From positions 180,389 through 244,388 of the forward strand of contig CAKOPN010000001.1 of NCBI GenBank assembly GCA_934100165.1: a DNA stretch of 64,000 nt, written 5' to 3'. Under the pieces are notes generated by a model. It searched no databases, was not told the origin of the DNA, and was given only the letters and a program-made list of their open reading frames with translations. The stretch is from an uncultured Bacilli bacterium (GTDB lineage: Bacteria > Bacillota_I > Bacilli_A > RF39 > UBA660). Each line of letters opens with the position of its first letter. Positions within the stretch are counted from its first letter, which is position 1. The position numbers were made by a program, and so were the translations under genes. Below, one piece after another: positions 1-64,000 of this stretch.

Positions 1-83
1 AGAAATTGAATAGCAAAATAGTTGAAGCAAGAATTATAAAGTCAAAAATCAAAAATATTTTTACTTCACGATATTTAAACATA

Positions 84-743
84 TTATTCACCTAATTTAT
101 ATCCTATATTTCTAACAGTTACTATTATTTTTGGATCTTTTACATCATCTAGTTTTTCTCTTATCCTCTTAATATACACAGTTAAAGTATTATCATTAAC
201 AAAATCACCACTTACATCCCAAATATTAGAAAGAATACTTTCTCTAGTAAATACCTTATTAGGATTACTTATAAATATCAAAAGAATTTTATATTCAAGT
301 GCTGTCAAGAATACTTCTTTTTCATCTTTGTAAACCTTAGCACTCGATGTATCTATCTTAAGATTTTTATAAGTAATAATATTACTCATTTTTCCATATC
401 TTTTTAAAACATTTTTAATTCTTAATACTAATTCTTTTGCTCTAAAGGGTTTTGTTATGTAATCATCTGCACCAAGATCTAATCCTTTTAAAACAGAGAT
501 TTCAAGATCTGCCGCTGTTAAAAAGATAATAGGAACATCACGTATTAGTTTAATTTTTTTAAATACTTCAAATCCATCAATATCAGGTAAGTTTATATCT
601 AAAAGTATTAGTGATACTTCTTCATTAAAATTTTCTACAGCATCCATTCCTCTTTCAAAAGATTTAACTTTAAAACCTTCTTGTTCTAAATAATAAGACA
701 GTCCATCTCTAATAGAAAAATCATCTTCAACAAGCATTATCAT
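84..743 (-). CDS. Two-component response regulator, OmpR family (receiver domain plus winged-helix domain)
   Basis: The N-terminus MIMLVEDD carries the receiver acidic pocket. A KPF motif and a C-terminal winged-helix region are present. The ORF track starts at a GTG 12 nt upstream; the ATG with a GGGTGA ribosome-binding site is preferred. Confidence 0.8.
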   Translation of the reverse strand: MIMLVEDDFSIRDGLSYYLEQEGFKVKSFERGMDAVENFNEEVSLILLDINLPDIDGFEVFKKIKLIRDVPIIFLTAADLEISVLKGLDLGADDYITKPFRAKELVLRIKNVLKRYGKMSNIITYKNLKIDTSSAKVYKDEKEVFLTALEYKILLIFISNPNKVFTRESILSNIWDVSGDFVNDNTLTVYIKRIREKLDDVKDPKIIVTVRNIGYKLGE

Positions 744-785
744 ATAATCACCCACTTACATAAATACTATACCATATTTTATCGA

Positions 786-818
786 TAATAAAAAATGACT
801 TATAAAAATTAAGTCATT
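786..818 (-). terminator. Intrinsic terminator after the RluD-like gene
   Basis: 9-bp stem aatgactta/taagtcatt followed by a U-run on the minus strand. Confidence 0.55.
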
Positions 819-834
819 TTTGTCTTAATTAACT

Positions 835-1698
835 TTACTTAACATTAACGCTATTTAACATAACACTTGGTACTCTAGACTCAAAATGCATTTTTTTCTT
901 AGTAATTGGATTTATAATATCAAGAGAATAAGCATGAAGCATAAGCCTTTTAGCATTTTTATCTTTAATACCATATTTATTATCTCCAAGTATTGGATGT
1001 TTTATATCACTTAATTGCACTCTGATTTGATTTCTTCTACCAGTATCTATTTTAATTTTTAATAAAGAATATTTATCATTTGATTTAATTTTTTCATAAT
1101 GGGTAATGGCAAGCTTTCCATCCTTTTCATTTGTAGAATATGTAAAAAGTGATTTATTTTCCTTTAAATAAGATCTAATCGTGCCTTTATCATTAGTATT
1201 CCCAATTACTACTGCATAATAAATTCTAGTAGCAATATCATTCCAGTTATCTTGTAAAAGCATTTTAACATTTTGATTTTTAGCAAAAAGTACTACTCCC
1301 GAAGTATCTTTATCAAGTCTATGAACGATAAAAATTTTTCCATTACCATTTTTCTTTTTTACATATTTTGATAAAGCACTGTAAAGATTATTTTCTTTAT
1401 CGTTATCTTTTTCTGTAGCAATTGTCAAAATACCACTTGGTTTATCTACTACTATTATATCTTTATCTTCATATATTATCTTAATATCTCCTATCAAATT
1501 TGATGTAAGTAAAGTATTCCTAACAGACACTTTATCGTTTAAAGAAAGAATATAATCATGCTTAGTAATTATTTTATTATTTACTAAGACCATCTGCCTT
1601 GTTAATAACGATTTAACATTATTTTTACTCTTACCAACAAGTTTTTCTCTTAAAAATGAAAACAAATCTATTTTATCCTTATCAACTGTATAATCCAT
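835..1698 (-). CDS. RluA-family pseudouridine synthase with an N-terminal S4 domain (RluD-like)
   Basis: HRLDKDTSGVV catalytic Asp motif with an S4-like N-terminus. Confidence 0.8.
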   Translation of the reverse strand: MDYTVDKDKIDLFSFLREKLVGKSKNNVKSLLTRQMVLVNNKIITKHDYILSLNDKVSVRNTLLTSNLIGDIKIIYEDKDIIVVDKPSGILTIATEKDNDKENNLYSALSKYVKKKNGNGKIFIVHRLDKDTSGVVLFAKNQNVKMLLQDNWNDIATRIYYAVVIGNTNDKGTIRSYLKENKSLFTYSTNEKDGKLAITHYEKIKSNDKYSLLKIKIDTGRRNQIRVQLSDIKHPILGDNKYGIKDKNAKRLMLHAYSLDIINPITKKKMHFESRVPSVMLNSVNVK

Positions 1699-1730
1699 AA
1701 AACACCACCTAGATAATTATAACATTTAAA

Positions 1731-1765
1731 ACAGAAAAGAAAAAGATTAGATAATTTCTAATCTT
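1731..1765 (-). terminator. Intrinsic terminator after the repeat-protein gene
   Basis: 8-bp stem aagattag/ctaatctt followed by a U-run. Confidence 0.5.
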
Positions 1766-1779
1766 AAAACATGACATTA

Positions 1780-2187
1780 CTAAAATGTTTTTGTAAGTGT
1801 TTTTTCATTTTCGTAATACTCATTAGGTATTTCTGCGTGAAATTCTATACTTCCATCTTCATTTTGTTTTACATCTGTAACATTAAAAGTTGGAAGTGGT
1901 TCACTTAATTCTTCTTCTTTTGCAATACTTTCAACTTTTAAACCATTAACTTCATAATACTCATTAGGTATTTCTGAATGAAATTCTATACTGCCATCCT
2001 CATTTTTCTTTACTTCCGTAACATTAAATGTTGGAAGTGGAACATATTCTGTAGCTACTGGTCCAAGTCCAATTATATTAAGCTCACCATTATTATAGTT
2101 TTTATCGTTCTTTTTAATTAAATGATAACCGAGTGCAATAGCACCAATTGTTACACCTACTGCAACACCTTTAACAAATTTATTCAT
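1780..2187 (-). CDS. Membrane-anchored protein with two tandem roughly 46-aa repeats
   Basis: N-terminal transmembrane helix, then the unit PLPTFNVTEVKKNEDGSIEFHSEIPNEYYE repeated twice. Confidence 0.45.
   Translation of the reverse strand: MNKFVKGVAVGVTIGAIALGYHLIKKNDKNYNNGELNIIGLGPVATEYVPLPTFNVTEVKKNEDGSIEFHSEIPNEYYEVNGLKVESIAKEEELSEPLPTFNVTDVKQNEDGSIEFHAEIPNEYYENEKTLTKTF
1783..2040 (-). repeat. Intragenic tandem duplication, two copies of roughly 138 bp, encoding the 46-aa repeat
   Basis: Near-identical DNA blocks inside CDS 1780..2187. Confidence 0.5.
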
Positions 2188-2229
2188 ATAACCATCCCCC
2201 TCAATTAGTAGACAAATTATATCATATAA

Positions 2230-3765
2230 TTACTTATTTGTCAAGCTTTCGTAAAGTGTGAAGTTGGCATCAGAGTAAAGTGGAATATAATTTTTATCAA
2301 GTTCTAATACTTTATTTAACTTATTTGTATTGTAAATAAGAACATGTGTTATGCCATATTTTGAAAATGTATCTCTATAATTATCAAAAATTTTCATTCC
2401 ATCTATAAATGCTGTACACCCTTTATTAAATTCTTCTGTATAAAGATCTGCTCTTGAATCATAAAAAACTGGAATTTCTTCAAATAACAAATAACTTCCA
2501 AAATTATACTCATTGAAAAGCTTAATATTTTTAACATCAAGATTATTTTTAATATAAGTTGATACTCCTATTGGATATTTTTTTGGATTAACATAAGGGA
2601 CTCTATAACTAGACTTAACATTTAAAACAGAAAATAGAATCATAAACAATGACAAAGTAACATAAACATACCCAGTATCGATAACATCTTCTAATTTTAT
2701 AGTAGTTAATCTCTTATCTATAAAGCTTTTCAAAATTCTAGCTATACTATAAAAGCCTAAAACTAAAAATAAAGCAAAACTTCTATTTGATAAAAGGCTA
2801 AGTAAGAAAAGACCACCTAGAAAGAAAAAGTCTTTAAGTTTAATTTTCATACTTCCTTGAAATAGTAAAAATACAAGAGCAAAAAATATTATAAATACAG
2901 CTGGACTATTACTTATTGTAATTGGTAAGTGTTCACTGATATATGACATAGTAACACCTTGCCTTGTATTATAAAAGTAAGTAAAAGGAACTAAAAAGTT
3001 AGGAGTTAAAAAGCCAGTTGCTAATACAAGCAAAACAGAAATCAAAAGTTTTTTGGTATTTTTTGCTTCTTCTATAATAATGACCCCATCACTTATATTC
3101 CTTTTTTCTTTATATATATTTATCTGCTTCTTGAATTTATTTTTTATATAGTAAACTAAATCTTGTACTAAGTATGGGAGAAATAATACAAATATAAATG
3201 GCCATACTGCTAAATGTACATTAGCAATTAGTAAAGAAAAAGCAAAAATATAAATAAAATATTTTTTCTTTCCTGTTTCTCTAAGCATTTCTATTGAATA
3301 AAGAATCAAAAGAAGAAAAATATAACTGACAAGCTGAGCCCTTGCTGTAATAAAGTTTCTAAAGCACATTCCTAATATTATTGTCATAAAGTAAGAAAGT
3401 CCTCTATCTTTAACTATTTTATTTGTAGTCACATAAAGAGTTACAAACAAAGCAAATGCTAAGACTATACTAGAAATATATACCCCATGAAAACCTGCAA
3501 AATGATAAATAAAATAAATTGCTAAATCATATAGCCAGTGTGGATATGTATAAGCAAGATTTGGAATAAAAGAAAAATGTTCTTTCATATCTATTCCATT
3601 ATTAAATATCGTCTGTCCAACTTTTATTGTATAAAATGTGTCATTTTGTAATTCTCTCGTAGTAAGAATTATTGCAAGAGAAAGGAATGTAATAATCATT
3701 ACACTCCAAAATATTATTTGTTTTTTGTTTTTATTTTTCATATTATCACCAATAAAATTATACAT
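2230..3765 (-). CDS. Polytopic membrane protein, possibly a GT-C-fold glycosyltransferase or polymerase-like protein
   Basis: More than 10 predicted transmembrane segments followed by a roughly 120-aa soluble C-terminal domain. No firm family assignment. Confidence 0.4.
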   Translation of the reverse strand: MYNFIGDNMKNKNKKQIIFWSVMIITFLSLAIILTTRELQNDTFYTIKVGQTIFNNGIDMKEHFSFIPNLAYTYPHWLYDLAIYFIYHFAGFHGVYISSIVLAFALFVTLYVTTNKIVKDRGLSYFMTIILGMCFRNFITARAQLVSYIFLLLILYSIEMLRETGKKKYFIYIFAFSLLIANVHLAVWPFIFVLFLPYLVQDLVYYIKNKFKKQINIYKEKRNISDGVIIIEEAKNTKKLLISVLLVLATGFLTPNFLVPFTYFYNTRQGVTMSYISEHLPITISNSPAVFIIFFALVFLLFQGSMKIKLKDFFFLGGLFLLSLLSNRSFALFLVLGFYSIARILKSFIDKRLTTIKLEDVIDTGYVYVTLSLFMILFSVLNVKSSYRVPYVNPKKYPIGVSTYIKNNLDVKNIKLFNEYNFGSYLLFEEIPVFYDSRADLYTEEFNKGCTAFIDGMKIFDNYRDTFSKYGITHVLIYNTNKLNKVLELDKNYIPLYSDANFTLYESLTNK

Positions 3766-3802
3766 AAAATCTTAAGAATTAGCAATTTTTAAGATTCTTT
3801 GG

Positions 3803-5308
3803 CTATGATTTTTTTACTAGCGCTAATTTTTTACCTTCATCTTTTGTTTTATTGTCAAACTTTTCTAAAACAGGAGCATAATCTTCTCTTGAACTTAAAA
3901 TAGTTAATGCTCTACTTTTAATGGGTTCTAACTCTTTTGGATCTTTTTGAAACATCCTTGCAACCTCTTCATGACTGCGTTCAACCCCTCCAAAAATACC
4001 TGTTCTATATGCTAAATATTTAAACGTATCAAAACCACATGTACTATATAAAGATAAATACATTCCTTTATTTTCTTTATCTGCAAAAAGTGTGGCAATA
4101 TAGGCCTTTCTAACCTTTTTTAAAGCTTTTGCTTCTATCTGTCTAACTCTTTCGCGTGTACAACCAAGTTGTCTTCCGATTTCTTCTAGTGTTCTTATTC
4201 CCTTACCATCAAGGCCTAATCTTTCTGTAAGAATTAGATGTTGTCTACTGTCAAGAGTTTTTTTATCGTTTAACACCCCTATTAAAAAGTCTTTTTGCAT
4301 TCCACTTATAACACTATCATCTACATTATCATCGCAAACTAGTAAATCTTCAAGTGTCATAACATCATCTTCATCTATCTTTTTATTTATGCTAACAACA
4401 GGCATTGTAGTTTCACGATAAATTAAATAGTCATTTCTACTAATATCTAATTTTTCTAATATTTCACTTTCAGTAGGTCTTCTACCAAGTTCTAATTCAA
4501 GGCTACTTATCCCTCTAGCAATTCTGCCATTTTTAAGAACTCTATGTACAGGAACTCTAACACTTCTACCAGTATCTGCTATACCTCTTGACACTGCTTG
4601 TCTTATCCACCATGTAGCATATGTAGAAAATGAAGTATCACGAGAAAGATCAAATGTTTCAATAGAATGAAGTAAACCATTACTACCAAACTGAATTAAA
4701 TCATCATAGTCAACAGTCGAAGAAAGGAAACTAAAATACATATTAGCAGCTCTATAAACAAGTGGCATATTTACTTCTAAAAGCTTAGAGATAGTATCAC
4801 TATCACCAGATTCAATTCTACGCATAAGAGCAAGATTAGCTTCACCATACTTTGAAAAATCTATGTTGGAATAATCACCATAATCAGTGTTTTTAATTTT
4901 TTCAATGCAACCATAGAAAGGAACTAAAGAAGGATAATTTACTCTTTCTTCCTCATTTAAACTTAATAATAGTTTTTTAACTATTGGAAATCTTCCCATA
5001 TATGATTTCATCTTCTCATCTGATAATGGACCAACTATAGAAAAATAAGAATTCAAGATTCTAGCTCTTTTTTCGTTACTCATAGAAGAATTAGAAAAGA
5101 GAACTTTACACTCACGTGAGAAATATAAATACTCATTTTTTGAACATTCACTTTCTATTTGGCTTTTAATAATTGATTTTACTTTTGCTATAACAAGTTT
5201 TGGATCTTTTTCTTTTAACATAACTTTTTCTACGGTAGTTCTTGCATTGCCAATGCCATAACAATTACACATATCAATAAGTTTTTCTCTTAATTTCTCA
5301 TTACTCAT
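3803..5308 (-). CDS. Sigma-70 family factor, SigA-like regions 2 to 4 with long N- and C-terminal extensions
   Basis: Region 2 reads DYDDLIQFGSNGLL...[29 protein letters not shown]. Region 4.2 reads [27 protein letters not shown]. The roughly 200-aa N-terminal domain is unrelated to region 1.1. The C-terminal extension carries a second region-4-like motif YLAYRTGIFGG..SHEEVARMF. Confidence 0.7.
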   Translation of the reverse strand: MSNEKLREKLIDMCNCYGIGNARTTVEKVMLKEKDPKLVIAKVKSIIKSQIESECSKNEYLYFSRECKVLFSNSSMSNEKRARILNSYFSIVGPLSDEKMKSYMGRFPIVKKLLLSLNEEERVNYPSLVPFYGCIEKIKNTDYGDYSNIDFSKYGEANLALMRRIESGDSDTISKLLEVNMPLVYRAANMYFSFLSSTVDYDDLIQFGSNGLLHSIETFDLSRDTSFSTYATWWIRQAVSRGIADTGRSVRVPVHRVLKNGRIARGISSLELELGRRPTESEILEKLDISRNDYLIYRETTMPVVSINKKIDEDDVMTLEDLLVCDDNVDDSVISGMQKDFLIGVLNDKKTLDSRQHLILTERLGLDGKGIRTLEEIGRQLGCTRERVRQIEAKALKKVRKAYIATLFADKENKGMYLSLYSTCGFDTFKYLAYRTGIFGGVERSHEEVARMFQKDPKELEPIKSRALTILSSREDYAPVLEKFDNKTKDEGKKLALVKKS

Positions 5309-5323
5309 TTTTTCACTTCTTTC

Positions 5324-6934
5324 TTACACTACTTTTCTAAAGCAAGATGCTGGTAGTTTTACTACTTTTAACTTTGTTTTCTTATCTTTATTTCCTGCTT
5401 CATTTCTATGTTTATTCTCCCACTCAGAAGAATCATAAATAAATAAAAGCGGATCATATAATTTATCATTTTTAAGTTTTTTTAAGACTTTTTGTTCCAA
5501 TTTCTTAGCGCCTCTAATATTTTTTAAAGCTTCTTCTTGAGATAGTCTTCTCTTATTAAATAACCCTGTTCTGCAAGCCAAATAATCAAATTGCGAATCT
5601 TCTGATGAATGCAAAAATGAAATATATGCTCTTCGTATATCTGGCCTTAACTCACTATCCTTTAAATTTAATTCTATTAAAACTGTTTTAATCTTTTGAA
5701 TAGCTTTACTTTGTATTTGACGAATACGTTCATGGGAACATGAAAATGATTTTGCTACTTCACTTAATGTAGCAGGTCTTCCGGCAGTAAGCCCTAATCT
5801 TTCTTTTAATATAAATCTTTCATTTTCATTAAGCATCAAAGAAGAATCTATCATATTCGTAATATATTCGCTTTCCATTTTTGAAAATACTTCTTCATCT
5901 ACTAATTTATTATCTATTAAACTAAAATCTGCAAGGGTATTAGTTTGTCTTTCTCCATTAACATTTTTATCAACACTAGTTATACCAAGCATAATCTCAC
6001 AGTAGATTAAATAATCTTTTCTACTCATTTTTAAAAATTTTAGTATTTCTTCCTCAGATGGAAAATGTCCGAGTTCTTTTTCAAGAGCTTCTATTTCTCT
6101 TTTTGTTTTTTTAGCAGCTTCTATTCTATGTACTGGCACTCTAACATTCCTTCCAGTATCATCAATACCTCTTTCAATAGATTGTTTTATCCATAATGTT
6201 GCATACGTAGAGAAAGACTTACCTTTACTTAAATCAAAACATTCTATTGCACGAAGAAGTCCTTCATTTCCTAATTGGATTAAATCATCAAAATCTAAAG
6301 ATGAAGAATTCTTTACATTATAATGAGAATGTGCAGCTCTATTAACTAAACCTTTGTTGAAAAATAATAATTTTTCTATTGCTTGACTATTACCAGATTC
6401 CATCATGTGCATAAGTTGGTCGTTTATTTTAGTGATATTTTCTGTCACATCAATATTATTTATTTCATCTTCATTATTTGGGGTATAACTGAGAAAAGAA
6501 ACAAGTGCAGGATACTTTTCAAAAGAGTTAGAATCACTAGAACCATATTGTTTACTAACAAAATCTTTAACTCTAGGAAATCTTCCTTGAATTGATAAAT
6601 AATCTTCACGAGAAAGTGGCCCAACCGTTTCAAAAAAATCATTTATTATTTTTAGTTTCTTAGCATCATCATAATATGGATTAGTAAAAAGATTCCTATA
6701 AACTCTAGAAAAATACAAGTTTTTATTAGATGAAAATTCTTTCCTCATCTCGGTTTTTAAAAGAGATTTAGCCTTCCTTAATGCATTTTCATAATATTCT
6801 TTAGAAGTACTACATTTAGCACTATTTGCATACGAAATAGAATCCGTAACAATTTTTTTGGAAGCTAAAATACCATAACTTTCACAAAGAAGTACTAACC
6901 TTTTCTTTATCTCCTCATTTGTCACTTTGATCAC
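5324..6934 (-). CDS. Sigma-70 family factor, paralog of 3803..5308 with similar extensions
   Basis: Region 2 reads DFDDLIQLGNEGLL...FSTYATLWIKQSIERGIDDTGRNVRVPVH. Region 4.2 reads TLSEVAKSFSCSHERIRQIQSKAIQKIK. The start is ambiguous between the GTG at 6934 and a GTG at about 6925 that has a GGGGTGA ribosome-binding site. Confidence 0.7.
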   Translation of the reverse strand: MIKVTNEEIKKRLVLLCESYGILASKKIVTDSISYANSAKCSTSKEYYENALRKAKSLLKTEMRKEFSSNKNLYFSRVYRNLFTNPYYDDAKKLKIINDFFETVGPLSREDYLSIQGRFPRVKDFVSKQYGSSDSNSFEKYPALVSFLSYTPNNEDEINNIDVTENITKINDQLMHMMESGNSQAIEKLLFFNKGLVNRAAHSHYNVKNSSSLDFDDLIQLGNEGLLRAIECFDLSKGKSFSTYATLWIKQSIERGIDDTGRNVRVPVHRIEAAKKTKREIEALEKELGHFPSEEEILKFLKMSRKDYLIYCEIMLGITSVDKNVNGERQTNTLADFSLIDNKLVDEEVFSKMESEYITNMIDSSLMLNENERFILKERLGLTAGRPATLSEVAKSFSCSHERIRQIQSKAIQKIKTVLIELNLKDSELRPDIRRAYISFLHSSEDSQFDYLACRTGLFNKRRLSQEEALKNIRGAKKLEQKVLKKLKNDKLYDPLLFIYDSSEWENKHRNEAGNKDKKTKLKVVKLPASCFRKVV

Positions 6935-6986
6935 CCCTAAATGTGAACGTTATTATACCATAAAAAATATTAAAAGAAAAGATTTT

Positions 6987-7625
6987 TTATTTAAATAAAG
7001 TTCTTAAAAGCTCATTTTCAGTTATATATTTTCCCTTAAAATAAAACAAGTGTATTTTATCTCTATACATTTCTTTGACATTTTTTATGATTTTCCTTTT
7101 CTTATAATTAAGATTATAAAGATATCTTTCTAGTAAAAACTTATTAAAATATTCTTTTCGTCTATTAAACTCATCAAAGATTTTAAATACAAGCAAAAAA
7201 AGGACAAATAAGAAAAAATAAGAACTAAAAAAATATACGGACAAGCAAAATATGAAAGTATAAACCGCAAAAGAAATAAATATTGTTATATTGTAACTTT
7301 TTCGATATGAAAATATGTAACACAGTAATATGTCAAGAAGTCTTCCACCATCAAGCGGATATATTGGTAAAAGATTAAAAATAAGTAAAAAATAATGGAA
7401 ATCATTAATATTTTTAATTTCTAAAAAAGTTAATAAGTAAAAATAAACAACCTGAAAAATTGGGCCCATAAGCATTATCAAGAGTTCTTCTTTTAACGGT
7501 TTATTTATAATAACGTCAAATTTAGTAATTCCACCAAGTGGATATATATAAATCTTATCAGTATTCCATTTATAATGTTTAGCCATAAGTAAATGTCCAA
7601 ATTCATGAACAATAATTAAAGACAT
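6987..7625 (-). CDS. M50 site-2 protease, SpoIVFB-like, without a CBS domain
   Basis: HEFGH zinc motif in a transmembrane helix and an LDGG motif. It lies directly after a SpoIVFA-like gene, downstream of mreD as in Bacillus. The N-terminus looks truncated (see findings). Confidence 0.6.
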   Translation of the reverse strand: MSLIIVHEFGHLLMAKHYKWNTDKIYIYPLGGITKFDVIINKPLKEELLIMLMGPIFQVVYFYLLTFLEIKNINDFHYFLLIFNLLPIYPLDGGRLLDILLCYIFSYRKSYNITIFISFAVYTFIFCLSVYFFSSYFFLFVLFLLVFKIFDEFNRRKEYFNKFLLERYLYNLNYKKRKIIKNVKEMYRDKIHLFYFKGKYITENELLRTLFK

Positions 7626-7707
7626 ATATATAATTATTTTTTTAAAATTTGCAGTAAAAAAAGTTATAAAAAGGAAAAGATAAGTAAATGGTGATATATA
7701 AATATTT

Positions 7708-8331
7708 TTATATAAACTCTTTATAATCTACATACTTCCCATCTTCTTTAAAAACTAAGTAAATATGCTTATCTTTTGCTTCTCCTACAAAGCTTCCTTT
7801 AGTTAAATGATCATAAAGTTTAATATCACCAACATTTATATTGCAATACCATATATCTACACCATTTTCTCCTTGTACTATAACTGTATTACCATAATCT
7901 GTTTTGTCACCAATAAATATTACTACACCATTTTCTAAAAGTGGTACTAAATAATTTGCATTAACTTCCAAAGAAACTCCATCTTTGTATGCACTACTTT
8001 TACTATATATTAACTTTTCACTAAAAACACGTTCTTCTCCTGGCACTATATCAATAGGAAAAATACTACCGAATTTAGAATTATACCATTTGGTAATTGT
8101 TGCAAAAGAAATAGTATTGTCATAGACTTCTTTATAAACATTTTTTTTAAAATTATCATTTACTTTGGCACCTATAAGAAAAGAAAGAAAAAGAATAAAA
8201 GAAATTAGTATTTTACTAACAAATACTTTAGCAAATGTCATGGAACTATTTATTTTCTTATTGTTAAAATTGTTATTTTTCTTTTTCATTAAATATTCCT
8301 CAATATTCCTATATTCATCCATATAAATCAC
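7708..8331 (-). CDS. SpoIVFA-like membrane protein with a degenerate LytM/M23 domain
   Basis: N-terminal transmembrane helix and a C-terminal M23-like fold that lacks the HxH catalytic motif. It sits upstream of the S2P gene. Confidence 0.5.
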   Translation of the reverse strand: MIYMDEYRNIEEYLMKKKNNNFNNKKINSSMTFAKVFVSKILISFILFLSFLIGAKVNDNFKKNVYKEVYDNTISFATITKWYNSKFGSIFPIDIVPGEERVFSEKLIYSKSSAYKDGVSLEVNANYLVPLLENGVVIFIGDKTDYGNTVIVQGENGVDIWYCNINVGDIKLYDHLTKGSFVGEAKDKHIYLVFKEDGKYVDYKEFI

Positions 8332-8356
8332 CCTCTAATAATAAATATTAGACTTA

Positions 8357-8818
8357 TTATTTAATAGAACCAAAGCTAAAAGAAAATTTGCTTTTATTAA
8401 AATTAAAAGCAAAATATATGATTGCAAAACTTACACTAGGTAAAATATTATTTAATATTTGAAATATTAAAAATGTAATTTTAAAATCTATGAATCCAAA
8501 AAGAAAGAGAAAAAGATAATAACATAAATAATATATCAAATAAAAGGAAAGAAAAAACAAAAGGAAATTTCCTATATCTCCTGTAAATTTTTTTCTTAGT
8601 ATATAGAAAAAGCAAAATATTATAATAAAAAGGAGAAAAGTAATTGAAATATTATTATTTATAATTACTCCAAAAAGAAACAAGAATAAATAAAATAAAA
8701 GGTCGAGTTTTTTGTGAAAATACAAATATGAAATAAGATAAGAAATAGAAAAAAATGAACATAAAAACTTGGTATTTAAAAGAACAAAATCCAAGATTAC
8801 AATAAATATTCCCATCAT
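8357..8818 (-). CDS. mreD: Rod shape-determining protein MreD (putative)
   Basis: Small, very hydrophobic polytopic protein immediately downstream of mreC. Confidence 0.45.
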   Translation of the reverse strand: MMGIFIVILDFVLLNTKFLCSFFSISYLISYLYFHKKLDLLFYLFLFLFGVIINNNISITFLLFIIIFCFFYILRKKFTGDIGNFLLFFLSFYLIYYLCYYLFLFLFGFIDFKITFLIFQILNNILPSVSFAIIYFAFNFNKSKFSFSFGSIK

Positions 8819-9549
8819 GAAGCATTCCTCTTAAGAACTGCTACAAATCTTAAATTGTTAATATCAGATGCAAGAAAAACTGTTGCAACATTACCTGTGT
8901 CATAATAATCTTTTTCTATTTCAATTATAGTGCCAATAATTATTCCACTTGGAAATTTTGTTGTTAATCCACTAGTTACAATTTTATCCCCTACTTTAAC
9001 CTTTGAATCTTTGTCTATTCCTTCTATGATCATTTTATTATTAGAAACCGTTAATATTTTATTTAAAATCTCCTCTCCTACTACTTTAACTGATATATTA
9101 TTGTATTTACTACTGTTAGTAATAAGTTTGACAACAGAAGTATAAAAAGTGGTCTTCTCTACAGTACCAACAAGACCGTTGTAATCGACAACAGCCATAC
9201 CTTCTCTAATTCCATCTTTTTCTCCTTTATTTATAGTTATTTCATCTAGAAAAAAATCATTTTTTCTTTCTATTACAGCAGCATAAACATAATCATAATC
9301 AGTAAGAGAAAAATCTATATTCAAAAGTTTCTTCATACTCTCATTTTCTTTTTCAACTTCATCTTTAAGTGTAACAGTGAAATTTTTAGAAGGAATATAA
9401 TCAAAAGAGAAAAAAAATAAATCACGGAAATATTTTTCAATATATATATGATTATTAACAGTTAAATATGAAAGTACTGTTAAAACAATTACAATAACTA
9501 TAAGTAAGTTTTTCTTTTTAATTTTCTTTCTACTTTTCACGTTAATCAC
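8815..9549 (-). CDS. mreC: Rod shape-determining protein MreC
   Basis: N-terminal transmembrane helix and coiled coil. The C-terminal beta domain reads GDKIVTSGLTTKFPSGIIIGTI. Confidence 0.75.
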   Translation of the reverse strand: MINVKSRKKIKKKNLLIVIVIVLTVLSYLTVNNHIYIEKYFRDLFFFSFDYIPSKNFTVTLKDEVEKENESMKKLLNIDFSLTDYDYVYAAVIERKNDFFLDEITINKGEKDGIREGMAVVDYNGLVGTVEKTTFYTSVVKLITNSSKYNNISVKVVGEEILNKILTVSNNKMIIEGIDKDSKVKVGDKIVTSGLTTKFPSGIIIGTIIEIEKDYYDTGNVATVFLASDINNLRFVAVLKRNAS

Positions 9550-10232
9550 CCATTTATAATTTGCCCATTATCTTTAAAACTATAATAATTATTATTGCCA
9601 ATTATTAAGTGATCAATTACAGGGATTTTATTGATTTTTCCAATATTAACAAGTGCATCTGTTAAAACAAGATCATCGTTTGAAGGTTTTATATCTCCAC
9701 TTGGATGATTATGAACACAAACAATATTACTAGCAGAATAAAGATATGCATATTTAAAAACTTCACGTGGGTGAACAATACTTTTGTTAACTGTGCCAAT
9801 AAATAAAAGTTTCTTACCAACCATATGCTGTCTATTATCAAAATAAAAACAGTAAAATAATTCTTGCTTTTTATCATTGAAAAGATTTCTAACGTTTTCA
9901 TAAATCATTTCTGAATTTATAAAAGAAGTTTTCTTAACAAAATCATCTTTTAAAAAAATCCTTTTCCCAAGTTCAACAGAAGAAAGAATAACAAATGCCT
10001 TTGCCTTACCTATTCCTCTTATAGAAGTAAGTTTATTCATTGTTACTTCTCTTAAATCAGAAATTTTAGAAAATTCTTTTAAAATGAAAAAAGAAAGATC
10101 TTTTACAGAAGTATTTTTAGTACCTGATCCCAAAAGTATTGACAAAAGTTCTTCATTAGATAAAGATTCTACTCCATACATTTCTAATCTTTCCCTTGGC
10201 CTTTCAAATTCAGGTATATCTTTTATTTTCAT
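9546..10232 (-). CDS. radC: RadC-like JAB-domain protein (UPF0758)
   Basis: HNHPSG JAMM-like motif and an N-terminal helix-hairpin-helix region. Confidence 0.8.
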   Translation of the reverse strand: MKIKDIPEFERPRERLEMYGVESLSNEELLSILLGSGTKNTSVKDLSFFILKEFSKISDLREVTMNKLTSIRGIGKAKAFVILSSVELGKRIFLKDDFVKKTSFINSEMIYENVRNLFNDKKQELFYCFYFDNRQHMVGKKLLFIGTVNKSIVHPREVFKYAYLYSASNIVCVHNHPSGDIKPSNDDLVLTDALVNIGKINKIPVIDHLIIGNNNYYSFKDNGQIING

Positions 10233-10265
10233 ATTATCACCAATAATATTATTATCGATAACTCT

Positions 10266-10712
10266 TTAATTTCCTAAAACAATTTCTTCATAACTTGATA
10301 AAACAACATCACTTATTGAAATAAGATTATCTTCATTTTCAACTTCACTTAGCAAAAGATCATACTGTTCAAGATTACTAACAAATTCAATATTATTTAT
10401 TACTGTAGGTTTTATATAGACTTCTATATCTTTTTTTTCATAAATATTTTTTATTTTATTTGCATTGCTTAAATCTGTTGTTATTCCTACATAAACATTA
10501 TACATATTGTTTTCATTAACTATTAAATAATCTGCATTATCTTTCATATCACTACTTATACTGTCAACATTTTCAAAACTAGCTATTTGAAGTAAGTAAG
10601 CATTATAACTGCTACTAGATAAATTGTTTCTGTATGTCGAATATACAATCTGAGCAGAAATAAAGCCTAAAACAATTGCAATAGTCAAAGGAATCCAAAA
10701 ATTTTTTTTCAT
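10266..10712 (-). CDS. Hypothetical membrane-anchored protein
   Basis: ORF with an N-terminal transmembrane helix. No recognisable family. Confidence 0.4.
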   Translation of the reverse strand: MKKNFWIPLTIAIVLGFISAQIVYSTYRNNLSSSSYNAYLLQIASFENVDSISSDMKDNADYLIVNENNMYNVYVGITTDLSNANKIKNIYEKKDIEVYIKPTVINNIEFVSNLEQYDLLLSEVENEDNLISISDVVLSSYEEIVLGN

Positions 10713-10755
10713 TTTATCACCAAGACAAATATATCATACTGGTTTGTCAAAAAAA

Positions 10756-10786
10756 GTCAAAAAAAATCAAACCCGAAGGTTTGAAA
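10756..10786 (-). terminator. Intrinsic terminator after the zinc-ribbon gene
   Basis: caaacc-ttcg-ggtttg hairpin followed by UUUUUUUU. Confidence 0.65.
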
Positions 10787-10966
10787 TTAGTTATTTTCTT
10801 TATTTCTTTTTTCTTGTTTTCTTGCATCACGACAAGCTTTACATCTTTTTGGTTCATTAGTAAAACCTTTTTCAGCATAAAAAGCTTGATCTCTAGCTGT
10901 AAAAACAAATTCAGTACCGCAATCAACACATTTGATTGTTTTATCTTTGTATTCAGTTTCTGCCAT
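10787..10966 (-). CDS. Small zinc-ribbon protein, 59 aa (CxxC...CxxC)
   Basis: Sequence MAETEYKDKTIKCVDCGTEFVFTARDQAFYAEKGFTNEPKRCKACRDARKQEKRNKENN. It has a strong AGGAGG ribosome-binding site and an intrinsic terminator directly after the stop. It is missing from the ORF track. Confidence 0.5.
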   Translation of the reverse strand: MAETEYKDKTIKCVDCGTEFVFTARDQAFYAEKGFTNEPKRCKACRDARKQEKRNKENN

Positions 10967-11107
10967 TACTATCTCCTCCTTAATCAGTAAAATAATTGGA
11001 CCTGCTACCTAGTTATCTTTTCTTTTTTAACGAAGAGAGAATAATTAGAAATATTAAATCCAGTGACTACATCACGGAAGTAATTATAGCATACCAGTAA
11101 AAATTAT

Positions 11108-11148
11108 GCAATAACAAAAAAGGTTATGTCTAGAAATTAAACATAACC
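11108..11148 (-). terminator. Intrinsic terminator after the DsbD-like gene
   Basis: 8-bp stem ggttatgt/acataacc with the stop codon in the loop, then a U-run. Confidence 0.5.
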
Positions 11149-12329
11149 CATTCTGGTTTAAATATTAAAAGTATTCCCATTAAAAGCATGATTATACCAC
11201 CAATTAGTGATGAATATTTTCCTACTTTTGTACTTGCAGTAGTTATATTAAGAGTTGCAACTGCAATAATAAATACAACCATATCGTCAAGCATATAAAA
11301 GATTGTGTAAATAATTAAATAAAGTATTCTTGTAAATCCAGTGACATTGTTAATAGCAAGAATTTCCGCAAATGTTGCAGGGAAAACTGTAGAACAAGCA
11401 AGTTCAACAAGATTTACTGATGCTGCTAGGACTATTACGCCAAGAAGTGCTAACCACAAGTTTTTCTCAGTAGTAAACTTTTTAATTCTCGTAAAAATCT
11501 TTTTACGTTTTTTTTCATCAACTACATGACATCCTGCTTCATCTTTTCTAGTATCTAAATATTTTTTAATATTGAAAAGCCCCACTACTAATGCCACTAC
11601 TCCGATAACACTACGTATCATTGGTACAGATATTACTGAAAAAATAGCAGTTATTCCGAGCATAGATAGAAAATACACGAACCCAGAAGTAAACAAAAAC
11701 ACAATACCTAAAAGAAGCATTCTTTTCTTATTTTTCATTCCGAAAAGCATGTTAATTAAAAACAATAATACCCACATAGCGCATGGATTAAAACCATCTA
11801 CTAAGCCTAAAATAACAGCTACAAGGCCAATGGAAACTTCTTTTGCATCTACTCTTCCTAAAAGTGGAATATCTTCTTTATCTTTTTCTGTTATAACCTC
11901 ATTATTCGTAACAAGATCCAAGTACTCCCTTATTTTAAGTTCTATCTTTTCTCCAACATAATCATTATAACCAACATAGCTTTCTTTTCCCACTACAGTA
12001 AAAGGAACACTAACATTTTCTGGCCTTTGAAGTAAAGATTTAACTGTAAGCATTTTATTTTTATTATCAACATTATTCCAGGTCTCATAATAAAATATAT
12101 TTACCTTATCACCATAATCATTTTTTACTTCTTCTAAAAACTCTTCTTCCTTCGCACAATGAGGACAACCATCACCATAAAAGAAATATACATTTATCTT
12201 TTCTTCCTCAACTTTCTCATCCAATACTTTATATAGCAAATCTTCATAATCTTTTGAAATAGCTAACGATTTAATAGGAAGTAAAGCTAGAAACAATAAA
12301 AGAAGACATTTAAATATTTTCTTTTCCAT
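11130..12329 (-). CDS. Thiol:disulfide interchange protein, a thioredoxin-like CPHC domain fused to a CcdA/DsbD transmembrane domain
   Basis: Signal peptide, a CPHC motif, then a multi-transmembrane DsbD-like core with conserved Cys residues. Confidence 0.7.
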   Translation of the reverse strand: MEKKIFKCLLLLFLALLPIKSLAISKDYEDLLYKVLDEKVEEEKINVYFFYGDGCPHCAKEEEFLEEVKNDYGDKVNIFYYETWNNVDNKNKMLTVKSLLQRPENVSVPFTVVGKESYVGYNDYVGEKIELKIREYLDLVTNNEVITEKDKEDIPLLGRVDAKEVSIGLVAVILGLVDGFNPCAMWVLLFLINMLFGMKNKKRMLLLGIVFLFTSGFVYFLSMLGITAIFSVISVPMIRSVIGVVALVVGLFNIKKYLDTRKDEAGCHVVDEKKRKKIFTRIKKFTTEKNLWLALLGVIVLAASVNLVELACSTVFPATFAEILAINNVTGFTRILYLIIYTIFYMLDDMVVFIIAVATLNITTASTKVGKYSSLIGGIIMLLMGILLIFKPEWVMFNF

Positions 12330-12600
12330 ACTCTACTGCTTCCTCTATAAATTTCTTAGTATCTTCAAGATTTTTCTCTCCCACTGTTCTTTTAAGTTCT
12401 CTTCCATCTTCAAAAGCAATTAAAACAGGTAAAATATCTCCTGGATTATATTCTTTTACAACATCTTCATCCATATCTAAATCATATGTAATAAACTCGA
12501 CATTCGGAAATTCTTTTTCAATATTATTCCAAAATTTATTCATAATTATGCAGGCAGGACACCACATTGCACTAATTCTAACTATTTTCAAAATCATCAC
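12310..12600 (-). CDS. Thioredoxin-family protein
   Basis: WCPAC active-site motif. 96 aa. Confidence 0.6.
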   Translation of the reverse strand: MMILKIVRISAMWCPACIIMNKFWNNIEKEFPNVEFITYDLDMDEDVVKEYNPGDILPVLIAFEDGRELKRTVGEKNLEDTKKFIEEAVEYGKENI

Positions 12601-13724
12601 CTCAACACAGTAAGTTCTTTATAACACTTGTCAAAAGCCTTTAAGAACTCATCACATTCTTCTTTAGTCGTAAGATAAGAAAGACTTATTCTAACGCTAG
12701 ATGCTGCCCTTTCTTTATCATTAGTAAGCGCTAAGACAGCTCTAGAAATATTTTCTTTTGAAGAACATGCTGTCTTAGTAGATATATATATGTCATATTC
12801 TTCTAAAGCATGCTGCATTGTCTCTGGTTTAACATTTAAAACGCTTATATTAAGTATATGTGGAATGCAGTAATCATTACTGTTAATACGCACCAAATCA
12901 TAGTGAGAAAGTTTTTCTTTTAAATAATCGTTAAGCACTTTAACATGTTCATATTTCTCATCAAAGTTTTCATAAGCAAGTCTAAGTGCCTTAGCAAGAG
13001 ACACAATAAGAGGTAAACATGGTGTACCACTTCTATATATTGTTGTACTCTTTCCTCCATGAATAATTGGTTCAAGTGCTATTTTTTCTTTCTTTATAAG
13101 ACATCCTATTCCCTTAAGTCCATAAAATTTATGAGCAGAAAAAGATACTAAATCGATATCGTCAAATGATATTTTTTCTTTACCAATACTTTGTGTCATA
13201 TCCACATGAAGAAAACATTTTTCATGTTTTTTTACAATTTTTTTAATTTCTTCTATTGGTTGTCTAACTCCTATTTCACTATTAACACTACAAATTGTAA
13301 CAAGTATTGTATCATCCCTAATTAACCTTTCTAAATCCTCAAGATCAACAAGACCATTATCCAAAGTTTTAACAAAATCAACATCAAAGCCATCTTTTTG
13401 TAAATAACTAATAGGTCCATATATTGAAGAATGTTCAAAATTTGTAGTTATAATATGCTTTCCCCTATTTTTGTATTTATCTGCAATTCCTTTTATAGCA
13501 AGATTATTAGACTCACTAGAACCGCTAGTATATATAATTTCGTTTTCTTTAACCCCAAGTATTTTTGCAATTTGCTTCGTTGAAGCTTCTATTAGTTTAT
13601 TGCTTTCAAGTCCCAATTTATGAAGAGAATTAGGATTTCCAGGATACTCTATTGCTGCTTTTGAAAAAGAAGACAAAACCTCTTTATTAACTGGTGTAGT
13701 AGCTGAGTAATCAAGATATATCAT
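12597..13724 (-). CDS. Cysteine desulfurase (class V aminotransferase, NifS/IscS-like)
   Basis: SFSAHKFYG PLP-lysine motif and a C-terminal Cys loop. Confidence 0.8.
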   Translation of the reverse strand: MIYLDYSATTPVNKEVLSSFSKAAIEYPGNPNSLHKLGLESNKLIEASTKQIAKILGVKENEIIYTSGSSESNNLAIKGIADKYKNRGKHIITTNFEHSSIYGPISYLQKDGFDVDFVKTLDNGLVDLEDLERLIRDDTILVTICSVNSEIGVRQPIEEIKKIVKKHEKCFLHVDMTQSIGKEKISFDDIDLVSFSAHKFYGLKGIGCLIKKEKIALEPIIHGGKSTTIYRSGTPCLPLIVSLAKALRLAYENFDEKYEHVKVLNDYLKEKLSHYDLVRINSNDYCIPHILNISVLNVKPETMQHALEEYDIYISTKTACSSKENISRAVLALTNDKERAASSVRISLSYLTTKEECDEFLKAFDKCYKELTVLR

Positions 13725-13736
13725 ATAATTTGCCTC

Positions 13737-14225
13737 CTACTTTAATAAGTTATTGTTTTTTTCTACTATGCTATTCATTGTGCCACAAAGTGGATCATTT
13801 GGTATCTCAAGAGTATCTCTCACTCCTTTAAGATTCAAAAGGATTCTAACAATTGTAGGTACTAAAAATAATAATGCAGTAGCAATACAACGTTTAACGA
13901 TTTTACCAGTTGCCTTTTTTAGAATGTCATTATCTTGTTGTAAAACAGCACCACCAAAGTCAACACCAATTAAAACTAGCAAAAGACAAGGTGCAAGTAT
14001 TCTTATCCAGTTAAGTACATCACTAATTAAATCAAGTGCATCACTCGTAAAAATACCATCACAGTTAACTGCTGTTTCATTACCATGTATAACATTGAAC
14101 TCAGTGTTAAGATTATTATTATTATCAAAGGCATGTCTAACCTTTGCTTCTGCACATATATTACTCCCTAAAACTAAGATAGAAAGAAAGATCAACATAG
14201 CAATTTTAACAAAATTATTTCTCAT
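13737..14225 (-). CDS. Hypothetical secreted or membrane protein
   Basis: Signal peptide plus a C-terminal hydrophobic segment. No family assignment. Confidence 0.4.
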   Translation of the reverse strand: MRNNFVKIAMLIFLSILVLGSNICAEAKVRHAFDNNNNLNTEFNVIHGNETAVNCDGIFTSDALDLISDVLNWIRILAPCLLLVLIGVDFGGAVLQQDNDILKKATGKIVKRCIATALLFLVPTIVRILLNLKGVRDTLEIPNDPLCGTMNSIVEKNNNLLK

Positions 14226-14298
14226 TTTCTAACCTCCAAATATAAGTTAATTATAGCATTTACATACTCAAAAGAAAAGTTTATTTTTTTACAAAATA

Positions 14299-14322
14299 AA
14301 AGCCTCGATTTCTCGAGGTATT
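14299..14322 (-). terminator. Intrinsic terminator after the tRNA-Ile/Asn/Glu cluster
   Basis: cctcgag-aaa-tcgagg hairpin followed by a U-rich tract. Confidence 0.6.
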
Positions 14323-14330
14323 TACAACTT

Positions 14331-14407
14331 TGGTGACCAGTATGGAATTCGAATCCATGAATGCCGCCGTGAAAGGGCGGTGTGTTAAGCCACTTCACCA
14401 ACTGGCC
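14331..14407 (-). tRNA. tRNA-Glu (anticodon UUC)
   Basis: Cloverleaf with anticodon loop CUUUCAC and CCA encoded. A terminator hairpin follows. Confidence 0.85.
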
Positions 14408-14414
14408 AAAAAAA

Positions 14415-14491
14415 TGGCGCCCCAACTAGGACTTGAACCTAGGACCCCTTGATTAACAGTCAAGTGCTCTAACCAACTGAGCTATTGAGGC
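14415..14491 (-). tRNA. tRNA-Asn (anticodon GUU)
   Basis: GCCTCAATAGCTCAGTTGG...CTGTTAA anticodon loop...GGTTCAAGTCC...GCCA. Confidence 0.85.
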
Positions 14492-14498
14492 AAATACA

Positions 14499-14575
<77 letters not shown>

Positions 14576-14706
14576 ACTAAATATGAAGTAATGCTAACTA
14601 AGTGTTACTAATCAGCAGTACTTCTAAAGTATATAATATTCTTTTTAATAATGCAAGTATTTTTTTTGATTTTTTATTAAAAATTCTTTATTTTATTCTA
14701 ATATTT

Positions 14707-15510
14707 TTAAAAATTAACCTCAAAATCATCTACAAGGTCAAAATTATAATATTTTAAACTTATCTTATAATAGTTTGTATCATCTTCGTTATTTACAAAA
14801 TTAGTAAGATCCATATCGATTCCTGTTATTTTGTTATTATTTGAAACAAAGTTAATAACATTTTGCTTATTAAAATAATCTAAAGACAAATCATCACTAG
14901 AATCTGTAGAAAAATCAAGCAAATACTTATTCTCTATAATATATGCATCTTCTAATGTATTGTTTTTAATAAGCATACTTGCAATATCCATCAAAACATA
15001 ATTATCAAAATAGTTAATTTTGAAATATGGCAAAGCAGCATTTTGATATTCACTTTCATCTAAAGAAAAATTCTTTGCCATCACTTTTTTACCATTATCA
15101 AGATAATTGATAATATTCTCCCCATTTGATAAATCGAAATCATACTTATCATTAAATCTTTTCCCTGTTATTTTGTACACTTCAGAATTTCTATATATAG
15201 TAAATTCAAAATTATAATTGTTTTTATTTATATAAGAAAATAATTCTTTAACATAATCATTTTGAACTGTATTATTATTTTCATCATTATTATTAACATT
15301 ATTACCATTATTATTAGTATCATTAACTAAATTACCAGTATTATTTTTATTAGAATTATTTGCCATACTATTTTGAACATTACTTCCACCAATTCTAACA
15401 AACACAATTAAAGCAATAAAAACAACTAGATAAACGCCTAAAATAAGTCTAGCTCTATAGGTTTTATCCGTAAAAAGAAGAGAAAAATCAAAACCTTTAT
15501 TATATTTCAC
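14707..15510 (-). CDS. Hypothetical membrane-anchored protein with an Asn-rich low-complexity linker
   Basis: N-terminal transmembrane helix and an N-rich segment NNSNKNNTGNLVNDTNNNGNNVNNN. Confidence 0.4.
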   Translation of the reverse strand: MKYNKGFDFSLLFTDKTYRARLILGVYLVVFIALIVFVRIGGSNVQNSMANNSNKNNTGNLVNDTNNNGNNVNNNDENNNTVQNDYVKELFSYINKNNYNFEFTIYRNSEVYKITGKRFNDKYDFDLSNGENIINYLDNGKKVMAKNFSLDESEYQNAALPYFKINYFDNYVLMDIASMLIKNNTLEDAYIIENKYLLDFSTDSSDDLSLDYFNKQNVINFVSNNNKITGIDMDLTNFVNNEDDTNYYKISLKYYNFDLVDDFEVNF

Positions 15511-16450
15511 TACTATCTCCTAACACTTTCCCAACTAAATTCTTTTTATCAAAGCCATTTAAGAATGACTTTACATCCATTTTCTTTTTTCCTTCAAGTT
15601 TAACTTCTTCTAGCACTATCTCACCATCTAAAGTTTTTATACCAATACCATCTTTGTAAATATTTATAACTTCACCAGTTTTGCCTTCTTTGTTGCTATC
15701 ACCAGTTCTTGCCTTATAAACTTTAAGAACTTTTCCATCTAAAGTAGTATAAGAGCACGGAACTGGAGAAAGACCTCTAATTTTGTTATAAATGTTTATT
15801 GTCTTATCATCAAAGTTTAATACTTCATCCTCTTTTTTGATAATTTTTCCAAATACAACTTTAGATTCATCTTGTTTTATTGGTGTAATTTTTCCATCTA
15901 ACAATGAAGGTAAAGTCTTAAGAAGTAAATCCCTTCCTAATATGCATAATTTGTCATGAAGTTCTCCAACATTCATATCATTTGTAATTTCAATTTTCTC
16001 CTGTGTTAAGATATCTCCATCATCAATTCCTTCAGCCATATACATAATAGTAATTCCTGTTTCTTTTTCACCATTCATAATAGCTCTATGCATTGGAGCA
16101 CCTCCACGATACTTAGGAAGTAAAGATGCATGAACATTAACACACTTATATTTTGGATAATCTAAAATTTCTTTAGGTATTATTTGACCATATGCACAAG
16201 TCACAATTAAATCCGGTTTAAGTTCCAACACTTCACTATAATCATTTCTAATCTTAACTGGTTGTAAAACTTTAATATCATGTTCAAGTGCTACTTTCTT
16301 AACAGGAGAAAAAACAATTTCTCTTCCTCTGCCAACTTCTTTATCAGGCTGTGTTACAACACCTACAACATTATAATTTGCAATTAAGCCTTCCAAAACA
16401 GGAACACTAAATTCTGGAGTTCCCATAAATACTACACGTATATTATTCAT
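15500..16450 (-). CDS. fmt: Methionyl-tRNA formyltransferase
   Basis: N-terminal formyltransferase fold MGTPEFSVPVL plus a C-terminal domain. Confidence 0.9.
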   Translation of the reverse strand: MNNIRVVFMGTPEFSVPVLEGLIANYNVVGVVTQPDKEVGRGREIVFSPVKKVALEHDIKVLQPVKIRNDYSEVLELKPDLIVTCAYGQIIPKEILDYPKYKCVNVHASLLPKYRGGAPMHRAIMNGEKETGITIMYMAEGIDDGDILTQEKIEITNDMNVGELHDKLCILGRDLLLKTLPSLLDGKITPIKQDESKVVFGKIIKKEDEVLNFDDKTINIYNKIRGLSPVPCSYTTLDGKVLKVYKARTGDSNKEGKTGEVINIYKDGIGIKTLDGEIVLEEVKLEGKKKMDVKSFLNGFDKKNLVGKVLGDSSEI

Positions 16451-16504
16451 ATTATCATCCCCTATAAATATCTAATAACATATTAACATTATTTAAAAAT
16501 TTTT

Positions 16505-16531
16505 ACAAATAAAAATCCCCAAACGGGGATT
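16505..16531 (-). terminator. Intrinsic terminator after valS
   Basis: atcccc-gttt-ggggat hairpin followed by a U-run. Confidence 0.65.
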
Positions 16532-16533
16532 TA

Positions 16534-19065
16534 TTATTTACTTTTTAATATAGCTAAACGTTCTTCTTCTTCTTTTAACTTTTCTCTATCCATATCTACA
16601 ATATTTTTAGGAGCTTTGTTAACATAGTTTTCATTACTTAAAAGCTTCTTACGTCTAGCAATTGATTCTTCTAGTCTTTTAATCTCTTCTATAGTTTTCA
16701 TTGAATCTTCTTTGCTTCCTTCATAATAGTAAGTAATATCTATTAGTGAAGATTTATAATTACTAGCTAGCATATCTTTATTTTCAGCAGTTAATGATTC
16801 GTCTTTAATTTTTAGTTGTGAAGTATAAATGCTTTTAATATCATCTTCTACTTCAATTTTAACCAAAGCATCTTTTGTAATACCATTTGTAGCTTTCATA
16901 TTTCTAATTGCTACAATATCTTTCATAATTTTCTCAAGTCTAATTCTTTCAGCATCGAAAATATATTTTTTGTTATACTTAGGGAACTTAGAAATCATTA
17001 TTGATTCAGCATCTTTAACAGGTAACATAGAATAAATTTCTTCTGTAACATAAGGCATCATTGGATGAAGCATCTTAAGAATATCTGTTAACACTGTAAG
17101 AAGTACACTCTTTGTAGTATTATTCATGTTAAATTTAGAAAGTTCTATGTACCAGTCGCAGAAATCATCCCAGATAAATGAGTAAAGTGTGCTTCCAGCA
17201 TTGTTAAATTCATACTTATCAAAATTCTTTCTAACTTCTTTAATTGTATCGTTAAGTTTAGTTAAAATCCACTTATCAGGAATAGTTAAATTATCAAGAT
17301 TATAATCTTTTTTATCGAAGTCTTCAATGTTCATAAGTACAAATCTTGAGGCATTCCACAATTTATTTATAAAGTTCCAGTTAGAAGATACTTTCTCTGT
17401 ATCAAATCTAATATCTGTTCCCATACTTGATGCTGTTGTTAAGTAAAATCTTAATGCATCTGTACCATAATCTTTAATTAAGTCCATTGGATCAATTCCA
17501 TTTCCAAGACTCTTTGACATTTTTCTTCCTTCTTTATCTCTAATAAGTCCGTGAATAATACAGTCTTTAAAAGGTCTTGTCTTCATCTGTTTTAAAGAAG
17601 AAAATGCCATTCTTGCTACCCAGAAGAAAATAATATCATAAGCTGTTACTAATACATCTGTTGGGAAATATCTCTTCAAATCTTCTGTGTCTTCTGGCCA
17701 GCCTAATGTACTAAAAGGCCAAAGAGCACTAGAGAACCATGTATCCAAAACATCTTCATCTTGAACCCATCCTTCTCCTTCTGGTTTAGTCATTCCAACA
17801 TATACTTCATCACCTTTGTACCAAGCAGGTATTCTATGTCCCCACCAAAGTTGTCTAGAGATACACCAGTCGTGACAGTCCTCCATCCAGTGTTTTAATA
17901 TTTTTTCAAAGTTTTTAGGATAGAAATGAATTTTCGTACTAGAATCTTTTTGAGCTTCAAGCAAGTCTTTAGCCATATCATCCATCTTAACAAACCATTG
18001 CTTCGATAAGTATGGCTCTACAACAGCATCAGTTCTTTCACTATGGCCAACACTATGAACCATCTTTTCAATACTAATTAAAAGGTTTTCTTTCTCCAAG
18101 TCTTTGAGTAATGCTTCACGGCACTCAAAGCGATCCATTCCTTTATATTTAAAAGCATTTTCATTCATTGTAGCATCTTCATTCATTACTACAATTCTTT
18201 CAAGATTATGACGATTACCTACTTCAAAGTCATTAGGGTCATGTGCAGGTGTAATTTTAACAACACCAGTTCCAAACTCAGGATCTGCATGAATATCCCC
18301 TACTATTGGTATTTTTTTATTTACTATAGGAAGTATAACATTTTTACCAATTAAATCTTTATAACGTTCATCACTAGGATTTACTGCAACTGCTGTATCA
18401 CCAAAAAGTGTCTCAGGCCTTGTTGTAGCAACATCTAAATACTTATCAGTACCATCTATGTAGTATTTTAAATGATAAAAAGCGCCTTCATCATCTTTAT
18501 ATATAACCTCTTCATTAGAAAGAGCTGTCTTAGCGACCGGATCCCAGTTAATTATTCTTTCTCCACGATAGATAATTCCTTCTTCGTAAAGTTTAACAAA
18601 AACTGTATTAACTGCTTTATTAAGTCCTTCATCGAGAGTAAATCTTTCACGTGAATAATCAACACTTATTCCGAGTGTTTCCCATTGTTTATGAATGTTG
18701 CTCTTATGTTCATAAGTCCACTTCCAGCATTCATCCAAGAAAGCTTCACGAGATAAACTGTGTTTACTAATACCATTTTCTTTAAGTCTTGCAACAACCT
18801 TAGCTTCCGTTGCTATTGCAGCATGATCCATTCCTGGAAGCCATAAAACATCATAGCCATCCATTCTTTTATATCTAGCAATAACATCTTGTATGCTGTT
18901 ATTTAAAGCATGACCCAAATGCAAATTACCAGTAACGTTTGGAGGAGGTATAACCATACAAAAAGGCTTTTTACTTTCATCTCCTGCTTTAAAGTATCCC
19001 TTTTCTTTCCAATTATTATATTTATCTTTTTCAACCATCAAATGGTCATATTTTTTTTCTAACAT
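16534..19065 (-). CDS. valS: Valyl-tRNA synthetase
   Basis: HIGH-type HLGH motif, a KMSKS motif, and a C-terminal coiled coil. Confidence 0.95.
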   Translation of the reverse strand: MLEKKYDHLMVEKDKYNNWKEKGYFKAGDESKKPFCMVIPPPNVTGNLHLGHALNNSIQDVIARYKRMDGYDVLWLPGMDHAAIATEAKVVARLKENGISKHSLSREAFLDECWKWTYEHKSNIHKQWETLGISVDYSRERFTLDEGLNKAVNTVFVKLYEEGIIYRGERIINWDPVAKTALSNEEVIYKDDEGAFYHLKYYIDGTDKYLDVATTRPETLFGDTAVAVNPSDERYKDLIGKNVILPIVNKKIPIVGDIHADPEFGTGVVKITPAHDPNDFEVGNRHNLERIVVMNEDATMNENAFKYKGMDRFECREALLKDLEKENLLISIEKMVHSVGHSERTDAVVEPYLSKQWFVKMDDMAKDLLEAQKDSSTKIHFYPKNFEKILKHWMEDCHDWCISRQLWWGHRIPAWYKGDEVYVGMTKPEGEGWVQDEDVLDTWFSSALWPFSTLGWPEDTEDLKRYFPTDVLVTAYDIIFFWVARMAFSSLKQMKTRPFKDCIIHGLIRDKEGRKMSKSLGNGIDPMDLIKDYGTDALRFYLTTASSMGTDIRFDTEKVSSNWNFINKLWNASRFVLMNIEDFDKKDYNLDNLTIPDKWILTKLNDTIKEVRKNFDKYEFNNAGSTLYSFIWDDFCDWYIELSKFNMNNTTKSVLLTVLTDILKMLHPMMPYVTEEIYSMLPVKDAESIMISKFPKYNKKYIFDAERIRLEKIMKDIVAIRNMKATNGITKDALVKIEVEDDIKSIYTSQLKIKDESLTAENKDMLASNYKSSLIDITYYYEGSKEDSMKTIEEIKRLEESIARRKKLLSNENYVNKAPKNIVDMDREKLKEEEERLAILKSK

Positions 19066-19077
19066 TTCAAAACCTCT

Positions 19078-19836
19078 CTATCTTTCAATTTCAATTTTTC
19101 TATTTATCATTTTAATCACTTTATTTATCAAGGAGTCAAATTCATTCTTTTTTGAAGTTGATACATCAACGCTATTTGCAAAGCTTATAATGTTACCAGT
19201 TTTTTCAAGTATTTTAAAACTCTCATTAAAGTTAATATCATACATAAAAGCAAGCGTTTTTATAACATTATCACTATTTGTTTTCACATACTTCAAATCA
19301 ACACATCTCTTAGCTTTAAAACTTGAAAGCACTTCTTTACTAACTTCATCAAAGCCATATTTTTCATTAAAATAGACACTCATAACTCTATAAATATCAA
19401 CTTTATCCATATCCCTTATCATTTTAGTAAAAAGTACCACCCGTTCATCTTGGAACTTTGGTATTTCATATTTATTATGATATTTAATAGCATTTCTAAT
19501 GATTTCATAATAGGAAGAATCGTCAATAAAATCTCTTATATGGCCTTCATTAAAAAGGTAACTTGCACCTATCTCCGCGTGATCTTGAGTTTTCAAGTCA
19601 TGCCAGTCTTTATATTTGGTAATTTGTTCAAATCTACCGATATCATGTAAAAGGCCAATAATTTTAGCAAGAGTTATATAGTCACTAGAAAGTTTAAGCA
19701 TACGAGCAAGTTCCCCCATTAAATTAGCTACTTTCAATGTATGATCATACTTTAAATAAATATATTCTTCACTAATATCATAGTTTTTAACATATTTATT
19801 AAAGGCTTCTTCTGCTTTCAAGTAATCAATAGCCAT
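19078..19836 (-). CDS. HD-domain phosphohydrolase
   Basis: LLHDIGR HD motif. Confidence 0.65.
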   Translation of the reverse strand: MAIDYLKAEEAFNKYVKNYDISEEYIYLKYDHTLKVANLMGELARMLKLSSDYITLAKIIGLLHDIGRFEQITKYKDWHDLKTQDHAEIGASYLFNEGHIRDFIDDSSYYEIIRNAIKYHNKYEIPKFQDERVVLFTKMIRDMDKVDIYRVMSVYFNEKYGFDEVSKEVLSSFKAKRCVDLKYVKTNSDNVIKTLAFMYDINFNESFKILEKTGNIISFANSVDVSTSKKNEFDSLINKVIKMINRKIEIER

Positions 19837-19869
19837 AAAAAAAATTCCTCCTCAAATCACTATTTAAGG

Positions 19870-20040
19870 ACGAATTTTTCCGCGGTACCACCTTATTTTG
19901 CAACAAAAAGTTACACAACTTAATTATCATTTAACGCAATGAACACGTAATTCTCTATTTACTTAAGAATTATACTCCCCCGCTACCTTCATATGTACAA
20001 AGCATTAACTTTCACCATTTGTTAACTCTCTTAAGAATTG
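19870..20040 (-). promoter_or_regulatory. Candidate T-box leader upstream of the HD-valS operon
   Basis: Minus-strand AAGGTGGTACCGCGG matches the T-box consensus AANNNGGGTGGNACCGCG. An AGAGAG box is upstream. A TTGATT-N18-TATTAT promoter-like element lies near 20070..20110. Confidence 0.45.
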
Positions 20041-20131
20041 TACAAATTACTCCTCGGCTTCAACGTATTTACTTAAAAAGTATTATAATATTATTCTAGT
20101 TATTTGTAAATCAAAATATTTTTATCTTTAC

Positions 20132-21784
20132 CTATTTTAAAACATAAGGATCACTGCTAATTCCAGTTCCACCTGCTATAACAGCACTATTTGTGATACT
20201 AATAACTGGTCTAACATAAGAAGTATCTTTTATATTTTTGCTTAAAATATTACCAGATGTATCAACAACATTTAATGTTTCAGTACCACTATTAGAAAGT
20301 GTCCAGTATTCTTGGTTACTACCAATCGTATACATATCACCTATCTTAGGTATACCAACTTTAATATTTAAAATATTGCTGTTGTCACAAGTAAAACTAT
20401 ATTTTGTTGTAGGAGTAACTAAGCTTACACAAAAGTCACCTACTACAAGTTTTTTACTATCTTCCTCAGGAAGATTTCCATACCACTCTGTATTTAAAAG
20501 TTTACCTATTGTAGTGCCTTGGTTATAAGTCGGTGTAATTATTTCATCAAACACTGTATTTAAGCTTGGAATAACATTTACTTTAACCAATCTAGTATAA
20601 TTAGTAGTAGTATTTATTATTCTATAAAGTTCTCCAGCAAAATTAACATATTCACCAGCATACCTTGTATTAAGAAGTGTACCAGTAAGAGCAGTACTTT
20701 CTCCTACTAATCTATAAGGATTATCTTTTGTACCTTCACCACCATAAGCATATGTAATGTTTGGATTAAGCACTATTGAAGGTCTTATTCCAACATATGT
20801 ATTTACACTAGCACTTACAGGGTTATTATTAGATATATACCAGTTATCGCTTTCACTAGATTTTGAAATTAACCACCAAGAATAATCACTATTTAAGAAT
20901 TCTTTTGATTTATCATATTCATAGTAATTAAGTAAACCAACTCTAGACTGCGTAACATTAGAAGTACCTGGCATACCAGAATTTGTAACTACACTATAGT
21001 TCCAATTAGCATTAAGTAAATAATAATCCGGATTTCTAAGTGTCTTTAAAAATGTATTATTAAGCCAAATATCAACATTACTATTATTAAAGTTTGATGA
21101 AGAATCATTAAATGGTAAAACAGTTACTACTTCATCTGATATTAGTTTAACTGTTTTATTATTATCGTTATAACTAACAATTCTCCACATTTTACCTGAA
21201 TAATAAACATAATTGTCAGGAGCATTTCCAGTTATATATCTATCAGCATTGCTATCAGCACCTGTTGCACTCAAACCAGAAATTTTGTCATATAAAACAT
21301 TTTCACGTTCTGCAACATATTTATCACAAGATTCTGTATTTTCTTTTAATTTTGAATATTCAACTTTATTTCTCTTCGCACACACAAGACTAGATTCAAC
21401 AGTTTTCTTACCATTAACATTTCTAATACGAACATCAATATAATTTTTGCTACTATCAATATCTTCAAAATTAGTAAGGTCATAAGAAGAGGCACCATTA
21501 CAAGTTACACCATCTTCATCAAACTCTTTTAAGTATTTATTCTTTACTAAAAATTCTACACTTGTGTCAATACACCCACTAGCATTTACTCCTCCTAAAT
21601 CATCTTTTCTACTATCAGCGTATAAAAGTGCAGCTTTTTCAATTAAATTATAATATTCATCATACTTTTTATTCTTGTTTTCCTTCATTAGTCTTGTTGT
21701 GGCAGGAAGTACAATAAGAAGTAAAAGTCCCATTATAACAATAACTGCAATAAGCTCAATTAAAGTAAATCCTTTCTTTTTCAT
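20132..21784 (-). CDS. Large type IV pilin-like protein with a class III (prepilin) signal
   Basis: MKKKGFTLIELIAVIVIMG prepilin leader and hydrophobic helix. About 550 aa. An extended -10 promoter is upstream. Confidence 0.6.
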   Translation of the reverse strand: MKKKGFTLIELIAVIVIMGLLLLIVLPATTRLMKENKNKKYDEYYNLIEKAALLYADSRKDDLGGVNASGCIDTSVEFLVKNKYLKEFDEDGVTCNGASSYDLTNFEDIDSSKNYIDVRIRNVNGKKTVESSLVCAKRNKVEYSKLKENTESCDKYVAERENVLYDKISGLSATGADSNADRYITGNAPDNYVYYSGKMWRIVSYNDNNKTVKLISDEVVTVLPFNDSSSNFNNSNVDIWLNNTFLKTLRNPDYYLLNANWNYSVVTNSGMPGTSNVTQSRVGLLNYYEYDKSKEFLNSDYSWWLISKSSESDNWYISNNNPVSASVNTYVGIRPSIVLNPNITYAYGGEGTKDNPYRLVGESTALTGTLLNTRYAGEYVNFAGELYRIINTTTNYTRLVKVNVIPSLNTVFDEIITPTYNQGTTIGKLLNTEWYGNLPEEDSKKLVVGDFCVSLVTPTTKYSFTCDNSNILNIKVGIPKIGDMYTIGSNQEYWTLSNSGTETLNVVDTSGNILSKNIKDTSYVRPVISITNSAVIAGGTGISSDPYVLK

Positions 21785-21807
21785 AGACACCATCCTATTC
21801 TACAAAA

Positions 21808-21816
21808 ATTATAACA
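21808..21816 (-). promoter_or_regulatory. Extended -10 promoter (TGtTATAAT) for the large pilin-like gene
   Basis: Minus-strand cttgtgTTATAAT about 30 nt upstream of the ribosome-binding site. Confidence 0.4.
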
Positions 21817-21867
21817 CAAGTTTATATTTGTTTAAACAAAATGTTTCTTTATCATAAAATATTATAG

Positions 21868-22095
21868 GTGATTACAATGTTCAAACCGCAAAAACACAAT
21901 GCATTTTGTAGATGTGATATTTGTAAAGCAAAAAGAAGAGGAAATGTTTTATATCTTGTCTTTTTAATTTTCCTACTTTTAATTATTTTCTATCAGTCTT
22001 TAATACTAATTTTTATTACAACAAAAATAAATGCTATACTTCTTTTTCTAGAATTTATAGCATTCTTATTTATCATTTTTATGGTCGTAATTTAA
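21868..22095 (+). CDS. Putative small membrane protein with an N-terminal Cys cluster
   Basis: CRCDICKAK motif followed by a hydrophobic tail, with a GGTGA ribosome-binding site. It could be an AT-rich artefact and overlaps the 3-prime end of the convergent gene. Confidence 0.25.
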   Translation: MITMFKPQKHNAFCRCDICKAKRRGNVLYLVFLIFLLLIIFYQSLILIFITTKINAILLFLEFIAFLFIIFMVVI

Positions 22096-22962
22096 AGCAA
22101 ATTTCACTACTTTTGAGTGATATAGATAAAGCTTATAAACTTCTTTTGTATTATTAAGTTCATCATCTGTAAATTTAATTTCTAAAGGCATAAGAAGGAT
22201 TGCAAGTAAAAGATACATTTCATGTGGCATAAGTTGATATTTAGCAGCATATATTCTGAAAAATGTTTCAAATTCCACTACTTCAAAATTATTTCTAAAA
22301 AATGATGCAAGATCATTAACTGGAGAATCAAAGTTAGCTCTATTCCAGCTTATAAGGTATGAATTATCTCCCACTAAAATATGTGATAAATCTAAATTAT
22401 TGTGATTAAGGCTCATTCTTTTACTAGTCTTTTCTTTTGCTATTGTATACCACAGTTCAATAAAGTGTTTGCTTAAATCTATTGTATTAAATATTTGTGC
22501 AATATTTCTTATTAATAAATATTCACTAGGAGAAAGAAATTTATTTTCATCATACATATAGCAAAGGTTATCGTAATAATTTCTAATTTGTAAAAGTTTA
22601 TCTACATGGTCTTCATAAAAGCATTTCACCTCATCTAGGGAAATGCTTTTATAAAATGTTGTTTTATTATGTAACATACTAAGTATGTACATCATTTCTG
22701 TAGCTTTATCTTCATCTTGCATAGGTATTTCATTTATATAAGGTGTCATCTCATAAGGTTCATCATCTTTATCAAGCCTATCAAGTACGTTAAAAAACTG
22801 TCTTTTTTTTAAATATTCGTAAACATTTTTTATATTAGAATTTTCTTTTGGTTTAAAGCAGTATGTACCTTCACAAGTTGTTATTACATGTACCTTTCCT
22901 ATCTTTTTATATTTTTTAATGGTAAGATTATACTCTTTAGCAATCTCTTTTACACTATTCAT
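22066..22962 (-). CDS. CotS/YutH-like kinase-fold protein (spore coat associated family)
   Basis: HNNLDLSHILVGDN kinase-like catalytic loop. Confidence 0.5.
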   Translation of the reverse strand: MNSVKEIAKEYNLTIKKYKKIGKVHVITTCEGTYCFKPKENSNIKNVYEYLKKRQFFNVLDRLDKDDEPYEMTPYINEIPMQDEDKATEMMYILSMLHNKTTFYKSISLDEVKCFYEDHVDKLLQIRNYYDNLCYMYDENKFLSPSEYLLIRNIAQIFNTIDLSKHFIELWYTIAKEKTSKRMSLNHNNLDLSHILVGDNSYLISWNRANFDSPVNDLASFFRNNFEVVEFETFFRIYAAKYQLMPHEMYLLLAILLMPLEIKFTDDELNNTKEVYKLYLYHSKVVKFALNYDHKNDK

Positions 22963-23827
22963 CTTTACTACTTGGTATTATTATCTTACTACCAATTTTC
23001 ATATCACTTAAATCATTATATTCTTCTAGTTGTTCACGTGTTGTATTATATTTAGTCATAATGTTTTCTATAGAATCATTTTCTCTTACTATGTATATAC
23101 TGTAAGTCGAATATGTTTCTGTCGATGAGTCAAATGATGAAAATAATGATGCTCCATCTGTTTTCATATCATCACTTTCATTTTTTACTAAAATGGTTTT
23201 CTCTTTCTTAATGTTTTCAGTATCAACACTGTTTACTGCAATACTTTGAACTTCTTTCTCATTTTCTACACTTTCTACGTCATCCAAAGTCATTTTCTCC
23301 TCGCTATCTCTATTTTCTTCACTAGCCTTTTCATCTTTTATGATAGCATCCGCCTTATCTGTGATTTCTTTTTCACTATGACTATCTAAATCATCAAGCT
23401 CTAACTTTTCCTTAGTGTCACTTTCCATAAATAAATCATCAAGAGTTACTAAATTATCTTCTTCTTTTTCCTTTTCATCTTCTTTTACTTCTTCCACTTT
23501 CTTAAGTTCAAGTTTATCAAGAAGTAAATCAATATTAACTCTCAAAATCTCTTCATCTACTACTTCGTATGTAAAATCATCGATATCAATAACTAAGTTT
23601 GTAAGATCATATTTATCATCCATAACAATGTCTACAGGTATTTTATAAGAAAAGTCATTTTCAAGTTGACTTGCTGCAGTCATTTTATAAGTTCCTGAGA
23701 CTATAAAGTCACCTTTAATGCTGTCACTTCCAGAAAGCATCAAAGTATGTTCTAAAGAAATAGATGTTATTTTATTTATCATTGTTTTAAATTCTATGTC
23801 CTTTGTAAAAGATACTATTTCATGCAT
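22955..23827 (-). CDS. SpoVID/SipL-like protein with an N-terminal domain, an acidic linker and a C-terminal LysM domain
   Basis: The C-terminal segment YSIYIVRENDSIENIMTKYNTT...IGSKIIIP is a LysM domain. There is a long Asp/Glu-rich middle region. Confidence 0.45.
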   Translation of the reverse strand: MHEIVSFTKDIEFKTMINKITSISLEHTLMLSGSDSIKGDFIVSGTYKMTAASQLENDFSYKIPVDIVMDDKYDLTNLVIDIDDFTYEVVDEEILRVNIDLLLDKLELKKVEEVKEDEKEKEEDNLVTLDDLFMESDTKEKLELDDLDSHSEKEITDKADAIIKDEKASEENRDSEEKMTLDDVESVENEKEVQSIAVNSVDTENIKKEKTILVKNESDDMKTDGASLFSSFDSSTETYSTYSIYIVRENDSIENIMTKYNTTREQLEEYNDLSDMKIGSKIIIPSSKDE

Positions 23828-23880
23828 AAAATCATTCCTTTCCTTTCTATTAGAATATATGTAAATTTAAGAAATTTATA

Positions 23881-23918
23881 ACAAAAAAATGTTAACTTTT
23901 AATCTCCAAAGTTAACAT
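23881..23918 (-). terminator. Intrinsic terminator of the dnaG-rpoD-trmK operon
   Basis: 11-bp stem atgttaacttt/aaagttaacat overlapping the trmK stop, followed by a U-run. Confidence 0.6.
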
Positions 23919-24572
23919 TTTTATCTCTTCATTTATAACATGTCTTTTATTACTCAAACTACCTGGAATCATAGAAAGAATATTTTCTTTTTCATCCTTC
24001 AAATAAGTATAATATTTATAAAACATTCTATTTTTATTTTCTAACAAGCAAGGTCCAAAATAAAGCTCTTTATAAGAATAATTTTTATTGCCCTTAATAA
24101 ATTTCATAATTATATAATATTTGCCATCTTCAAGGACAATTGCTTCACTTTCAATAATAAATCCAAGTTTTGTTATTTTTTCTCTTACTTGGTAAAACTT
24201 ATTGTTGGAGGATATTACAAGTTTTTTTATATTCGAAAGTTTTTCTTTATTATCATTTAATATTTGTACAATAGTATCCATTCCCATACCCGATATTACT
24301 ATCGTATCAGTATCAGTAGAAAGTCTTTCTATTCCATTTGCTTGTTGCACTTTGATTTTATCTTGTAACGAATATTTTTTTATATTTTCTAAAGCTTTTT
24401 GAAGTGGTCCTTCATTTATATCTGAAGCAGTTACCACTAGTGTCTCATCATTTTGTAAAAGATATATATCTAAAAGTGCATGATCACATCCAACATCAAT
24501 AATACTTCTAGAAATCTTATCATCTAAAACAAAATCTGAAACTTTTTGTAATCTTTCACTTAGTTTAATCAA
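23892..24572 (-). CDS. trmK: tRNA (adenine22-N1)-methyltransferase TrmK (YqfN family)
   Basis: [18 protein letters not shown]-methyltransferase motif. It sits downstream of rpoD as in Bacillus. Confidence 0.7.
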
Positions 24573-25662
24573 TTAAGAAATCCTTTAATTTTCTAGAACG
24601 TGATGGATGTCTTAGTTTTCTTAAAGCTTTTGCTTCGATTTGACGTATTCTTTCTCTTGTTACACCAAATATTTGTCCAACTTCTTCAAGAGTTCTGCAT
24701 TGTCCATCATCAAGTCCAAATCTTAATCTTAAAACTTTTTCTTCCCTATCAGTTAATGTAAGTAATACATTTGTAAGTTCTTCTTTAAGCATTTCTACAG
24801 TAGCATACTCTTCTGGAGACATTGTTCTCTCATCTTTAAGGAAATCTCCTAAATGAGAATCATCTTCTTCACCTATTGGTGTTTCCAAAGATACTGGATC
24901 TTGAGATATTTTATATACTTCACGAACCTTATCTACTGTTATATTTAACTTTTTAGCAATTTCTTCTTCTGTTGGTTCACGGTTCAACTCTTGAGTAAGT
25001 TGTCTTTGAACACGAGCAAGTTTGTTTATTGTTTCTACCATATGAACTGGTACTCTTATTGTTCTTGCTTGGTCTGCAATTGCACGTGTTATAGCTTGTC
25101 TAATCCACCATGTAGCATAAGTTGAGAACTTATATCCTTTTGTAGGATCAAATTTGTCAACCGCTTTCATAAGTCCAATGTTTCCTTCTTGAATTAAATC
25201 AAGGAAAAGCATACCACGGCCAACATATCTTTTTGCAATACTTACAACAAGTCTTAAGTTAGACTCAGCAAGCATCTTTTTAGCATATTCATCGCCTTCT
25301 TCAGCAAGACGAGCATATTCAAATTCCTCATCTGTTGTAAGAAGGTTAATTCTACCTATTTCCTTTAAATACATTCTAACTGGATCATTTATTTTGATAT
25401 CTTTAGACATAGTCAAATCTTCTACAACAAGACCTGATGGGTCTTCTGCATCATTATTGTTATCTGCAGTTTCACTAATTATTTCTATTCCATTTTCTAC
25501 AAGAGCATTATATAGATCATCAAGTGTATCACTATCTACTTCAAGTCCTTTAAGTTCACCAGCTATCTCTTCATATGTTACATAACCTTTTTTCTTACCA
25601 GACTCTATTAGTTTATTTTTTCTCTCTTCGATAGTCTTAATTTCTTCTAACATAATATTCAC
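24565..25662 (-). CDS. rpoD: RNA polymerase primary sigma factor SigA/RpoD
   Basis: Regions 1.2 to 4.2 are present, including the IRVPVHMVE motif and the 4.2 HTH. Confidence 0.95.
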
Positions 25663-27386
25663 TCCCCGATTCTTAATAATCTTATCTTTTCAGCAATTTT
25701 AGCTTTTTCCATTTCATCAGGCTCTTTTCTCATAATTTCATTTAGATTTTTTATTTCTTCTCTAACATTGTAGTCACTGATTACTTTAACGTATTCATTT
25801 ATTGTTTCGTTGCTGATTTCGTCGCCTAAACCTAAGTTTAAAACTTTTTCAAAGACTATTAACAATTCTTTTTTATCATTTAAATAAGTATAGAAATCAG
25901 CTATAACTATATCACCATATGTATGGTAATAATAACTAATTTCCCCAGCTAAAGCACGCATATCTTTATCGAGAAAATAAAGCTTTTTGCTATCATAAAC
26001 CTTTATTACTAAAGGATTTATAAGCATAAAATATATAAATTCTAGTGATGCTCTAGTATATTTATCAAGTTTGGAATCTTTTTTTTCTATCAAAAATGCA
26101 TTGTCGGAAGCCTGTCCCTTTTCTAAAAGAAGAGTATACTCATTTAATTTTTTTTCTAGTGTATTATAACTCAAATTAACTTCATTTGCAAGTTTTTTTA
26201 ATATTATTTCTTGCCTTATTTCATCTTTTATGTTACTGGTTTCTTTAAGTACCCTATTTACATAGTTGGAAAGTTCAACATCACTTGCAAAATTTACGCC
26301 TTCTTTTAATCTATTTATTCTAAAATCACTATAATTAACAGCACCTTCTATCATTGCTAAAAACTTATCTTTACCATTTTTAAGTATATATGTATCAGGG
26401 TCATCATCATTAGTAAGTGCTATTACTTTAACATTAAGTCCTGACTTCTCTAAAAGTTCCCCATTATGAAGTGCCGCATCAAGCCCTGGTTTATCACCAT
26501 CAAGGCACAAATAAACATTTAAAGAAAGTTTCTTCAAAAGAGAAATTTGATCCTCTGTTAATGCTGTTCCCATAAGTGCTACTGTATTTTTAACACCTAT
26601 CGTGCTAGCACGTATAACGTCCATAAAGCCTTCCATGACAATAACATACTTTTCAATTCTAACAAACTCTTTTGAAGCATTATAATGATACAAACACGTA
26701 CCTTTCCTAAATATAGGCGTTTCCTTAGTGTTTAAATACTTACTAAGCTTACTATCAGTATATATTCTTCCACTAAATCCAACCGTTCTACCATTTCTAT
26801 CATCAAGTGGGAAAATAATTCTGTTAATAAAAACATCTATATCCCCATTAGCAAGGCCAATATCATTGAGTGTATTTACATCATATTTTTTTTCTTTCAA
26901 AAACTTTTGTAATTTATCTTTAGATTCAGTAGCAAGACCAATTCCAAATTCTTTTATAGCATCACTATCTATTCCTCTTTTACTAAGATACTCTCTTGCT
27001 TCCTTACCACTATCAGTAGTAAGCATAAGCTGATAATACTTCCCAGCAAGTTCATATATATCATAATACTTTGTATATTTATTACTAACTATACTTGAAT
27101 CACTTATCTTTACACCTGCTTTATCTCCAAGTGCTTTAAGTGCTTCTCTAAATGAAACATTTTCAATTTGTTCATAAAAGTTAAAGACATTACCACTATT
27201 ATGACAACTCCAACATGTATAAGTCTGTCTTCTAGGATCAACACTCATAGAAGGATTTTTATCATTATGAAAAGGACAAATTCCCCAGTAATATTGCCCT
27301 TTTTTAGTAAGTGAAACATAGTTACTTACAAGATCAACGATATCAATTTTGCTTCTAATTTCATTTATAACATTTTGATTATCCAT
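25659..27386 (-). CDS. dnaG: DNA primase DnaG
   Basis: Zinc-ribbon [10 protein letters not shown]...C..C motif plus a TOPRIM domain. Confidence 0.9.
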
Positions 27387-27505
27387 AAAAATCCCTCATG
27401 ACAAGATATATTATACACCAACAATTACAAAATTCTATAAAAAACTACTTTTGTTATACACAAAAAGAAAAGAATCTTACTAAGTAAGACTCTTATAAAC
27501 ATAAA

Positions 27506-27582
<77 letters not shown>

Positions 27583-27627
27583 ATGTATAACCAAAATACA
27601 TATTAGATTATACATTACTTTTTTAAA

Positions 27628-28572
27628 TTATTCAACATTTTTTACACTTTTTTTGCAAATTTCTTTTTCTCCCACTTTAAATACGACTTCTTGCACATTA
27701 TCATAACTTGAAAAAACTGAATAACTTATCGAGTAAACCACCTCTTCTAAAATACTATCCTTATCCATAAATATACTATTATTAAAGTTAAGAATCATTG
27801 AATCATTCTTAATTTCATAGCTAATAAGCTCTATATTTTTATCAAGTAAACTTATTAAATTAGGCTCAAATATATAATTACTACTTAATTCATCTATAAT
27901 AATTTTTACCTTTTCTCTTTTATCATTAACATATTTAGTAATTGGCACATAATAAGTTTTATCATCTATATTAGAAATATAATATATAACTATTTTAGAT
28001 ATATCAATAAAGTTCTTAAGTTCTACACGTTTGTTAATACCATATTCCTTTGTAATTATATCAGGTATATTTTTCGGAAATAGTCTTGATATATTATCCC
28101 CTTCCACATATATAACTACTCCGTTTACTCCATCTAATTCTAGTATAGAAAAACTAATTGATTCCACTATTTTCTCTATTTCTTGATGATCTATATCTAA
28201 AAATCCTTTAGAAAAATTTAAATATGCAATATTCTCATCAACATTAACATCAATTAACTCAATATTTTTAGGGATAAGTCCATAAAGCCCATCTGGAACA
28301 GTTGAATCTCCACCAATTGTAAGTTTATTGATAATATCTTTTATAGTAGTATTCAAATCTTCATTTTTTACTTTAAAATTAACTTTTGTAAGTTGTGAAG
28401 ATTCATTTACCAAGTAAATACTTATATCCCTAGGTTTTGAATATTTTACAATGTTTCGACTTTTATTAGATGTTATATTAGAGGGAATAAGATATATTGA
28501 TAATAATATAAGAAGAACAAATGTAGTAATAAATATTTTTCTTTTAGCTTTTCTCTTTAACACAAAGATCAC
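27628..28572 (-). CDS. GerM-like protein (two GerMN-like domains)
   Basis: N-terminal anchor and two repeats with the GerMN-like pattern ...VPDGLYGLIPKNIELIDVNVDENIAYLNFS... Confidence 0.45.
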   Translation of the reverse strand: MIFVLKRKAKRKIFITTFVLLILLSIYLIPSNITSNKSRNIVKYSKPRDISIYLVNESSQLTKVNFKVKNEDLNTTIKDIINKLTIGGDSTVPDGLYGLIPKNIELIDVNVDENIAYLNFSKGFLDIDHQEIEKIVESISFSILELDGVNGVVIYVEGDNISRLFPKNIPDIITKEYGINKRVELKNFIDISKIVIYYISNIDDKTYYVPITKYVNDKREKVKIIIDELSSNYIFEPNLISLLDKNIELISYEIKNDSMILNFNNSIFMDKDSILEEVVYSISYSVFSSYDNVQEVVFKVGEKEICKKSVKNVE

Positions 28573-28592
28573 CTAATAAATAATATGTATTA

Positions 28593-28820
28593 TTATAAAG
28601 ATAATTCTTTTAATTTTATAAGTTCTATAATTGCGCCACTTCTTGCTTTTACTCCAAGTTTTTGCATAGCGTTAGATATGTGATTTCTAACCGTTTTTTC
28701 GCTTATTGAAAGTTCTTTAGCAATTTCTTTAGTAGTTTTATTTTGTATTAAAAGGTTAAATACTGCCCTTTCTCTACTTGTTAATATACTTTTGATATTA
28801 TCTCCTCTCTTTCCAAACAA
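28593..28820 (-). CDS. gerE: GerE-family LuxR-type transcriptional regulator
   Basis: LTSRERAVFNLLIQNKTTKEIAKELSISEKTVRNHISNAMQKLGV is near-identical in pattern to B. subtilis GerE. It appears to start at TTG. Confidence 0.75.
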   Translation of the reverse strand: MFGKRGDNIKSILTSRERAVFNLLIQNKTTKEIAKELSISEKTVRNHISNAMQKLGVKARSGAIIELIKLKELSL

Positions 28821-28847
28821 AAATTTCTCATATTATTTTATGAGAAA
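28812..28847 (-). terminator. Hairpin and U-tract between the SpoIIIAH-like gene and gerE, acting as a terminator or regulatory inverted repeat
   Basis: Perfect 9-bp stem tttctcata/tatgagaaa with a 6-nt loop, then UUUUUGUUU. It overlaps a CATAaaaTA sigma-K-like -10 element. Confidence 0.45.
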
Positions 28848-28878
28848 CTCTTTATTTGTTGAGGGGATTTACCCATTG

Positions 28879-29385
28879 TTACTTAAAGTTCACTGTTACA
28901 TAAACTTTTTCTTTGTATTCTTCTTGTACTGTTCGCATTATATTGTTAGCAAGTTTAACATCATGATTTTTAGAAATAGCAATTACATTTATTTGGTTAT
29001 TATCTATTTCTACGAATGAATCGACGTTAAGTTTGCTTTTTATTTTATTTTCTAGTTTTTCTTCTTCACCTAAAACAGTGTTTAAGTAAGTTAGTTTGTC
29101 ATAGGCATTATTTTTCTCTTCCGTAGTAGCAGTACTACTAGTTAAAATGCTTTGTAAATCCGTCTTTTCTAATCTTCTTTCTTCCTCTTTGTCTACTCTA
29201 AGTGATACTAGTATTTCACTTTCTTCTTGTTCCAAATTAACTTTTTCTTCATTATTTTTATTATCATTATTTTTTTCTAAGTCTGTTTTCAAAAGTAATT
29301 CATTTGGCATAGTTACATAATAAACACTTAGTACTAGTATTAGTGAAAAAAGTGTTAAAAACCATAAATTCTGCTTATTTATCAT
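28879..29385 (-). CDS. SpoIIIAH-like membrane-anchored protein (tentative)
   Basis: N-terminal transmembrane helix, a charged linker, and a C-terminal ...NVIAISKNHDVKLANNIMRTVQEEY pattern that resembles the SpoIIIAH/YscJ-like C-terminus. Confidence 0.35.
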   Translation of the reverse strand: MINKQNLWFLTLFSLILVLSVYYVTMPNELLLKTDLEKNNDNKNNEEKVNLEQEESEILVSLRVDKEEERRLEKTDLQSILTSSTATTEEKNNAYDKLTYLNTVLGEEEKLENKIKSKLNVDSFVEIDNNQINVIAISKNHDVKLANNIMRTVQEEYKEKVYVTVNFK

Positions 29386-29443
29386 AAATCCTTCCTCTTT
29401 TCTAATACATTATATTAAAAGAGAAAAAAGATATGCTAAAAAG

Positions 29444-30673
29444 TTATTTTAATAAATCTCCTACAACCATTGTTAAAGCAATTTTTCCATACTCGTATGT
29501 AAGCGAACCTTGTTGATATGCAATATAAGGTTCTCTTATAGGTCCATCGCATGATAACTCAATTGAAGATCCTTGCGTAAACGTTCCAGCAGCCATTATA
29601 ACTTTATCTGTATATCCTGGTGTATCGCAAGGTTCAACTGTTACAAATGAATCAATTGGAGAAGCACTTTGTATTCCTCTACAATATTTAATTAGTTTGT
29701 CAGCATCGTGAAAAATAATGTTTTGAACGATATCACATCTTTTATCATTATATTTAGGTTCAACATCATACCCTAACATTTCCATTGCTTTGCTAGTTAG
29801 TATAGCAGTCTTAAGACTACTAGCAACAGCATGTGGAGCCATATAAAGTCCCTCTAAAATCATTCTATTTATTCCAAGTGTAGGGCCAACTTCTCTTCCC
29901 TCTCCAGGAAGTGTTAATCTTTCTCCTGCAAGGTCTACCAAATCTTTTCTACCGGCAATATAAGCACCATTTGGAGCAAGTCCTCCACCCAAGTTTTTAA
30001 TTAAAGAGCCTACTATTACATCAGCATCTACTGTAAGAGGTGTCTTATCTTCAGTTAACTCACAGTAGCAGTTATCTATCATAATGATAATATCTTTATC
30101 TATAGATTTAATAAACTTAATAACTTTTTCTAACTTTTCTATAACAAGACTTTTTCTAGTCGAATATCCTTTTGATCTTTGTATTTCTATTAGTTTAATT
30201 TTTTCTTTTGTAATTGCTTCTTTTATTTTATCGTAATCAAAGTCATCATCTATCAAGTCTATTTGTCTATATTCAACACCAAATGATTTAAGGCTACTTG
30301 GGTTATCTTTAATACCTATTACTTCGTCAAGTGTATCATATGGTTTTCCAGTAATACTAAGCATAATATCAGAAGGACGTAAATATGCAAAGAATGCTAC
30401 TGTTAAAGCATGTGAACCAGAAATAAATTGGTTTCTAACTAGAGCATCTTCTGCATCAAGTACTTTAGCAAATACTTTTTCTATTGCATCTCTTCCAATA
30501 TCGTTATAACCATATCCTGTCGTAGAGTTAAAATGTGCCTCGGAAACTCCTACTTCTCTAAAAGCATTGAGTACTTTTAAACTATTTCTTTCACATAAAG
30601 CATCTATTTTTAAAAGTTCTTCTTTAACTTCCTTCTCTGCTTCATTTACTATTTTTATTGCTTCTTCACTCAT
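29444..30673 (-). CDS. PLP-dependent methionine gamma-lyase family protein (aluminium-resistance, YnbB-like)
   Basis: Length and motifs are typical of the COG4100 family. Confidence 0.55.
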   Translation of the reverse strand: MSEEAIKIVNEAEKEVKEELLKIDALCERNSLKVLNAFREVGVSEAHFNSTTGYGYNDIGRDAIEKVFAKVLDAEDALVRNQFISGSHALTVAFFAYLRPSDIMLSITGKPYDTLDEVIGIKDNPSSLKSFGVEYRQIDLIDDDFDYDKIKEAITKEKIKLIEIQRSKGYSTRKSLVIEKLEKVIKFIKSIDKDIIIMIDNCYCELTEDKTPLTVDADVIVGSLIKNLGGGLAPNGAYIAGRKDLVDLAGERLTLPGEGREVGPTLGINRMILEGLYMAPHAVASSLKTAILTSKAMEMLGYDVEPKYNDKRCDIVQNIIFHDADKLIKYCRGIQSASPIDSFVTVEPCDTPGYTDKVIMAAGTFTQGSSIELSCDGPIREPYIAYQQGSLTYEYGKIALTMVVGDLLK

Positions 30674-31404
30674 TAGTAACTACCTCCATCTATTTTTATT
30701 ACTTCACTATTTATATAATTTGCTTTATCACTTGCTAAAAATAATACTAAGTTAGCAATATCTTCTTCTTCTGCAAATCTGTTAAGAAGTATTTTTTTAC
30801 TTTCTTCTTTTATTAGGTTTCCACCAAGATATTCGTCTTGTTCTATAACTTTTTTAGTTTTAATCCATCCTGGTGCAATTGCGTTCACATTTACATATGG
30901 TGCATATTGTTTAGCTAAGTTGTATGTAAGTGATATAAGAGCATTTTTACTAGCATCATATTCAAGTGTCACTGGGTCATACTTTCCAAGTGCGTTATTA
31001 CTTGATATGTTTATTATTTTTCCTTTTCTTCTTGCATACATTTCATTTCCTATTTTTCTAGTTAATAAAAATGTTCCAACAAGATTAACTTCAAGAGTAT
31101 ACATAAAGTCTTCTTTAGTCTTTATATCAAAGTCTTTGTTTATTTCAACTGCTGCGTTGTTAACTAGTACATCTATATATCCAAATTTTGTTATGATTTC
31201 TTCTTGAGCATTGTTTATATCTTCTTCACTAGCTAGATCACATTTTATTTTATACATTCCATCCATATCTGTTGGAATGGTATTATGATATGTAAATATA
31301 ACGTTATAGCCATTTTCTTTAAAAGCCTTGCAAAGTGTTTTACCAAGCCCACTTGCTCCTCCTGTAATAAGTACATTTTTCATTTTTCCACCACCACTTT
31401 TCAT
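30673..31404 (-). CDS. Short-chain dehydrogenase/reductase (SDR) family oxidoreductase
   Basis: TGGASGLGK Rossmann motif and a YxxxK catalytic motif. Confidence 0.8.
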   Translation of the reverse strand: MKSGGGKMKNVLITGGASGLGKTLCKAFKENGYNVIFTYHNTIPTDMDGMYKIKCDLASEEDINNAQEEIITKFGYIDVLVNNAAVEINKDFDIKTKEDFMYTLEVNLVGTFLLTRKIGNEMYARRKGKIINISSNNALGKYDPVTLEYDASKNALISLTYNLAKQYAPYVNVNAIAPGWIKTKKVIEQDEYLGGNLIKEESKKILLNRFAEEEDIANLVLFLASDKANYINSEVIKIDGGSY

Positions 31405-31427
31405 ATTTCATAAATATAATATCACAG

Positions 31428-31459
31428 AAAAAAACTAATAGAAAGTATTTCTCTATTAG
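31428..31459 (-). terminator. Intrinsic terminator after the serpin gene
   Basis: 8-bp stem ctaataga/tctattag followed by UUUUUUU. Confidence 0.5.
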
Positions 31460-31488
31460 TCTTATTATGAAATATTTATTTTAATGAG

Positions 31489-33249
31489 TTAATATCTTTG
31501 ATTCATATCTACAAATTCACTAGGTTCATAAACTGTACCAGTAAACCATACTTCTCCACTATCTTTATCTCTAATAATAAACATATATGGCTTATCAAAA
31601 GTTAAATCTATCTTTTCAACAGGAACTTCAAATAAATGATCATAGAAACCTCCATTTATATTTCCAGCTCCTCCTAACACAGTAGCGGCAGAAGCTTTTA
31701 TTCCTTCATTAGAAAATTCAATATTTGCTTTATGTCTAACTAATAAAATAAATTCACCTCTGGAAGAAACTATGCTAGATAAATCAGCTTTCGTCTGATC
31801 AAAAATATCTTCTACACCAAGTTTCTTTAAATCTTCTTTTAAATTAAGATTATATTCGAACTTAAATACAGGAATAGATGCATTTATTTCTATTACTTTG
31901 CCTTGATCAAAGCTTTCTGGTTTTATAGTTTTAAGTCCAGAAATAACATTGTTTAAAGTTTTTGCATCAACATTATTTATATACTCTTTTAGACTAACAT
32001 TTGTAGGCATTATACCAACATATTGTAGTGTTGTACCATCATAAGTCTTTAAATCTTTTGCAAAAGCTTTTACAGAGTCATCTGTATATACTAAGAAATC
32101 CGTTGATGATGAATACTTCCCGTAATTAGCATCAAGTTCGTCAATAAAATTATTAACAAACTTAGGAATATCAAGCTCATTCTCAGATTTTGCATATTCA
32201 TAGTTACGAGGATCTTCATTTAACCAGTTAGTATATTCTGTTTCTATCATTTTATAGATGTTATCTCTTCCTAGTTCTTTTACAATGTTATAGTTATTTA
32301 TTGTAGCACTTACATCTAAAACACCGGCATCATACTTATTATTAAATTTAACTTTTTCCATTGGTGTACCATCAGTTACAGAAACATAATTGTTATATTT
32401 TTCATGAGCAAAATAAAATTCCCAATAATAATCTCCTTTTGTACCATCTGGTTGAATTCTTTTAACCCATTCCATATCAATACCTAATGCATTAACAAGT
32501 GCAAAATCAAGATCTTTCAAATCAGCATCACTTACAACATTATCAATTAAGTTAAGAGTTTTATCCTTAACCCAAGCGTTAATTGTTTTAGCGTTTTCAA
32601 AAGAATCATATACTACATCAGCATCGTATTTCCCTTTTAACTTGTTAACATAACCAGCTTGTACCTCATCTTTGAAATCATTTCTTATAAACATAGCATT
32701 AGCAAGTGATATATTCTTACTGTTTACATATTTTTTTGATATATAATCGCCAACGATTGCATTGATTTGACCATATGAATCACCAGAAGCACCTTCTTTA
32801 AGCATTTGTAATGCATATTTAATTGAAAGTGGGCTGTATACTTTATTTATCTCTTCATTTTCAAGTTTTAAAAATTGAAGATCGAAATTTTCAAGCGAAT
32901 TACCACTCATTTTATACGGTGAAGTATATTTTTCATTTTCACTAACAATAGGATCTTTTTTTGGCTCCTTTTTATTAAGATTATTTAGGAAAAACACTTC
33001 TCCCACTATGCATGCAGCTGATATTATGACAAAGCAAATCCAAAATGTTATTTTCTTTTTGTTTCCCTCTTTTTTTGTCATATCTTTTTTCTCATTATCA
33101 TCTTGTTCTTTTACTATAACTTCTTCTTTATTATTATTTTGCACATCTAAAACCGTTTTTTCTGCATTATTTTCTTGTTCTTTTGCTATAGCATTTTCTG
33201 CATTATTTTCTTGTTCTTTCACAGTATCTTTTTTCTCACTATCTTCCAT
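31489..33249 (-). CDS. Serpin-family protease inhibitor with an N-terminal repeat region and a transmembrane anchor
   Basis: Serpin motifs YSPLSIKYALQMLKEGASGDS, a reactive-centre-loop-like GIKASAATVLGGAG, and the C-terminal signature FDKPYMFIIRD...WFTGTV. The N-terminus carries KEQENNAE repeats and a transmembrane helix. Confidence 0.7.
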   Translation of the reverse strand: MEDSEKKDTVKEQENNAENAIAKEQENNAEKTVLDVQNNNKEEVIVKEQDDNEKKDMTKKEGNKKKITFWICFVIISAACIVGEVFFLNNLNKKEPKKDPIVSENEKYTSPYKMSGNSLENFDLQFLKLENEEINKVYSPLSIKYALQMLKEGASGDSYGQINAIVGDYISKKYVNSKNISLANAMFIRNDFKDEVQAGYVNKLKGKYDADVVYDSFENAKTINAWVKDKTLNLIDNVVSDADLKDLDFALVNALGIDMEWVKRIQPDGTKGDYYWEFYFAHEKYNNYVSVTDGTPMEKVKFNNKYDAGVLDVSATINNYNIVKELGRDNIYKMIETEYTNWLNEDPRNYEYAKSENELDIPKFVNNFIDELDANYGKYSSSTDFLVYTDDSVKAFAKDLKTYDGTTLQYVGIMPTNVSLKEYINNVDAKTLNNVISGLKTIKPESFDQGKVIEINASIPVFKFEYNLNLKEDLKKLGVEDIFDQTKADLSSIVSSRGEFILLVRHKANIEFSNEGIKASAATVLGGAGNINGGFYDHLFEVPVEKIDLTFDKPYMFIIRDKDSGEVWFTGTVYEPSEFVDMNQRY

Positions 33250-33349
33250 ACTCTCTCTACCTTTCTACCTATATTAAAGCATACTTTTTTTTCGTAATCA
33301 ATTTAAAAAGAAAAAAGAAAAAAAAGAGGTGTAAAGAAAGTGAAAACTA

Positions 33350-33613
33350 CTACTTATTTGTATTTAAGTAGTAGTTTCTCTCGGAAATATTTTCTGACAC
33401 AACTTCAAGTTCTTCATCATCTGTATAATTTAATATTTCATCAATATCATAAAGAAGCTCTGAAACACTAGTATATTTTTCATAGTCGATTTCATTTCTC
33501 TTTAAAACATCAATTTCTTTATTAGTAAGGACTATACCTTTTTGATTATATCCAATGAAATTTTCTTCAAAGTTAATTTCATCAGTTAATTTTTCAATAT
33601 CATATTCTTCCAT
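33350..33613 (-). CDS. Hypothetical small acidic protein
   Basis: ORF with a ribosome-binding site. No family assignment. Confidence 0.35.
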   Translation of the reverse strand: MEEYDIEKLTDEINFEENFIGYNQKGIVLTNKEIDVLKRNEIDYEKYTSVSELLYDIDEILNYTDDEELEVVSENISERNYYLNTNK

Positions 33614-33619
33614 AAACTA

Positions 33620-33644
33620 AACAAAAAAAGCATATTACTATGCT
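33620..33644 (-). terminator. Intrinsic terminator after efp
   Basis: agcata-gtaa-tatgct hairpin overlapping the stop, followed by UUUUUUU. Confidence 0.45.
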
Positions 33645-34195
33645 CTTGATACATACTTTCCATCTGCTGAAGATACAAGGATTTTTTCTCCTTCATTTAT
33701 GAACATTGGAACTTTTACTACCATTCCATTTTCAAGTTCTGCATCTTTCATAGCAGTTGAAGTTGTATTTCCTTTTACTCCAGGTTCTGATTTTGTAATT
33801 GTATATTCAATCTTATCTGGTAAAATCATTCCTAATACTTCACCTTCATAGAATGAAATAATTACTTCCAAGTTTTCTTTTAGGAATTTATAATCTTCTC
33901 CTAATTGTTGTTTCTTAAGTTCAACTTGGTCATATGTTTGCATATTCATAAAGCAATATTCATCACCTTGTGAATATAAAAATTGCATTGTTTGTTTTTC
34001 AATACGTGCTGTTTCTAGTTTAACATTTGTATTGTATGTTGTTTCAACTGTAGCACCTGTTCTTAAATTTTTAAGTTTAGTACGAACAAAGGCAGATCCT
34101 TTTCCTGGTTTTACATGTTGGAATTCTACAACTTGATATAAGTTATTATCAATTTTAATTGTTAATCCATTTTTGATATCGTTTACGTTTATCAT
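33638..34195 (-). CDS. efp: Elongation factor P
   Basis: KPGKGSAFVRTKLKNLRTG motif. The start is refined to the ATG (MINVNDIK) with a GAGGTGA ribosome-binding site. Confidence 0.9.
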   Translation of the reverse strand: MINVNDIKNGLTIKIDNNLYQVVEFQHVKPGKGSAFVRTKLKNLRTGATVETTYNTNVKLETARIEKQTMQFLYSQGDEYCFMNMQTYDQVELKKQQLGEDYKFLKENLEVIISFYEGEVLGMILPDKIEYTITKSEPGVKGNTTSTAMKDAELENGMVVKVPMFINEGEKILVSSADGKYVSRA

Positions 34196-34215
34196 TTGAT
34201 TCACCTCTATCTATA

Positions 34216-34380
34216 CTATTTTTTCTCTTTATGAGTTGTATGTTTTTGACATCTCTTGCAATATTTATTAAGCTCTAAACGGTCAGTTGTATTTTTTACA
34301 TTCTTTTGAGTTGTGTAATTTTCTTCTTTGCAACTTTGACATACAAGAGTTTTACCTTGTCTATTTCCTACTTTAGCCAC
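34216..34380 (-). CDS. rpmG: 50S ribosomal protein L33 (bL33)
   Basis: The sequence (V)[53 protein letters not shown] has the four-Cys zinc-ribbon L33 pattern. A GGAGGG ribosome-binding site is present. It is missing from the ORF track. Confidence 0.7.
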
Positions 34381-34408
34381 ATCGATCCCTCCTTGGTTCC
34401 TATTGGTA

Positions 34409-34435
34409 TTATATCAAAAAATTTATATTTTGCAA
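34409..34435 (-). promoter_or_regulatory. Sigma-A-type promoter for rpmG-efp
   Basis: Minus-strand TTGCAA-N16-TATAAT. Confidence 0.5.
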
Positions 34436-34491
34436 GATTTTTCTTGAAAACTAAAGATTTTGAAACATATATACCTAGAAATTATATCACA

Positions 34492-36564
34492 TTATCCATA
34501 CATTTCAAAGAATTTATTTGTAACTAATCTAGTTATTCTAATATTTGCATAACTTCTTGTATCATCTTCGTTTGAACTTACTATATTAGGATATGTAAGC
34601 GCAATAGACATTTTAGGATTATTCAAAGGGTAAAAGCCGACAAAAGCATTGCTAATTGTAGGAGTATCGATAACACCATCACCGTCTGTATCTAAGAAAG
34701 ATTCACTAGTTCCCGTTTTTCCTGCTGCACCCTCTACTCCTCTCATATAGTTTTTCCCAAGACCTGTTGTTACAACTTCTCTAAATCCAAGTCTTACTCT
34801 ATCCATATACTCTTTTTTTATATCTAATGTATTAAGTACTATCGGTTCAGTTTTATATATAAGATTTTCAAATGGTGTATCACTATTACTTGCATAAACT
34901 TCTTTTAATAAATGAGGTTTATATCTTACCCCACTTGTTGCAATTGTTGAAATATATTCGGAAAGCTGCATAGTAGTATATGTATCATACTGACCAATTA
35001 CATAATTTAAAAGTAAATCAGGATCTTTCGATAAACCAATATTACCTACTCCATCAACAGGTAAATCTATTTCCGTTTTAACACCAAGACCTAAATCATT
35101 AAAGACTTTTCTATATTTAGAAAAAGTATTTTCTATAGATGTATCAAATTTGGCATTATAATGATAGTTAAACCCAGCAAGTTTCATAGCAGTTTTAAAC
35201 TGATAAACATTGGAAGACAAACTAAGTGCTGTAATATCATCAATTTTCCCCAAAGATTTCCAAGAACATTTTTTAGGTTTAGAATATATCTTAATACATT
35301 CATCTTTCATAACTTCACCTATTTCTATGGCACCCTCTTTAAAACCTGTGAGCATAGAAGCACCTTTAACTACACTACCAGGAGTAAATGGATTAGTTAA
35401 AGTACCAACAGTTACATCACGGAAATCATATTCATCACCATTTTTAAATATTTCAAGACCTGTCATCGCTAATATCTCACCAGTTGAAGGTTCTTTTATA
35501 ACGGCATAAACAGAGTTAAATCTTGATGTTCCAGGATCTTTTTTAGCCTTTATTAGTTCAGATTTAATTATCTTGTCAATTTCCTGTTGTAGTTCTATAT
35601 CTATAGTAAGCACTATATCATTTCCTCTTTGCCCTTTAGTAAGAGTAACTATTTCCCCATCTTCGATTTTATATGTACTTTTTACACCTTTTAAATATTC
35701 TTCATACTGTTTCTCTATATAACTTACTCCAACCTCATCATTTAAAGAATAACCAAGATTCAAATAATAATCCTTATCCTCTTTAGAAATTGATGATACA
35801 TTGCCAAGAATACTTCTAAATGTATCTCCATAAGGATATACTCTTTCAAAATCATATTTAATATAAAAGCCATTAAGGCTATTCAAAGCTTCAGAAATAT
35901 TAGCAAGTTCACTATCACTGATATCGCCCTTTTTAATAAGTTTTTCTTCATAAAAATAACCATTATTCATTAAATAATAAATATATATCACTTTCTTATC
36001 ATCATCTGTATATTTATCAAGTTCATCTTTAGTAATTCTACTTAATTTAAGTCTATAAATATCATCTGAACTAAGTTTTCTATTTTCATACTTTTCCCAT
36101 TCTTCATCAGTAATTAACTTCATAGCATCCCTACTATTAGTAACAAGATAATAATCTTTCATCATTCTCTCATTTACTTTGGATATATCTAGACTAACAA
36201 GAAGAGAAATATCCTTTGCTAGTTTAACTTCTTCACTTTCTGTTATTTTGTTTGGCTTAAAGTAATAAAGAGCCGCAACTTTTTTATTGTCTACTAAAAG
36301 TTTATGATTCCTATCATATATTCTACCCCTAGGAGCAGTCTTACTTTCATAAACATTACTAGTCATTTTAGAAAGTTTAACACTATAATAATCATGCTCA
36401 AAAATAATAATTCTAAAAGTAAAAATTAAAATTATTAAAAAAGAAAAACACACAATAAAAGAAAGAATACTTATACGTTTATTTATAGTTTTCTTTATTC
36501 CTACTGTCTTATTTACTTTATTCATTTTTCTATCCATATTTATCACATTATTATTTTGTATCAT
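34492..36564 (-). CDS. Penicillin-binding protein 2 class B transpeptidase
   Basis: N-terminal transmembrane helix, a dimerisation domain, and a transpeptidase domain with an SVVK (SxxK) motif. Confidence 0.8.
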   Translation of the reverse strand: MIQNNNVINMDRKMNKVNKTVGIKKTINKRISILSFIVCFSFLIILIFTFRIIIFEHDYYSVKLSKMTSNVYESKTAPRGRIYDRNHKLLVDNKKVAALYYFKPNKITESEEVKLAKDISLLVSLDISKVNERMMKDYYLVTNSRDAMKLITDEEWEKYENRKLSSDDIYRLKLSRITKDELDKYTDDDKKVIYIYYLMNNGYFYEEKLIKKGDISDSELANISEALNSLNGFYIKYDFERVYPYGDTFRSILGNVSSISKEDKDYYLNLGYSLNDEVGVSYIEKQYEEYLKGVKSTYKIEDGEIVTLTKGQRGNDIVLTIDIELQQEIDKIIKSELIKAKKDPGTSRFNSVYAVIKEPSTGEILAMTGLEIFKNGDEYDFRDVTVGTLTNPFTPGSVVKGASMLTGFKEGAIEIGEVMKDECIKIYSKPKKCSWKSLGKIDDITALSLSSNVYQFKTAMKLAGFNYHYNAKFDTSIENTFSKYRKVFNDLGLGVKTEIDLPVDGVGNIGLSKDPDLLLNYVIGQYDTYTTMQLSEYISTIATSGVRYKPHLLKEVYASNSDTPFENLIYKTEPIVLNTLDIKKEYMDRVRLGFREVVTTGLGKNYMRGVEGAAGKTGTSESFLDTDGDGVIDTPTISNAFVGFYPLNNPKMSIALTYPNIVSSNEDDTRSYANIRITRLVTNKFFEMYG

Positions 36565-36604
36565 AATATAAAAATTATTTAATATATTTAACTAGGGTGA
36601 GAAA

Positions 36605-36850
36605 ATGGAATATATAATTAAAGAGTTTGTGGATAAATTAAAAGAAGAAGATATTAAAAGCTTTGCACTTAAAGAACGTGTAACTATTACAGATGAAGAA
36701 GTTAAAACCATTTATATGTACATAAAAAATTATTGGCAAATATTTTACAAAGATAATCCTGATGCACTTTTTAAAGAGTTAAAAGAAAAATTAAGTAGTG
36801 GCGTTTATAACAAAATAATTGAACTTTATAGTAAATATAAAAAGAAATAG
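36605..36850 (+). CDS. Hypothetical small cytoplasmic protein
   Basis: 81-aa ORF on the plus strand with an AGGGTGAG ribosome-binding site. Confidence 0.4.
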   Translation: MEYIIKEFVDKLKEEDIKSFALKERVTITDEEVKTIYMYIKNYWQIFYKDNPDALFKELKEKLSSGVYNKIIELYSKYKKK

Positions 36851-36852
36851 AG

Positions 36853-37767
36853 CTATTCTATTTCTTTTAATTTGCTATTAAATTTTTTGCTTTTTATCAT
36901 TTCAATTTCTTCTTTATATAAAGGTCTATCTTCATACCAAGGAGTCTCTAAAATTTTAGGTATATTATCTAGTCTTTTATTATAAATAATGTTTATTAAA
37001 TTATCAAAGCCAAGCATTCCGTAACCGATATTCTCATGTCTATCTTTTCTAGCTCCTCTAACATTCTTACTATCGTTAACATGAACACAATGTAAATAAG
37101 AAAGTCCTATCTTTTTATCTAATTCATCTAAGATTTTATCAAAATCTGTAATGTCATAACCACTATCACTCAAATGACATGTATCAAGGCATACTCCTAT
37201 CTTAGATTTATCAGTAACACCATCGATAATCTCTTTTATCTCATCTAAGTTTGATCCTACTTCACTACCTTTTCCAGCCATTGTTTCAAGAAGTATTATA
37301 ACACTATCATTTGATTCATTAACTTTGTTCAAAGCAAAAATAATATTTTGGATTCCTTTTTCTATACCAAGGCCAACATGGCTTCCTGGATGAAGTACTA
37401 GATACTTAATTCCAAATTCCTCGCATCTTTTAACTTCTTGTATTAAAAAGTTTATAGAAAAGTTATATTTTGCATCATCATTATCATTAGCAAGATTTAT
37501 TATGTAAGGAGCATGTACTATAATATCCTCTATTTTTATATTATGTTCTTTCATAACTTTCTTAGCTTTTTCCGTTATCTCGCTAGATATTTTACTACGA
37601 ATAGTATTTTGAGGTGCTCCTGTATAAAACATAAATGTTGTAGAACCATAGCTAAGTGCCTCATTTAAACTTTCCAACAATTGACCCTTTGAATTAAATT
37701 TTACATGACTACCAATAAGCATATTATCACCCAAATAAATTTTAATATAAATAGTAAAAATGTACAA
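36853..37767 (-). CDS. nfo: Deoxyribonuclease IV (endonuclease IV, AP endonuclease family 2)
   Basis: TIM-barrel metal ligands HAPYIINLA and LVLHPGS. Confidence 0.8.
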   Translation of the reverse strand: MYIFTIYIKIYLGDNMLIGSHVKFNSKGQLLESLNEALSYGSTTFMFYTGAPQNTIRSKISSEITEKAKKVMKEHNIKIEDIIVHAPYIINLANDNDDAKYNFSINFLIQEVKRCEEFGIKYLVLHPGSHVGLGIEKGIQNIIFALNKVNESNDSVIILLETMAGKGSEVGSNLDEIKEIIDGVTDKSKIGVCLDTCHLSDSGYDITDFDKILDELDKKIGLSYLHCVHVNDSKNVRGARKDRHENIGYGMLGFDNLINIIYNKRLDNIPKILETPWYEDRPLYKEEIEMIKSKKFNSKLKEIE

Positions 37768-37787
37768 GAAAAAAAAGCTAGTGCTCT

Positions 37788-38444
37788 TTATAATACGTAA
37801 AGTAATATTGAGAAGAAATGTAAAATTGATCCTGCAAGTACAAAGATATGGAATATTGAATGCATGTATTTAATTTTTTTACCAATTCCATAAAATATTG
37901 CACCCACAGTATAAATGATTCCTCCTGCTATTAAAAGCCATATGCCAGGCATAGCTATTGCTTCTGTAAGTGGTTTAAATGCAAATATTATAACCCATCC
38001 CATTGCAAGATAACATATCATCGAAAATACCTTAAACTTATTTAAATCAACTGAATTAAGTACTACTCCTAAAATAGCAGCAGCCCAAACAATTCCAAAT
38101 AGTGTCCACCCTAGGGCTCCACCTAAAGCAACTAACGTATACGGCGTATATGTTCCTGCAATAAGAAGAAAAATACTGCAGTGATCAATTATTCTAAATA
38201 CTCTTTTTGCATTATTAACTTTAAGTGCATGATACATAGTAGACATCATATAAAGGATAATTAAAGTACTACCATAAATACAGCTACTAACAACTGCTAT
38301 TGCACTATTATGCATAGCACTAAAAATAACACAAAGAACAAGTCCAGCAATAGATAAAAGAGCACCTATTCCATGACTAATAGCACTAACAAGTTCTTCT
38401 GCAAGAGTATACTTTGGTATTTCTATTTTTTCTTTTAATGTCAT
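37788..38444 (-). CDS. Hemolysin III family (PAQR) membrane protein
   Basis: Seven transmembrane segments with conserved His residues. Confidence 0.7.
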   Translation of the reverse strand: MTLKEKIEIPKYTLAEELVSAISHGIGALLSIAGLVLCVIFSAMHNSAIAVVSSCIYGSTLIILYMMSTMYHALKVNNAKRVFRIIDHCSIFLLIAGTYTPYTLVALGGALGWTLFGIVWAAAILGVVLNSVDLNKFKVFSMICYLAMGWVIIFAFKPLTEAIAMPGIWLLIAGGIIYTVGAIFYGIGKKIKYMHSIFHIFVLAGSILHFFSILLYVL

Positions 38445-38489
38445 TCTTTCACCTCATAAACATTCTATTACTTTTTAATGCTTTCGTAA

Positions 38490-38517
38490 ACAAAAAAGAA
38501 GACTTTTACATCTTCTT
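38490..38517 (-). terminator. Intrinsic terminator after lysS
   Basis: aagaag-N10-cttctt hairpin followed by a U-run. Confidence 0.4.
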
Positions 38518-38520
38518 ACA

Positions 38521-39999
38521 TTATTTCAATTTCATTGTTGGGAAAAGTATTACTTCTCTTATTGTTTCAGAATTTGTAAGTAACATTACAAGTCTATCAA
38601 TTCCCATACCCATACCACCAGTTGGAGGCATTCCATATTCAAGAGCTTCTACATAGTCAATGTCCATTTCGTTAGCTTCTTCATTACCAAGTTCTCTTTC
38701 CTTTAATTGGTTTTCGAATCTTTCGTACTGATCAATTGGATCATTTAACTCTGTATATGCATTAGCATATTCTCCTCCTGCTATAAATAATTCGAATCTG
38801 TAAGTAAATCTTTCATCTTCAGCCTCTTTTTTAGCAAGTGGCGTAATCTCTATTGGATATTCGTAAACAAATGTTGGTTCGATAAGTGTTTCTTCAACAT
38901 ATTTTTCAAAGAATGCATTAACGATGTGTCCATATCCAAAGTGTGCTTCTACTTCAACACCATGTTCTTCTGCTATTTTCTTAGCTTCTTCAAATGTTGT
39001 AACTTTCTTAAAGTCAATACCTGTTTCCTTCTTTATAGCATCGCACATTGATATTTTCTTAAACCCTGGTTTAAGTGATATTTTTTGTCCTCTAAACTCT
39101 ATATCATATGTACCATTTAATTCCATACAAGCATTGCAGATAATTCCTTCTGTTAATTCCATCATCCCTTGTAAATCACTATATGCTTTATATACTTCTA
39201 TTGTAGTGAATTCTGGATTATGGTTTTTATCCATTCCTTCATTTCTGAATAATCTGCCTATTTCATAAACGGCATCCATTCCTCCTACGATAAGTCTTTT
39301 AAGTGATAACTCAGTAGCTATTCTTAAATACATATCTATATCAAGTGTATTATGATGTGTAACAAATGGTCTTGCACTAGCTCCTCCCAAAATAGTTCCT
39401 AAAACAGGAGTTTCTACTTCAGTATATCCAAGATTATCAAGATATCTTTGAATTGATCTAATAATCTTTGGTCTTGCGAATGCTACACGACGTGCATCTT
39501 CATTAACTATTAAATCAACATAACGTCTTCTAAATCTTTCTTCTACATCTACTAGTCCATGGAATTTATCTGGTAATGGTCTTAGTGCTTTTACTAAATG
39601 AGTAAACTCTGTTGCTCTAATACTAAGTTCTCCCATGTGAGTTCTCATAACTGTACCTTTAATACCAACGATATCACCAAGGTCTGATTTATCAAAAACT
39701 GAATAAGCATCTTCTCCAACATTATCAAGTTTTACATATATTTGAATTTGACCATACTTATCTTGTAAGTTCATGAAACCTGCTTTACCTTTACCACGTT
39801 TAGTCATTATTCTTCCAGCAATACTAACTTCTTTTTTAATTTCATCTAACTCTTCTGTAGTTTTATCTTTAAATTCTTCTTTTAAATCCCTACTGTTAGC
39901 AGTAATTTCATATTTAGAACCAAAAGGATCAATACCTTTTTCTTTTAGAAAATCAAGTTTTTCTCTCCTTATTGTTTCTTGTTCTGTAAACTCTCTCAT
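38521..39999 (-). CDS. lysS: Lysyl-tRNA synthetase (class II)
   Basis: OB-fold N-terminus, class II motifs, and the C-terminal [12 protein letters not shown]. Confidence 0.95.
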
Positions 40000-40072
40000 A
40001 CTAAAACCTACTTTCTTTTCAATGCACTTATTATATAGTAATATTCGAATAAAGTAAATATTTTTTCAAAAG

Positions 40073-40095
40073 AAAAAGGTAGCTTAGCTACCTTA
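40073..40095 (-). terminator. Intrinsic terminator after the pilin gene 40117..40785
   Basis: Perfect palindrome aaggtagct-t/a-agctacctt followed by a U-run. Confidence 0.6.
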
Positions 40096-40116
40096 CTTAA
40101 TTGAATTACAATTTAA

Positions 40117-40785
40117 TTATTTACAATCAGAAACGCTTAAAACTTTAATTGCAGAAATAACTTTTCCACTTTCATTAGCAGTTACTGTTTCAACAAGACC
40201 TTTTACACTTTCAGGTTTATTCTTTGGTTCTATCCATTGTTCTCCACTAGATCCTTCTGCTGGAGCAGCAACTAAATAGTCCTTAGAAGTAGCACCATCA
40301 TATAAATCTTTTAATGCTGTATATTGAGTAAGTTCATTGTTTCCAGAAACAACTAAGTCTCCAAGATTATCTGCTAAATCTTTTTGGCTTACAAAGTTAA
40401 TTCCTTGGTTAGAACCATCTTTTGCTACGAAATAATAGTTATAATTTTTACCGTTGTAAGTAACACCTACATAAGCATAATCCCATGTATCACTAAATGG
40501 TGATCTTCCGCCTTTTTCAACAGCTACACAAGATTTTCCATCTTCATGTCCAACTGGTATTAGATATAAAGTATTCACATCGAATAATTGTACTTTAGTA
40601 GCTTGGTTAACCATGTTTCTAGTATCATCGATATATCCAGAAGCAGATTGAGCAAACGCTGATTTTCTTGAGTTAGAAATATATTGTGTAACACTTGGAA
40701 TAGCAATAATCATTAAAACACCTAAGATAATGATAACTGCAAGTAATTCAATTAAAGTAAAACCTTTTTTATTTGTTTTTTTCAT
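40117..40785 (-). CDS. Type IV pilin-like protein (class III signal)
   Basis: KKGFTLIELLAVIIILGVLMIIAIPSV prepilin leader. Confidence 0.65.
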   Translation of the reverse strand: MKKTNKKGFTLIELLAVIIILGVLMIIAIPSVTQYISNSRKSAFAQSASGYIDDTRNMVNQATKVQLFDVNTLYLIPVGHEDGKSCVAVEKGGRSPFSDTWDYAYVGVTYNGKNYNYYFVAKDGSNQGINFVSQKDLADNLGDLVVSGNNELTQYTALKDLYDGATSKDYLVAAPAEGSSGEQWIEPKNKPESVKGLVETVTANESGKVISAIKVLSVSDCK

Positions 40786-40937
40786 TATAAATTATTTCCT
40801 CTCTTCCTTTATTTTATAAATAAAGTTTATAATAAGGAAAATAAAAAGTCAATATATTAAGAAATAATTAGACATTTTTTAACATATTTATACAATTATT
40901 TTAAAAAAAATTGATCTATACGATCAATTTATTATTT

Positions 40938-41513
40938 TTAATAAATATTTACTGTTTCTCTGTGAAGTTTAGCCTTTATTTCATCAACATTATTTATCAA
41001 GTTTTTTTCTACTGTACTTCCCTTCACAACAAGATCAAATCTATCAGAAGTATTTAAATCACCAAGCTTAGATAAGTTAATTCCTCTGTTATATGCTACC
41101 GAATCATCCGTAGTATTTTCACACTTCATATCTGAACATGACACTAAATGCACATAATAAACTCTTTCGTATTCACCAGTGGTAGGAATCTGTTCAAGAG
41201 TAATTGCTACAAATGAAAGTTCTTTAGAATAATAAGTATCATATGGAGACACTTCAAGATCTACACTGTCTAAATTTGCAAGTTTAATGATTGTAACACT
41301 ATAAGCATCTGGATATTCTATAGAAGTATCGCTTCTTATTTTATATTCAGCGGCACTAACCATATTTTGTGCATCTTTCAAAAACGTTTCCTTTTTGTTT
41401 TTATCTAAAGTAGAAATAATATTAGGAACCGCTATTGTCATTATTACTCCCAATATAACAATAACCGCTAAAAGTTCGACCAAAGTGAATCCTTTTTTGT
41501 TTTTTCTCATCAT
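40938..41513 (-). CDS. Type IV pilin-like protein (class III signal)
   Basis: MMRKNKKGFTLVELLAVIVILGV prepilin leader. The start is moved to an internal ATG next to a ribosome-binding site. Confidence 0.6.
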   Translation of the reverse strand: MMRKNKKGFTLVELLAVIVILGVIMTIAVPNIISTLDKNKKETFLKDAQNMVSAAEYKIRSDTSIEYPDAYSVTIIKLANLDSVDLEVSPYDTYYSKELSFVAITLEQIPTTGEYERVYYVHLVSCSDMKCENTTDDSVAYNRGINLSKLGDLNTSDRFDLVVKGSTVEKNLINNVDEIKAKLHRETVNIY

Positions 41514-41595
41514 ATCACCATACCTTAAAATAATTATAATATTATTAAGATAAGTTTTCAAGGAAAAAAAAGATGCTTCATTTATAAGCATCGAT

Positions 41596-42027
41596 TTATT
41601 TATCTTGTAACATATTTATAAGATTAACTTTAAACATATCTTTTTCAGGATGAGTTTTAGAAATCATAACACCTTTATAAGTAGAAAGCTCTGCACGATG
41701 TCCCTCTTCAAGTATTTCTTCTGGTGTAATGTTAGTAAGAAGAACTATTTTTTTATCTTCGTAAACTGTATAATGTAATCTTATCTCACCATGTACTTGT
41801 GCAAAAAGTTTTGCAGTTGGTAATTTTAATTCATAAGATTTTGTATTTTCTTTTTTAGAAACCGCTACTAATTCACCTAAGAAATTACCATTTCTAATTT
41901 CAGGGTAATATTCAAATGTTAACTTCTTATAAGCAAACATATTATATTTTCTTACAGTTCTTTCTTTCTTTCTAAAATCATTCTCATTTTGATATTCAAA
42001 TATATAACTTTGTTTCATAGTATTCAA
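41596..42027 (-). CDS. Hypothetical protein, first gene of the pilin transcription unit
   Basis: 143-aa ORF downstream of a consensus TTGACA-17-TATAAT promoter. It resembles Gp49/RelE-like folds weakly at best. Confidence 0.4.
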   Translation of the reverse strand: MNTMKQSYIFEYQNENDFRKKERTVRKYNMFAYKKLTFEYYPEIRNGNFLGELVAVSKKENTKSYELKLPTAKLFAQVHGEIRLHYTVYEDKKIVLLTNITPEEILEEGHRAELSTYKGVMISKTHPEKDMFKVNLINMLQDK

Positions 42028-42089
42028 CCCCCACTACATTATTTTAATATGAGACTCTCTTAAGACCCCTATTCTCAAGATGTGTTAGT

Positions 42090-42118
42090 ATTATAACACG
42101 AAATTAACTAATTGTCAA
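42090..42118 (-). promoter_or_regulatory. Consensus sigma-A promoter driving 41596..42027 and the downstream pilin genes
   Basis: Minus-strand TTGACA-N17-TATAAT, an exact consensus. Confidence 0.6.
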
Positions 42119-42134
42119 ATTTTTATTTATTTTT

Positions 42135-42395
42135 TTACTTTACTTGGACAATTAGTTTAATAGCAGTCCTTTCTTCATTGTCAATTTTTATGTCTGCAAA
42201 TGCTGGAACACAGACAAGATTTTTTCCAGAAGGTGCTAAAAAGCCTCTACAAATAATTATTGCTTTAACGGACTGATTAAGTGCTCCTGCTCCAATCGCT
42301 TGTATTTCCACTGTATCTCTTTCTTTCAAAATATTGGCAAGTGCTCCCGCAACAGAATTAGGATTAGATTTACTAGATACTTTAAGTATTTCCAT
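42135..42395 (-). CDS. spoVS: Stage V sporulation protein S
   Basis: MEILKVSSKSNPNSVAGALANIL...IQAIGAGALNQSVKA matches SpoVS almost residue for residue. Confidence 0.85.
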   Translation of the reverse strand: MEILKVSSKSNPNSVAGALANILKERDTVEIQAIGAGALNQSVKAIIICRGFLAPSGKNLVCVPAFADIKIDNEERTAIKLIVQVK

Positions 42396-42439
42396 TATTA
42401 TTCCTTCCTTTCAAAATAAGTATATTAAATTGAAGAAAA

Positions 42440-42474
42440 AAAATTACAAAAAAAAGTGATAGCTAAGTATCACC
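42440..42474 (-). terminator. Intrinsic terminator after the PT-rich gene, upstream of spoVS
   Basis: gtgatac-ttagc-tatcac hairpin followed by UUUUUUUU. Confidence 0.5.
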
Positions 42475-42496
42475 TTTTGTTATGTCTTTTTTATAA

Positions 42497-43696
42497 TTAA
42501 AATTCTAGTTTTTCAATTTCATCATTATTTACCATAGGTGTAACAGAAACTGGTGTTGGTGCTACTGCTGGAGTAACTGGCGCAACAGGTGTTACTGGTG
42601 TAACAGGTACTGTTGGAGTTTGAATGCTGGAAGTAACTGTTGCTGTAAGTGTATCAACAGGTGCTGGTGCAACTGTTGGTGCAACTGGAATCGTTGGTTC
42701 AACAACAGGTATAGTTGGTACTGTAGGTACAACTGGTGTAACTGGTATTGTTGGAACAACTGGTGTTACAACTGGTTCAACTTTTACTTCTTCTTTAACT
42801 TGAGGTATTGGTCCTACTCCTGGAGCATTTATGCTAGGTTCCATTATAGGAGCACCTGCATAAGCTTCACGAACTGTTGCAGTTGGAATTGGGGCAGTAT
42901 TCTCAAGTGGATTAGCACCACCATATATTTCTCTTGGTTTTTCAATTAAATCTTCTTTGTTTATAAGTTCTGGATTAGCACCACCATACACAACTGGTGT
43001 TGGCTTAACTTCTTCTTTTACTTCTGGTACAACTGGTGTAACAGTTGCAACTTCAGGAGTTACTGGAAGTGGTGTTGGTGTAATTACTGGTGCTACTGGT
43101 TCAACTGTTGGAATAACTGGTGTTGAAACTTCATTTTCAATAGCAGGTGCACTAACACTTACTTCTACCGGTTTAACTTCATCTAATAATGGTTGAACTA
43201 CTGGTTGTGAAACTTCTGGTATTGGAGCCGGAATAACTGGTGTTGGTTCGATTGCTGGTTCAACAATTGGAGTTGTATCTATAACTGGTGTATTTAAAAT
43301 ACTTGGTGTCTCTTGAACTGGTTCTGGTGTTGGAATAGCATTTAAAATGCTTGGTGTTTCAACTGCAGGAGCAGCAGATTCAGAGAAGTTAATTGGCCCA
43401 ACTGGTGGAACATCATTAACAACTGGCTGTGGATTAACTTCTGGTGTAACTGGTTGTGGATTAGCATTAATGAATCCATTCATATCACCATTTACAGCCA
43501 TATTTGTATCAATATTAGGTACTGGGTCTTGTGCAACAGGGGCAGCATCTACAGATAAATCCTTATCTTTACCTTTACCCATACATAATAAAACAATTCC
43601 AATAATTAGTAATAAAATTCCAACAATAATAAGTATCCCTTCTGTTGAAGTAATAAATTCAACAATATCAAAACTTAATAATTCAAAAACATTCAT
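42497..43696 (-). CDS. Membrane-anchored Pro/Thr/Val-rich low-complexity repeat protein
   Basis: N-terminal transmembrane helix followed by PVTP/VVPT repeats and duplicated YGGANP motifs. Confidence 0.5.
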   Translation of the reverse strand: MNVFELLSFDIVEFITSTEGILIIVGILLLIIGIVLLCMGKGKDKDLSVDAAPVAQDPVPNIDTNMAVNGDMNGFINANPQPVTPEVNPQPVVNDVPPVGPINFSESAAPAVETPSILNAIPTPEPVQETPSILNTPVIDTTPIVEPAIEPTPVIPAPIPEVSQPVVQPLLDEVKPVEVSVSAPAIENEVSTPVIPTVEPVAPVITPTPLPVTPEVATVTPVVPEVKEEVKPTPVVYGGANPELINKEDLIEKPREIYGGANPLENTAPIPTATVREAYAGAPIMEPSINAPGVGPIPQVKEEVKVEPVVTPVVPTIPVTPVVPTVPTIPVVEPTIPVAPTVAPAPVDTLTATVTSSIQTPTVPVTPVTPVAPVTPAVAPTPVSVTPMVNNDEIEKLEF

Positions 43697-43812
43697 CTTT
43701 TTATCCTTCTTCCCTAATCTATTCTAATAAAATGATAACAAAAAACAATATCAAATGCAAGAGATATTTTATAAAGATTAGCAAAAAAAGAAGAACTATA
43801 CAGTCCAAAATA

Positions 43813-44505
43813 TTATTTGAAAATTTTCCAAATACCACCATTTTCAAACGGGTATTTTTTAAATGTAAGTTGTTCTTTAGTAATTGGATGATAGATAGTT
43901 AAACTATAAGCCCAAAGAGCTATTTGCTTATTATCACATTTTCCATATCTTTGATCACCATACAAAGAATTTCCTCTTGAAGCAAACTGAACTCTTATCT
44001 GATGATGCCTTCCAGTAAGAAGTAAAATGTCGACTAAAGATAAATTTTTATCTTTATTTTCTTTTAGTACTTTATATTCAAGCACTGCTTCCTTCCCTTT
44101 TTCCTTAGTAGTAACAACTGTATTTCCATCCTCTTTTTTTAAAAGATAATCATGATACGTACCATTTTTATTTTGTAAGAAACCATTTACTACTGCTAAA
44201 TATTTTTTTGTAAATTTATGTTCTTTTATCATACTAGTAAGTCTTGATGCTGCTTTTGAACTTCTTGCAAATATCATAACACCGCCAACCGGTCTATCAA
44301 GTCTATGAACAAGACCTAAATATACATTACCTGGTTTATGATATTTTTCTTTAATATACTTCTTAACTATAGTAAGCATATCAATATCACCAGTACTGTC
44401 GGCTTGGCTTAAAATATTACAAGGCTTTACAACCACTATAATATGATTATCTTCATATAATACCTCTAACTTATTCATATGACTCAAATCTTGAACATAT
44501 TCCAC
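43813..44505 (-). CDS. RluA-family pseudouridine synthase
   Basis: HRLDRPVGGVMIFARS motif. Confidence 0.75.
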   Translation of the reverse strand: MEYVQDLSHMNKLEVLYEDNHIIVVVKPCNILSQADSTGDIDMLTIVKKYIKEKYHKPGNVYLGLVHRLDRPVGGVMIFARSSKAASRLTSMIKEHKFTKKYLAVVNGFLQNKNGTYHDYLLKKEDGNTVVTTKEKGKEAVLEYKVLKENKDKNLSLVDILLLTGRHHQIRVQFASRGNSLYGDQRYGKCDNKQIALWAYSLTIYHPITKEQLTFKKYPFENGGIWKIFK

Positions 44506-45343
44506 ACGGAAGAGTTATATCATTGTTTTTTGGTTTTAATCCTATCTCTTCTGAATATATTTTCCCTTCATATTTTTTTCCTACTGTAAGTTTAAGAACA
44601 TTAGTAAATACTTCTTTTGAAAGCCCTGTTGTATATGAATTTATTATAAAGAAAAGCGGTTTATCACTTAATATTTCACAACACAATTCTACAAGTGGAA
44701 ATAAATCTTTTTCAATATTCCAAACTTCCTTATTAGCTCCCTTACCATAACTAGGTGGATCCATAACTATTGCATCATACTTATTACCACGTCTTATTTC
44801 TCGCTTTACAAACTTTACAACATCATCAACAATATAACGTACGTTGCAAGAATCAAGCTTATTTGTTTTGACGTTTTCTTTTGCCCAGTCTGTCATCCCC
44901 CTTGAAGAGTCAACATGAACAACACTAGCGCCTGCCTTAAGACAAGCAACAGTAGCACCACCGGTATAAGCAAAAAGATTTAATACCTTAATTTCTCTTT
45001 TAGAGTTTTTAATTTTATTCATCATAAAATCCCAGTTAACAGCTTGCTCTGGAAACAATCCAGTATGTTTAAATCCCATTTGTTTTATGTTAAAAGTAAG
45101 CTCTTTATAACTTACCTGCCAAACTGGTTTTATATTTTTTAAATTTTCCCAAACTCCTCCACCTTTATCACTGCGATGATAATGTGCATGAATCACTTTT
45201 TTATTTTTTTCAAGTAAATTTCCATTATCCCAAATAATCTGTGGATCTGGTCTTAATAAATAAAAATCTTTCCATCTTTCTAATTTTTCACCATTTGAGG
45301 TATCTATAAGTTCATAATCTTTCCATTCATTTGCTATAAGCAT
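44471..45343 (-). CDS. Class I SAM-dependent rRNA methyltransferase (RlmI-like)
   Basis: FAYTGG...VDSS and MDPPSYGKG motifs. Confidence 0.65.
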   Translation of the reverse strand: MLIANEWKDYELIDTSNGEKLERWKDFYLLRPDPQIIWDNGNLLEKNKKVIHAHYHRSDKGGGVWENLKNIKPVWQVSYKELTFNIKQMGFKHTGLFPEQAVNWDFMMNKIKNSKREIKVLNLFAYTGGATVACLKAGASVVHVDSSRGMTDWAKENVKTNKLDSCNVRYIVDDVVKFVKREIRRGNKYDAIVMDPPSYGKGANKEVWNIEKDLFPLVELCCEILSDKPLFFIINSYTTGLSKEVFTNVLKLTVGKKYEGKIYSEEIGLKPKNNDITLPCGICSRFESYE

Positions 45344-45381
45344 AATATCACCCGAAAAGAGTATAACATAAAAGAACTATA

Positions 45382-46122
45382 TTAGTCATTCAAATTTATG
45401 AATGTTTCATATAGTTCTTGACATTTATCTTTATCCATTTCATTTATATTTTTGCAAGGATAATCTATACCCAAAGTTTCATATTTTTCAGATCCGAGTT
45501 TATGATATGGAAGAAACTCAATTTTTTCAATATTATTTATCTTTTTTAAGTACTTTTTGAGTTTAACTAAATAATCCATATTATCCATAATACCTGGAAC
45601 TACCACTTGTCTAATCCAAACTTTTTTATTATTTTTGTTTAAAGCTTCAATAAATTTTTCTGACTCCGTAATTTCCTGACCAGTAATTTTTTTGTAGCCT
45701 TCTTTTTCAGCATGTTTTATATCAAGTATTACTAAATCAACATATTTAAGAATCTCATCATATCTACCTACTCCAACACCTGCTGTATCAAGTGCCGTAT
45801 TGATATCATTTTCTTTAAGTAACTTCAAAGTTTCTATTAGAAAGTCTGGCTGTAGAAGTGGCTCCCCTCCTGAAAAGGTTACACCACCTGTTTTGCCAAA
45901 GTAACTTTTATATCTAATTATTTTTTTAACCAGTTCTTCTGGTTCATAGTTATCATTTAGTCGGTGCCACATTTCTGGATTATGACAGTATATACATCTT
46001 AACTTACAGCCGTTTAAAAATACAACTGTTCTAATACCAGGTCCATCAACTAGACCAAAAGTTTCTATTGAATTTACACTACCTTTAGTCATATTACATC
46101 TTCTCATGGAATGTTCTTGCAA
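45382..46122 (-). CDS. pflA: Pyruvate formate-lyase activating enzyme (radical SAM)
   Basis: [10 protein letters not shown] CxxxCxxC cluster motif. It sits downstream of pflB. Confidence 0.85.
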
Positions 46123-48325
46123 TAACTTCTTCTTGTTGTTTTCTAGTTAAACGATTAAATCTAACAGCATATCCTGATACACGAATAGTTAAAAGAGGAT
46201 ATTTTTCAGGATGTTCCATAGCATCTATCAATGTTTCACGGTTTAATACGTTTACATTTAAATGATGTGCATTTTGTACAAAGTAACCATCAAGTAATGA
46301 TACTAAATTAGTAACTCTATCTTCCATATTTGTACCAAGTGCACTAGGTACTATAGAGAATGTGTTAGAAATACCATCACGGCAGCAATTTGCATAATCA
46401 AGTTTTGCAACTGAGTTAAGACTTGCAAGAGCGCCACTCTCGTCTCTTCCATGCATTGGATTAGCTCCTGGAGCAAATGGAACACCTTTAGCTCTACCAT
46501 CTGGAGTTGCACCAGTTTTAGAACCATATACTACATTTGATGTAATTGTAAGTACTGATAATGTTACTTCTGCATTTCTATATGGTTTATGTTTAGCAAG
46601 TTCATGATACATTTTATCAAGAATTTCCTTTGCAATGTTATCTACTCTATCATCATCGTTTCCGTATTTTGGGAAATCTCCTTCAATTTTAAAATCGATA
46701 GCAATTCCGTTTTCATCTCTTACTGGCATAACCTTAGCATATTTAATTGCTGAAAGACTATCAGTTGCAACAGAAAGTCCAGCAACACCATAAGCCATAA
46801 GACGTCTTACTAAAGTATCATGTAAGGCCATTTGTCCTTTTTCATAAGCATATTTATCATGCATGTAATGTATTATGTTCATAGCATTAGAATATATCTC
46901 TGCTACCTTTTCTATCATTTTGAAATAGCTTGCTTTAACTTTTTCGTAATCTAAAACTTCATCTTTCATTATTTCAAAGCCATCGATAACCTTTTCATTT
47001 TTAACTTCATCGATGCCACCATTTATAGAATATAAAAGTGTTTTAGCAAGGTTGCAACGTGCTCCAAAGAATTGCATATCTTTACCAACTCTCATAGCAG
47101 AAACACAACATGCAATTGCATAATCATGTCCGTATAAAGGTCTCATAACATCATCATTTTCATATTGTAATGAATCAGTTTCTATACTCATCTTAGCGCA
47201 GTATTTTTTGAATGCCTCTGGAAGTTTTGTACTCCAAAGTATAGTCATATTAGGCTCTGGTGATGGGTCAAGATTTTTAAGTGTATGTACTAAACGGTAA
47301 CTAGTTTTAGTAACCATTGATTTACCACTTTCATTGATACCACCAATTGAACATGTAACCCAAGTTGGATCTCCTGAGAATAATTCATCATATTCTGGTG
47401 TTCTCAAATGTCTTGCTAAACGAAGTTTGATAACGAACTGATCGATTAACTCTTGTGCTTCTTCTTCTGATAAAATTCCATCTTCTATATCTCTTTTAAT
47501 ATATATATCAAAGAAAGCATCTACTCTTCCCAGACTCATTGCAGCACCATTGTTTTCTTTTATGGCAGCAAGGTATCCAAAGTATGTCCATTGTACTGCT
47601 TCTTGAGCATTTTTAGCAGGTTTTGAAATATCAAAGCCATATTTTTCAGCCATTGACTTAATTTCAGCAAGTGCTCTATATTGCATTGAAACTTCTTCAC
47701 GTAATCTTATAAGCTCATCAGTCATAGGGCCTAATAATTTATTTTCCCATTCATCCTTTTTGCATTCCATTAAGTAATCGATACCATAAAGTGCTATTCT
47801 TCTGTAGTCACCTATAATTCTACCTCTACCATAAGCATCAGGAAGTCCTGTCAAAAGTCCAACATGTCTTGCTTTTCTAATATCAGTAGTATAAGCATCA
47901 AATACACCTTGATTATGTGTTTTTCTAAATTCATTAAAATACTTGTCAACATCTTTATTTAAACTATAACCATAAGATTCTAGTTCTTGATAAACCATTC
48001 TAATACCACCATAAGGATTAACTATTCTCTTAAGCGGCGCATCAGTTTGAAGTCCAACTATAACTTCATTTTTCTTATCTATATATCCAGGAGCAAAAGC
48101 ATCAATACCAGACATATGATCTACATCAATGTCAAGTACATGTACTTTAAGTTCTTCCTGTAAAAGAGATTCACAAATATTCCAAACCTTTTTTGTCTTT
48201 TTAGAAGTACCAGATAAGAAAGATTCATCACCATCATATGCTTCATAGTTTTTTTGAATAAAGTCACTGACATTTATCTCTTTAGTCCAGTCTCCTTCTT
48301 TAAAGTTTTTCCATTCTTCTCTCAT
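46094..48325 (-). CDS. pflB: Formate C-acetyltransferase (pyruvate formate-lyase)
   Basis: Glycyl-radical motif [11 protein letters not shown] and active-site Cys residues. Confidence 0.9.
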
Positions 48326-48475
48326 TTTATTACCTCCTCAATCATCTAGCTATGCATTGTCTTTAAATTACGCATAGGTTACATTATATCAAATTTTCAA
48401 TTCTTAATCTACATTTTTTTATCATATTATTTATCTTGGTCATTTTTTTACATTTTAAAACTGATAAACAAGTTA

Positions 48476-49333
48476 TCAGTTAAAAATATTCTTAATATTT
48501 AATGATGCGTTATAAATATCATTCTTTTTTAAATCTTTATTCTTTTCATTAAGTATTTTAATTGCTGTCTTCATATCACACTTTTCTTTTACGATAATAT
48601 CAATAAGTTCTGCCTCAATAGAATAGTCTTTTTTTTCTACTAGCTCTATTTTTTCTATTTTCTTTTCAAGTATAACTACATATTCGCCCTTTTCTATTTT
48701 TTCATCATTTTTTATAATATCGTAAACTTCCTCTATATTTCCAAAAAATGATCTTTCATGTATTTTAGTTAAATCTGATGCAATAAATATTTTACTATCT
48801 ATAAAATTTTCTTTCAAAAGTTCAACAAGTTTTAAAAGTCTTTTAGGAGACTCATATATAATAAAGGTTGAAAAGCTACTTTTTTTAATTTGTTCAATTT
48901 TTTCTCTGAGTTTTTTGTTATCAACTGGCAAAAATCCTATAAAAGTAAAATTTGATGTATCAAGTCCAGATATTGAAAGTGCTGTAATTATTGCTGAAGG
49001 TCCCGGAATTCCTATTACTTCTATTTTATTTTCTCTTGCTAACTTTACAATCTCATATCCAGGATCAGATATGCAAGGTGTTCCAGCATCAGATACTAAA
49101 GCAACATCACTGCCATTTAGAATTTTTTCTATAATTGAACCACTTTTACTTCTTTCGTTAAACTTATGATATGCTGTCATTTGTTTTTTTATATTAAAGT
49201 GATTAAGTATTTTAACAGTCTGTCTTGTATCTTCAGCAGCAATAAGATCTACTTCTTCAAGTATTTTTAAAGCTCTTTCTGAAATATCGCTTAAATTTCC
49301 AATTGGGGTTGCAACTACATAAAGTTTTCCCAT
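48476..49333 (-). CDS. rsmI: 16S rRNA (cytidine1402-2-prime-O)-methyltransferase RsmI
   Basis: Tetrapyrrole-methylase fold with VVATPIGNLSDIS, plus a C-terminal extension. Confidence 0.8.
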   Translation of the reverse strand: MGKLYVVATPIGNLSDISERALKILEEVDLIAAEDTRQTVKILNHFNIKKQMTAYHKFNERSKSGSIIEKILNGSDVALVSDAGTPCISDPGYEIVKLARENKIEVIGIPGPSAIITALSISGLDTSNFTFIGFLPVDNKKLREKIEQIKKSSFSTFIIYESPKRLLKLVELLKENFIDSKIFIASDLTKIHERSFFGNIEEVYDIIKNDEKIEKGEYVVILEKKIEKIELVEKKDYSIEAELIDIIVKEKCDMKTAIKILNEKNKDLKKNDIYNASLNIKNIFN

Positions 49334-49344
49334 ATTATCACATC

Positions 49345-49434
49345 CTATTTTAGCATACTAATAAATAAGTAAAGCGTACTAACAACCATAATTATAATTG
49401 CAGTTATTTTATACCAATCCATTTTCTCGTTCAT
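49345..49434 (-). CDS. Possible 29-aa hydrophobic peptide
   Basis: AGGAGA ribosome-binding site 6 nt before the ATG. Sequence MNEKMDWYKITAIIIMVVSTLYLFISMLK. It lies between the HD gene and rsmI. Confidence 0.2.
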   Translation of the reverse strand: MNEKMDWYKITAIIIMVVSTLYLFISMLK

Positions 49435-49452
49435 TTTGTATCTCCTATCATT

Positions 49453-49959
49453 TTAAACTGTTGTTTTTGCTTTTTTACGTATACCTAAGTATTTTGGATA
49501 TTGTGTTGGGTGTAAAAGTACATTAGAAGATGTTACTTTATCTGCAAATGTTACTATCCAAGACTCTACATACTTAGGTGGTGTTATATTAAGTGGAAAC
49601 ATGTGTTTTGTTATTATATCTTTAATTTTTGGTGTTATTAAAGTACCAAATTCTTTCTCAGCATTAACACAAGCTTCTTTAGCATGAACAAATCCATGCA
49701 TTTTAAAAAGTTTTGTTTTCTTTTTTTTATTCTGCCATGGTTCACTATAAAAATCATGTAGTAAACCTCCTATAGCAGCACTTCTATAATCAAAGCCGTT
49801 TTTCTTAGCCAATCTATAAGCAAGTATTGATACTTTTAAAGAGTGTTCATAAACACTTTCATCTTCATGGTGTGGATATTCTTTTCTTTTTTGAAATTCT
49901 TTGTTTTCAAGGATATCCTTTACTATCTCATAATACTCGGTAAAATCTTCTTTTATCAT
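49453..49959 (-). CDS. HD-domain protein
   Basis: H...HD...LLHD motif. Confidence 0.6.
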   Translation of the reverse strand: MIKEDFTEYYEIVKDILENKEFQKRKEYPHHEDESVYEHSLKVSILAYRLAKKNGFDYRSAAIGGLLHDFYSEPWQNKKKKTKLFKMHGFVHAKEACVNAEKEFGTLITPKIKDIITKHMFPLNITPPKYVESWIVTFADKVTSSNVLLHPTQYPKYLGIRKKAKTTV

Positions 49960-50050
49960 AATAAAAACTCACCTATTTTCTATTAAGAGTATATCACAGT
50001 TTTTATTACAACATCAATGAAAATCAATATTAAATTCTTGGCAAAAGAAA

Positions 50051-50070
50051 AACCTTGATTACTCAAGGTT
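50051..50070 (-). terminator. Intrinsic terminator after the six-tRNA operon
   Basis: aaccttga-gtaa-tcaaggtt hairpin followed by a U-run. Confidence 0.6.
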
Positions 50071-50080
50071 AAATACAAAA

Positions 50081-50157
50081 TGGTCGGGAAGACAGGATTT
50101 GAACCTGCAACCCCTTGGTCCCAAACCAAGTGCTCTACCAAATTGAGCCACTTCCCG
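50081..50157 (-). tRNA. tRNA-Pro (anticodon UGG)
   Basis: Cloverleaf with anticodon loop UUUGGGA and CCA encoded. Confidence 0.8.
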
Positions 50158-50167
50158 AACAACAAAA

Positions 50168-50244
50168 TGGTGCGCTCGAAGGGATTCGAACCCCTGACCT
50201 TTTGGTTCGTAGCCAAACACTCTATCCAGCTGAGCTACGAGCGC
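50168..50244 (-). tRNA. tRNA-Arg (anticodon ACG)
   Basis: GCGCTCGTAGCTCAGCTGG...CTACGAA anticodon loop...GGTTCGAATCC. Confidence 0.8.
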
Positions 50245-50274
50245 GTTGGATACGTTAATTTTTACTTTATTAAA

Positions 50275-50350
<76 letters not shown>

Positions 50351-50353
50351 ATA

Positions 50354-50429
50354 TGGCGGTTTCGACGGGGATTGAACCCGCGATCTTCTGCGTGACAGGC
50401 AGACGTGTTAACCACTGCACTACGAAACC
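50354..50429 (-). tRNA. tRNA-Asp (anticodon GUC)
   Basis: GGTTTCGTAGTGCAGTGG...CTGTCAC anticodon loop...GGTTCAATCC. Confidence 0.85.
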
Positions 50430-50431
50430 AT

Positions 50432-50508
<77 letters not shown>

Positions 50509-50516
50509 ATATATAA

Positions 50517-50609
50517 TGGCGGAGGAAAAGGGATTCGAACCCCTGCGTCGCTTGCGCGGCCTCCCGGTTTTCAAGACCGGTCCCTTCAACCAGACTTGGG
50601 TATTCCTCC
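50517..50609 (-). tRNA. tRNA-Ser (anticodon UGA)
   Basis: Long variable arm and anticodon loop CUUGAAA. Confidence 0.8.
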
Positions 50610-50652
50610 AACCTCTTATGAAAGATTTTACTTCTTTCAAAAGCAACAAATA

Positions 50653-50684
50653 GATTATAACATTGAAAATTGTTCAAAGTCAAT
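50653..50684 (-). promoter_or_regulatory. Sigma-A-type promoter for the six-tRNA operon
   Basis: Minus-strand TTGACT-N18-TATAAT about 45 nt upstream of tRNA-Ser. Confidence 0.5.
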
Positions 50685-50916
50685 ACGATTTTAACATTTT
50701 TTTCTTCTATTTATAATATATTATATGTTTATATGAAAAAACACTCAAATTCATTAAATAAACTATACTTAAATATTAAACCATAAAGTGTAATTTAGCA
50801 AGAATAATATCTATTTTTTCGATATTTAGCTTAATTCATTTGACTTAAAGGTAATTTTATGATAAATTTATATGGCAAGTTAATTTTAAACAAAGGAGGT
50901 CTTATCATGGCAATAA

Positions 50917-51107
50917 ATATATCAAATAGAAAACCTAATTTAAACAAAAGAATTCGTTCACATGCTTTAAATACAACTAACAGTACTCAAGCATTAAATT
51001 TACAAGTTGTAAGACTTGAAGATGGTACAAAAGTAAGAATTAGTGCTAAAGAAGCAAGAACATTAAGAAAAGCAGAAAAAGTTAATACTGAAGAAAAAAC
51101 TGCATAA
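50917..51107 (+). CDS. rpmB: Probable 50S ribosomal protein L28 (bL28), atypical
   Basis: MAINISNRKPNLNKRIRSHALNTTNSTQALNLQVVRLEDGTKVRISAKEARTLRK follows the bL28 pattern RSHAxN...NLQ...KVxVSA. It has an AAAGGAGG ribosome-binding site and is followed by a terminator. Confidence 0.55.
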
Positions 51108-51111
51108 TTAA

Positions 51112-51141
51112 AATATTTGGCATTCCCAAATATTTTTTTTA
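51112..51141 (+). terminator. Intrinsic terminator after rpmB
   Basis: aatatttgg-cattc-ccaaatatt hairpin followed by TTTTTT. Confidence 0.6.
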
Positions 51142-51142
51142 T

Positions 51143-51176
51143 GACAAAAAAAGAGTTATTTCAATTTTAACTCTTC
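51143..51176 (-). terminator. Intrinsic terminator overlapping the end of the DivIVA-domain gene
   Basis: aagagtta/taactctt stem including the stop codon, followed by UUUUUUU. Confidence 0.45.
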
Positions 51177-51599
51177 TATTTCGTCTATAACGGCTAGTTG
51201 TTGTTCAACAACTAGTTTTAATTTTCTTTTAAAAATCCTCATGTTTCTCTCTAAAGTGTCAGATCTAATTTCAATTTTTTCTGCTCGTAAAAGTGCATCA
51301 TTAACAATTCTTGAAGCATTTTTTCTAGCATCATCTATTATAGAGTTTCTTTCTTCATAAGCACCTTTTCGTATTTCTGTACTCGCTTCCTCTGCTTTAT
51401 AAAGTGCTCGTTTAAGTTCTCCTTCACTTTTCTTATAGTTTACTATCTCACTTTTTAATTTCTCGTTGTCATCATGAAGTTTTTTCATTTTATCAAGCAT
51501 GCCTTCAGTTTGGGCAATTACATCATCAACAAATTTATTAACTTCAGAAACACTATATCCTTTATCTTCAACTTTAAATTTATCCAAAGTAATCACCAC
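51156..51599 (-). CDS. DivIVA-domain protein
   Basis: N-terminal DivIVA motif FKVEDKGYSVSEVNKFVDDV plus a coiled coil. Confidence 0.7.
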   Translation of the reverse strand: MVITLDKFKVEDKGYSVSEVNKFVDDVIAQTEGMLDKMKKLHDDNEKLKSEIVNYKKSEGELKRALYKAEEASTEIRKGAYEERNSIIDDARKNASRIVNDALLRAEKIEIRSDTLERNMRIFKRKLKLVVEQQLAVIDEIEELKLK

Positions 51600-51616
51600 C
51601 TAAACAGTTAATAAAA

Positions 51617-52054
51617 CTACCAGTTATATTCATCCTCTTCTACTTCTTCTGTCTTTTTATTACTTTTTGCTGGTTTTGCATTATCATCAGAAATCTTTCC
51701 TTCTACACTAATTGATTTAGGTGTGCAAAGGAATATTCCTCCTCCAAGTTTTTGTAAATCTCCACCAATTGCATATATAGTACCGCTCAAGAAATCTACA
51801 ATTCTCTTTGCTTGATCAGGTGTAACTCTTTTTAAGTTAACTACAACTGAAGAGTTGCCTTTCAAGTAATCTGCAATTTGCTGTGACTCAGAATATGCTC
51901 TAGGTTCTAATAAAATCATTGTGTTCTCAGCACTCTTTGGAACATAACTACCGTCACCCATAACTGTACTATCATCAATAGTTTCTTCATCTATATCCTC
52001 TTGGCTACCAAAAATACCCTTAATCTTTTCAAATGCCATCTCTCTATCCTCCAT
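51617..52054 (-). CDS. sepF: Cell division protein SepF
   Basis: [29 protein letters not shown]...[18 protein letters not shown]. Confidence 0.8.
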
Positions 52055-52130
52055 TATCTATATACAACATTTTAACATACTTTACAATACTTTTCAAAGT
52101 ACTTTATCAAAAACTTAAGCCTGTTTACAT

Positions 52131-53906
52131 TTATAATGCATACCATATTTTTGCAACATCACTATTGCTACTATAAGGTTCAGGATTAGGTCTTTCCATT
52201 TTAAGAGAAACCGGAACCTTAAATGCACTACCAAATGCTATTGCGCATCCTGGCTGTAATGTTTTAAGTATCGCCAAAATCTCATCACTTACATTAGGAA
52301 CCATTTCTTTTATATACTGTAAATCTTTAGGATGTAATGTTCTAAGTATAATAAAGTTAGAACACTGAGAAATACTAGTATCACTAAGTTCACTTGGTCT
52401 TTGAGTAATTAACCCCAAAAGAATACCGTATTTTCTTCCCTCTTTAGTTATTCTATCAAAAATATTATATCCAAGAAGTTCTGCATCTTTATCATTTTGA
52501 ACATATCTATGTGCTTCTTCTATAATTATATGGAAAGGTGTTTTACCTCTAATATCATTGTTTACAGAATAATCAAATAATATTTTAGAAATAATTTTTG
52601 TAATTGCTTTTGCCATTCTATCATCAACATAGTTAATATTAAAGTCTATAAGTTGAACTTTTTTGCCTTCTTTTGTAGTAAGTAAGTCACTTATATAAGC
52701 TCCCCTATTAACCATTTTGTCATATTTAAAATATTCTTGATAACTACTATTTGCTAAAGAATGTAGTCTAACTGATAAAATATTTGCATAGTCAAAGACT
52801 TTATCACTCTTAAGTATTCCTTCAGAAATAAGTGCAAAATCAAGTGCATTTTCCAAATCTTTCAAATCATACATTACATCGCCACGAGGAGCATTTAATT
52901 CAAGCCCTTCAACAATAAATGTACTTATAAAATTAACAACAAGTTCCATTTCTTGCATTTTGCCATTATTATCAACATATATACATTGTTTTAAAGTTCT
53001 AACATAACCTGGTTGAATTATTTTACTCTCTAAGTTCAAAAGTTCTGTATTAAAAGTAGACAATACCGCTGTTATTTGATCTCTTATTTTTATAGAATCT
53101 TTTCCACTTTTCAAAATATCTAACAGTGCTCTTGCAATGATATCATTTTTTAATCTAATCGCTTCTTCATTTGTACTTACTAACACAGGAACAAGTTTTA
53201 ATGCTTTTTCAATTATTGGAAGCTGCATTGAATTAGTAGCACCAAGCAAAATAGCAATATCATCAACATCTAAAAGCCATAAAGGAATTCTAAGTATTTC
53301 CGCATCACTTTGACGTGTATTTGTAGTATATGTTTTAAAGTTAAGGCTTGGATTAAAGTTATGTAAAAAACTAAATGCATTTTTATATTCGCCATATGCA
53401 TCAAAAATAAACATATTGGCATTAACAGGTAAATATTTTGATGTAGTAAAAATGTTTTGAATTATTCTTGCAAAAGTACAACTTTTACCAGATCCAGTAT
53501 TACCAAGTATTGCAAAATGGTTACTAAAAAATGGGTTAACTTCAACATTTATTTTGTAGTTAGCATACACAGAAGATGTACCAAGTGCTATTTGAGTACT
53601 ATCTGTTATCTCTTGTTTACCCAAAATAAGTGATAACTCTCCGATTGAAATAATTCGTACAAAAGATGAAAAAGAAGGCTTTACTGTAACACCAGGAACA
53701 AATCTTTCACCAACAAACTCACCAACAATACCAACTTTTATATATTCTTTATCTACTTTAAGGATTTCTCCTACTAATTTTTTCTTTCTGTCATCGAAAA
53801 CAACATGAATGTTCATCAAGTTACCACAATTTAAAATATTTGAATCAATACTAATTGTAACTATGTTGCCTTCAACATCAATTATTTTTCCCAAACTATT
53901 ATTCAT
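52131..53906 (-). CDS. HerA-like ATPase (N-terminal HAS barrel plus DUF87 P-loop NTPase)
   Basis: Walker A ILGNTGSGKS, Walker B FHIIIEEAHRY, and an N-terminal beta-barrel-like segment. The start is refined to the ATG (MNNSLGK) with an AGGGTGG ribosome-binding site. It has its own extended -10 promoter. Confidence 0.65.
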   Translation of the reverse strand: MNNSLGKIIDVEGNIVTISIDSNILNCGNLMNIHVVFDDRKKKLVGEILKVDKEYIKVGIVGEFVGERFVPGVTVKPSFSSFVRIISIGELSLILGKQEITDSTQIALGTSSVYANYKINVEVNPFFSNHFAILGNTGSGKSCTFARIIQNIFTTSKYLPVNANMFIFDAYGEYKNAFSFLHNFNPSLNFKTYTTNTRQSDAEILRIPLWLLDVDDIAILLGATNSMQLPIIEKALKLVPVLVSTNEEAIRLKNDIIARALLDILKSGKDSIKIRDQITAVLSTFNTELLNLESKIIQPGYVRTLKQCIYVDNNGKMQEMELVVNFISTFIVEGLELNAPRGDVMYDLKDLENALDFALISEGILKSDKVFDYANILSVRLHSLANSSYQEYFKYDKMVNRGAYISDLLTTKEGKKVQLIDFNINYVDDRMAKAITKIISKILFDYSVNNDIRGKTPFHIIIEEAHRYVQNDKDAELLGYNIFDRITKEGRKYGILLGLITQRPSELSDTSISQCSNFIILRTLHPKDLQYIKEMVPNVSDEILAILKTLQPGCAIAFGSAFKVPVSLKMERPNPEPYSSNSDVAKIWYAL

Positions 53907-53925
53907 ACTTGCCACCCTATTCTAA

Positions 53926-53938
53926 AAAGATTATAGCA
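53926..53938 (-). promoter_or_regulatory. Extended -10 promoter (TGcTATAAT) for the HerA-like gene
   Basis: Minus-strand tgtgcTATAAT about 20 nt upstream of the ribosome-binding site. A terminator of the upstream M16 gene lies at 53977..53997. Confidence 0.45.
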
Positions 53939-53969
53939 CAGAACAAAAAGATTAAAAAGTATTTTTGTA

Positions 53970-53997
53970 AAAAAAAGAAAGTATCAAAAGTACTTTC
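53970..53997 (-). terminator. Intrinsic terminator after the M16 peptidase gene
   Basis: gaaagta-N7-tactttc hairpin followed by UUUUUUUU. Confidence 0.5.
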
Positions 53998-53999
53998 AA

Positions 54000-55274
54000 T
54001 TATTTCTTTGAATACGCTATAACTAAAGAAGAATTATCAATATCAATTTTTGACTTTGCTAAAAGAACATCATCAAGTGTAATACTTCTTATTATGTTTA
54101 TTTTATCATATATTACATCACCATAATCAACAACACTTTCAATTACACCATTAAGCGTTGACTGAACTCTATCTGAACTTAACACGTAACTTGATATATA
54201 TGTTTTTTTATACCTTTCAACATCATCTTTTGTAATTTCTTTATTATTAAAATATTCTACAATTTTTTCTTTTAACTTCTCAGGGCTAGATGACTCTGCC
54301 ATAAATTCTATTAAAAGGAAATCATCAATTACCATTTTTGATGCTACAAATTCTGTAAAAAGATTATCACTCAATGCCTCTTCTTTAAAAATAGAAGCAC
54401 TACCGTAAAGAATATCATATATAAAAGTAGTAAGAAGTACAAATTTATATTTATCTTTAAAATGTAAGTCTTTCAAAGATATTTTTAATGTAAAAATCAT
54501 TTTTGGCTTAACAACATTATCAAGTTTTAATTCTATTTTTTTCTTATTTACTTCTAAAGGCTCATTAGGTCTTATTACAGAAACAGCGACACTATTTTTT
54601 TTCTCATTCAAAAGTTTGTTATTTTTAATTACTTCTAAAATACTTTCTACATCAAAGTTTCCTGATATAAAAAGGTACATATTGCTTGGTATATAAAAAG
54701 CATTATAGCAACAATACAAATCTTCCTTGGTAATATTTCTAACACTTTTTTCTGTTCCGCCAATATCTATTCTCATCGGATGCCTTTTAAAGATTGCTTT
54801 ACTGCTTTCATTATACATTCTACTTTCAGGTTCATCACTGTACATATTTATTTCTTCTACAATAATATTTTTTTCTTTTTCTACATTTTCGTCAGTAAAA
54901 TAAGGGCTATTAACATAGTTAAGTAAAAATTCCAAGTTTTCTTCTATATTATTAGTGCCTTCAACTGTATATGACGTACTTTTATAGCCTGTTGATGCAT
55001 TGGCATCACTACCAGTTTTCGAAAAGAATTCGAATGGATCTTCTCCAGTTTCTTGTTCGAACATTTTATGTTCCAAAAAATGAGCTACTCCAGATGGTGG
55101 TGTACATACTTTACCATTAACCTTAAATTTATCAATAGCAGCACCAAATATTGTCATATAATTTATAGAGTAATTTTTTCTATTCTTAAAAGGCATTAAG
55201 AATATTTTTAGCCCATTATCAAGTGTTTCTGTAATAACTTCTTGTTCAATTCCTTCAAGCATTTTCTTTTTCAT
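54000..55274 (-). CDS. M16 family zinc peptidase (pitrilysin-like, active subunit)
   Basis: HFLEHKMFE inverted zinc-binding motif HxxEH. Confidence 0.75.
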   Translation of the reverse strand: MKKKMLEGIEQEVITETLDNGLKIFLMPFKNRKNYSINYMTIFGAAIDKFKVNGKVCTPPSGVAHFLEHKMFEQETGEDPFEFFSKTGSDANASTGYKSTSYTVEGTNNIEENLEFLLNYVNSPYFTDENVEKEKNIIVEEINMYSDEPESRMYNESSKAIFKRHPMRIDIGGTEKSVRNITKEDLYCCYNAFYIPSNMYLFISGNFDVESILEVIKNNKLLNEKKNSVAVSVIRPNEPLEVNKKKIELKLDNVVKPKMIFTLKISLKDLHFKDKYKFVLLTTFIYDILYGSASIFKEEALSDNLFTEFVASKMVIDDFLLIEFMAESSSPEKLKEKIVEYFNNKEITKDDVERYKKTYISSYVLSSDRVQSTLNGVIESVVDYGDVIYDKINIIRSITLDDVLLAKSKIDIDNSSLVIAYSKK

Positions 55275-56532
55275 TTTTATCTCCCCCTAGCAAAAACACT
55301 GTATCCATATGAACTTTTTTAGCAAATTTAATAATATCATCTTTAGTTACTTTTAAAATCTCTTCACGTCTTTTTTCTATTTTATCTATCCCCCACAAAT
55401 CTACTGCATAATATGAAGAAATAATCTGATTAGGTCTGTCAAGTGCTTCATCTAATATTGAAAGATAATACTTTTTAGCATTCTCAATATCTGTATCAGT
55501 AAAGTTACCATTAACCATGTCTGTCATTTCCTTATTTATAAGTATAAGCATCTTATCCAAATTTTCTTTTGTAATACCAGATGTAATAATAAATAAATTG
55601 TCAAGCTTATTACCTATTGAAGAAACATAGTAACATAAAGAATATTTTTCTCTTATGTTTTTAAAGAATTTAGAATCTGCAGTAGCACCAAGTATCAAGT
55701 TATATAAATTTAAAACATATTCTCTTTCGAACTTTTTCATTTTATCAATAGTACATCCAATGCTAAGCTTTGCTTGTGTTGTATTATCAGGTTCTTTAAA
55801 TACTTGAACTTTTCCTCTTGCTTTTTTAGGTTCTAATATTGGGCTATCATCATTATTTCTAAATATTCTGAATTTAAGTTTTTCTTTTACTATTTTTGTA
55901 ATCTCATCAAAAGAAATATTACCCAAAACAAACACATCTATCACACTTTTATTCATAAAATCCTTATAAAAAGTATAAAGGTTACTTGGGGTTATTTTTT
56001 CAAGATCTTCCATATAGCCATATTCACAATAAGAATAAGGTTTATCGCTGTCCATTACTTCTAACATTTTTATAATAGAATATTTCCTAGGCTCCTCTTT
56101 CAATCTTTCTATCTGTGACTTTTCATTATTTTTTACAACATCAAAACTTACTTTATCAAAGCTGTCACAATCTACATTAGGATCAAAAATAATATCACTT
56201 AAAAGTTGAAACGTTTCCTCTAGCATTCCTTTTTCACTATACTTTTCATCAAGCATATGTACATTAAAATCTAAGTTATAAAAGTTTCCAACTCTATAAC
56301 ACGAAGGAAATATTTTAGGAGAATATAAATCTTGAACCTTTAATGCCATCTTATTCTTAGATGGATACTTTTTAGTAGTATAAGAAAGAATAGATGATAA
56401 AAAATTAGTAAGTGTTATTTTTTCTTTCTCTATTTTATTACGCATTATTACTTCAATATTAACAGTTTTAAATCGATCTGTCTTTATCATATGAAGATTG
56501 AATGAGCCCATGTTTTTTTTCTTATATATCAA
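55255..56532 (-). CDS. M16 family peptidase-like protein (probably a non-catalytic partner subunit)
   Basis: M16 fold length and neighbourhood. It lacks the HxxEH motif. Confidence 0.55.
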   Translation of the reverse strand: MIYKKKNMGSFNLHMIKTDRFKTVNIEVIMRNKIEKEKITLTNFLSSILSYTTKKYPSKNKMALKVQDLYSPKIFPSCYRVGNFYNLDFNVHMLDEKYSEKGMLEETFQLLSDIIFDPNVDCDSFDKVSFDVVKNNEKSQIERLKEEPRKYSIIKMLEVMDSDKPYSYCEYGYMEDLEKITPSNLYTFYKDFMNKSVIDVFVLGNISFDEITKIVKEKLKFRIFRNNDDSPILEPKKARGKVQVFKEPDNTTQAKLSIGCTIDKMKKFEREYVLNLYNLILGATADSKFFKNIREKYSLCYYVSSIGNKLDNLFIITSGITKENLDKMLILINKEMTDMVNGNFTDTDIENAKKYYLSILDEALDRPNQIISSYYAVDLWGIDKIEKRREEILKVTKDDIIKFAKKVHMDTVFLLGGDKNEKENA

Positions 56533-56571
56533 ATTCTCACCTCTTTTTTATTATGTTCATTTAAATATTTT

Positions 56572-57282
56572 TTATAATTTTATAGCTGTTTCAAGTGCTA
56601 ATCTCATCATATCAGTAAAGCTTTTTTCTCTTTCCTCACTAGTTGTTGCTTCATGTGTCACAAGGCTATCTGAAATAGTTAACAAACATGCTGCTTTTTT
56701 ATTAAGTGCTTTTGCATTATGGAAAAGTGCAAAAGATTCCATTTCGCAAGCAAGGCAACCATATTTTTCATAAAGTTCTTTAAAATTATCATTTTCTTTA
56801 TAAAAGACATCACTACTATGGATTGTTCCTCGTTTTAATTCAATAGAAAGATCTTCTGCAGTTTCAATCAGCTTTTTGTTTATTTCATCACTTGAATACA
56901 AAATATTTGTAGAATCACCATTTTGAACTTTACCAAATGTTGATTCTGAATAAGATGCAAGTGTTAAAAGTACATCATAAATTTTAACTTCATCTGTATA
57001 AGCACCAGCAGAACCTATTCTAATAATTGTATCAACATCATAGAATTTATATAATTCATACGAGTATATTCCCATACTAGGCATACCCATTCCTGAAGAA
57101 AAAATAGTAACCATTTTCCCTTTGTAATAACCTGTATATGCCAAAGCATTTCTAACTTTATTAACTACTTTTGCATTTTCTAAAAAATTCTCAGCAATGT
57201 ACTTAGCACGAAGCGGATCTCCAGGCATAAGTACTACTTTTGCTATTTCTTCTTTTTTTGATTCAATATGTGGCGTTGCCAT
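56572..57282 (-). CDS. deoD: Purine nucleoside phosphorylase DeoD-type
   Basis: MATPHI...VVLMPGDPLRAKYIAENFLE...GMGMPS is near-identical in pattern to E. coli DeoD. Confidence 0.85.
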   Translation of the reverse strand: MATPHIESKKEEIAKVVLMPGDPLRAKYIAENFLENAKVVNKVRNALAYTGYYKGKMVTIFSSGMGMPSMGIYSYELYKFYDVDTIIRIGSAGAYTDEVKIYDVLLTLASYSESTFGKVQNGDSTNILYSSDEINKKLIETAEDLSIELKRGTIHSSDVFYKENDNFKELYEKYGCLACEMESFALFHNAKALNKKAACLLTISDSLVTHEATTSEEREKSFTDMMRLALETAIKL

Positions 57283-57330
57283 AATTATTACCTTCTTTCC
57301 TTTTTTAGTTAAAAATAACCAAGTTAATAC

Positions 57331-59628
57331 TTAGTTATTATCAATATTTTCACTATTATCTATTTTTACCAAAACCTCACGAGGTTTAGAGCCATTTTGT
57401 GGGCCAATTATTCCCCTTTCTTCAAGTAAATCGATTATTCTTGCTGCTCTATTGTAACCTAGTTTAAATCTTCTTTGTAAAAGCGATGCAGATGCTTTAC
57501 CAGATGTTATTACAAACTCAACTATTTCATCGTACAACGGATCATCATATTCTTCCTCAGTCTCATGAACACCGCCGCCAGCATTTCCCATATCCTTAGC
57601 AGCATTTAAATTCATGAATTTTTCATCATACTGAGCTTTTTGTTGTTCAACAGTGTATGCAACAAGTGATTCTATTTCTTCATCTGAAACATAAGCACCT
57701 TGTATTCTCTCTGGAGAACTTTCTCCCATCGGTAAGAATAACATATCACCTTTTCCAAGTAGTTTTTCAGCACCAGTCTGATCAAGAATAGTACGTGAAT
57801 CTATACCACTAGAAACTGCAAATGATATACGTGATGGAATATTTGCTTTTACAACACCTGTAATTACATCAGTAGATGGTCTTTGTGTTGCTACAATAAG
57901 ATGAATACCTGCAGCTCTTGCTTTTTGAGTAATTCTCATGATAGAGTCTTCAACTTCTTTTCCTGCTACCATCATAAGATCTGCAAGCTCATCTACAATA
58001 ACAACTATATAAGGCATCTTAGCTATCTTATCGTCTTCACTTCTAACTTGGTTTTCTTTATCAACCCATTCGTTGTAACCTTTAATATTTCTAACATTCT
58101 TCTCTTCTAGCTCGTCATAACGTCTTTCCATTTCATCAACCATTTTTTGAAGAGCAACATTAGCTTTTTTAGGATCCGTTACAACTGGCATAAGTAAATG
58201 AGGAATCCCATTATAAACAGAAAGCTCTACTTTCTTAGGGTCAACCAAGACAAGTTTTACTTCATCAGGTTTAGCACGCATTAAAATTGATGCAATTATA
58301 CAGTTAATACAAACTGATTTACCACTACCAGTAGCACCAGCTACTAATAAGTGAGGAGTTTTATCAATTTCTGCAAACAAGCTCTTACCCATAATGTTTT
58401 TACCAAGAGCAACTAAAAGTTTATTGCCAACTTTGTTTTGTGGGACGTTTTCAAGTATCTCTCTTAATGATACCATAGCTACAGTTTCATTAGGAATTTC
58501 AATTCCAACCGTACTCTTTCCTGGAATAGGTGCTTCTATTCTTATATCTTTTTTAGCTAATGCTAAAGAAAGTTCACGATTTATACTTAACAATTTGCTT
58601 AGTTTTGTACCTGTTTGAATTTCCATCTCATACTGAGTAACACTAGGTCCACTATTGACTTCAACAACCTTACCAATAATTCCAAAATCGCGTAAAGTTT
58701 TTTCAAGTATCATTATATTTTTTTCAATAACAGCTTGATTATTTAAGCTTTTTTTACGTTCAGGAGGTTTAAGAAGACTAAGTGTAGGTAAAATATAGTT
58801 ACTCTTAGGAACAGTTTGGACATTTTCAACTACTTCAGCAGGTTTATTTTCTTCTTCCTTTTCTTCTCTTACTTCGTTATTCATTCTTTTCAATTCATCA
58901 ATACTTGAAATAACAAGCTTTGGTTCAGCTGGATCAGTCTCTTCCTTTGGTGCATTATTATCGTTAATAATAACAACAGGGCTTTTCTTCTCTTCTTCAT
59001 CTTTATCTTTAGAGTCAGAGTTCTTTTCTTTCTTTTTAATAATAGACTTACTCTTTTCAATACCGTTTTTTACAAAATCAACAATAGAGAATCCCGTAAA
59101 GAAACAAGTACCTGTAATCATTAAAATTATTGCAACTATTTTTGTACCAGTATAATCAAACAAAATATTAAATGCTACTGCAAGAGCACATCCAATAATT
59201 CCACTACCATAAGTAGTAAAAGGGGCTCCATTTTTAATGCTTTCTGTAGTAGCCATTATGTCATCTACAGTCTCTTTAAAGATTATTTCTGCATTGCCAC
59301 TATTTTCAATAACATAATTTAAATGAGCAAAAACAAGTACCCCTATCATAACAATTAAAAGACCAATAAATTTTGTAGACCAAAACGAAGGTGATTTGCC
59401 TTTGAAAAGCATATAAACACCAACGCAAAATACTGCAGCTATAAATAACCAGTCTAAAGTACCAAATAAAAATATTGCAAAACTTCTAGCAAGCTTTCCA
59501 ATATACCCAAGTGGCTTACCAGGACCAAAAGCCATAATAGCAAGGATTATTAAAACAACACCATATAACCCAGTGCTATACTCAAACTTTTTCTTTTTAT
59601 CATCTTTTCTACTTTTCTTTTTTCCCAT
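57331..59628 (-). CDS. ftsK: DNA translocase FtsK/SpoIIIE
   Basis: N-terminal transmembrane region, a linker, a Walker A motif AGATGSGKS, and a C-terminal gamma domain. Confidence 0.9.
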   Translation of the reverse strand: MGKKKSRKDDKKKKFEYSTGLYGVVLIILAIMAFGPGKPLGYIGKLARSFAIFLFGTLDWLFIAAVFCVGVYMLFKGKSPSFWSTKFIGLLIVMIGVLVFAHLNYVIENSGNAEIIFKETVDDIMATTESIKNGAPFTTYGSGIIGCALAVAFNILFDYTGTKIVAIILMITGTCFFTGFSIVDFVKNGIEKSKSIIKKKEKNSDSKDKDEEEKKSPVVIINDNNAPKEETDPAEPKLVISSIDELKRMNNEVREEKEEENKPAEVVENVQTVPKSNYILPTLSLLKPPERKKSLNNQAVIEKNIMILEKTLRDFGIIGKVVEVNSGPSVTQYEMEIQTGTKLSKLLSINRELSLALAKKDIRIEAPIPGKSTVGIEIPNETVAMVSLREILENVPQNKVGNKLLVALGKNIMGKSLFAEIDKTPHLLVAGATGSGKSVCINCIIASILMRAKPDEVKLVLVDPKKVELSVYNGIPHLLMPVVTDPKKANVALQKMVDEMERRYDELEEKNVRNIKGYNEWVDKENQVRSEDDKIAKMPYIVVIVDELADLMMVAGKEVEDSIMRITQKARAAGIHLIVATQRPSTDVITGVVKANIPSRISFAVSSGIDSRTILDQTGAEKLLGKGDMLFLPMGESSPERIQGAYVSDEEIESLVAYTVEQQKAQYDEKFMNLNAAKDMGNAGGGVHETEEEYDDPLYDEIVEFVITSGKASASLLQRRFKLGYNRAARIIDLLEERGIIGPQNGSKPREVLVKIDNSENIDNN

Positions 59629-59714
59629 AACTACTCTCCAGTCTATAGGAATATTATAGCATAATAATTTACAAAATTCCTAAAATTATCCCTAAAAATT
59701 AAGCAAAAAAAAGA

Positions 59715-59737
59715 AAACCGTATATTTTTTTACGGTT
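59715..59737 (-). terminator. Intrinsic terminator after ftsZ
   Basis: aaaccgta-N8-tacggttt hairpin followed by a U-run. Confidence 0.55.
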
Positions 59738-59748
59738 TCTTACATCTT

Positions 59749-60864
59749 CTAGAAATTTTTGTCTCTTAAGAATGGTGGGAGTTCATATTTACTTCCTTCA
59801 TCACTGTCATCATCATCATTCAAGTTTTCAATTCTTTGTTCAACAGATTCAACTCTAGTTCTTCTAATAGGAGTTTGTGATTCAACTGTTTGGACATTCT
59901 TATATAATGGTTCTTTTTCTTTATTCTTATCAAATCCTGTAGCAATAACAGTAACGATAACTTCATCAGTTAAGTTTTCATTGATTACAGAACCAAAAAT
60001 TGTATTTATATCTGTATTTGCTGCTGCTCTAACAACTTCTGCTGCTTGTTCAGCCTCAAACAAAGTTAAGTTTACTCCACCAGTAATATTGATTATTGCA
60101 TCAGTAGCACCTGAAATAGATGTTTCAAGAAGTGGTGATGAAACTGCTTGTTTAGCAGCTTCAATAGCTCTTTCTTCTCCCATACCAATACCAATACCAA
60201 TTATTGCATTTCCGCTCTTCTCCATAACCGCTTTTACATCAGCAAAGTCAAGGTTAACAAGCCCTACTACAGCAATTAAGTCTGTAATTGATTGTACACC
60301 ACGACGAAGAACGTTATCAACTTCTTTAAATGCCTCTAACATTGGTGTTGTTTTATCAATAATCTCTCTTAATCTATCGTTTGGAATAACTATAAGAGTA
60401 TCAACATGTTTCTTTAATTCTTCAAGGCTAAAAAGTGCATTTTCCATTCTTTTTCTACCTTCGAATGTAAATGGTTTAGTAACTATAGCTACTGTAAGTG
60501 CCCCAAGGCCTTGAGCAATTTCTGCAACAATTGGAGCAGCTCCTGATCCAGTACCACCACCCATTCCACAAGTAATAAATACCATATCAGCGCCAGTTAA
60601 CGCCTCTTCAATTTCTTTTTTAGCTTCTAATGCTGCCTCTTTACCTACTTCTGGTTTAGCACCAGCACCAAGCCCAGTCTTACCAAGCTGTATTTTTATA
60701 TCCGCTTTAGAATTATTTAAAGCTTGTAAATCAGTATTTGCCGCAATAAAATCTACACCTTTAACACCAGTCTCAACCATACTGTTGATAGCATTACCAC
60801 CGCCACCACCAATACCTATAACTTTTATTTTTGCTAACTGGTCCATTTCTAATCCACCCAACAT
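59749..60864 (-). CDS. ftsZ: Cell division GTPase FtsZ
   Basis: GGGTGSG tubulin signature. An AGGAGG ribosome-binding site is present. Confidence 0.95.
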
Positions 60865-60876
60865 TGTATATCCTCC

Positions 60877-62118
60877 TTAGTTATTATAAAAATAGCCAAA
60901 TATCTTGCTTGTTGTTACGTCATTATTTAGCCCTAATTCACTTTTTTTGTTTTGCATCATTTCATTTATCTCATCTTCATCTAGCATTGAAATATCCCTC
61001 TCACGTAAAGCCATTTTATTATGAAAATACTTGATTATTCCAATAGCACTAGAGAACTTATCGTTTCTAATTCCAATACTTGTAGCATTCAAAGTTGAAG
61101 AATTTATTCCCAATATGTTTTCCACTACATAGCTAAACCCCATCAATTCTGCAATACCACCTGTAACAATTATATAACTAATTTTTCTTTTTGTTAAGCT
61201 ATTTATCTCTTTTTTTGCAAGTTTTAATAGCTCTACAATTCTAGCTTCTACCACTTCTGTTATCTCATATTGGTTTATTGTTACTTTGTCTTTATCATCT
61301 GCCATAAACTCGACAGTCTCATTTATATCTGCATATCGTCTACTTGCAAGAGCAAACTTCTCTTTTAGCTCTCTTGCAGCATTTATATCGATTCCATAAA
61401 CATAGGAAATATCTTTATCTATGTTCTTACTTCCTAAGTTAATTATGCTATTTTTTATCAAGATTCCTTTATTAAAGATTGATACATCTGTTTTCTCATG
61501 TCCAATATTTATCAAAGCTCCAAATGTATTATCGGTTTCTTTATCTCTTGCTTCAAAATAATCTCCTATACAGTTAAATGTAACATCTACAACTTCTATA
61601 TTGGCATCTGCAAAAAGTTTTAAAAAGCTATACACTTGTTTTTTCGGTGCTTTTGCTAAAAGTGCCTTAACACCAAGTACACTTGATTTTGCACCGTTTG
61701 GATTAGGAGTTAATCTATCTTCATCAAGTGAAAATAATATTGGTATTATAGAAACAATTTCTTCATTTTCTTCTACTTTATCAACAGAAGCTTCTCCTAA
61801 AACAGCAGTAACATCTTCTCCTGTTACAAACTCATTATATAAATTTATAGATCCTTCTATAACAGATAGATTCCTATCATTAGATGAAACTGTTATAATT
61901 GCTTTATCAACACTAGTTCCTAGCGCTTTTTCAATTTCTTTTTTGGCTAAGTTTAAAGAGTTCAAAGCCATATCATAATCAGTGATAATACCTCTTGTAA
62001 TACCTACAGATTTAACTGAAACTGAAGCCAAAGTGTAGAATCTATCGTTTAAAAATTCGCTTGTAACAATTTTTATACTATCACTGCCAACATCTATACC
62101 TGTATATATCTTTCTCAT
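60877..62118 (-). CDS. ftsA: Cell division protein FtsA
   Basis: Actin-like fold motifs IDVGSDSIK and VTGGIAEL. Confidence 0.9.
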
Positions 62119-62490
62119 ATAACACTCCTACTGTATATAAGATATTATACTAAATGTGTGAATTAAAAACAAGGGTGGAAACATTTAAATCTCAGTTAAA
62201 TTACGATATATTGTTTAAATTCCTAGCTAGTTAACTTTTTTTGACAAAATTAACAATATATTTTCAAGAGCTCAACTAAAATTACAAATATATCATAAAC
62301 TAATATGCAAAGTAATAATAATAAAAATAATTATAAAATATGCTATCAAAATCATTTATTATAAGTATATTATATAAAAATAAATATAATCAATCAATAA
62401 TTACTTAAGGCATAATAAAAGGTTTAGCTTATTGTAAAACAATTAAACCAAACCATATTATCTACAAATTACAAGATACAGTAATATAAA

Positions 62491-63225
62491 CTACCAGCTA
62501 CCAGACCATGAAGCCACAGCATTAGTTATTGTATCATAATTATTTGCAACACTTGAATTAAGAAATATACCACCAGATTGTACAACAGAATACGATGTTG
62601 AATTTAGCAAGGAAACAGTACTAGTAGCATGAGCATAATCACCATATGCATATTGCGAATATATCATATTATTTGTATTTTTTTCAACATCAAAATAAAA
62701 AGTTTGTCTCAAAGTAGTTAAATTACCAGTAGGTAGTTTAAAAGAAGTACCAGCTCCTGAAACAAATATTTGAGGATAATTCGTTTTTGATGTATAACAA
62801 GAACCATCAGAATGGCAATAATATTGTTCAAAATATATTGTATTTGATTTTACTTTTACAGATTGTAAAAATCCAATTCCAATAATATCATAACTTCTGC
62901 AAGATGGCATTTTTTTCCAGTTAAGAACATTTTGATATCTATAGAAATTACCATTAGTAAAAATCGAAGAAGTCATGCTTTTATACGTTGTTTCTATAAC
63001 AGTAGAATCGCTTCTAAGTAATTTTATAGAAGTGTCAGCTGCATTATATTCTTCTTTGCTTATTTCAAAAGAAACTGTATCATTATACAAATTTGTTTCC
63101 ACTCTATAATATTTAGTAACCTCAGAAATCAATTTAAAATCATTTTCAAGTGCAAAAACTGTTTTTGGTACAAGTAACAAAACAAACATAATAAAACAAC
63201 ACATAAAAATTAGCTTTTTTTTCAT
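62491..63225 (-). CDS. Hypothetical secreted protein (signal peptide, several Cys)
   Basis: N-terminal signal MKKKLIFMCCFIMFVLLLVP...A. No family assignment. Confidence 0.45.
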   Translation of the reverse strand: MKKKLIFMCCFIMFVLLLVPKTVFALENDFKLISEVTKYYRVETNLYNDTVSFEISKEEYNAADTSIKLLRSDSTVIETTYKSMTSSIFTNGNFYRYQNVLNWKKMPSCRSYDIIGIGFLQSVKVKSNTIYFEQYYCHSDGSCYTSKTNYPQIFVSGAGTSFKLPTGNLTTLRQTFYFDVEKNTNNMIYSQYAYGDYAHATSTVSLLNSTSYSVVQSGGIFLNSSVANNYDTITNAVASWSGSW

Positions 63226-63278
63226 ATATTAACATTCACCCTTTCTTTATTAAATTTTTATATAAAAATATGACATCA

Positions 63279-64000
63279 TTATAAAATATGTATTTCCTTT
63301 TTCACTAAAACCGAGTCCATATAATAATCTAAACGTAATGTTAAGTTATCAACATTTGTTTTTTCATTCCTTTCACATACAAAAGTGTACCTATTTAAAA
63401 TATCATACATACTAGTTTCTTCTTCAAAATTATTTATATCGGTACACAATTCTACGTCATCAGAGTACAAACTTATCTTAAAGTAATTTGTCTTCACTTC
63501 TTTATCAGTACCTGCATTTAAATCATCATAAACAATCTTGTTAATAATAAGTTTTGTTTCTACATGATTTTTAATTAAATAACCAGACATTTTAAATTCT
63601 CCATCAATATCAATAGCTTTAAAATCCCAACTATAATATTCGTTAGCAAAAAAAACAATAATAAAAGCAATAGCTAGTATTCCAAATACATATAAAAACC
63701 TTATAATTACGTCATGCTTTGTTTGATCAGAATAAGCTTTAATAACATCAACAGTATTGTTATTACTGCAAACATCTATTTTGGTTCCATTCAATAATTC
63801 ATCAATGCTTATTTCAAACAAAGATGAGAGCGTCTTGAGCATTGTAATATCAGGGGCCACAATTCCACGCTCCCACTTTGACACAGTTTTTTCTCCGACA
63901 TAAATTATTTCGGATAATTGCTTTTGTGTATAACCTTTTTTCTTTCTTAATTCAGCAATATTTTTCCCTATCTTAAGTAACGTTGTTTTATTATTTTCCA
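63279..64000 (-). CDS. Membrane-anchored XRE-family HTH regulator (5-prime end runs off the window)
   Basis: An upstream in-frame extension encodes the HTH KIGKNIAELRKKKGYTQKQLSEIIYVGEKTVSKWERG. This is followed by a transmembrane helix and a roughly 110-aa extracytoplasmic domain. Confidence 0.55.
   Translation of the reverse strand, partial: ENNKTTLLKIGKNIAELRKKKGYTQKQLSEIIYVGEKTVSKWERGIVAPDITMLKTLSSLFEISIDELLNGTKIDVCSNNNTVDVIKAYSDQTKHDVIIRFLYVFGILAIAFIIVFFANEYYSWDFKAIDIDGEFKMSGYLIKNHVETKLIINKIVYDDLNAGTDKEVKTNYFKISLYSDDVELCTDINNFEEETSMYDILNRYTFVCERNEKTNVDNLTLRLDYYMDSVLVKKEIHIL

Follow-up and report, generated by a model that had tools for sequence, protein, structure and literature searches.

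A tandem pair of putative RpoD-derived sigma factors with an orphan N-terminal domain and a degenerate second region 4 in an uncultured gut species of Bacilli

The window analyzed here, a stretch of 64,000 nucleotides (64 kb) from an uncultured Bacilli bacterium, carries on its minus strand two adjacent genes for sigma-70-family proteins, which we call S2 and S1. S1 (3803..5308, minus strand) encodes a protein of 501 aa, the size given in the original prediction. The 536 aa given there for S2 correspond to the open reading frame at 5324-6934, which begins at the first GTG. We place the true start at the second GTG, at position 6925 and 3 codons further on, so that the gene spans 5324..6925 (minus strand) and encodes 533 aa. 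This assignment is based on the ribosome-binding site AGGGGTGA (6931..6938, minus strand), which lies 5 nt from the GTG and is conserved in the strain alignment, and on the gene calls in all other assemblies, in which the S2 orthologues begin with VTNEE or MTNEE. The gap of 15 nt between the two genes was confirmed. S1 and S2 are paralogs that share 36% identity end to end, both extensions included (E=1e-99). Upstream of S2, we observed an extended -10-like element, TGGTATAAT (6952..6960, minus strand), and TGnTATAAT was kept at this place in all of the 6 strains aligned. Directly past the S1 stop codon lies an A+T-rich hairpin (3764..3801, minus strand; -7.8 kcal/mol, z=-2.0), which may be a weak terminator and which overlaps a promoter-like TTGCTA-17-TATAAT sequence of the next gene downstream, mem511 (2230..3765, minus strand), coding for an orphan polytopic membrane protein of 511 aa. 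S2 and S1 would probably form a two-gene transcription unit run from its own extended -10 promoter.

The presence of a sigma-70 core in both proteins, as originally proposed, was borne out by Pfam. Sigma70_r2, r3 and r4 scored 50.7, 35.1 and 45.9 bits in S1 and 45.1, 31.8 and 38.9 bits in S2, above gathering cutoffs of 24-25 bits, and no other Pfam family matched; with regions 2, 3 and 4 all detected, both proteins belong to the sigma-70 family. The core spans 4100..4828 (minus strand) in S1 (residues 161-403, with B. subtilis SigA 119-359 as the best PDB match) and 5681..6409 (minus strand) in S2 (approximately residues 173-415). The top NCBIfam and PDB matches were RpoD/SigA, covering residues 157-402 only. 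No Pfam match to r1_1 or r1_2 was found in S1 or S2, even with the isolated N termini at E<=10, and region 1.2 is present only as a degenerate remnant. Within the core, S1 and S2 are 45% identical to each other and either one is approximately 40% identical to the host RpoD or to any Firmicute RpoD, compared to 55-86% between RpoD proteins.

We then compared the promoter-reading segments to those of the RpoD encoded in the window by a normal rpoD gene next to dnaG (24565-25662). The -10 helix, the RVPVH motif and the -35 helix of S1 are the same as in this RpoD. Since every RpoD residue that reads the -10 and -35 elements is kept, S1 would use TTGACA/TATAAT-like promoters, and the SigA-type promoter reading suggested earlier for both proteins is plausible for this one only. 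S2 is less identical to RpoD in its recognition helices than had been stated: its segments FSTYATLWIKQS..E and SHERIRQIQSKAI diverge in region 2.4 (W->L and T->E) and in region 4.2 (R->H), at positions that we take to be W433, T440 and R584 in E. coli sigma70 numbering, and one tryptophan of the melting dyad is missing from this protein. With changes at -10 and -35 contact positions, the specificity of S2 is probably shifted or weaker. Because both proteins keep the residues of regions 2-4 that determine core binding and promoter contact, we infer that S1 and S2 compete with RpoD for core RNA polymerase. Both would act as sigma factors, although the remnant state of region 1.2 and, in S2, the missing tryptophan weigh against this.

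The N-terminal part had been described as a domain of roughly 200 aa unrelated to region 1.1. The absence of a relationship to region 1.1 was upheld; the length was reduced to approximately 140-150 folded residues plus an acidic linker. In S1, this orphan domain (4892..5308, minus strand; residues 1-139; pI 9.3) is predicted to be a bundle of 8 helices (pLDDT 78, pTM 0.65). Its counterpart in S2 (6476..6925, minus strand; approximately residues 1-150) is likewise helical and basic (pI 9.4) and is followed by the acidic linker. The N-domain has a net charge of +8, whereas the N-terminal 90 residues of the host RpoD, region 1.1 included, have one of -13. Separate profile searches of the extensions, the check proposed with the original prediction, gave an orphan N-domain and a region-4-like C-extension. 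An exhaustive profile search of the N-domain against 1.84 billion (1.84e9) representative proteins returned S1 and S2 orthologues of one species only, and a word-index search returned same-species fragments only. A scan of GTDB genomes with N-domain patterns revealed no relative, the species itself being perhaps masked or absent there. The search for fold relatives of the N-domain gave no match, predicted viral structures included, and neither did a Pfam scan of the isolated N- and C-terminal parts at E<=10. Two further hits of the exhaustive profile search, P0006 and P0007, were discarded as repeat-inflated false matches without meaningful Pfam identity. The possibility that the N-domain is a diverged sigma region or a copy of the C-extension was rejected as well (hhalign P of about 0.3-0.6).

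The C-terminal extension contains a second region 4, which we call sigma4'. It occupies 3884..4099 (minus strand; residues 404-475) in S1, followed by a short Lys-rich tail to 3806, and 5456..5680 (minus strand; approximately residues 416-490) in S2, followed by a Lys-rich tail at 5327-5455. Pfam Sigma70_r4 by itself misses this repeat. In profile-profile comparison with hhalign, the C-extension aligned to region 4 in register over 61 columns (Prob 86%, P=5e-6), with a score of 33.5 versus 9.6 +/- 1.8 (maximum 14.1) in 100 column shuffles, 0/100 of which came near. Against a profile of the whole RpoD, region 4 was the best match (P=1.4e-4). The partial region-4-like motif noted earlier is thus real, with profile homology across regions 4.1-4.2. 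Canonical -35-contact residues have disappeared from the recognition helix of sigma4', and the loss goes furthest in S1, where DPKELEP is aligned to TRERVRQ of region 4, so that acidic residues and prolines stand at DNA-contact sites. These substitutions argue against canonical DNA reading by S1 sigma4'. The corresponding NIRGAKK of S2 is, as read from the sequences, less degenerate. On the basis of these profile alignments, sigma4' is a degenerate duplicate of region 4. Searches of the literature for a duplicated region 4 in sigma factors gave no relevant result.

Strain comparisons revealed that every domain of S1 and S2 is under purifying selection. Overall dN/dS was 0.08-0.21, like that of neighboring genes. 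In most comparisons it was 0.08-0.21 for the N-domain (0.31 in one comparison with very few differences), 0.05-0.10 for the core and 0-0.085 for the C-extension. Intact forms of 501 aa and 533-535 aa are found in many independent assemblies, which rules out the assembly fusion that had been named as a possible refutation, and intact alleles prevail in the protein clusters, which have about 100-130 members. However, S1 and S2 alleles were both disrupted in 2 of about 6 haplotypes, and in a third haplotype the tail of S2, which contains an A8 tract, is frameshifted. Strain L001 carries GAA->TAA changes in both S1 and S2. In strain L090, S2 is interrupted by a nonsense mutation and S1 by a +1 frameshift, with intact flanking genes; mem511, the next gene, has an internal deletion of approximately 60 nt, as deduced from the length difference. 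Recoding of the in-frame TAA codons of L001 was rejected in favor of ordinary nonsense mutations, since the TAA positions differ and are not homologous and since another strain has a frameshift and a deletion instead. The low dN/dS persists in the disrupted strains, so that the disruptions look recent. That such broken alleles of both genes occur in nature indicates that S1 and S2 are dispensable. Since mem511 is disrupted alongside S2 and S1 in L090, it may be functionally linked to the pair, and this adjoining gene is the sole candidate regulon target; co-inactivation at the locus was seen in two haplotypes, both from metagenome assemblies. The position of the locus was the same in all strains seen, and a scan of JGI metagenomes with the M50 protein encoded upstream of S2 gave one locus, of the same species. 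Across these sequence searches, the S1/S2 architecture was found only in one uncultured gut species.

The claim that this architecture matches no known sigma class was sustained: no curated family fits, and scores lie far below the cutoffs among the best 25 of the 47-48 NCBIfam matches listed. Matches in Pfam, PHROG and PADLOC were to the sigma core only. With Group 1 (RpoD/SigA), the two proteins share regions 2, 3 and 4 and, in S1, the -10, RVPVH and -35 helices of the host RpoD. In contrast to Group 1, they lack the acidic region 1.1 and have only the remnant of region 1.2, whereas ordinary RpoDs carry PF00140 (region 1.2) and usually PF03979 (region 1.1); they also add the basic orphan N-domain and the second region 4, and they have about 40% identity to any RpoD. 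Their scores are less than half of the curated cutoffs (RpoD_Cterm, 175 and 164 bits versus 354; PRK09210, 173 and 141 bits versus 572). Moreover, neither is an essential housekeeping sigma factor, given the normal rpoD in the window and the broken alleles found in nature.

Group 2 sigma factors (RpoS, cyanobacterial SigB-E, actinobacterial HrdA-D/SigB) are likewise nonessential RpoD-like paralogs with RpoD-type recognition helices that presumably compete for core, and the recurrent natural loss-of-function alleles of S1 and S2 recall rpoS polymorphism. However, Group 2 proteins keep region 1.2, which was undetected in S1 and S2, and have neither an extra folded N-domain nor a C-terminal region 4 repeat. 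The scores were 158 and 153 bits versus a cutoff of 384.5 for Sig70-cyanoRpoD and 159 bits versus 379 for the rpoS model, and S1 and S2 constitute a separate, Firmicute-derived branch phylogenetically apart from Group 2. In ECF sigma factors of, for example, the ECF41/42/56 types, a fused domain after region 4 modulates the activity of the protein itself, replacing an anti-sigma factor (PMC8999054, PMC7826278). The principle of a self-modulating domain fused past region 4 would be shared, but ECF sigma factors belong to group 4, consist of sigma2 and sigma4 without region 3 and carry SnoaL-like, TPR or Cys-rich extensions, whereas S1 and S2 are RpoD-derived, contain region 3 and have a copy of region 4 as their extension; the best matches listed all belong to groups 1-2.

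The genes immediately upstream of S2-S1 are those originally reported. An M50 (SpoIVFB-like) site-2 protease is encoded at 6987..7625 (minus strand), with HEFGH and NLLPIYPLDGG motifs and a TM1-like segment encoded in frame farther upstream, to approximately 7727, and an M23 peptidase-domain (SpoIVFA-like) protein is encoded at 7708..8331 (minus strand). Overall, the neighbors at the locus are mreCD, M23, M50, the membrane protein and rluD. Five related species also have this M23-M50 pair after mreCD, and the gene that comes next there is a canonical sigK with a pro-sequence; its 230-aa product scores 296-305 bits versus a SigK cutoff of 252. The genes folC, yqeG and yqeH flank sigK in these relatives, and all four genes are absent from the 64-kb window. 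The loss of folC, yqeG and yqeH from the window suggests that a rearrangement moved the whole block, probably including sigK, and that sigK was not replaced. The adjacency of S2-S1 to the protease is best explained by this synteny break.

This neighborhood is what S1 and S2 share with the pro-sigmaK/SpoIVFB system, and the original prediction had raised the possibility that the extensions are pro-domains processed by the adjacent M50 protease. In such a model, the N-terminal extension, the C-terminal one or both would be inhibitory, and their removal would activate the sigma factors, as in pro-sigmaK. The pair indeed lies directly downstream of M23-M50, the 61-nt spacer showing no terminator, and occupies a "sigma slot" that holds the protease-processed sigK at a similar position in the five relatives; selection on the M50 gene is purifying (dN/dS of approximately 0.10), and the window has no sigK. 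However, S1 and S2 are twice the size of SigK and contain no hydrophobic or transmembrane segment, the top 19-residue Kyte-Doolittle mean being below 1. Their extensions are predicted folded domains of 100-150 aa, constrained as strongly as the core, and are unlike the short hydrophobic pro-sequence of approximately 20 aa in the SigK proteins of relatives. SigK models (NF004471-type) are outside the best 25 of the 47-48 NCBIfam matches. S2 also has its own conserved promoter-like element, and folC, yqeG and yqeH have gone from the window along with sigK, which points to a block rearrangement. The pro-domain proposal is therefore not supported, and we consider it highly improbable. A reading of S1 and S2 as decaying or neutral duplicates heading to pseudogenes, with extensions that are nonfunctional fused sequence, could draw on the broken haplotypes and on the restriction of the family to one species. 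The low dN/dS of every domain (0.03-0.3), comparable to that of housekeeping neighbors and seen even in strains with apparently recent disruptions, speaks against it, as do the dominance of intact alleles in the clusters and the retention of all three parts in both proteins since a duplication old enough for 36% identity. This reading is very unlikely.

A further possibility is that S2-S1 arrived with a phage, a plasmid or a defense island and serves that element. MzaA, of the MZA anti-phage system, was among the top NCBIfam and PADLOC matches and is likewise a large sigma-70-family protein whose RpoD-like core follows a long N-terminal part of non-sigma sequence; RpoD-like sigma factors are present on Firmicute plasmids beside restriction genes, and S2-S1 lies at a synteny break and is recurrently lost. 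The MzaA match is nevertheless confined to the sigma core (profile positions 455-704 of 726; 164 bits versus a cutoff of 800), the N-domains are unrelated and MzaA has no C-terminal sigma4'. No MZA partner genes (MzaB-E), integrase or phage genes were found nearby. Phage and plasmid records match the core only, predicted viral structures contain no match to the N-domain, the G+C content at S2-S1 resembles that of its surroundings in the window and the pair is found at the same position in all strains seen. A mobile-element or defense origin thus appears extremely unlikely.

Taken together, S2 and S1 are probably lineage-specific, functional but nonessential alternative sigma factors, derived from RpoD, equipped with accessory domains and duplicated in tandem. 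Both would descend from a single ancestor, itself RpoD/SigA-derived, in which the acidic region 1.1 had already been lost and the basic helical N-domain and, at the C terminus, an internal duplicate of region 4 had been gained. This remodeled ancestor would then have been duplicated in tandem, giving S2 and S1. The sigma4' Lys-rich tail and the basic N-domain would be accessory modules for extra contact with upstream DNA or a partner, or for self-regulation; these roles of the N-domain and sigma4' are guesses.

A bolder and unlikely reading is that sigma4' and the basic N-domain together equip a primary-type sigma factor with an inbuilt device for control or targeting of a kind not described before, S1 and S2 being a self-regulated pair. 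Such a device could work by sigma4' swapping with, or occluding, the true sigma4 on the beta-flap or, alternatively, by sigma4' contacting an upstream element or a partner, and the pair might be functionally tied to the SpoIVFB-like protease in a lineage whose sigK block is no longer beside the protease genes. Housekeeping-lineage sigma factors rank among the most highly conserved proteins of bacteria, and it is unusual for Firmicutes to carry RpoD-like paralogs. The reach of the finding is limited to a family confined to one uncultured gut species, in which a housekeeping-type sigma factor appears to have been remodeled by the loss of region 1.1, the gain of an orphan domain and the internal duplication of its -35-binding domain, before a further duplication, of the remodeled gene itself. 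Should the additional region 4 regulate or retarget the polymerase, this would be a new form of sigma control that operates without a separate anti-sigma protein.

The window is a chromosomal segment of 25-34% G+C with nearly all genes on the minus strand, among them valS, dnaG-rpoD, PBP, pfl, ftsK and tRNA clusters. The closest relatives of its ValRS, at ≤72% identity, come from uncultured gut 'Bacilli/Tenericutes' MAGs (human, rabbit, chicken) and Clostridium sp. CAG:628. The tandem pair of large SigA-like sigma factors announced by the original prediction was recovered as S1 (3803-5308, minus strand, 501 aa) and S2 (5324-6934, minus strand, 536 aa from the first GTG), separated by 15 nt. 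Two in-frame GTGs open the S2 ORF, and since the ribosome-binding site (RBS) AGGGGTGA lies 5 nt ahead of the second (6925) and all gene calls from other assemblies start there (VTNEE/MTNEE), S2 is 533 aa long. S2 has its own TGnTATAAT element and RBS, both conserved, and a weak A+T hairpin lies 3' of S1.

Both proteins matched Pfam Sigma70_r2, r3 and r4 above cutoff and no other Pfam family; neither region 1.1 nor region 1.2 was detected by Pfam. The top NCBIfam models (RpoD, RpoS and MzaA) matched only the core, i.e., sigma regions 2 to 4 (S1 residues about 157-403), with scores at or below half of the curated cutoffs, and the closest solved relative by sequence was B. subtilis SigA (residues 119-359). 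The S1 and S2 cores share 45% identity, against ~40% with host RpoD (24565-25662) or any other Firmicute RpoD; thus, S1 and S2 are each other's closest relatives. The Firmicute RpoDs compared, host RpoD included, share 55-86% identity among themselves, and S1 and S2 represent an old, fast-evolving branch off the primary-sigma lineage. Because the end-to-end identity of S1 and S2 (36%, E=1e-99) takes in both extensions, these predate the duplication that gave rise to the pair. In the recognition helices, region 2.3-2.4/3.0 includes RVPVHMVE in host RpoD and RVPVH in S1, and reads FSTYATLWIKQSIERGIDD in S2, whose region 4.2 is SHERIRQIQSKAI. The helices had been described as almost identical to those of RpoD; this is true of S1 but only in part of S2, since the S2 changes fall at positions that we take to be W433, T440 and R584 of E. 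coli sigma70.

The N-terminal domain had been proposed to be unrelated to region 1.1. Consistent with this, it matched no Pfam family at E≤10, and an exhaustive HMMER search of 1.84 billion representative proteins with a profile of both N-domains retrieved nothing but S1/S2-type proteins and two false positives inflated by repeats. A word-index search found nothing beyond same-species fragments. Moreover, the domain has a basic character (pI 9.3, net +8), whereas the first 90 residues of host RpoD, region 1.1 included, are acidic (pI 4.2, net -13), and no hydrophobic segment was found in it. Since it lacks profile relatives and hydrophobic segments and is basic, it is an orphan domain rather than an equivalent of region 1.1.

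The partial second region-4-like motif predicted in the C-terminal extension proved real. Over 61 columns, the extension profile could be aligned to that of region 4, with 4.1 and the helix-turn-helix both in register (Prob 86%, P=5e-6), and its top match within a whole-RpoD profile was again region 4 (positions 293-359, P=1.4e-4). The region-4 alignment scored 33.5, whereas shuffling the columns 100 times gave 9.6 ± 1.8 (maximum 14.1) and reversing the alignment gave 9.3. These alignments and controls identify the extension as a degenerate second copy of region 4, duplicated within the protein (sigma4'). Residues that in true region 4.2 touch the -35 element are substituted: in the profile alignment, S1 has DPKELEP opposite TRERVRQ of region 4, and the S2 counterpart, NIRGAKK, is less degenerate as judged by eye. 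A Lys-rich tail follows. The sequence comparisons bear out the prediction: S1 and S2 are putative alternative sigma factors, derived from RpoD and specific to their lineage, that carry an orphan basic N-domain and an internal region-4 duplicate.

Fusion by assembly error is ruled out by intact forms in independent assemblies. The exact proteins are present in assemblies from NCBI, ENA and Logan, on contigs of up to 290 kb; their clusters comprise 82 and 131 member sequences, and most members listed are full length. Both genes are intact in the independent loci L083 and L093; in L091, L092 and L094, S1 is intact and an A8->A7 frameshift costs S2 only its last ~15 residues. The A8 tract of some strains lies in the Lys-rich tail (S2 codon about 512, window about 5380-5390, minus strand); the A7 version yields a 520-aa S2, and the length change may reflect slipped-strand variation. 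When the window was compared with four other haplotypes, Nei-Gojobori dN/dS was 0.08-0.09 for S1 and 0.12-0.21 for S2, the same range as for neighbouring genes (nearly all 0.06-0.28). In most comparisons, values were 0.08-0.21 for the N-domain (0.31 in one with very few differences), 0.05-0.10 for the core and 0-0.085 for the C-extension. The extensions are constrained as much as the core, and the analysis shows functional genes under constraint.

The pair is not essential in the few haplotypes available from metagenome assemblies, because both genes carry nonsense or frameshift alleles in L001 (identical to L002) and L090. L001 is interrupted at S2 codon 277 and S1 codon 166, and L090 at S2 codon 63 and, around codon 344 of S1, by a +G frameshift. 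All three premature stops of these two strains are GAA->TAA, each at a different codon (L001 9212-9214 and 10496-10498; L090 about 1307-1309). Directly downstream of S1 lies an orphan gene for a 511-aa polytopic membrane protein (2230-3765, minus strand) without a match in Pfam, NCBIfam, PHROG or PADLOC. In L090, it is frameshifted by an internal deletion of ~60 nt, as estimated from the length difference, and the flanking M50, 135-aa and rluD genes are intact. Among these few haplotypes, S1 and S2 tend to be lost together, possibly along with the membrane-protein gene.

Upstream of S2, radC-mreC-mreD are followed by an M23-domain gene and the gene for an M50 metalloprotease (motifs HEFGH and NLLPIYPLDGG). 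The annotated ATG of the M50 ORF (6987-7625) is preceded, in the same frame, by a TM1-like segment (ISPFTYLFLFITFFTANF, 7626-7727, minus strand) homologous to the N-terminus of the L085 orthologue. As this segment contains no ATG, GTG or TTG, translation of the M50 gene probably begins at an ATT or ATA codon that overlaps the stop codon of M23. The same series occurs in five related species (L085-L089, small-genome gut Bacilli MAGs; RadC 62-67% identical), followed by 0-2 genes (folC, ham1 or a small zinc-ribbon membrane protein), a 229-230-aa sigma gene (L085 14057-14749, L086 13502-14191, L087 7028-7720, L088 12068-12760, L089 14834-15526), and polysaccharide deacetylase, cadherin-like, yqeG and yqeH genes. 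Against the SigK model NF004471 (cutoff 252 bits), the L085-L087 sigmas score 296-305 bits; the relatives' SigK has a pro-sequence-like N-terminus. Because a SigK-model sigma follows the same gene pair in relatives, the M23-M50 genes form a SpoIVFA/SpoIVFB-like pair, and pro-sigmaK is the substrate expected for it in the lineage. The presence of the pair together with sigK in the relatives hints that late-sporulation machinery was kept or repurposed in this lineage. The proposal that the S1/S2 extensions are pro-domains cleaved by this M50 neighbour is without support, since S2 has its own promoter element and RBS, a weak hairpin follows S1, neither protein has a hydrophobic segment, and the extensions are constrained and predicted to be folded. 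Synteny with the relatives stops exactly after M50, where S2-S1 start, and sigK, folC, yqeG and yqeH are absent from the 64-kb window. As folC and yqeH are housekeeping genes, we infer that this block was relocated rather than deleted; on that view, S2-S1 would mark the junction of a rearrangement, with no need to see them as a replacement for sigK.

A phage or plasmid origin was rejected, as no phage or plasmid record matches beyond the core; PHROG matches are confined to it, and the G+C content of the S1/S2 region is unremarkable. Identity with MzaA of the MZA system was likewise rejected: the likeness is limited to the core, the PADLOC and NCBIfam matches fall well short of cutoff, and no genes for MZA partners lie nearby. 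On the E. faecium conjugative plasmid pW142 (L095, NZ_CP096052.1), an RpoD-like sigma-70-family gene (57649-58773) is flanked by genes for a type I restriction R subunit and a helicase-related product. It encodes an ordinary 374-aa protein, an example of an accessory, primary-like sigma from a Firmicute in the setting of a defence island. Elsewhere in the window, a 586-aa protein (31489-33249, minus strand) carries a serpin domain at its C-terminus (Pfam E=1e-43), uncommon in bacteria, and a 553-aa protein (20132-21793, minus strand) combines an N-terminal prepilin-type methylation motif with DUF6273 and has similarly placed orthologues in related species, e.g., L085 and L089.

S1 and S2 occur in one uncultured gut species only, which limits the weight of the finding. 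In our preferred reading, the accessory domains would be interaction or self-regulatory modules of sigma factors that compete with RpoD, S1 acting at SigA-type promoters and S2 with shifted promoter specificity. A primary-type sigma factor with a region-4 duplication, of which our literature searches found no description, is unusual.

Follow-up and report, generated by a model that had tools for sequence, protein, structure and literature searches.

A SpoIVFB-like protease gene without a canonical start codon, overlapping its SpoIVFA-like partner in uncultured gut Bacilli

SpoIVFB cleaves pro-sigma-K and is held inactive by BofA and SpoIVFA. In a Bacillus sp. the spoIVFB gene starts at a TTG codon located 8 nt inside spoIVFA. 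Conserved starts of the AUU/AUA type are found in E. coli, in infC and pcnB. In Bacillota (S. aureus/B. subtilis), conserved AUU/AUA starts have been documented for infC, cvfC1, ccpN and citZ; they yield about 10% of the AUG output in S. aureus reporters, and the S. aureus examples (cvfC1, ccpN and infC) possess strong, extended Shine-Dalgarno sequences (SDs) (PMC13009471). The substrate cleft of SpoIVFB, TM1/TM6, is bounded on one side by TM1 (PMC11486902, PMC9042235). Here we describe a SpoIVFB-like S2P gene from a 64,000-nucleotide stretch of the genome of an uncultured Bacilli bacterium (hereafter the window), which overlaps the gene of its SpoIVFA-like partner and has no canonical start codon before TM1. 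A search of the literature revealed no earlier description of the start codon of spoIVFB in these lineages.

The gene pair and its neighbourhood

On the minus strand of the window the gene order is radC, mreC, an mreD-like gene, a degenerate M23 gene (7708–8322) and an M50 S2P gene (6987–7625 if counted from its ATG). The features of this region are:

9546..10232, minus strand: radC (Pfam RadC, 132.8 bits; NF000642, 218 bits)
8815..9549, minus strand: mreC (Pfam MreC, 119.7 bits; TIGR00219, 117 bits)
8357..8818, minus strand: gene for an mreD-like polytopic membrane protein, assigned by position
7708..8322, minus strand: SpoIVFA-like protein of 204 aa when counted from ATG 8322, made up of an N-terminal region, a single TM and a degenerate M23/LytM domain
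6987..7727, minus strand: proposed full-length coding region of the SpoIVFB-like S2P (M50), a stop-to-stop frame of 246 codons plus the stop TAA (6987–6989)
7593..7607, minus strand: HEFGH zinc-binding/catalytic motif, residues 41–45 counted from ATT (H43/E44 in SpoIVFB)
7344..7376, minus strand: NLLPIYPLDGG motif (third zinc ligand, Asp) in TM4, aligned to NLLPIWPLDGG of SpoIVFB

The ORF at 8357–8818 has no Pfam match in the window copy, and its positional counterpart in a relative (L168) matches PF04093 MreD. The original prediction of a gene order like that of B. subtilis holds for the location of the pair after radC, mreC and the mreD-like gene, but not for mreB and minCD, which are missing from the cluster. 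Genes of the sporulation type are present elsewhere in the window, namely a SpoIIIAH-like gene (53 bits) and a Germane/GerM-like gene (88.6 bits), while ysxE-like and spoVID-like genes obtained sub-threshold scores.

The protease matches Pfam Peptidase_M50 with 64.4 bits. The profile search against the PDB identified B. subtilis SpoIVFB (8VJL) with an E-value of 1.8e-46, from SpoIVFB residue 13 onward, and hhalign with a Bacillus SpoIVFB aligned 245 columns (99.9%). H41, E42 and H45 are invariant in our alignment A1, in which HEFGH is aligned to HELGH of SpoIVFB inside TM2, and so are the columns N118–G127 of the NLLPIYPLDGG region. The linker FNKFLLERY is conserved in the profile alignment to SpoIVFB. 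The protein had been described earlier as lacking the CBS domain, which is right insofar as there is no Pfam CBS match at E<=0.01; however, its last ~45 residues do align to the CBS region of Bacillus SpoIVFB, with deletions of 9+2+3 residues, ending about 13 residues short, and AF2 models the same ~45 residues as a small beta-beta-beta-alpha module. The C-terminus is thus probably a shortened CBS-like remnant, not an absent domain.

The upstream partner matches Pfam Peptidase_M23 (7708–8331; 35.5 bits, cut-off 28.7) and BLASTP aligned it to a Bacillus sp. SpoIVFA over 198 aa (E=3e-17). For its gene, ATG 8322 is a more likely start than GTG 8331: an SD, GAGGGTGA, precedes ATG 8322 at 8328–8335, GTG 8331 falls inside this SD, and the M23 genes of relatives are called at 204 aa. 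The catalytic positions are replaced, with YKDGVS for HxGxD, WYCNIN for xYxHL and KHIYL for PHLHF; in comparison with the active M23 enzyme 6JMX, HSGTD corresponds to KDGVS, YYHLS to WYCNI and PHLHF to KHIYL, so that one His remains. The domain is therefore predicted with confidence to be catalytically dead. The assignment of the pair to SpoIVFA and SpoIVFB, which had been suggested from the sequence before any database search, is supported by the profile, structure, hhalign and BLASTP matches, and we regard the two genes as firmly predicted orthologues of Bacillus spoIVFA and spoIVFB.

The 34 codons upstream of the annotated start

The arrangement at the junction of the two genes comprises the following features:

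7623..7625, minus strand: internal ATG (Met35), the start chosen by gene callers; the 25 nt upstream of it are without G, so there is no SD
7626..7727, minus strand: the 'cryptic' 34 codons, IIKSLYKNIYISPFTYLFLFITFFTANFKKIIIY, from the N-terminus through TM1 into the beginning of TM2
7708..7727, minus strand: overlap of the M23 3' end and the S2P 5' end, 20 nt of dual coding (M23 DYKEFI-stop, S2P IIKSLY)
7725..7727, minus strand: ATT, the proposed non-canonical start and first codon after TAG; the next codon, ATA (7722–7724), is the alternative
7728..7730, minus strand: in-frame TAG closing the S2P frame upstream, formed by the M23 codons GTA-GAT (Val-Asp)
7735..7740, minus strand: weak Shine-Dalgarno-like patch GGGAAG within the M23 codons GAT-GGG-AAG, 7 nt upstream of ATT

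Translation from ATG 7625 begins with MSLIIVHEFGH, which places the first His of HExxH at residue 7. Upstream of this ATG the S2P frame is open for 34 codons (7626–7727), with no ATG, GTG or TTG, up to the TAG at 7728–7730, and this stretch overlaps the 3' end of the M23 gene (stop TAA at 7708–7710) in another frame. The place of HExxH, the open frame, its lack of these three start codons and the overlap had all been read from the letters of the window at the outset and were borne out, the overlap being 20 nt. A tryptic peptide that would mark the N-terminal residues is NIYISPFTYLFLFITFFTANFK.

One of the four explanations offered at that stage, N-terminal decay, is contradicted by the comparison with homologs. 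In the alignment, the stretch matches the N-termini of full-length homologs residue for residue (e.g. MIIKNIFKKIQI.., MFKSIYIHPLTY..), including TM1 of SpoIVFB. It contains no stops in any of the 26 distinct loci compared, while the other two frames have on average 4.15 and 1.15. The pN/pS ratio of the stretch is 0.70 in the S2P frame vs 0.92 and 1.54 in the others, values that serve as supportive evidence only, given that synonymous changes approach saturation (pS about 0.6). The AF2 model that includes the stretch has a pLDDT of 90.9 and six TM, with helices at residues 13–24 and 28–51, and the Foldseek search with this model identified SpoIVFB (8vjl_A) with a TMq of 0.86 over 269 columns; the six-TM core is complete solely when the 34 upstream codons are included. 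Nor do the orthologs share the internal ATG together with a five-TM topology: they keep TM1. The 34-codon stretch is thus confidently predicted to be coding and not decayed, and the protease gene to be intact.

A junction without a canonical start before TM1 was found in at least 27 distinct sequences from uncultured gut Bacilli, collected by protein-pattern scans of genomes and metagenomes; members of the closest clade (53–59% identity) were few among the matches listed, and were fetched singly. The in-frame stop at the 27 junctions is TAG in 16 and TAA in 11. ATT follows it directly in 22, and in the remaining 5 ATA or ATC occurs one codon later; the Ile codon is always found at the position where relatives have ATG or TTG. 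Seven of the 27 junctions have no canonical start anywhere before HExxH, so that a canonical start there would delete the catalytic motif. Two relatives (L167 and L168) exhibit TTG-ATT-ATA-AAG where the window has TAG-ATT-ATA-AAG; in the M23 frame, their TTG lies in ATT-GAT or CTT-GAT vs GTA-GAT in the window, i.e. one T-to-A change in the third position of an M23-frame codon separates a TTG start from TAG. In the gut-Bacilli loci of the same arrangement the M23 frame is offset by +2 from the S2P frame, and the M23 stop lies 20–29 nt past the S2P-frame stop. Met35 is confined to the closest clade and is replaced elsewhere by F, L, T, V or I.

The genetic code of the window was considered separately. 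TAG ends 16 and TGA 13 of the 92 long ORFs and no tRNA with a CUA anticodon occurs in the window, hence genome-wide TAG recoding was rejected; codes 4 and 25 are excluded, as TGA ends mreC and radC. Two other gene pairs, HD-domain protein/ValRS and 162-aa protein/cysteine desulfurase, lie each in the same frame with a single TAG between them; they were inspected as possible TAG-split single genes and turned out to be separate genes, each with its own ATG.

Initiation of the protease and alternative explanations

We infer that translation of the protease probably starts at ATT 7725–7727 (or at ATA 7722–7724), possibly in coupling with the translation of the M23 gene. The initiator tRNA would read ATT, or the neighbouring ATA, directly after the in-frame TAG. 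From the putative ATT start it is 17 nt to the M23 stop codon downstream; by translational coupling, ribosomes that reach the end of the M23 gene may aid initiation on the S2P gene. The protease would be expected to be made at a low level relative to its partner. A non-canonical start with possible coupling was among the original suggestions, and it is supported by the Ile codon at the ATG/TTG position of relatives in all 27 junctions. Conservation of ATT-ATA alone is no proof of start selection, because the M23 codons GAT-TAT-AAA, in a genome rich in AT, impose these letters. The anti-SD duplex of the GGGAAG patch has a predicted energy of -4.9 kcal/mol in the window, and over 31 loci the corresponding patch has a mean of -4.7 kcal/mol and ends 5–8 nt before codon 1; strong pairing is seen in just three loci (L015, -9.3; L001, -7.4; L114, -7.1). 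Equal or stronger SD-like motifs are found at -53 and -65, where they result from G-rich Gly-Glu codons of M23, so SD strength is weakly informative here, consistent with a start at ATT but not decisive.

As to its origin, the ancestral start was probably TTG or ATG at, or adjoining, the present position. In the AT-rich lineage a third-position T-to-A change in the M23 codon (xTT to xTA, synonymous for Leu/Val) would have made TTG into TAG, after which initiation would have fallen to the next near-cognate codon. Perhaps synthesis of the protease even bypasses free 30S initiation, with ribosomes leaving the spoIVFA-like gene or a 4-codon mini-ORF and reinitiating on AUU with little or no SD; we consider this a tentative idea, with rather less than an even chance of being right. 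If it were true, the output of the protease would be tied, at a low fixed ratio, to the production of its own inhibitor, by an arrangement that arose through a third-position substitution in an overlapping gene and was then kept across many species.

It is improbable that the short protein alone is made, i.e. 212 aa from ATG 7625 with HExxH at residue 7, the upstream stretch being an untranslated decayed relic. Its appeal lies in the in-frame ATG that the window and the closest clade possess upstream of HExxH and that every gene caller picks, but this ATG is without an SD, Met35 is unconserved beyond the closest clade, and the stretch that would be a relic is open and protein-conserved in 26/26 diverged loci. 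Such a protein would also lack TM1, the helix that lines one side of the substrate cleft in SpoIVFB, and the seven junctions without a canonical start before HExxH leave no place for it. How gene callers behave there is illustrated by two database entries (P0047 and P0066) that start inside HExxH ('MGH..') and by a 199-aa call ('MAKHYKW') that begins after HExxH, though its DNA encodes MSLIIVHEFGH. An error of sequencing or assembly, whether a base error or an indel, could mask a normal start, and an indel near 7626..7727 had been proposed for checking. This reading is rejected and its probability is practically negligible: nothing beyond the oddity itself speaks for it, the architecture recurs in 27 distinct sequences, and independent assemblies, made from different samples and sources, contain the identical junction (L084 from Logan ERR7738585, L173 from NCBI GCA_964329865.1 and L174 from ENA; L087 at 92% identity), so that no sequence correction is needed.

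The remaining alternatives place the initiation event upstream of the stop. Translation could start at the in-frame ATG 7740–7742 (MGSM) and read through TAG or, in a variant, a 4-codon mini-ORF could end at TAG and be followed by reinitiation on ATT. We find this about as improbable as the short protein. An in-frame ATG does occur upstream of the stop in 24/26 junctions, usually four codons before it, and two loci (L116 and L007) start M-x-x-x-L-[IT]-I-K from that ATG with a sense codon replacing the stop. However, the ATG is a by-product of Asp-Gly in M23 (GAT-GGx) and is lost uncompensated when the Asp changes (L001, L015 and L089); in the window it has no preceding SD and itself lies within the G-rich patch. 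Against readthrough in particular, no one suppressor fits 11 TAA and 16 TAG among 27 junctions, and in the window TAG terminates ordinary genes and no tRNA-CUA is encoded. Frameshifting, another of the original suggestions, is disfavoured still more clearly, and a programmed +1 shift within the 20-nt overlap, which would yield a SpoIVFA-SpoIVFB fusion protein, seems very unlikely. Such a shift is geometrically possible in every locus, the M23 frame being +2 with its stop always downstream of the S2P-frame stop, and TAT-AAA-R, on which tRNA-Lys could re-pair on AAG or AAA, is present in 21/26 overlaps; but AAA is missing in the other five (TAT-CAA or TAT-ACA), the last M23 sense codon varies (ATA, ATT, ATC, CTT, TCA, AAG, AAA), no slippery codon is common to the 26 overlaps, and they contain neither a rare or stop codon in the A-site as a stall signal nor a prfB-like SD 3 nt upstream. 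Relatives and Bacillus initiate independently at ATG/TTG inside the same overlap. Moreover, judging from the published topology of SpoIVFA and SpoIVFB, the M23 domain would be extracytoplasmic, whereas the N-terminus of a six-TM S2P whose C-terminal domain is cytoplasmic must itself lie in the cytoplasm.

Initiation at the Ile codon after the stop, as preferred here, has consequences for genome annotation. With no canonical start available, gene finders truncate the S2P across the whole uncultured gut group: the public calls are 199–217 aa long and lack TM1, some of them beginning inside or after HExxH, and analyses of topology, structure or presence/absence built on them are biased. On the basis of KO annotation, a genome survey has inferred that related uncultured orders lost spoIVFB (PMC10868615). 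The notion that the 199-aa database variants have lost the internal ATG was dismissed, as their DNA retains it and the choice of the gene caller alone differs. For the evolution of overlapping genes, the locus offers a plausible path of start loss, in which a synonymous (Leu/Val) T-to-A change in the upstream gene turns the TTG of the downstream gene into TAG, and the downstream protein stays under selection despite the loss of its start codon. The protease gene would also join the short list of conserved AUU-initiated genes from Bacillota, as a candidate whose SD is weak.

Comparison with known systems

The S2P resembles B. subtilis SpoIVFB (PDB 8VJL/8VJM) in the location of HExxH in TM2 (residues 41–45 vs 43–47), in the NLLPIxPLDGG motif, in the six-TM core and in the FLLERY interdomain linker. 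It differs in the start codon, which is not ATG, GTG or TTG, in the overlap with the preceding gene (20 nt vs 8 in the Bacillus pair) and in size (246 aa vs 288), with the CBS domain apparently cut to about 45 residues. As in the spoIVF operon, the gene overlaps that of an upstream partner in which a single TM is combined with a degenerate LytM domain, and the pair is located after mreC/mreD, with SpoIIIAH-like and GerM-like genes nearby; the cluster in the window is without minCD and mreB. The S2P of Methanocaldococcus jannaschii (3B4R) shares the fold of the six-TM core (Foldseek TMq 0.60, E=3e-7; profile E=2.3e-19), but is much more distant than SpoIVFB, possesses native tandem CBS domains and has no M23 partner.

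With the known AUU/AUA starts the candidate shares a near-cognate Ile codon that is conserved in the lineage and occupies the canonical start position of relatives, and a low translation output would be expected here too. Unlike those starts, which exhibit strong, extended SD pairing, it has a weak SD-like patch, and it follows immediately on an in-frame stop within the preceding gene; given this location, coupling to upstream translation may substitute for the SD. Taken together, the pair represents a system of an ordinary type, in which the start of the protease gene is unusual and is mis-annotated systematically.

Gene neighborhood and identity of the spoIVF-like pair

The S2P gene, which encodes a SpoIVFB-like M50 membrane protease, is located directly downstream of the M23 gene, whose product is a degenerate, SpoIVFA-like Peptidase_M23 protein, in the following cluster (L- and P-numbers used below denote DNA loci of relatives and database proteins homologous to S2P, respectively).

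Genes of the radC-mreC cluster
9546-10232, minus strand: RadC (Pfam, NCBIfam)
8815-9549, minus strand: MreC (Pfam, NCBIfam)
8357-8818, minus strand: polytopic ORF with no Pfam match, in the position of the PF04093 (MreD)-matching gene of relatives
7708-8331 as listed, minus strand: Peptidase_M23 protein (Pfam, 35.5 bits versus a cut-off of 28.7)
ATG at 7625, minus strand: Peptidase_M50 protein, S2P (Pfam, 64.4 bits)

The resemblance of this cluster to that of B. subtilis, pointed out in the original prediction, extends to radC, mreC, the ORF in the mreD position and the M23 and M50 genes, but not to mreB and minCD, which are absent from the window's radC-mreC cluster. In a mechanical ORF list the M23 gene begins at GTG 8331; the most likely start is ATG 8322, five bases past the SD sequence GAGGGTGA (8328-8335), because the GTG lies within this SD and 204 aa is the length called in relatives.

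M23 and S2P are best regarded as orthologues of spoIVFA and spoIVFB, in agreement with their initial assignment. The upstream protein resembles SpoIVFA in having one TM and an M23 domain and matches Bacillus SpoIVFA (E=3e-17), with the M23 catalytic positions replaced (KDGVS for HSGTD, WYCNI for YYHLS, KHIYL for PHLHF). The protease shares with SpoIVFB the HExxH and NLLPIxPLDGG motifs, the six-TM fold and the FLLERY linker, and its alignment profile matches B. subtilis SpoIVFB (PDB 8VJL; E=1.8e-46) from SpoIVFB residue 13, in TM1. [quoted passage not shown] The window also contains SpoIIIAH-like and Germane/GerM-like genes and sub-threshold ysxE-like and spoVID-like genes, the last two adjoining each other; judging from these four genes, the organism probably forms endospores or has a recent ancestor that did.

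Sporulation-type genes
28879-29409, minus strand: SpoIIIAH-like (PF12685, 53 bits)
27628-28572, minus strand: Germane/GerM-like (88.6 bits)
22066-22977, minus strand: ysxE-like
22955-23866, minus strand: spoVID-like

Directly downstream of S2P there are two RpoD-like sigma-70 paralogues (536 and 501 aa; 5324-6934 and 3803-5308, minus strand), both with an N-terminal extension of ~170 aa; the bona fide rpoD is found at 24565-25689 (374 aa, 601 bits). The more distant relatives L081 and L085 have a Mur ligase in the place of these paralogues, and in L173 the second paralogue is in two pieces (177 + 321 aa). A 591-aa protein (31489-33264, minus strand) carries at its C-terminus a serpin domain (PF00079, 149.7 bits), a family uncommon in bacteria. 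Several proteins (20132-21799, 40117-40791 and 40938-41615, minus strand; one of 555 aa) exhibit prepilin-type N-terminal methylation motifs, suggestive of a system for a type IV pilus or a competence pseudopilus. Over the full 64 kb, nearly all long ORFs that have database matches lie on the minus strand.

Coding status of the stretch upstream of the called ATG

S2P read from the gene callers' ATG at 7625 begins with MSLIIVHEFGH, i.e. with HExxH close to the start. Upstream of this ATG the frame is open for 34 further codons, to 7727, reading IIKSLYKNIYISPFTYLFLFITFFTANFKKIIIY, with no ATG, GTG or TTG among them, and it is closed by TAG at 7728-7730; positions 7708-7727 are shared with the 3' end of the M23 gene, which uses the +2 frame. 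The sequence statements of the original prediction were all correct. Searched with the extended translation (246 aa), the database yielded 2,692 homologues; the called length is 199-217 aa, from the internal Met, for the nearest (53-97% identity) and 240-255 aa for many with 40-50% identity. The upstream stretch aligns residue by residue with the N-termini of the long forms (P0026 MIIKNIFKKIQIDSFFYLF.., P0084 MIIKSIYKKIQIH.., P0003 MFKSIYIHPLTYLLIIIAMITANFKKIIIYMSL..), and hhalign with Bacillus sp. SpoIVFB gave 99.9% probability over 245 columns. For codons 9-38, the single-coding part, compared among 26 distinct relatives of identical spacing, the S2P frame contains no stop in any locus (26/26), versus averages of 4.15 and 1.15 stops in the other frames; pN/pS of the upstream stretch is 0.70 in the S2P frame versus 0.92 and 1.54 in the others (catalytic core: 0.52), a ratio taken as supportive only, because synonymous sites are near saturation. 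The AlphaFold2 model that includes the stretch (pLDDT 90.9, pTM 0.85) places a helix at residues 13-24 before the HExxH helix at 28-51, and in the Foldseek superposition with SpoIVFB (8vjl_A) its TM-score is 0.86 across 269 columns. Residues 1-34 are very probably a part of the S2P protein, and the proposal of an N-terminally decayed gene is untenable, since the stretch is conserved, aligns to homologues including TM1 of SpoIVFB, is free of stops and is modelled with confidence.

Start-less junctions and the likely initiation codon

DNA of relatives was collected by exact-protein look-ups and by scanning genome and metagenome collections for patterns. Among the matches listed, 27 of 78 distinct junctions (the end of the M23 gene with the beginning of S2P) lack any ATG, GTG or TTG from the in-frame stop up to TM1, and seven of these have no canonical start anywhere before HExxH. 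All 27 originate from uncultured gut Bacilli (with titles such as 'uncultured Bacilli', 'Tenericutes' and 'Mycoplasmatota'). Their in-frame stop is TAG (16) or TAA (11), the codon following it is ATT in 22 cases (the other five have ATA or ATC as the second codon), the distance from the stop to the first His of HExxH is 123 nt in nearly all, and the M23 stop is located 20-29 nt past the S2P-frame stop. The start-less arrangement is lineage-wide and not a lesion of the window alone. An assembly error or indel hiding a start, another suggestion made earlier, is excluded because the junction is identical in the window and in independent assemblies (Logan, ENA, NCBI GCA_964329865.1).

At the position where the relatives start, the only start-like codons are the Ile codons ATT (7725-7727) and ATA (7722-7724), and initiation at one of them, with or without coupling, is the likely origin of S2P. 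The product would be M-I-K-S-L-Y-K..., comparable to M-I-I-K-N-I-F... of canonical relatives, with HExxH at residues 41-45 versus 43-47 in SpoIVFB. GGGAAG (7735-7740, M23 codons GAT-GGG-AAG) provides a G-containing patch 7 nt upstream of ATT, and anti-SD pairing over 31 loci averages -4.7 kcal/mol, ending 5-8 nt before the Ile codon; this weak SD-like patch is consistent with the start but not decisive, because coding itself generates motifs of the same or greater strength at -53 and -65. The 25 nt before the internal ATG 7625 contain no G. Since the M23 stop codon follows the proposed Ile start at a distance of 17 nt, ribosomes finishing M23 may assist initiation by melting of structure or by reinitiation.

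The conservation of TM1, the lack of conservation of Met35 and the seven junctions without a canonical start before HExxH contradict synthesis from the internal ATG 7625 only. Could S2P be made instead from an upstream ATG by stop readthrough? An in-frame ATG before the stop is kept in 24/26 junctions; however, it is a by-product of Asp-Gly in M23 and is lost when the Asp changes (L001, L015, L089), the stop is TAA in 11/27 junctions, ordinary genes here end in TAG and TGA, and tRNA-CUA is absent from the window. As a variant, the 4-codon mini-ORF may be translated, with reinitiation at the adjacent ATT. The geometry of every locus would permit a +1 frameshift producing an M23-S2P fusion, as had also been considered, but a universal slippery codon, a stall codon and a stimulatory SD are all absent and relatives start independently inside the same overlap; moreover, judging from the published topology, an extracytoplasmic M23 domain would be incompatible with a position directly before the cytoplasmic N-terminus of the six-TM protease.

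The probable near-cognate start at ATT or ATA implies systematic truncation of S2P in public gene calls. P0047 and P0066 are called from the TTG that encodes Leu of HELGH ('MGH...'), and S2P of the window's species is given as 212 aa in some assemblies and 199 aa in others (P0121, P0123, P0130 versus P0001, P0122); the 199-aa call begins with 'MAKHYKW' and lacks HExxH, and the upstream DNA encodes MSLIIVHEFGH for both calls (L173, L174 6001-6600). A KO-based survey of RF39, RFN20 and ML615J-28 genomes inferred the absence of spoIVFB in some families (PMC10868615), to which truncated gene calls like these could contribute.

Probable loss of the canonical start and comparison with known systems

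In Bacillus spp., the TTG start of spoIVFB lies 8 nt within spoIVFA and two codons past an in-frame TGA, as in L018 (Bacillus sp. ZZV12-4809, 5992-5999, TTGAATAA); therefore, a Bacillus spoIVF operon already contains a non-ATG start within the upstream gene. The gut relatives L167 and L168 have a called TTG start exactly at the position of the window's TAG (TTG-ATT-ATA-AAG versus TAG-ATT-ATA-AAG), where the M23 frame reads ATT-GAT or CTT-GAT versus GTA-GAT in the window. One T-to-A change in the third position of the M23 codon before the conserved Asp/Asn would convert the TTG start into TAG; it would be synonymous for Leu or Val and favored by the AT bias (window G+C 28.9%), and a later Asp-to-Asn change in M23 would turn TAG into TAA. 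In other relatives, ATG is found two or three codons farther downstream (L022, L023, L092, L093) or newly at codon 5 (L172), or the ATG four codons upstream serves as the start, with a sense codon replacing the stop (L007, L116).

AUU and AUA starts are conserved in Bacillota in infC, cvfC1, ccpN and citZ, where they yield ~10% of AUG output and are accompanied by strong, extended SDs (PMC13009471), in contrast to the weak patch preceding S2P. The S2P finding is real; the system is of a known kind, the spoIVF pair, and so is its irregularity, most likely a near-cognate start codon of a gene that overlaps its neighbor. The novelty lies in this particular case and in how widespread it is: a conserved, probable ATT/ATA-type start of S2P in many uncultured gut Bacilli, traceable to a single-base change in the gene that S2P overlaps.

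Follow-up and report, generated by a model that had tools for sequence, protein, structure and literature searches.

Two type IV pilin genes and a conserved gene for a protein of predicted RelE-superfamily fold, probably in three separate transcription units, in an uncultured lineage of gut Bacilli

Our analysis of a 64-kb window (that is, the whole stretch of 64,000 nucleotides under study) from an uncultured Bacilli bacterium indicates that two pilin genes and the 140-aa gene preceding them, which had been described as a single unit under one promoter, probably constitute three independent transcription units arranged in tandem on the same strand, and that the position of the 140-aa gene next to the pilins then reflects a lineage-specific synteny and not a functional coupling. 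For the pilins, which turn out to be ordinary, fast-evolving type IV paralogues, this is mostly a correction. Of greater interest is a by-product of the analysis, the 140-aa gene itself, a solitary gene with a predicted RelE-like fold which surpasses its housekeeping neighbours in conservation and is found in hundreds of species.

Transcription units of the locus

The locus is flanked, as stated in the preliminary description and borne out by annotation, by spoVS (42135-42395) and lysS (38521-39999), and all elements of the three units described in the following are located on the minus strand. The exact TTGACA-N17-TATAAT promoter reported upstream of the first gene is indeed present (42118..42090) and carries a TG extension besides (TTGACA-17-TGtTATAAT); two exact sites of this type occur in the 64 kb, with 0.03 being expected by chance. 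The perfect palindromic terminator reported for the distal end of the locus was likewise recovered, and follows pilin 2 (40094..40076; perfect 8-bp stem and U-run, -9.9 kcal/mol). It is, however, not the only one. A hairpin with U8 is also located after the 140-aa gene (41572..41592; 7-bp stem, -7.9 kcal/mol, z -3.3) and after pilin 1 (40908..40930; 9-bp A/T-rich stem, -9.0 kcal/mol, z -5.5), and for the latter none of 200 shuffled sequences folds as well. Moreover, pilin 1 is preceded by a promoter of its own (41533..41561; TTGAAA-17-TATAAT, 11/12), and TTGAAA...TATAAT is also encountered 3' of the terminator of the 140-aa gene in relatives (e.g., loci L012-L015 and L017-L019). Since a hairpin and U-run thus ends each gene, and since pilin 1 has its own promoter, the reading as one unit closed by one terminator fails. 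Intrinsic terminators leak, so some of the transcription started at the strong promoter may continue into the pilin genes, and pilin 2, for which the -35/-10 match upstream (40852..40824) is weak (9/12), may in part depend on read-through from pilin 1.

The 140-aa gene and its product

The first gene (41596..42018) forms a monocistronic cassette comprising a near-consensus extended -10 sigma-A promoter, a structured leader, the coding sequence and an intrinsic terminator. The 143-aa open reading frame initially assigned to it (41596..42027) ends correctly at 41596, but its TTG start at 42027 could not be upheld: because the homologues all begin with MKQ or MK.., and because a Shine-Dalgarno sequence (GGGGG) is located 8 nt 5' of the ATG at 42018, we assign the start to this ATG, which yields 140 aa. 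The architecture of the cassette is widely preserved. A promoter of the form TTGAC[AT]-17-T[GA]nTATAAT is present in 83/83 distinct orthologous upstream regions, and in 74 of the 84 distinct orthologous loci the stop codon is immediately followed by a hairpin with T-run, the stems of which differ in sequence. Upstream of the gene lie only the promoter and the 71-nt leader, and downstream lies a terminator, as is also seen across the orthologous loci; the neighbouring genes vary and include spoVS, tRNA genes and small unrelated ORFs.

For the 71-nt 5' leader (42019..42089), which contains the SD-like sequence GGGGGTTGA at 42032..42024, RNAfold predicts, here and in most relatives, a 5'-proximal hairpin (42080..42058) exhibiting AGGGG in its loop. 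When the sequences were folded individually and the pairing of self and non-self arms was compared, the stem was found to covary, with full 6/6 pairing with the own 3' arm in 24 of 42 sequences versus 17% for the non-self control; the combination of MAFFT and RNAalifold found no structure because the 3' arm is misaligned. Copies of GGGGTT are repeated in most leaders of the orthologous genes. No Rfam family matches the leader, and the GGGGTT/AGGGGT motif shows no enrichment in the rest of the 64-kb window, so that nothing points to a regulon. In our model, the gene would be abundantly expressed, and its mRNA may be stabilized, or its translation regulated, by the 5' hairpin together with the upstream SD-like GGGG motifs.

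The idea that the encoded protein might belong to a known pilus-assembly or regulatory family, which had been raised at the outset, did not hold when the fold was predicted: the model instead represents a strong match to the RelE/YoeB/ParE toxin superfamily, relative to which it contains an 8-residue helical insertion and a conserved C-terminal extension of ~40 aa. Obtaining this model required the inclusion of distant representatives, as the 33 close homologues (82-90% identity to the query) alone resulted in an unusable model with a pLDDT of 49. No Pfam or NCBIfam model, those of toxins included, matched at E <= 0.1, searching the family HMM against PDB sequences revealed no toxin, and the BFVD viral fold library provided nothing meaningful; a marginal PDB match of the HMM to histone H1 (E 0.059) was dismissed in favour of the fold result. 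Alignment of the family with E. coli RelE by hhalign was not significant (probability 0.4%), and it is in this register that K54, R61 and K52 of RelE are matched with K65, R80 and E63, respectively. The catalytic residues are K52, K54, R61, R81 and Y87 in RelE, and E46, R65, H83 and Y84 in YoeB. In the present family, K65, R80, H107, R108 and Y114 show full or almost full conservation in the close clade and vary in distant members, an EGH..EL.TYKG motif is kept in most members, and conservation across the whole family peaks in the C-terminal helix (F129, K130, L133). The product is a cytoplasmic protein combining a predicted RelE/YoeB/ParE fold with a conserved C-terminal helix.

The family, for which there is no Pfam model, is restricted to one clade of uncultured gut Bacilli, where it occurs in the genomes of at least 581 species; these genomes are small (~1.3 Mb; 1.27-1.31 Mb) and carry spore genes. 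In the assembly collection, 648 blocks are indexed for the exact 140-aa protein. Phage and plasmid collections yielded no homologue, PADLOC does not contain the family, and the literature on the lineage (CAG-710; pilins in RFN20) offered nothing useful. One copy of the gene is present in 87 of 88 loci (the exception being L052), and both tandem duplications and membrane-tethered fusions exist within the family. Its dN/dS is 0.04-0.09, the amino-acid identity to the closest species is 94% as compared with 72% for both pilins and 71% for nfo, and the gene is better conserved than the neighbouring spoVS and nfo.

How is this protein then to be understood? It could be an active mRNA interferase of the RelE/YoeB type which is held in check by an unconventional inhibitor, either the conserved C-terminal extension as a fused antitoxin or an unrecognized partner such as the spoVS product or an RNA, and which serves as a stress or phage-defence module. 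The strength of the predicted fold match, the alignment of K65 and R80 with RelE K54 and R61, the retention of the EGH..EL.TYKG motif, the pronounced conservation of the C-terminal helix, and the occurrence of tandem duplications and membrane-tethered fusions all favour such a toxin. However, no antitoxin gene is adjacent at any locus examined, be it here or in an orthologous locus, and the patchy, mobile and multi-copy distribution typical of type II toxin-antitoxin systems is not what is seen for a family that is single-copy and vertically inherited, has a dN/dS of ~0.05 and is missing from plasmid and phage collections as well as from PADLOC. A free toxin is, moreover, hard to square with a constitutive consensus promoter, and the putative catalytic positions vary in distant members, so that we consider an active interferase unlikely. 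SpoVS in the role of a hidden antitoxin was rejected because the promoter of the 140-aa gene lies between the two genes and because 39 of 88 loci exhibit no spoVS match in the vicinity. What we propose instead, as a tentative reading and with considerable reserve, is that the family represents a domesticated, non-toxic core factor with RelE fold which is abundantly expressed throughout the lineage. Rather than being a classical addiction toxin, the protein would bind RNA or the ribosome, perhaps as a translational regulator or as a hibernation-like A-site binder; the C-terminal helix would replace the antitoxin, and the protein's own mRNA would be controlled via the leader hairpin and the GGGGTT repeats.

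Pilin genes and the search for filament machinery

The two downstream genes had been described as type IV pilin-like with class III signals of the form KGFTL[IV]ELLAVI, and this identification proved sound. Both pilin 1 (40938..41513; 191 aa) and pilin 2 (40117..40785; 222 aa) score above the curated cut-offs of the Pfam N_methyl model PF07963 (37.1 and 32.9 bits, respectively; cut-off 21.2 bits) and of TIGR02532 (32.5 and 30.4 bits; cut-off 16.3 bits). Their signals comprise a basic 8-aa leader up to Gly, Phe at +1, Glu at +5 and a hydrophobic stretch, and read MMRKNKKG/FTLVELLAVIVILGVIMTIAVP for pilin 1 (FTLVELL after the Gly) and MKKTNKKG/FTLIELLAVIIILGVLMIIAIP for pilin 2 (FTLIELL after the Gly). 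The N-terminal helices of both proteins match those of solved pilins, with residue 9 of pilin 1 being aligned with chain residue 1 of the latter, and the matches to PDB sequences span only residues 2-60. Pilin 2 contains two Cys residues, one of which is penultimate. The two are paralogous type IV pilin genes, each with its own terminator. Elsewhere in the 64-kb window we noticed a third pilin-like gene encoding 553 aa (21793..20132), which the preliminary description does not mention.

Values of dN/dS of 0.17-0.25 for pilin 1 and of 0.3-0.5 for pilin 2 indicate purifying selection, but both pilins diverge rapidly. Both products would be synthesized as prepilins, from which a peptidase encoded at another site would remove the leader by cutting after Gly8; the mature forms would become part of a type IV filament whose assembly ATPase and platform protein would likewise be encoded elsewhere. 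Because the synonymous divergence of pilin 2 within the species is below that of lysS and nfo (in 3/3 strains compared), pilin 2 may be the more abundant subunit.

In agreement with the earlier observation that pilB, pilC, pilD, comGA and comGB are not adjacent, none of these genes was detected in the 64-kb window, in the 10 kb on either side of it in the same species, or in the flanks of ~95 related loci. The same applies to A24 prepilin peptidases in the window, in the 10 kb on each side and in the flanks of related loci, to T2SSE and T2SSF genes in the 64-kb window, and to an ATPase of the PilB/ComGA type with the motif GxTGSGK[ST] in 88 loci. Overall, the search covered ~84 kb of this species, corresponding to ~7% of its ~1.27-Mb genome, and ~1.5 Mb of related loci. 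A search with the 48-aa pilin N-terminus retrieved only short proteins (35-84 aa), three of which, on long contigs of related MAGs, represent further scattered pilin genes that sit among housekeeping genes.

One may ask whether the reduced genome is devoid of filament machinery and its pilin-like genes are genuine orphans, being either decaying relics or genes whose class III signal is used solely for membrane anchoring or surface display. This would agree with the lack of any machinery gene in the ~84 kb of the species and the ~1.5 Mb of related loci, with genomes of just 1.27-1.31 Mb, and with pilin-like genes lying singly among housekeeping genes in relatives. Yet both genes are intact and retain G-1 and E+5 (some copies in relatives, as in L001, have Ala for G-1), both are under purifying selection across species, their number varies between 2 and 5 as is expected of an actively used family, and the inspected share of the genome is only ~7%; taken together, we regard orphan status as quite improbable. 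It rather looks like these genomes scatter pilin genes among housekeeping genes, and that separation from the machinery is a general habit of the lineage and not the mark of a special orphan module. As a premise, the joint encoding of pilin genes and their ATPase as the normal arrangement is correct for the Firmicutes studied so far, in which the type IV pilus assembly genes cluster together, but not for type IVa systems in general, in which the assembly genes are scattered round the genome (PMC6916266).

Association of the 140-aa gene with the pilins

The 140-aa gene had been introduced as a leader gene of a pilin operon. Considering its own conserved promoter, leader and terminator, this designation is not tenable, and comparison of the loci reveals that the gene is separable from the pilins. 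These are located downstream of it in 33 of 80 species loci (33 of ~71 that are informative), divergently upstream in three, and are absent in the rest. Upon rearrangement, the 140-aa gene remains linked to spoVS and the pilins to nfo (L016, L020, L024 and L083). In distant orthologous loci tRNA genes follow instead of pilins, and in one distant locus a gene for a Flp-type pilin is located immediately upstream of the orthologue. That the 140-aa gene and both pilins nonetheless form one functional module under the consensus promoter, with the 140-aa protein being a pilus-related regulator, chaperone or assembly factor, might be argued from the order of ORF, pilin and pilin (with up to five pilins) recurring in those 33 loci, from the three in which the pilins still adjoin the pair after inversion, from the Flp-type neighbour and from leaky terminators, but it appears highly improbable in view of the separate terminator and the separate pilin 1 promoter, the roughly one half of species in which no pilin is near the gene, the rearrangements which split the block of spoVS and the 140-aa gene from that of pilins and nfo, the very different evolutionary rates, and a predicted fold that is RelE-like and not pilus-related.

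Comparison with known systems

Among known filament systems, the type IVa pilins of Firmicutes (Streptococcus sanguinis PilE1/PilE2; Clostridium) share with the present pilins Gly at -1, Phe at +1, Glu at +5, the hydrophobic N-terminal helix and the presence of multiple paralogues, and S. sanguinis PilE1 (8pfb) is among the best PDB sequence matches, its residue 1 corresponding to residue 9. In contrast, neither a family nor a solved structure is matched by the C-terminal domains described here, the leader comprises just 8 aa and is thus short, and the genes, either single or in small tandem groups, are interspersed with housekeeping genes and have no machinery in their vicinity. Similarity to the ComG pseudopilus of Bacilli is confined to the N-terminal 30-50 residues, which match the ComGC, ComGD, ComGE and ComGF models weakly (15-33 bits; cut-offs 49-80), with 32 bits for ComGC (75), 21-26 for ComGD (70), 24-27 for ComGE (49) and 16-18 for ComGF (80), and the pilins are about twice as long as the ComGC model (84 positions). 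With scores well below the equivalog cut-offs, and neither comGA nor comGB being adjacent, an assignment as ComG competence pilins was rejected.

The leader of the 140-aa gene resembles the 5' mRNA stabilizers of Firmicutes, in which a 5'-terminal hairpin is combined with an upstream SD-like sequence ('STAB-SD'), as in the cryIIIA leader of Bacillus thuringiensis. Common to both are (i) a 5'-proximal hairpin, (ii) one or two G-rich motifs which resemble an SD and are located at some distance 5' of the genuine one, and (iii) a consensus promoter. The motif is here, however, GGGGTT and not GGAGG, and one copy is located in the hairpin loop; alternatively, the motif might serve to bind a regulator or the 140-aa protein itself.

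Proteins with a RelE-superfamily fold are normally toxins which have an antitoxin partner, are mobile and show little conservation. The 140-aa protein is predicted to share this fold with aRelE of Pyrococcus horikoshii (PDB 1wmi), YoeB (2a6q, 7v6w), and E. coli RelE and YafQ. It differs from these toxins in that it matches no toxin model, lacks an antitoxin gene and possesses the insertion and the C-terminal extension, and its gene differs in having a conserved consensus promoter with a structured leader, a dN/dS of ~0.05, and a distribution over at least 581 species without plasmids or phages. If the proposed domestication is true, these differences would make the family a clear case of a toxin fold being exapted for a core function of the cell, and would open a way into the biology of an uncultured gut lineage that is very common.

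Gene order and transcription

All genes of the window, which has a G+C content of 28.9%, are on the minus strand. Between spoVS (42395..42135; Pfam SpoVS, E 4e-38) and lysS (39999..38521), correctly recognized as flanks in the preliminary description, are located a 140-aa ORF (42018..41596) and two genes for pilin-like proteins of 191 aa (pilin 1; 41513..40938) and 222 aa (pilin 2; 40785..40117). The three had been grouped as one unit. The features are genuine, but they were grouped wrongly: two type IV pilin paralogues lie beside an unrelated, apparently independently transcribed, hyper-conserved solitary gene for a protein of predicted RelE fold.

The exact TTGACA-N17-TATAAT promoter reported ahead of the ORF is present (42118..42090, with TG ahead of the -10 element), and it is not a chance match, since two perfect sites were found in 64 kb where 0.03 are expected. 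The ORF starts at ATG 42018 and not, as first assigned, at TTG 42027, because every homologue starts with MK(Q)... and GGGGG is located 8 nt upstream of the ATG; a 71-nt leader (42019-42089) separates promoter and start codon. The ORF is followed by its own terminator, a hairpin with U8 (41592..41572; -7.9 kcal/mol), and pilin 1 is preceded by a TTGAAA-17-TATAAT promoter (41561..41533). An A/T-rich 9-bp hairpin with U8 (40930..40908; -9.0 kcal/mol) follows pilin 1, and a perfect 8-bp hairpin with U-run (40094..40076; -9.9 kcal/mol) follows pilin 2. The palindromic terminator noted earlier after pilin 2 is thus genuine, but it does not close a single unit, since a hairpin with U-run follows each gene.

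The only other perfect promoter of the window (2216-2244, -) is separated by 28 nt from a downstream 135-aa gene that contains internal sequence repeats (1780-2187). Upstream of spoVS, a Pro/Val/Thr-rich, membrane-anchored 399-aa protein (42497-43696, -) varies from 388 to 403 aa across strains of the species. In relatives (comparison with L009-L088) nfo directly follows the pilins; in this species an insertion of lysS, for which no T-box was detected, and of a haemolysin-III family gene (37788-38444, -) separates it from pilin 2. Elsewhere, two tandem paralogous sigma-70-family proteins (3803-5308 and 5324-6934, -) have unusual lengths of 501 and 536 aa, with an uncharacterized N-terminal part of ∼170–200 residues ahead of regions 2–4; the pair is likewise present in L097 of the same species. 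In a 586-aa protein (31489-33249, -), a C-terminal serpin domain (E 1e-43) comes after a membrane segment and an N-terminus that is charged and rich in repeats; a bacterial serpin is unusual in a 1.3-Mb gut genome.

The pilin genes

As stated previously, both pilins carry class III signals: a basic leader of eight residues, the last of them Gly, precedes FTL[IV]ELLAVI and a hydrophobic helix, and in both proteins the scores against PF07963 and TIGR02532 pass the curated cut-offs. Residue 1 of solved pilins, including S. sanguinis PilE1, aligns with residue 9 of either protein, which is consistent with prepilin cleavage after Gly8. Scores against the ComG, GspG and PilA equivalog models are far below the cut-offs, and the C-terminal domains match nothing. 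Orthologues in related species share just 30–75% identity, yet dN/dS is below 1 (0.17–0.25 for pilin 1, 0.3–0.5 for pilin 2). Both are therefore most likely functional genes that evolve fast, and not relics.

No gene for a PilB/ComGA ATPase, PilC/ComGB platform protein or A24 prepilin peptidase is encoded in the 64-kb window, confirming the earlier remark on adjacent machinery, or in the 10 kb past either end in the same species. Neither a scan of 88 related loci for GspE-type Walker A motifs nor any of the Pfam-annotated neighbourhoods revealed one. Since the search covered ∼7% of a genome of roughly 1.27 Mb, the 'orphan' status holds locally only. The two are ordinary type IV pilin paralogues, locally without machinery. 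Pilus assembly genes cluster in the Firmicutes studied so far (PMC6916266). Scattering of pilin genes looks like a habit of this lineage, because related MAGs likewise carry single pilin-like genes amid housekeeping genes.

A third pilin-like gene (553 aa; 21793..20132, -), which combines a DUF6273 module with the class III signal MKKKGFTLIELIAVIV, is located between spore-coat-like genes and the T-box leader (19863-20072) heading the HDIG-valS operon, with no machinery nearby. Short N_methyl genes of 56–74 aa in related MAGs (L094 10001-10225, L095 10001-10180, L096 10001-10171) lie amid rpe, adh and spoIIIAH/rpsB; a second ORF follows each, so that each may represent a pilin gene that is split or frameshifted.

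Distribution and leader of the 140-aa gene

The 140-aa protein has 2306 close relatives and 3521 by profile search, which group into 342 clusters at 50% identity. At least 581 species-level genomes carry the family, every one an uncultured gut MAG of the 'Bacilli bacterium', CAG:710 or Aphodocola type. In each of the 83 distinct upstream regions that were examined, the gene is preceded by a TTGAC[AT]-17-T[GA]nTATAAT promoter, and a hairpin with T-run of species-variable stem sequence directly follows the stop codon in 74 of 84 distinct downstream regions. Pilin genes (2 to 5) follow in 33 of 80 species loci, are divergent upstream in 3 and are absent in ∼35, all with enough sequence, while 9 loci are too short to judge. 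In rearranged loci (L016, L020, L024, L083) the ORF remains linked to spoVS and the pilins to nfo, and in more distant members tRNA genes follow. Hence, the adjacency of ORF and pilins is lineage-specific synteny.

In a distant orthologous locus (L005), a 73-aa Flp/Tad-type pilin (MKRLNRKGQALVEYVVIIG...; 9628-9849) is directly upstream of the homologue, with tRNA genes downstream. In some lineages the domain is duplicated in tandem, or fused to an N-terminal membrane anchor with coiled coil, a zinc ribbon or a C-terminal membrane tail, as seen in the related proteins P0271, P0121, P0136, P0139 and P0124; gene-calling artefacts may account for part of these forms.

The leader contains a 5'-proximal hairpin with covarying stem (the own 3' arm pairs fully, 6/6, in 24 of 42 sequences, versus 17% for non-self arms) and AGGGG in its loop, followed by one or two further GGGGTT copies, the last being the Shine-Dalgarno sequence. 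These features are conserved in the orthologous leaders (L009-L088); Rfam yielded no match, and the window shows no enrichment of the motif outside the leader. We infer that the leader stabilises the mRNA or controls translation of a gene with abundant expression.

A solitary gene with a predicted RelE-like fold

Searches of Pfam, NCBIfam, PADLOC and PHROGs with the 140-aa protein, previously described as unknown, gave no match. The AlphaFold2 model obtained from a diverse alignment (pLDDT 87.9; pTM 0.79) exhibits a β1-α1-α2-β-β-(short helix)-β-β topology, to which a helix, a hairpin and a C-terminal helix are appended. Structural matches are aRelE (1wmi_C; r.m.s.d. 1.7 Å over 79 residues; listed value 11.7), YoeB (9.4 and 8.8), YafQ (8.4), RelE (8.4), HigB (7.8) and ParE (∼7.7), and Foldseek is in agreement (probabilities 0.96–0.99). 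The modelled core can therefore be assigned to the RelE/ParE superfamily, with an extension of ∼40 residues whose last helix (F129, K130, L133) is better conserved across the family than any other element.

Its behaviour differs from that of a classical toxin: no locus has an antitoxin gene beside it, the gene is single copy in all 88 loci except L052, no member occurs in 50,697 phage or 72,556 plasmid records, dN/dS is 0.04–0.09, and identity to the closest species is 94% (nfo, 71%; pilins, 72%). Within the species, synonymous divergence is 3–6 times lower than for the neighbouring genes spoVS, lysS, nfo and pilin 1; this difference points to selection on codons due to high expression.

The solitary gene may encode a domesticated toxin fold, which makes it moderately interesting. 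The protein shows no significant similarity in sequence to E. coli RelE, and a single segment aligns, YELKL...IRLHYTV with YKIKL...YRLVYQV, including an 8-residue insertion. The putative equivalents of the catalytic residues are retained within the close clade and vary in distant members.

Follow-up and report, generated by a model that had tools for sequence, protein, structure and literature searches.

The window, by which we mean the whole 64-kb stretch of DNA analyzed here, carries on its minus strand an uninterrupted open reading frame (52131 to 53915) that has two M16 peptidase genes upstream of it and sepF and divIVA downstream, with ftsA-ftsZ-ftsK lying further upstream. Pfam confirms the place within an ftsA-ftsZ-ftsK...sepF-divIVA cluster that was proposed in a first-pass annotation made from the sequence. 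The likely start of the gene, herA, is the ATG at 53906, 5 nt past the sequence AGGGTGG (53918 to 53912), which gives a product of 591 aa, a trivial difference from the 592 aa counted earlier. The GC content of herA is like that of its local surroundings. The features of the gene, its product and its neighbors are as follows.

52131 to 53906, minus strand: coding sequence, 591 codons and a stop, for the HerA-family ATPase without a partner (open reading frame list, Pfam, PADLOC, PDB, Foldseek)
53541 to 53906, minus strand: N-terminal HAS-type β-barrel domain, residues 1–122 (AlphaFold strands and Foldseek alignment)
53481 to 53504, minus strand: Walker A motif GNTGSGKS, residues 135–142 (sequence; Gly-135, Gly-138, Gly-140, and Lys-141 invariant in alignment A1)
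52677 to 53267, minus strand: insert, mostly of helices, that separates Walker A from Walker B, residues about 214–410 (model helices across 214–409)
52509 to 52532, minus strand: Walker B region HIIIEEAH, residues 459–466 (sequence and alignments A1 and A4)
52395 to 52406, minus strand: TQRP motif, residues 501–504 (translation; Gln-502, Arg-503, and Pro-504 invariant in alignments A2 and A4)
53930 to 53938, minus strand: TGcTATAAT, resembling an extended -10 promoter, 24 nt ahead of the start codon (sequence pattern only)
53912 to 53918, minus strand: ribosome-binding site AGGGTGG (sequence; ATG 5 nt further on)
53969 to 53997, minus strand: candidate intrinsic terminator past the M16 peptidase gene, a weak AT-rich hairpin (GAAAGTA/TACTTTC) with T8 behind it
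52069 to 52097, minus strand: within the 76 nt between herA and sepF, a promoter-like site (TTGAAA, 17 nt, TAAAAT with TG; promoter scan)
51617 to 52054, minus strand: sepF, the downstream neighbor (Pfam SepF, 4.6e-26)
51156 to 51599, minus strand: divIVA, next after sepF (Pfam DivIVA, 1.2e-23)
57331 to 59628: the window's own FtsK, a true full-length membrane FtsK, 3.4 kb upstream of herA

The TGcTATAAT site has a poor -35 element and so is absent from the output of the -35/-10 scan, and the hairpin at 53969 to 53997, which the scan for G+C-rich terminators did not pass, has a folding energy of -6 kcal/mol (z = -1.6) that was equaled by 12 of 200 shuffled sequences. The 76-nt gap between herA and sepF contains no terminator pattern by the same kind of scan, and its folding is no better than that of shuffled sequence (z = +0.7). 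Of the gene's own promoter and flanking terminators that had been described, the extended -10 pattern and a weak upstream hairpin can be seen, and the downstream terminator is unsupported.

The product is almost certainly a HerA-family ATPase. Pfam model PF01935 (DUF87, "Helicase HerA central domain") matches it at 75.5 bits (cut-off, 23.2), the PADLOC HerA model PDLC04102 matches residues 53–590 at 390 bits, and all of the sequence matches in the PDB are HerA chains (E = 1e-46 to 1e-21), the top one being 9c1m, the HerA of a HerA-DUF4297 system (160 bits, E = 1e-45). Both of the motifs picked out in the first-pass annotation are present, GNTGSGKS at the Walker A position and IIIEEAHRY at residues 460–468, and Walker A, Walker B, and TQRP are all conserved among the orthologues in the alignments. 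Around Walker B, Glu-463 and Ala-465 are conserved in alignment A1, and His-459 and the stretch from Glu-463 to Tyr-468 are invariant across the RF39-like orthologues together with the ffh-linked clade in alignment A4. The TQRP motif, which serves as a sensor or arginine finger in the FtsK-HerA superfamily, is common to the herA product and to FtsK, being found as ATQRP in the FtsK of the window.

The fold agrees with this assignment. For the structural comparisons we used an AlphaFold model of the monomer built from alignment A4 (me6d87abc2139; pLDDT 82.9, pTM 0.80) in place of one built from the shallower alignment A2 (73–82% identity), which gave a pLDDT of 58. In the model the N-terminal barrel is formed by strands at residues 6–12, 15–20, 34–38, 43–51, 55–65, 68–71, 82–85, 105–111, and 118–122, with pLDDT values of about 80–90, and it is without three short insertions that are found in the SIR2-linked relatives P0136–P0138 (alignment A1). 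Foldseek aligned the model over its full length with the antiphage HerAs of Staphylococcus aureus, Escherichia coli, and others at TM scores of 0.62–0.76, the best structural match being S. aureus HerA (8yhx_A, TM 0.72/0.76); the archaeal HerA of a HerA-NurA complex gave TM 0.56. The HerA/DUF87 architecture with an N-terminal β-barrel that had been read from the letters is thus borne out by Pfam, PADLOC, AlphaFold, and Foldseek alike. The helical insert corresponds to the helical-bundle domain of bacterial HerAs, and S. aureus HerA is laid out as three domains, HAS, ATPase, and helical bundle (PMC11514289). The ATPase core of the window protein is of the RecA-like P-loop type. By analogy with homologues (8zis, 8xau, and others), the window protein is predicted to form a hexameric ring.

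We found no SIR2, NurA, or DUF4297 gene adjoining herA or elsewhere in the 64-kb window by Pfam and PADLOC, the scan comprising both programs on the 45 open reading frames of at least 120 aa outside the cluster at 48.4–62.2 kb and Pfam on the ten large open reading frames of the cluster itself. No partner gene recurs beside the orthologues either (86 loci), be it SIR2, DUF4297, NurA, or another nuclease; as a positive control, SIR2 was found adjoining P0136, P0138, and the Enterococcus and Listeria plasmid copies. The earlier description of the gene as "solo" therefore holds both for its neighbors and for the window, though an unlinked nuclease or SIR2 partner may be encoded elsewhere in the genome. 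Several families do recur as neighbors, namely a lipoprotein (c13), a small membrane protein (c130), ribosomal protein L28 (c17), and a rhomboid protease (c35), and these are implausible as effectors, as are yqeG, yqeH, and a PP2C phosphatase.

The HMM check confirmed DUF87/HerA, and the NCBIfam antiphage and repair equivalogs all score below cut-off. The HerAs of the SIR2-HerA systems (S. aureus 8yhx/8yho; E. coli "Nezha" 8j4u/8sub; 8wiv/8wld; and the Listeria and Enterococcus plasmid pairs) have the same three domains and share 31–37% identity with the window HerA over the full length. In those systems, however, a gene for a SIR2-family NADase adjoins and usually overlaps herA, whereas the window herA is without one. 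The barrel of the SIR2-linked HerAs is also longer by the three insertions, and it is with its barrel that S. aureus HerA docks into the SIR2 ring (PMC11514289). The HerAs of the HerA-DUF4297 systems (9c1m, 8ziq, 8xau) match the window HerA at TM about 0.65, but those systems have a DUF4297/Cap4-like nuclease gene, which is missing from the window and from the places beside orthologues. HerA-NurA (4d2i, 9x1l/9x1m) is a hexameric DNA motor of the same superfamily and domain order; its HerAs are further off in both sequence (E = 1e-25 to 1e-21) and structure, and its modules often come with mre11-rad50, whereas the window herA has no nurA, mre11, or rad50 neighbor. SftA and FtsK/SpoIIIE belong to the same FtsK-HerA superfamily and have the P-loop and TQRP in common with the window HerA. 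The protein is nevertheless not of the FtsK family: the FtsK alpha and gamma domains are missing, and a HAS barrel plus a helical insert take their place. PF01580 (FtsK_SpoIIIE) matches residues 103–157 only, at 27.6 bits, with no match to FtsK_alpha or FtsK_gamma, whereas the FtsK orthologues in related loci carry all three FtsK domains (alpha, motor, and gamma).

Relatives of the gene were confirmed at 570 or more places among GTDB species genomes, their hosts being uncultured Bacilli or "Mollicutes" metagenome-assembled genomes of about 1.2–1.5 Mb, and more than 120 protein clusters have 72–82% identity to the window HerA. The order of nine genes, ftsA-ftsZ-ftsK-PNP-M16-M16-HerA-sepF-divIVA, is also present in relatives at 73–79% identity. 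At locus L001 the identities to the window proteins are 79% for HerA, 80% for FtsK, 70% for SepF, and 64% for FtsA, and at locus L017 they are 60% for HerA, 58% for FtsK, 46% for FtsA, and 28–39% for the M16 peptidases, so that the divergence of HerA tracks that of FtsK and SepF. The local base composition, the shared gene order, and this parallel divergence all argue against the view that the gene was "inserted" into the cluster. A full-length open reading frame and all of the catalytic motifs are kept across hundreds of species at 52–82% identity, and the gene is therefore under purifying selection. A phage origin was also considered and rejected, the phage search having given three weak partial matches only, one of them to a terminase.

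In 41 of the 80 GTDB species loci the HerA orthologue is followed immediately by sepF, and in 4 more a single gene stands between the two; divIVA then follows sepF in nearly all of the 41, and the upstream neighbors vary. This answers the earlier proposal that the conservation of the position be checked. The gap between herA and sepF has a median length of 76 bp, and 34 of the 41 gaps contain no run of six or more T residues. Because these gaps are short and for the most part free of a T-run or terminator, co-transcription of herA with sepF-divIVA is likely on sequence grounds, and with the window's own gap likewise lacking a 3' terminator the earlier reading of the gene as monocistronic is unsupported. 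Other contexts are also found. Orthologues at 52–56% identity come after yqeG-yqeH and without sepF, and more distant members of the clade are flanked by ylxM and ffh or by rpmH and dnaA, or follow rmuC; some members are in regions with recA, recX, or dnaA-dnaN-recF-gyrB. From such varied contexts it follows that the gene order implies core functions in general and not division specifically.

In a neighbor-joining tree the partner-less HerAs form a monophyletic clade (100 of 100 bootstraps), which groups with the SIR2-partnered HerAs of Firmicutes plasmids and defense islands (76 of 100); the tree is a rough one with midpoint rooting and leaves the direction, from defense to housekeeping or the reverse, unpolarized. 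The herA gene is a core gene of a large group of RF39-like uncultured small-genome gut Bacilli, and it is very probably a vertically inherited housekeeping gene and not a defense module, unlike the SIR2-HerA genes, which are carried on plasmids or islands. The copy that had appeared unusual in its division cluster is thus typical of its lineage and belongs to a broadly conserved housekeeping family.

As to function, we tentatively propose that the window protein is an effector-less housekeeping HerA motor that probably acts on DNA and is possibly coupled to division in the manner of SftA. Taken separately, action on DNA is somewhat favored, by analogy with the characterized relatives, and the coupling to division is possible rather than likely. 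A HerA hexamer would spend ATP on translocating along DNA or unwinding it, like the characterized HerAs, and would work without activating a toxic effector. In the more speculative steps, HerA would be co-expressed with SepF and DivIVA and at the division site would clear or segregate chromosomal DNA, analogous to SftA. The functional analogy is suggested by the adjacency of sepF. SftA of Bacillus subtilis is a peripheral membrane FtsK homologue that has no transmembrane helices and interacts with SepF, and its septal localization needs SepF or FtsA (PMC9320952). Against a role in division, the cluster already has a gene for a full-length membrane FtsK 3.4 kb upstream of herA, leaving no obvious need for a second septal translocase, and conserved adjacency to sepF within one lineage can reflect slow rearrangement alone. 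A bolder version, which we consider decidedly unlikely, is that a SIR2-HerA-type motor lost its effector and became a core divisome-linked DNA translocase, co-transcribed with sepF-divIVA across the order, and that C-terminal tails in sister lineages tether it to partners. Such tails are long and disordered, and short conserved peptides (NRFIQ, PLVSITP, and an acidic GVDFA) occur within them or at their ends; the window HerA has no C-terminal tail.

The protein could instead be a recombination or repair helicase whose nuclease is encoded elsewhere, working in end resection of the HerA-NurA kind, with the adjacency to sepF being incidental. End resection of DNA is reported for characterized HerA-NurA complexes of both archaea and bacteria (PMC9960219 and PMC12977600), the fold does match the HerA of such a complex, and there are clade members near the recombination and replication genes named above. 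One member of the clade (P0127, 41% identity) starts 44 bp beyond an rmuC-family gene. We nevertheless regard this explanation as unlikely. Adjacency to rmuC was seen once, neither nurA nor any other nuclease gene recurs beside the 86 loci, the NCBIfam repair-HerA models fall far below their cut-offs (NF040819, 99.2 versus 970; NF040937, 110.9 versus 800), and in sequence and structure the protein is nearer to the SIR2- and DUF4297-type HerAs than to the NurA type.

The likely co-transcription with sepF-divIVA would also fit a protein that works as a motor or scaffold independently of DNA, such as an ATPase that remodels or regulates divisome proteins (assemblies of SepF or FtsZ) or drives another polymer. 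The FtsK-HerA superfamily does include non-chromosomal motors, such as the VirB4-like ATPases, to which there are weak NCBIfam matches, and disordered tails with conserved peptides, as seen in the other lineages, are typical of partner-tethered proteins. Such a tail is absent from the window protein, however, the close characterized relatives bind DNA, with the solved complexes 8xaw, 8ziq, 8zit, and 9x1m containing it, and nothing specific points to another substrate; we give this explanation little credence.

Less credible again is an antiphage defense gene that became fixed in the lineage and works by itself or through an effector from another locus, although the closest characterized relatives are the ATPases of SIR2-HerA and HerA-DUF4297 and the PADLOC HerA match is strong. 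The defense function raised in the first-pass annotation is disfavored by the lack of an effector in the window or beside the orthologues, by neighborhoods that are stable and core-like in at least five contexts and are not variable islands, and by a rate of divergence like that of FtsK and SepF in a gene with relatives at so many places in species genomes. In addition, the NCBIfam antiphage-HerA equivalogs score well under their cut-offs (NF042943, 164.7 versus 800; NF042944, 155.5 versus 850), and the toxic activity of SIR2-HerA resides in SIR2 and not in HerA (PMC11514289). That the gene is a decaying, functionless remnant of SIR2-HerA after loss of the effector, as its grouping with SIR2-linked HerAs and its missing partner might suggest, is effectively refuted by the intact reading frame and motifs across hundreds of species.

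To our knowledge, bacterial HerA has been studied almost entirely in two-gene modules, either of defense (SIR2-HerA and HerA-DUF4297) or of repair (HerA-NurA). What is new here is a monophyletic, effector-less HerA clade that behaves as a core gene in several hundred species of gut and rumen Bacilli, abundant though uncultured, and that in many of these species probably shares an operon with sepF and divIVA. A literature search returned no description of such a clade, which, given its incomplete coverage, is a weak sign of novelty. A role of HerA in chromosome segregation has long been proposed. If the housekeeping motor does act on the chromosome during division, it would give that role a bacterial counterpart and act as a functional analogue of SftA. 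Immune and housekeeping machinery would then clearly have exchanged a part, and the division apparatus of a poorly known lineage would gain a new component.

These genes should be left out of defense counts by annotation and defense-prediction pipelines that rely on HerA profiles. PADLOC returned other matches in the window, to MzaA, SspA/DndA, RT_UG29, RTasDnaG-like, mad2, and pVip, which are unassigned to single open reading frames. Pfam on the same 45 open reading frames gave core-type families only (sigma-70 domains, a class-V aminotransferase, DnaG primase, and a glycyl-radical enzyme), and from these we read the PADLOC matches as housekeeping look-alikes of defense genes.

The herA ORF runs without interruption from 53915 to 52131 on the minus strand, which holds nearly all genes of this ~28% G+C window, and its most likely start is the ATG at 53906, 5 nt past AGGGTGG, giving a product of 591 aa. 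Both motifs quoted in the first-pass annotation are present in the translated ORF, the Walker motif GNTGSGKS at residues 135-142 and IIIEEAHRY at residues 460-468, and a TQRP at residues 501-504 resembles the ATQRP of the window FtsK. The coding-strand order is ftsA, ftsZ, ftsK, a purine-nucleoside-phosphorylase-family gene (PNP), two M16 peptidase genes, herA, sepF, divIVA and six tRNA genes. These tRNA genes (Ser, Met, Asp, Phe, Arg, Pro; window 50081-50609, minus strand) are separated from divIVA by ~550 bp on its downstream side. The closest relatives instead have rpmB, on the opposite strand, and a gene of the PHP-domain DNA polymerase III alpha type after divIVA, which is therefore where the syntenic block stops.

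The predicted HerA/DUF87 architecture with an N-terminal barrel was borne out, and the protein is a HerA-family member with its ATPase intact. The Pfam DUF87 match ("Helicase HerA central domain") clears its cut-off of 23.2 with 75.5 bits, the Pfam FtsK_SpoIIIE match is only P-loop-sized, and the protein is not a member of the FtsK family. The PADLOC HerA models match strongly (top 390 bits, residues 53-590), and a PDB sequence search returned HerA proteins only, led by 9c1m (E = 1e-45), the HerA of a HerA-DUF4297 system (bioRxiv 10.1101/2024.10.24.620088), with SIR2-HerA proteins next and archaeal HerA farther off. AlphaFold gave a poor model from a shallow alignment (pLDDT 58); the model used here, from an alignment extended by a divergent sister clade (pLDDT 82.9, pTM 0.80), has an N-terminal beta-barrel (6-122), a P-loop core and a largely helical insert (214-409). 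Over its full length it matched S. aureus HerA of a SIR2-HerA system in Foldseek (8yhx_A, TM 0.72/0.76), other SIR2-HerA and HerA-DUF4297 structures giving TM 0.6-0.7 and HerA out of a HerA-NurA complex TM 0.56. The NCBIfam HerA equivalogs, antiphage and repair, score 99-165 bits, none reaching its cut-off of 800-970, and the protein is outside every curated NCBIfam HerA subfamily. Its fold and chemistry are ordinary; what is unusual is that it is effector-less, vertically inherited and conserved in its linkage to division genes.

Relatives are numerous, with more than 120 protein clusters at 72-82% identity to the window HerA from "Bacilli bacterium" metagenome-assembled genomes, and at least 570 confirmed matches when one genome per GTDB species was searched, so that the family is a conserved housekeeping one in this lineage, an outcome that the first-pass annotation had named as one that would refute its reading. 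The best 80 of these at least 570 GTDB loci share 52-73% identity with the window HerA, and appear under titles such as Bacilli, "Tenericutes", "Mollicutes", Candidatus Faecisoma and Candidatus Coprosoma; judging from such titles, we take the carriers to be the RF39-like lineage. The carriers found here are metagenome-assembled genomes only, with complete contigs of 1.2-1.5 Mb. Relatives at 79% and 73% identity keep the identical order ftsA-ftsZ-ftsK-PNP-M16-M16-HerA-sepF-divIVA, and HerA identity rises and falls with that of core genes at the same locus: HerA of L001 is 79% identical to the window protein, FtsK 80%, SepF 70%, DivIVA 76%, FtsA 64% and the M16 peptidases 60-66%, and in L017 the values are HerA 60%, FtsK 58%, FtsA 46% and M16 28-39%. 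Given this parallel divergence, the conserved order and the many relatives, the sequences argue for vertical inheritance under strong purifying selection, unlike an accessory defence gene, and mark herA as a core gene. The kept order and the tracking of core genes, together with a herA G+C of 0.28-0.29, the same as that of the flanking DNA, contradict the earlier description of the gene as inserted.

We called and clustered ORFs in 86 loci and counted neighbours over the 80 from GTDB species. Directly downstream of herA and on the same strand, 41 of the 80 have sepF-divIVA, about half the species sampled; in 4 further loci an opposite-strand rhomboid protease gene lies between them. HerA is at least 57% identical to the window protein in all sepF-linked loci, and the upstream genes vary repeatedly (an M16 pair, a PP2C phosphatase with a lipoprotein, an HD-domain gene and others). 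Between herA and sepF the median distance is 76 bp, 39 of the 41 loci stay within 119 bp, and 34 of the 41 lack a run of six or more T there; the 76-nt gap of the window is no more stably folded than shuffled sequence (z = +0.7) and holds a promoter-like site and no terminator. Hence co-transcription of herA with sepF-divIVA is more likely than the monocistronic unit first proposed. As for the flanking terminators also claimed, a weak hairpin with T8 is present upstream, next to the TGcTATAAT promoter pattern that had been reported, and the downstream one has no counterpart.

The description of this HerA as solo held. Its immediate neighbours are an M16 peptidase gene and sepF (Pfam), and PADLOC and Pfam scans of 45 other window ORFs found no SIR2, NurA, DUF4297 or Cap4-like gene; because herA lies 10 kb inside the window end, an adjacent partner just beyond it is excluded. 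PADLOC matched MzaA, SspA/DndA, RT_UG29, RTasDnaG-like, mad2 and pVip among these ORFs, unmapped to individual ones, which we read as housekeeping look-alikes since the same ORFs give only core-type Pfam families (sigma-70 domains, class-V aminotransferase, DnaG primase, glycyl-radical enzyme). With the defining partner sought and absent, and scores below the curated cut-offs, the window HerA belongs to none of the SIR2-HerA, HerA-DUF4297 and HerA-NurA systems, and it is without an effector.

An exhaustive search of 1.84 billion representative proteins gave a graded series of full-length relatives.

Full-length HerA relatives, identity to the window HerA and gene context
RF39-like orthologues: 52-56%; after yqeG-yqeH
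P0124: 47%; alone, after an LtaS-like gene
P0127: 41%; directly after an rmuC-family gene
P0273 (90% cluster of P0130): 37% (P0130); between rpmH-rnpA-yidC-jag and dnaA-dnaN
P0125, P0134, P0336 (large clade, 714-976 aa): 34-44%; ylxM/ffh junction, in a region with ftsY, recA, RNase Y and RNase J
P0136, P0138: 34-36%; SIR2 gene directly upstream, within defence islands
Enterococcus and Listeria plasmid copies: 31-32%; annotated SIR2 gene directly upstream

In a neighbour-joining tree the partner-less HerAs form one clade in 100 of 100 bootstraps and join the Firmicutes SIR2-linked HerAs in 76 of 100; the tree is a rough one, rooted at its midpoint. The partner-less proteins lack three short barrel insertions found in the SIR2-linked relatives (alignment A1); in S. 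aureus the HerA barrel inserts into the SIR2 ring (PMC11514289). In one lineage (L088:6597-8348) a partner-less herA sits between rpmH-rnpA-yidC-jag and dnaA-dnaN, with a 413-bp gap to dnaA; the rpmH-dnaA neighbourhood is the usual site of the replication origin. At L090:4331-7172 the P0127 gene shares its strand with the rmuC-family gene (PF02646) and lies 44 bp downstream of it. Among the more distant partner-less proteins, P0129, P0131 and P0134 have a degenerate Walker B region (NIILEKAD, HAIIESAE and HLLIDNAH versus HIIIEEAH; A1 columns ~680-690); these may be paralogues with impaired catalysis or lineages that evolve fast.

By homology, HerA would form a hexameric ring in which ATP hydrolysis drives movement along, or unwinding of, DNA, and we infer that the window protein is such an ATP-using motor. 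More speculatively, it could act in division with SepF and DivIVA, clearing or segregating DNA at the septum or pole. A proposed parallel is B. subtilis SftA, an FtsK homologue without transmembrane helices: it binds the membrane via an amphipathic helix at its N-terminus and interacts with SepF, and its localisation to the septum requires SepF or FtsA (PMC9320952). Against a division-specific step, sepF linkage is not universal in the clade and a full-length FtsK is encoded near herA. The chief rival reading is a helicase for repair or recombination, paired with an unlinked nuclease; the rmuC-family neighbour of P0127 is the only possible nuclease neighbour among the relatives' contexts examined. 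A defence role, the reading offered earlier beside DNA translocation, is unlikely. Of the earlier interpretation the family and solo status stand, and insertion and monocistronic expression are not supported. HerA is too well conserved to be a dead remnant. The partner-less HerA is reproducible across hundreds of genomes and leads to a concrete, testable hypothesis for a function that we infer. No description of such a clade was found in the literature searched, which is weak evidence of novelty given its incomplete coverage.

About one-quarter of RF39-like orthologues carry Q/P/N-rich C-terminal tails of 30-120 residues (L024, L025, L028, L030, L032, L037, L038, L043-L045, L055, L059-L061, L063, L064, L069, L073 and L076, and also P0122); the window HerA has no tail. 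A short peptide, N-R/K-F-I-Q (e.g. QNRFIQ), recurs in about one-third of the tailed orthologues and looks like a tethered partner-binding motif. The ylxM|ffh-linked sister clade (P0274-P0392, P0125, P0126, P0134; L086, L092, L093), of 714-976 aa, has very long low-complexity C-terminal tails with conserved terminal peptides of two kinds, one G-x-P-L-V-S-I-T-P-(D/E)-D-M-L-E or L-V-x-F-I-(E/D)-N-M, the other an acidic stretch closing with G-V-D-F-A, reminiscent of SSB-type acidic tails.

Elsewhere in the window are three sigma-70-family genes, unmapped to individual ORFs, and four minus-strand ORFs of 201-399 aa (62491-63225, 63279-63884, 11130-12329 and 42497-43696) with no Pfam match at E <= 1e-5, two of which adjoin ftsA on its upstream side. 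Serpins are uncommon in bacteria; a 586-aa ORF at 31489-33249 (minus strand) combines a serpin domain at its C-terminus (Pfam Serpin, 1e-43, two stretches) with an N-terminal half, ~200-400 residues, that lacks a family match. A class-B penicillin-binding protein and MreC are encoded (34492-36564, minus strand, and other ORFs), so this "Mollicutes-like" small-genome lineage appears to make peptidoglycan rather than to be wall-less.
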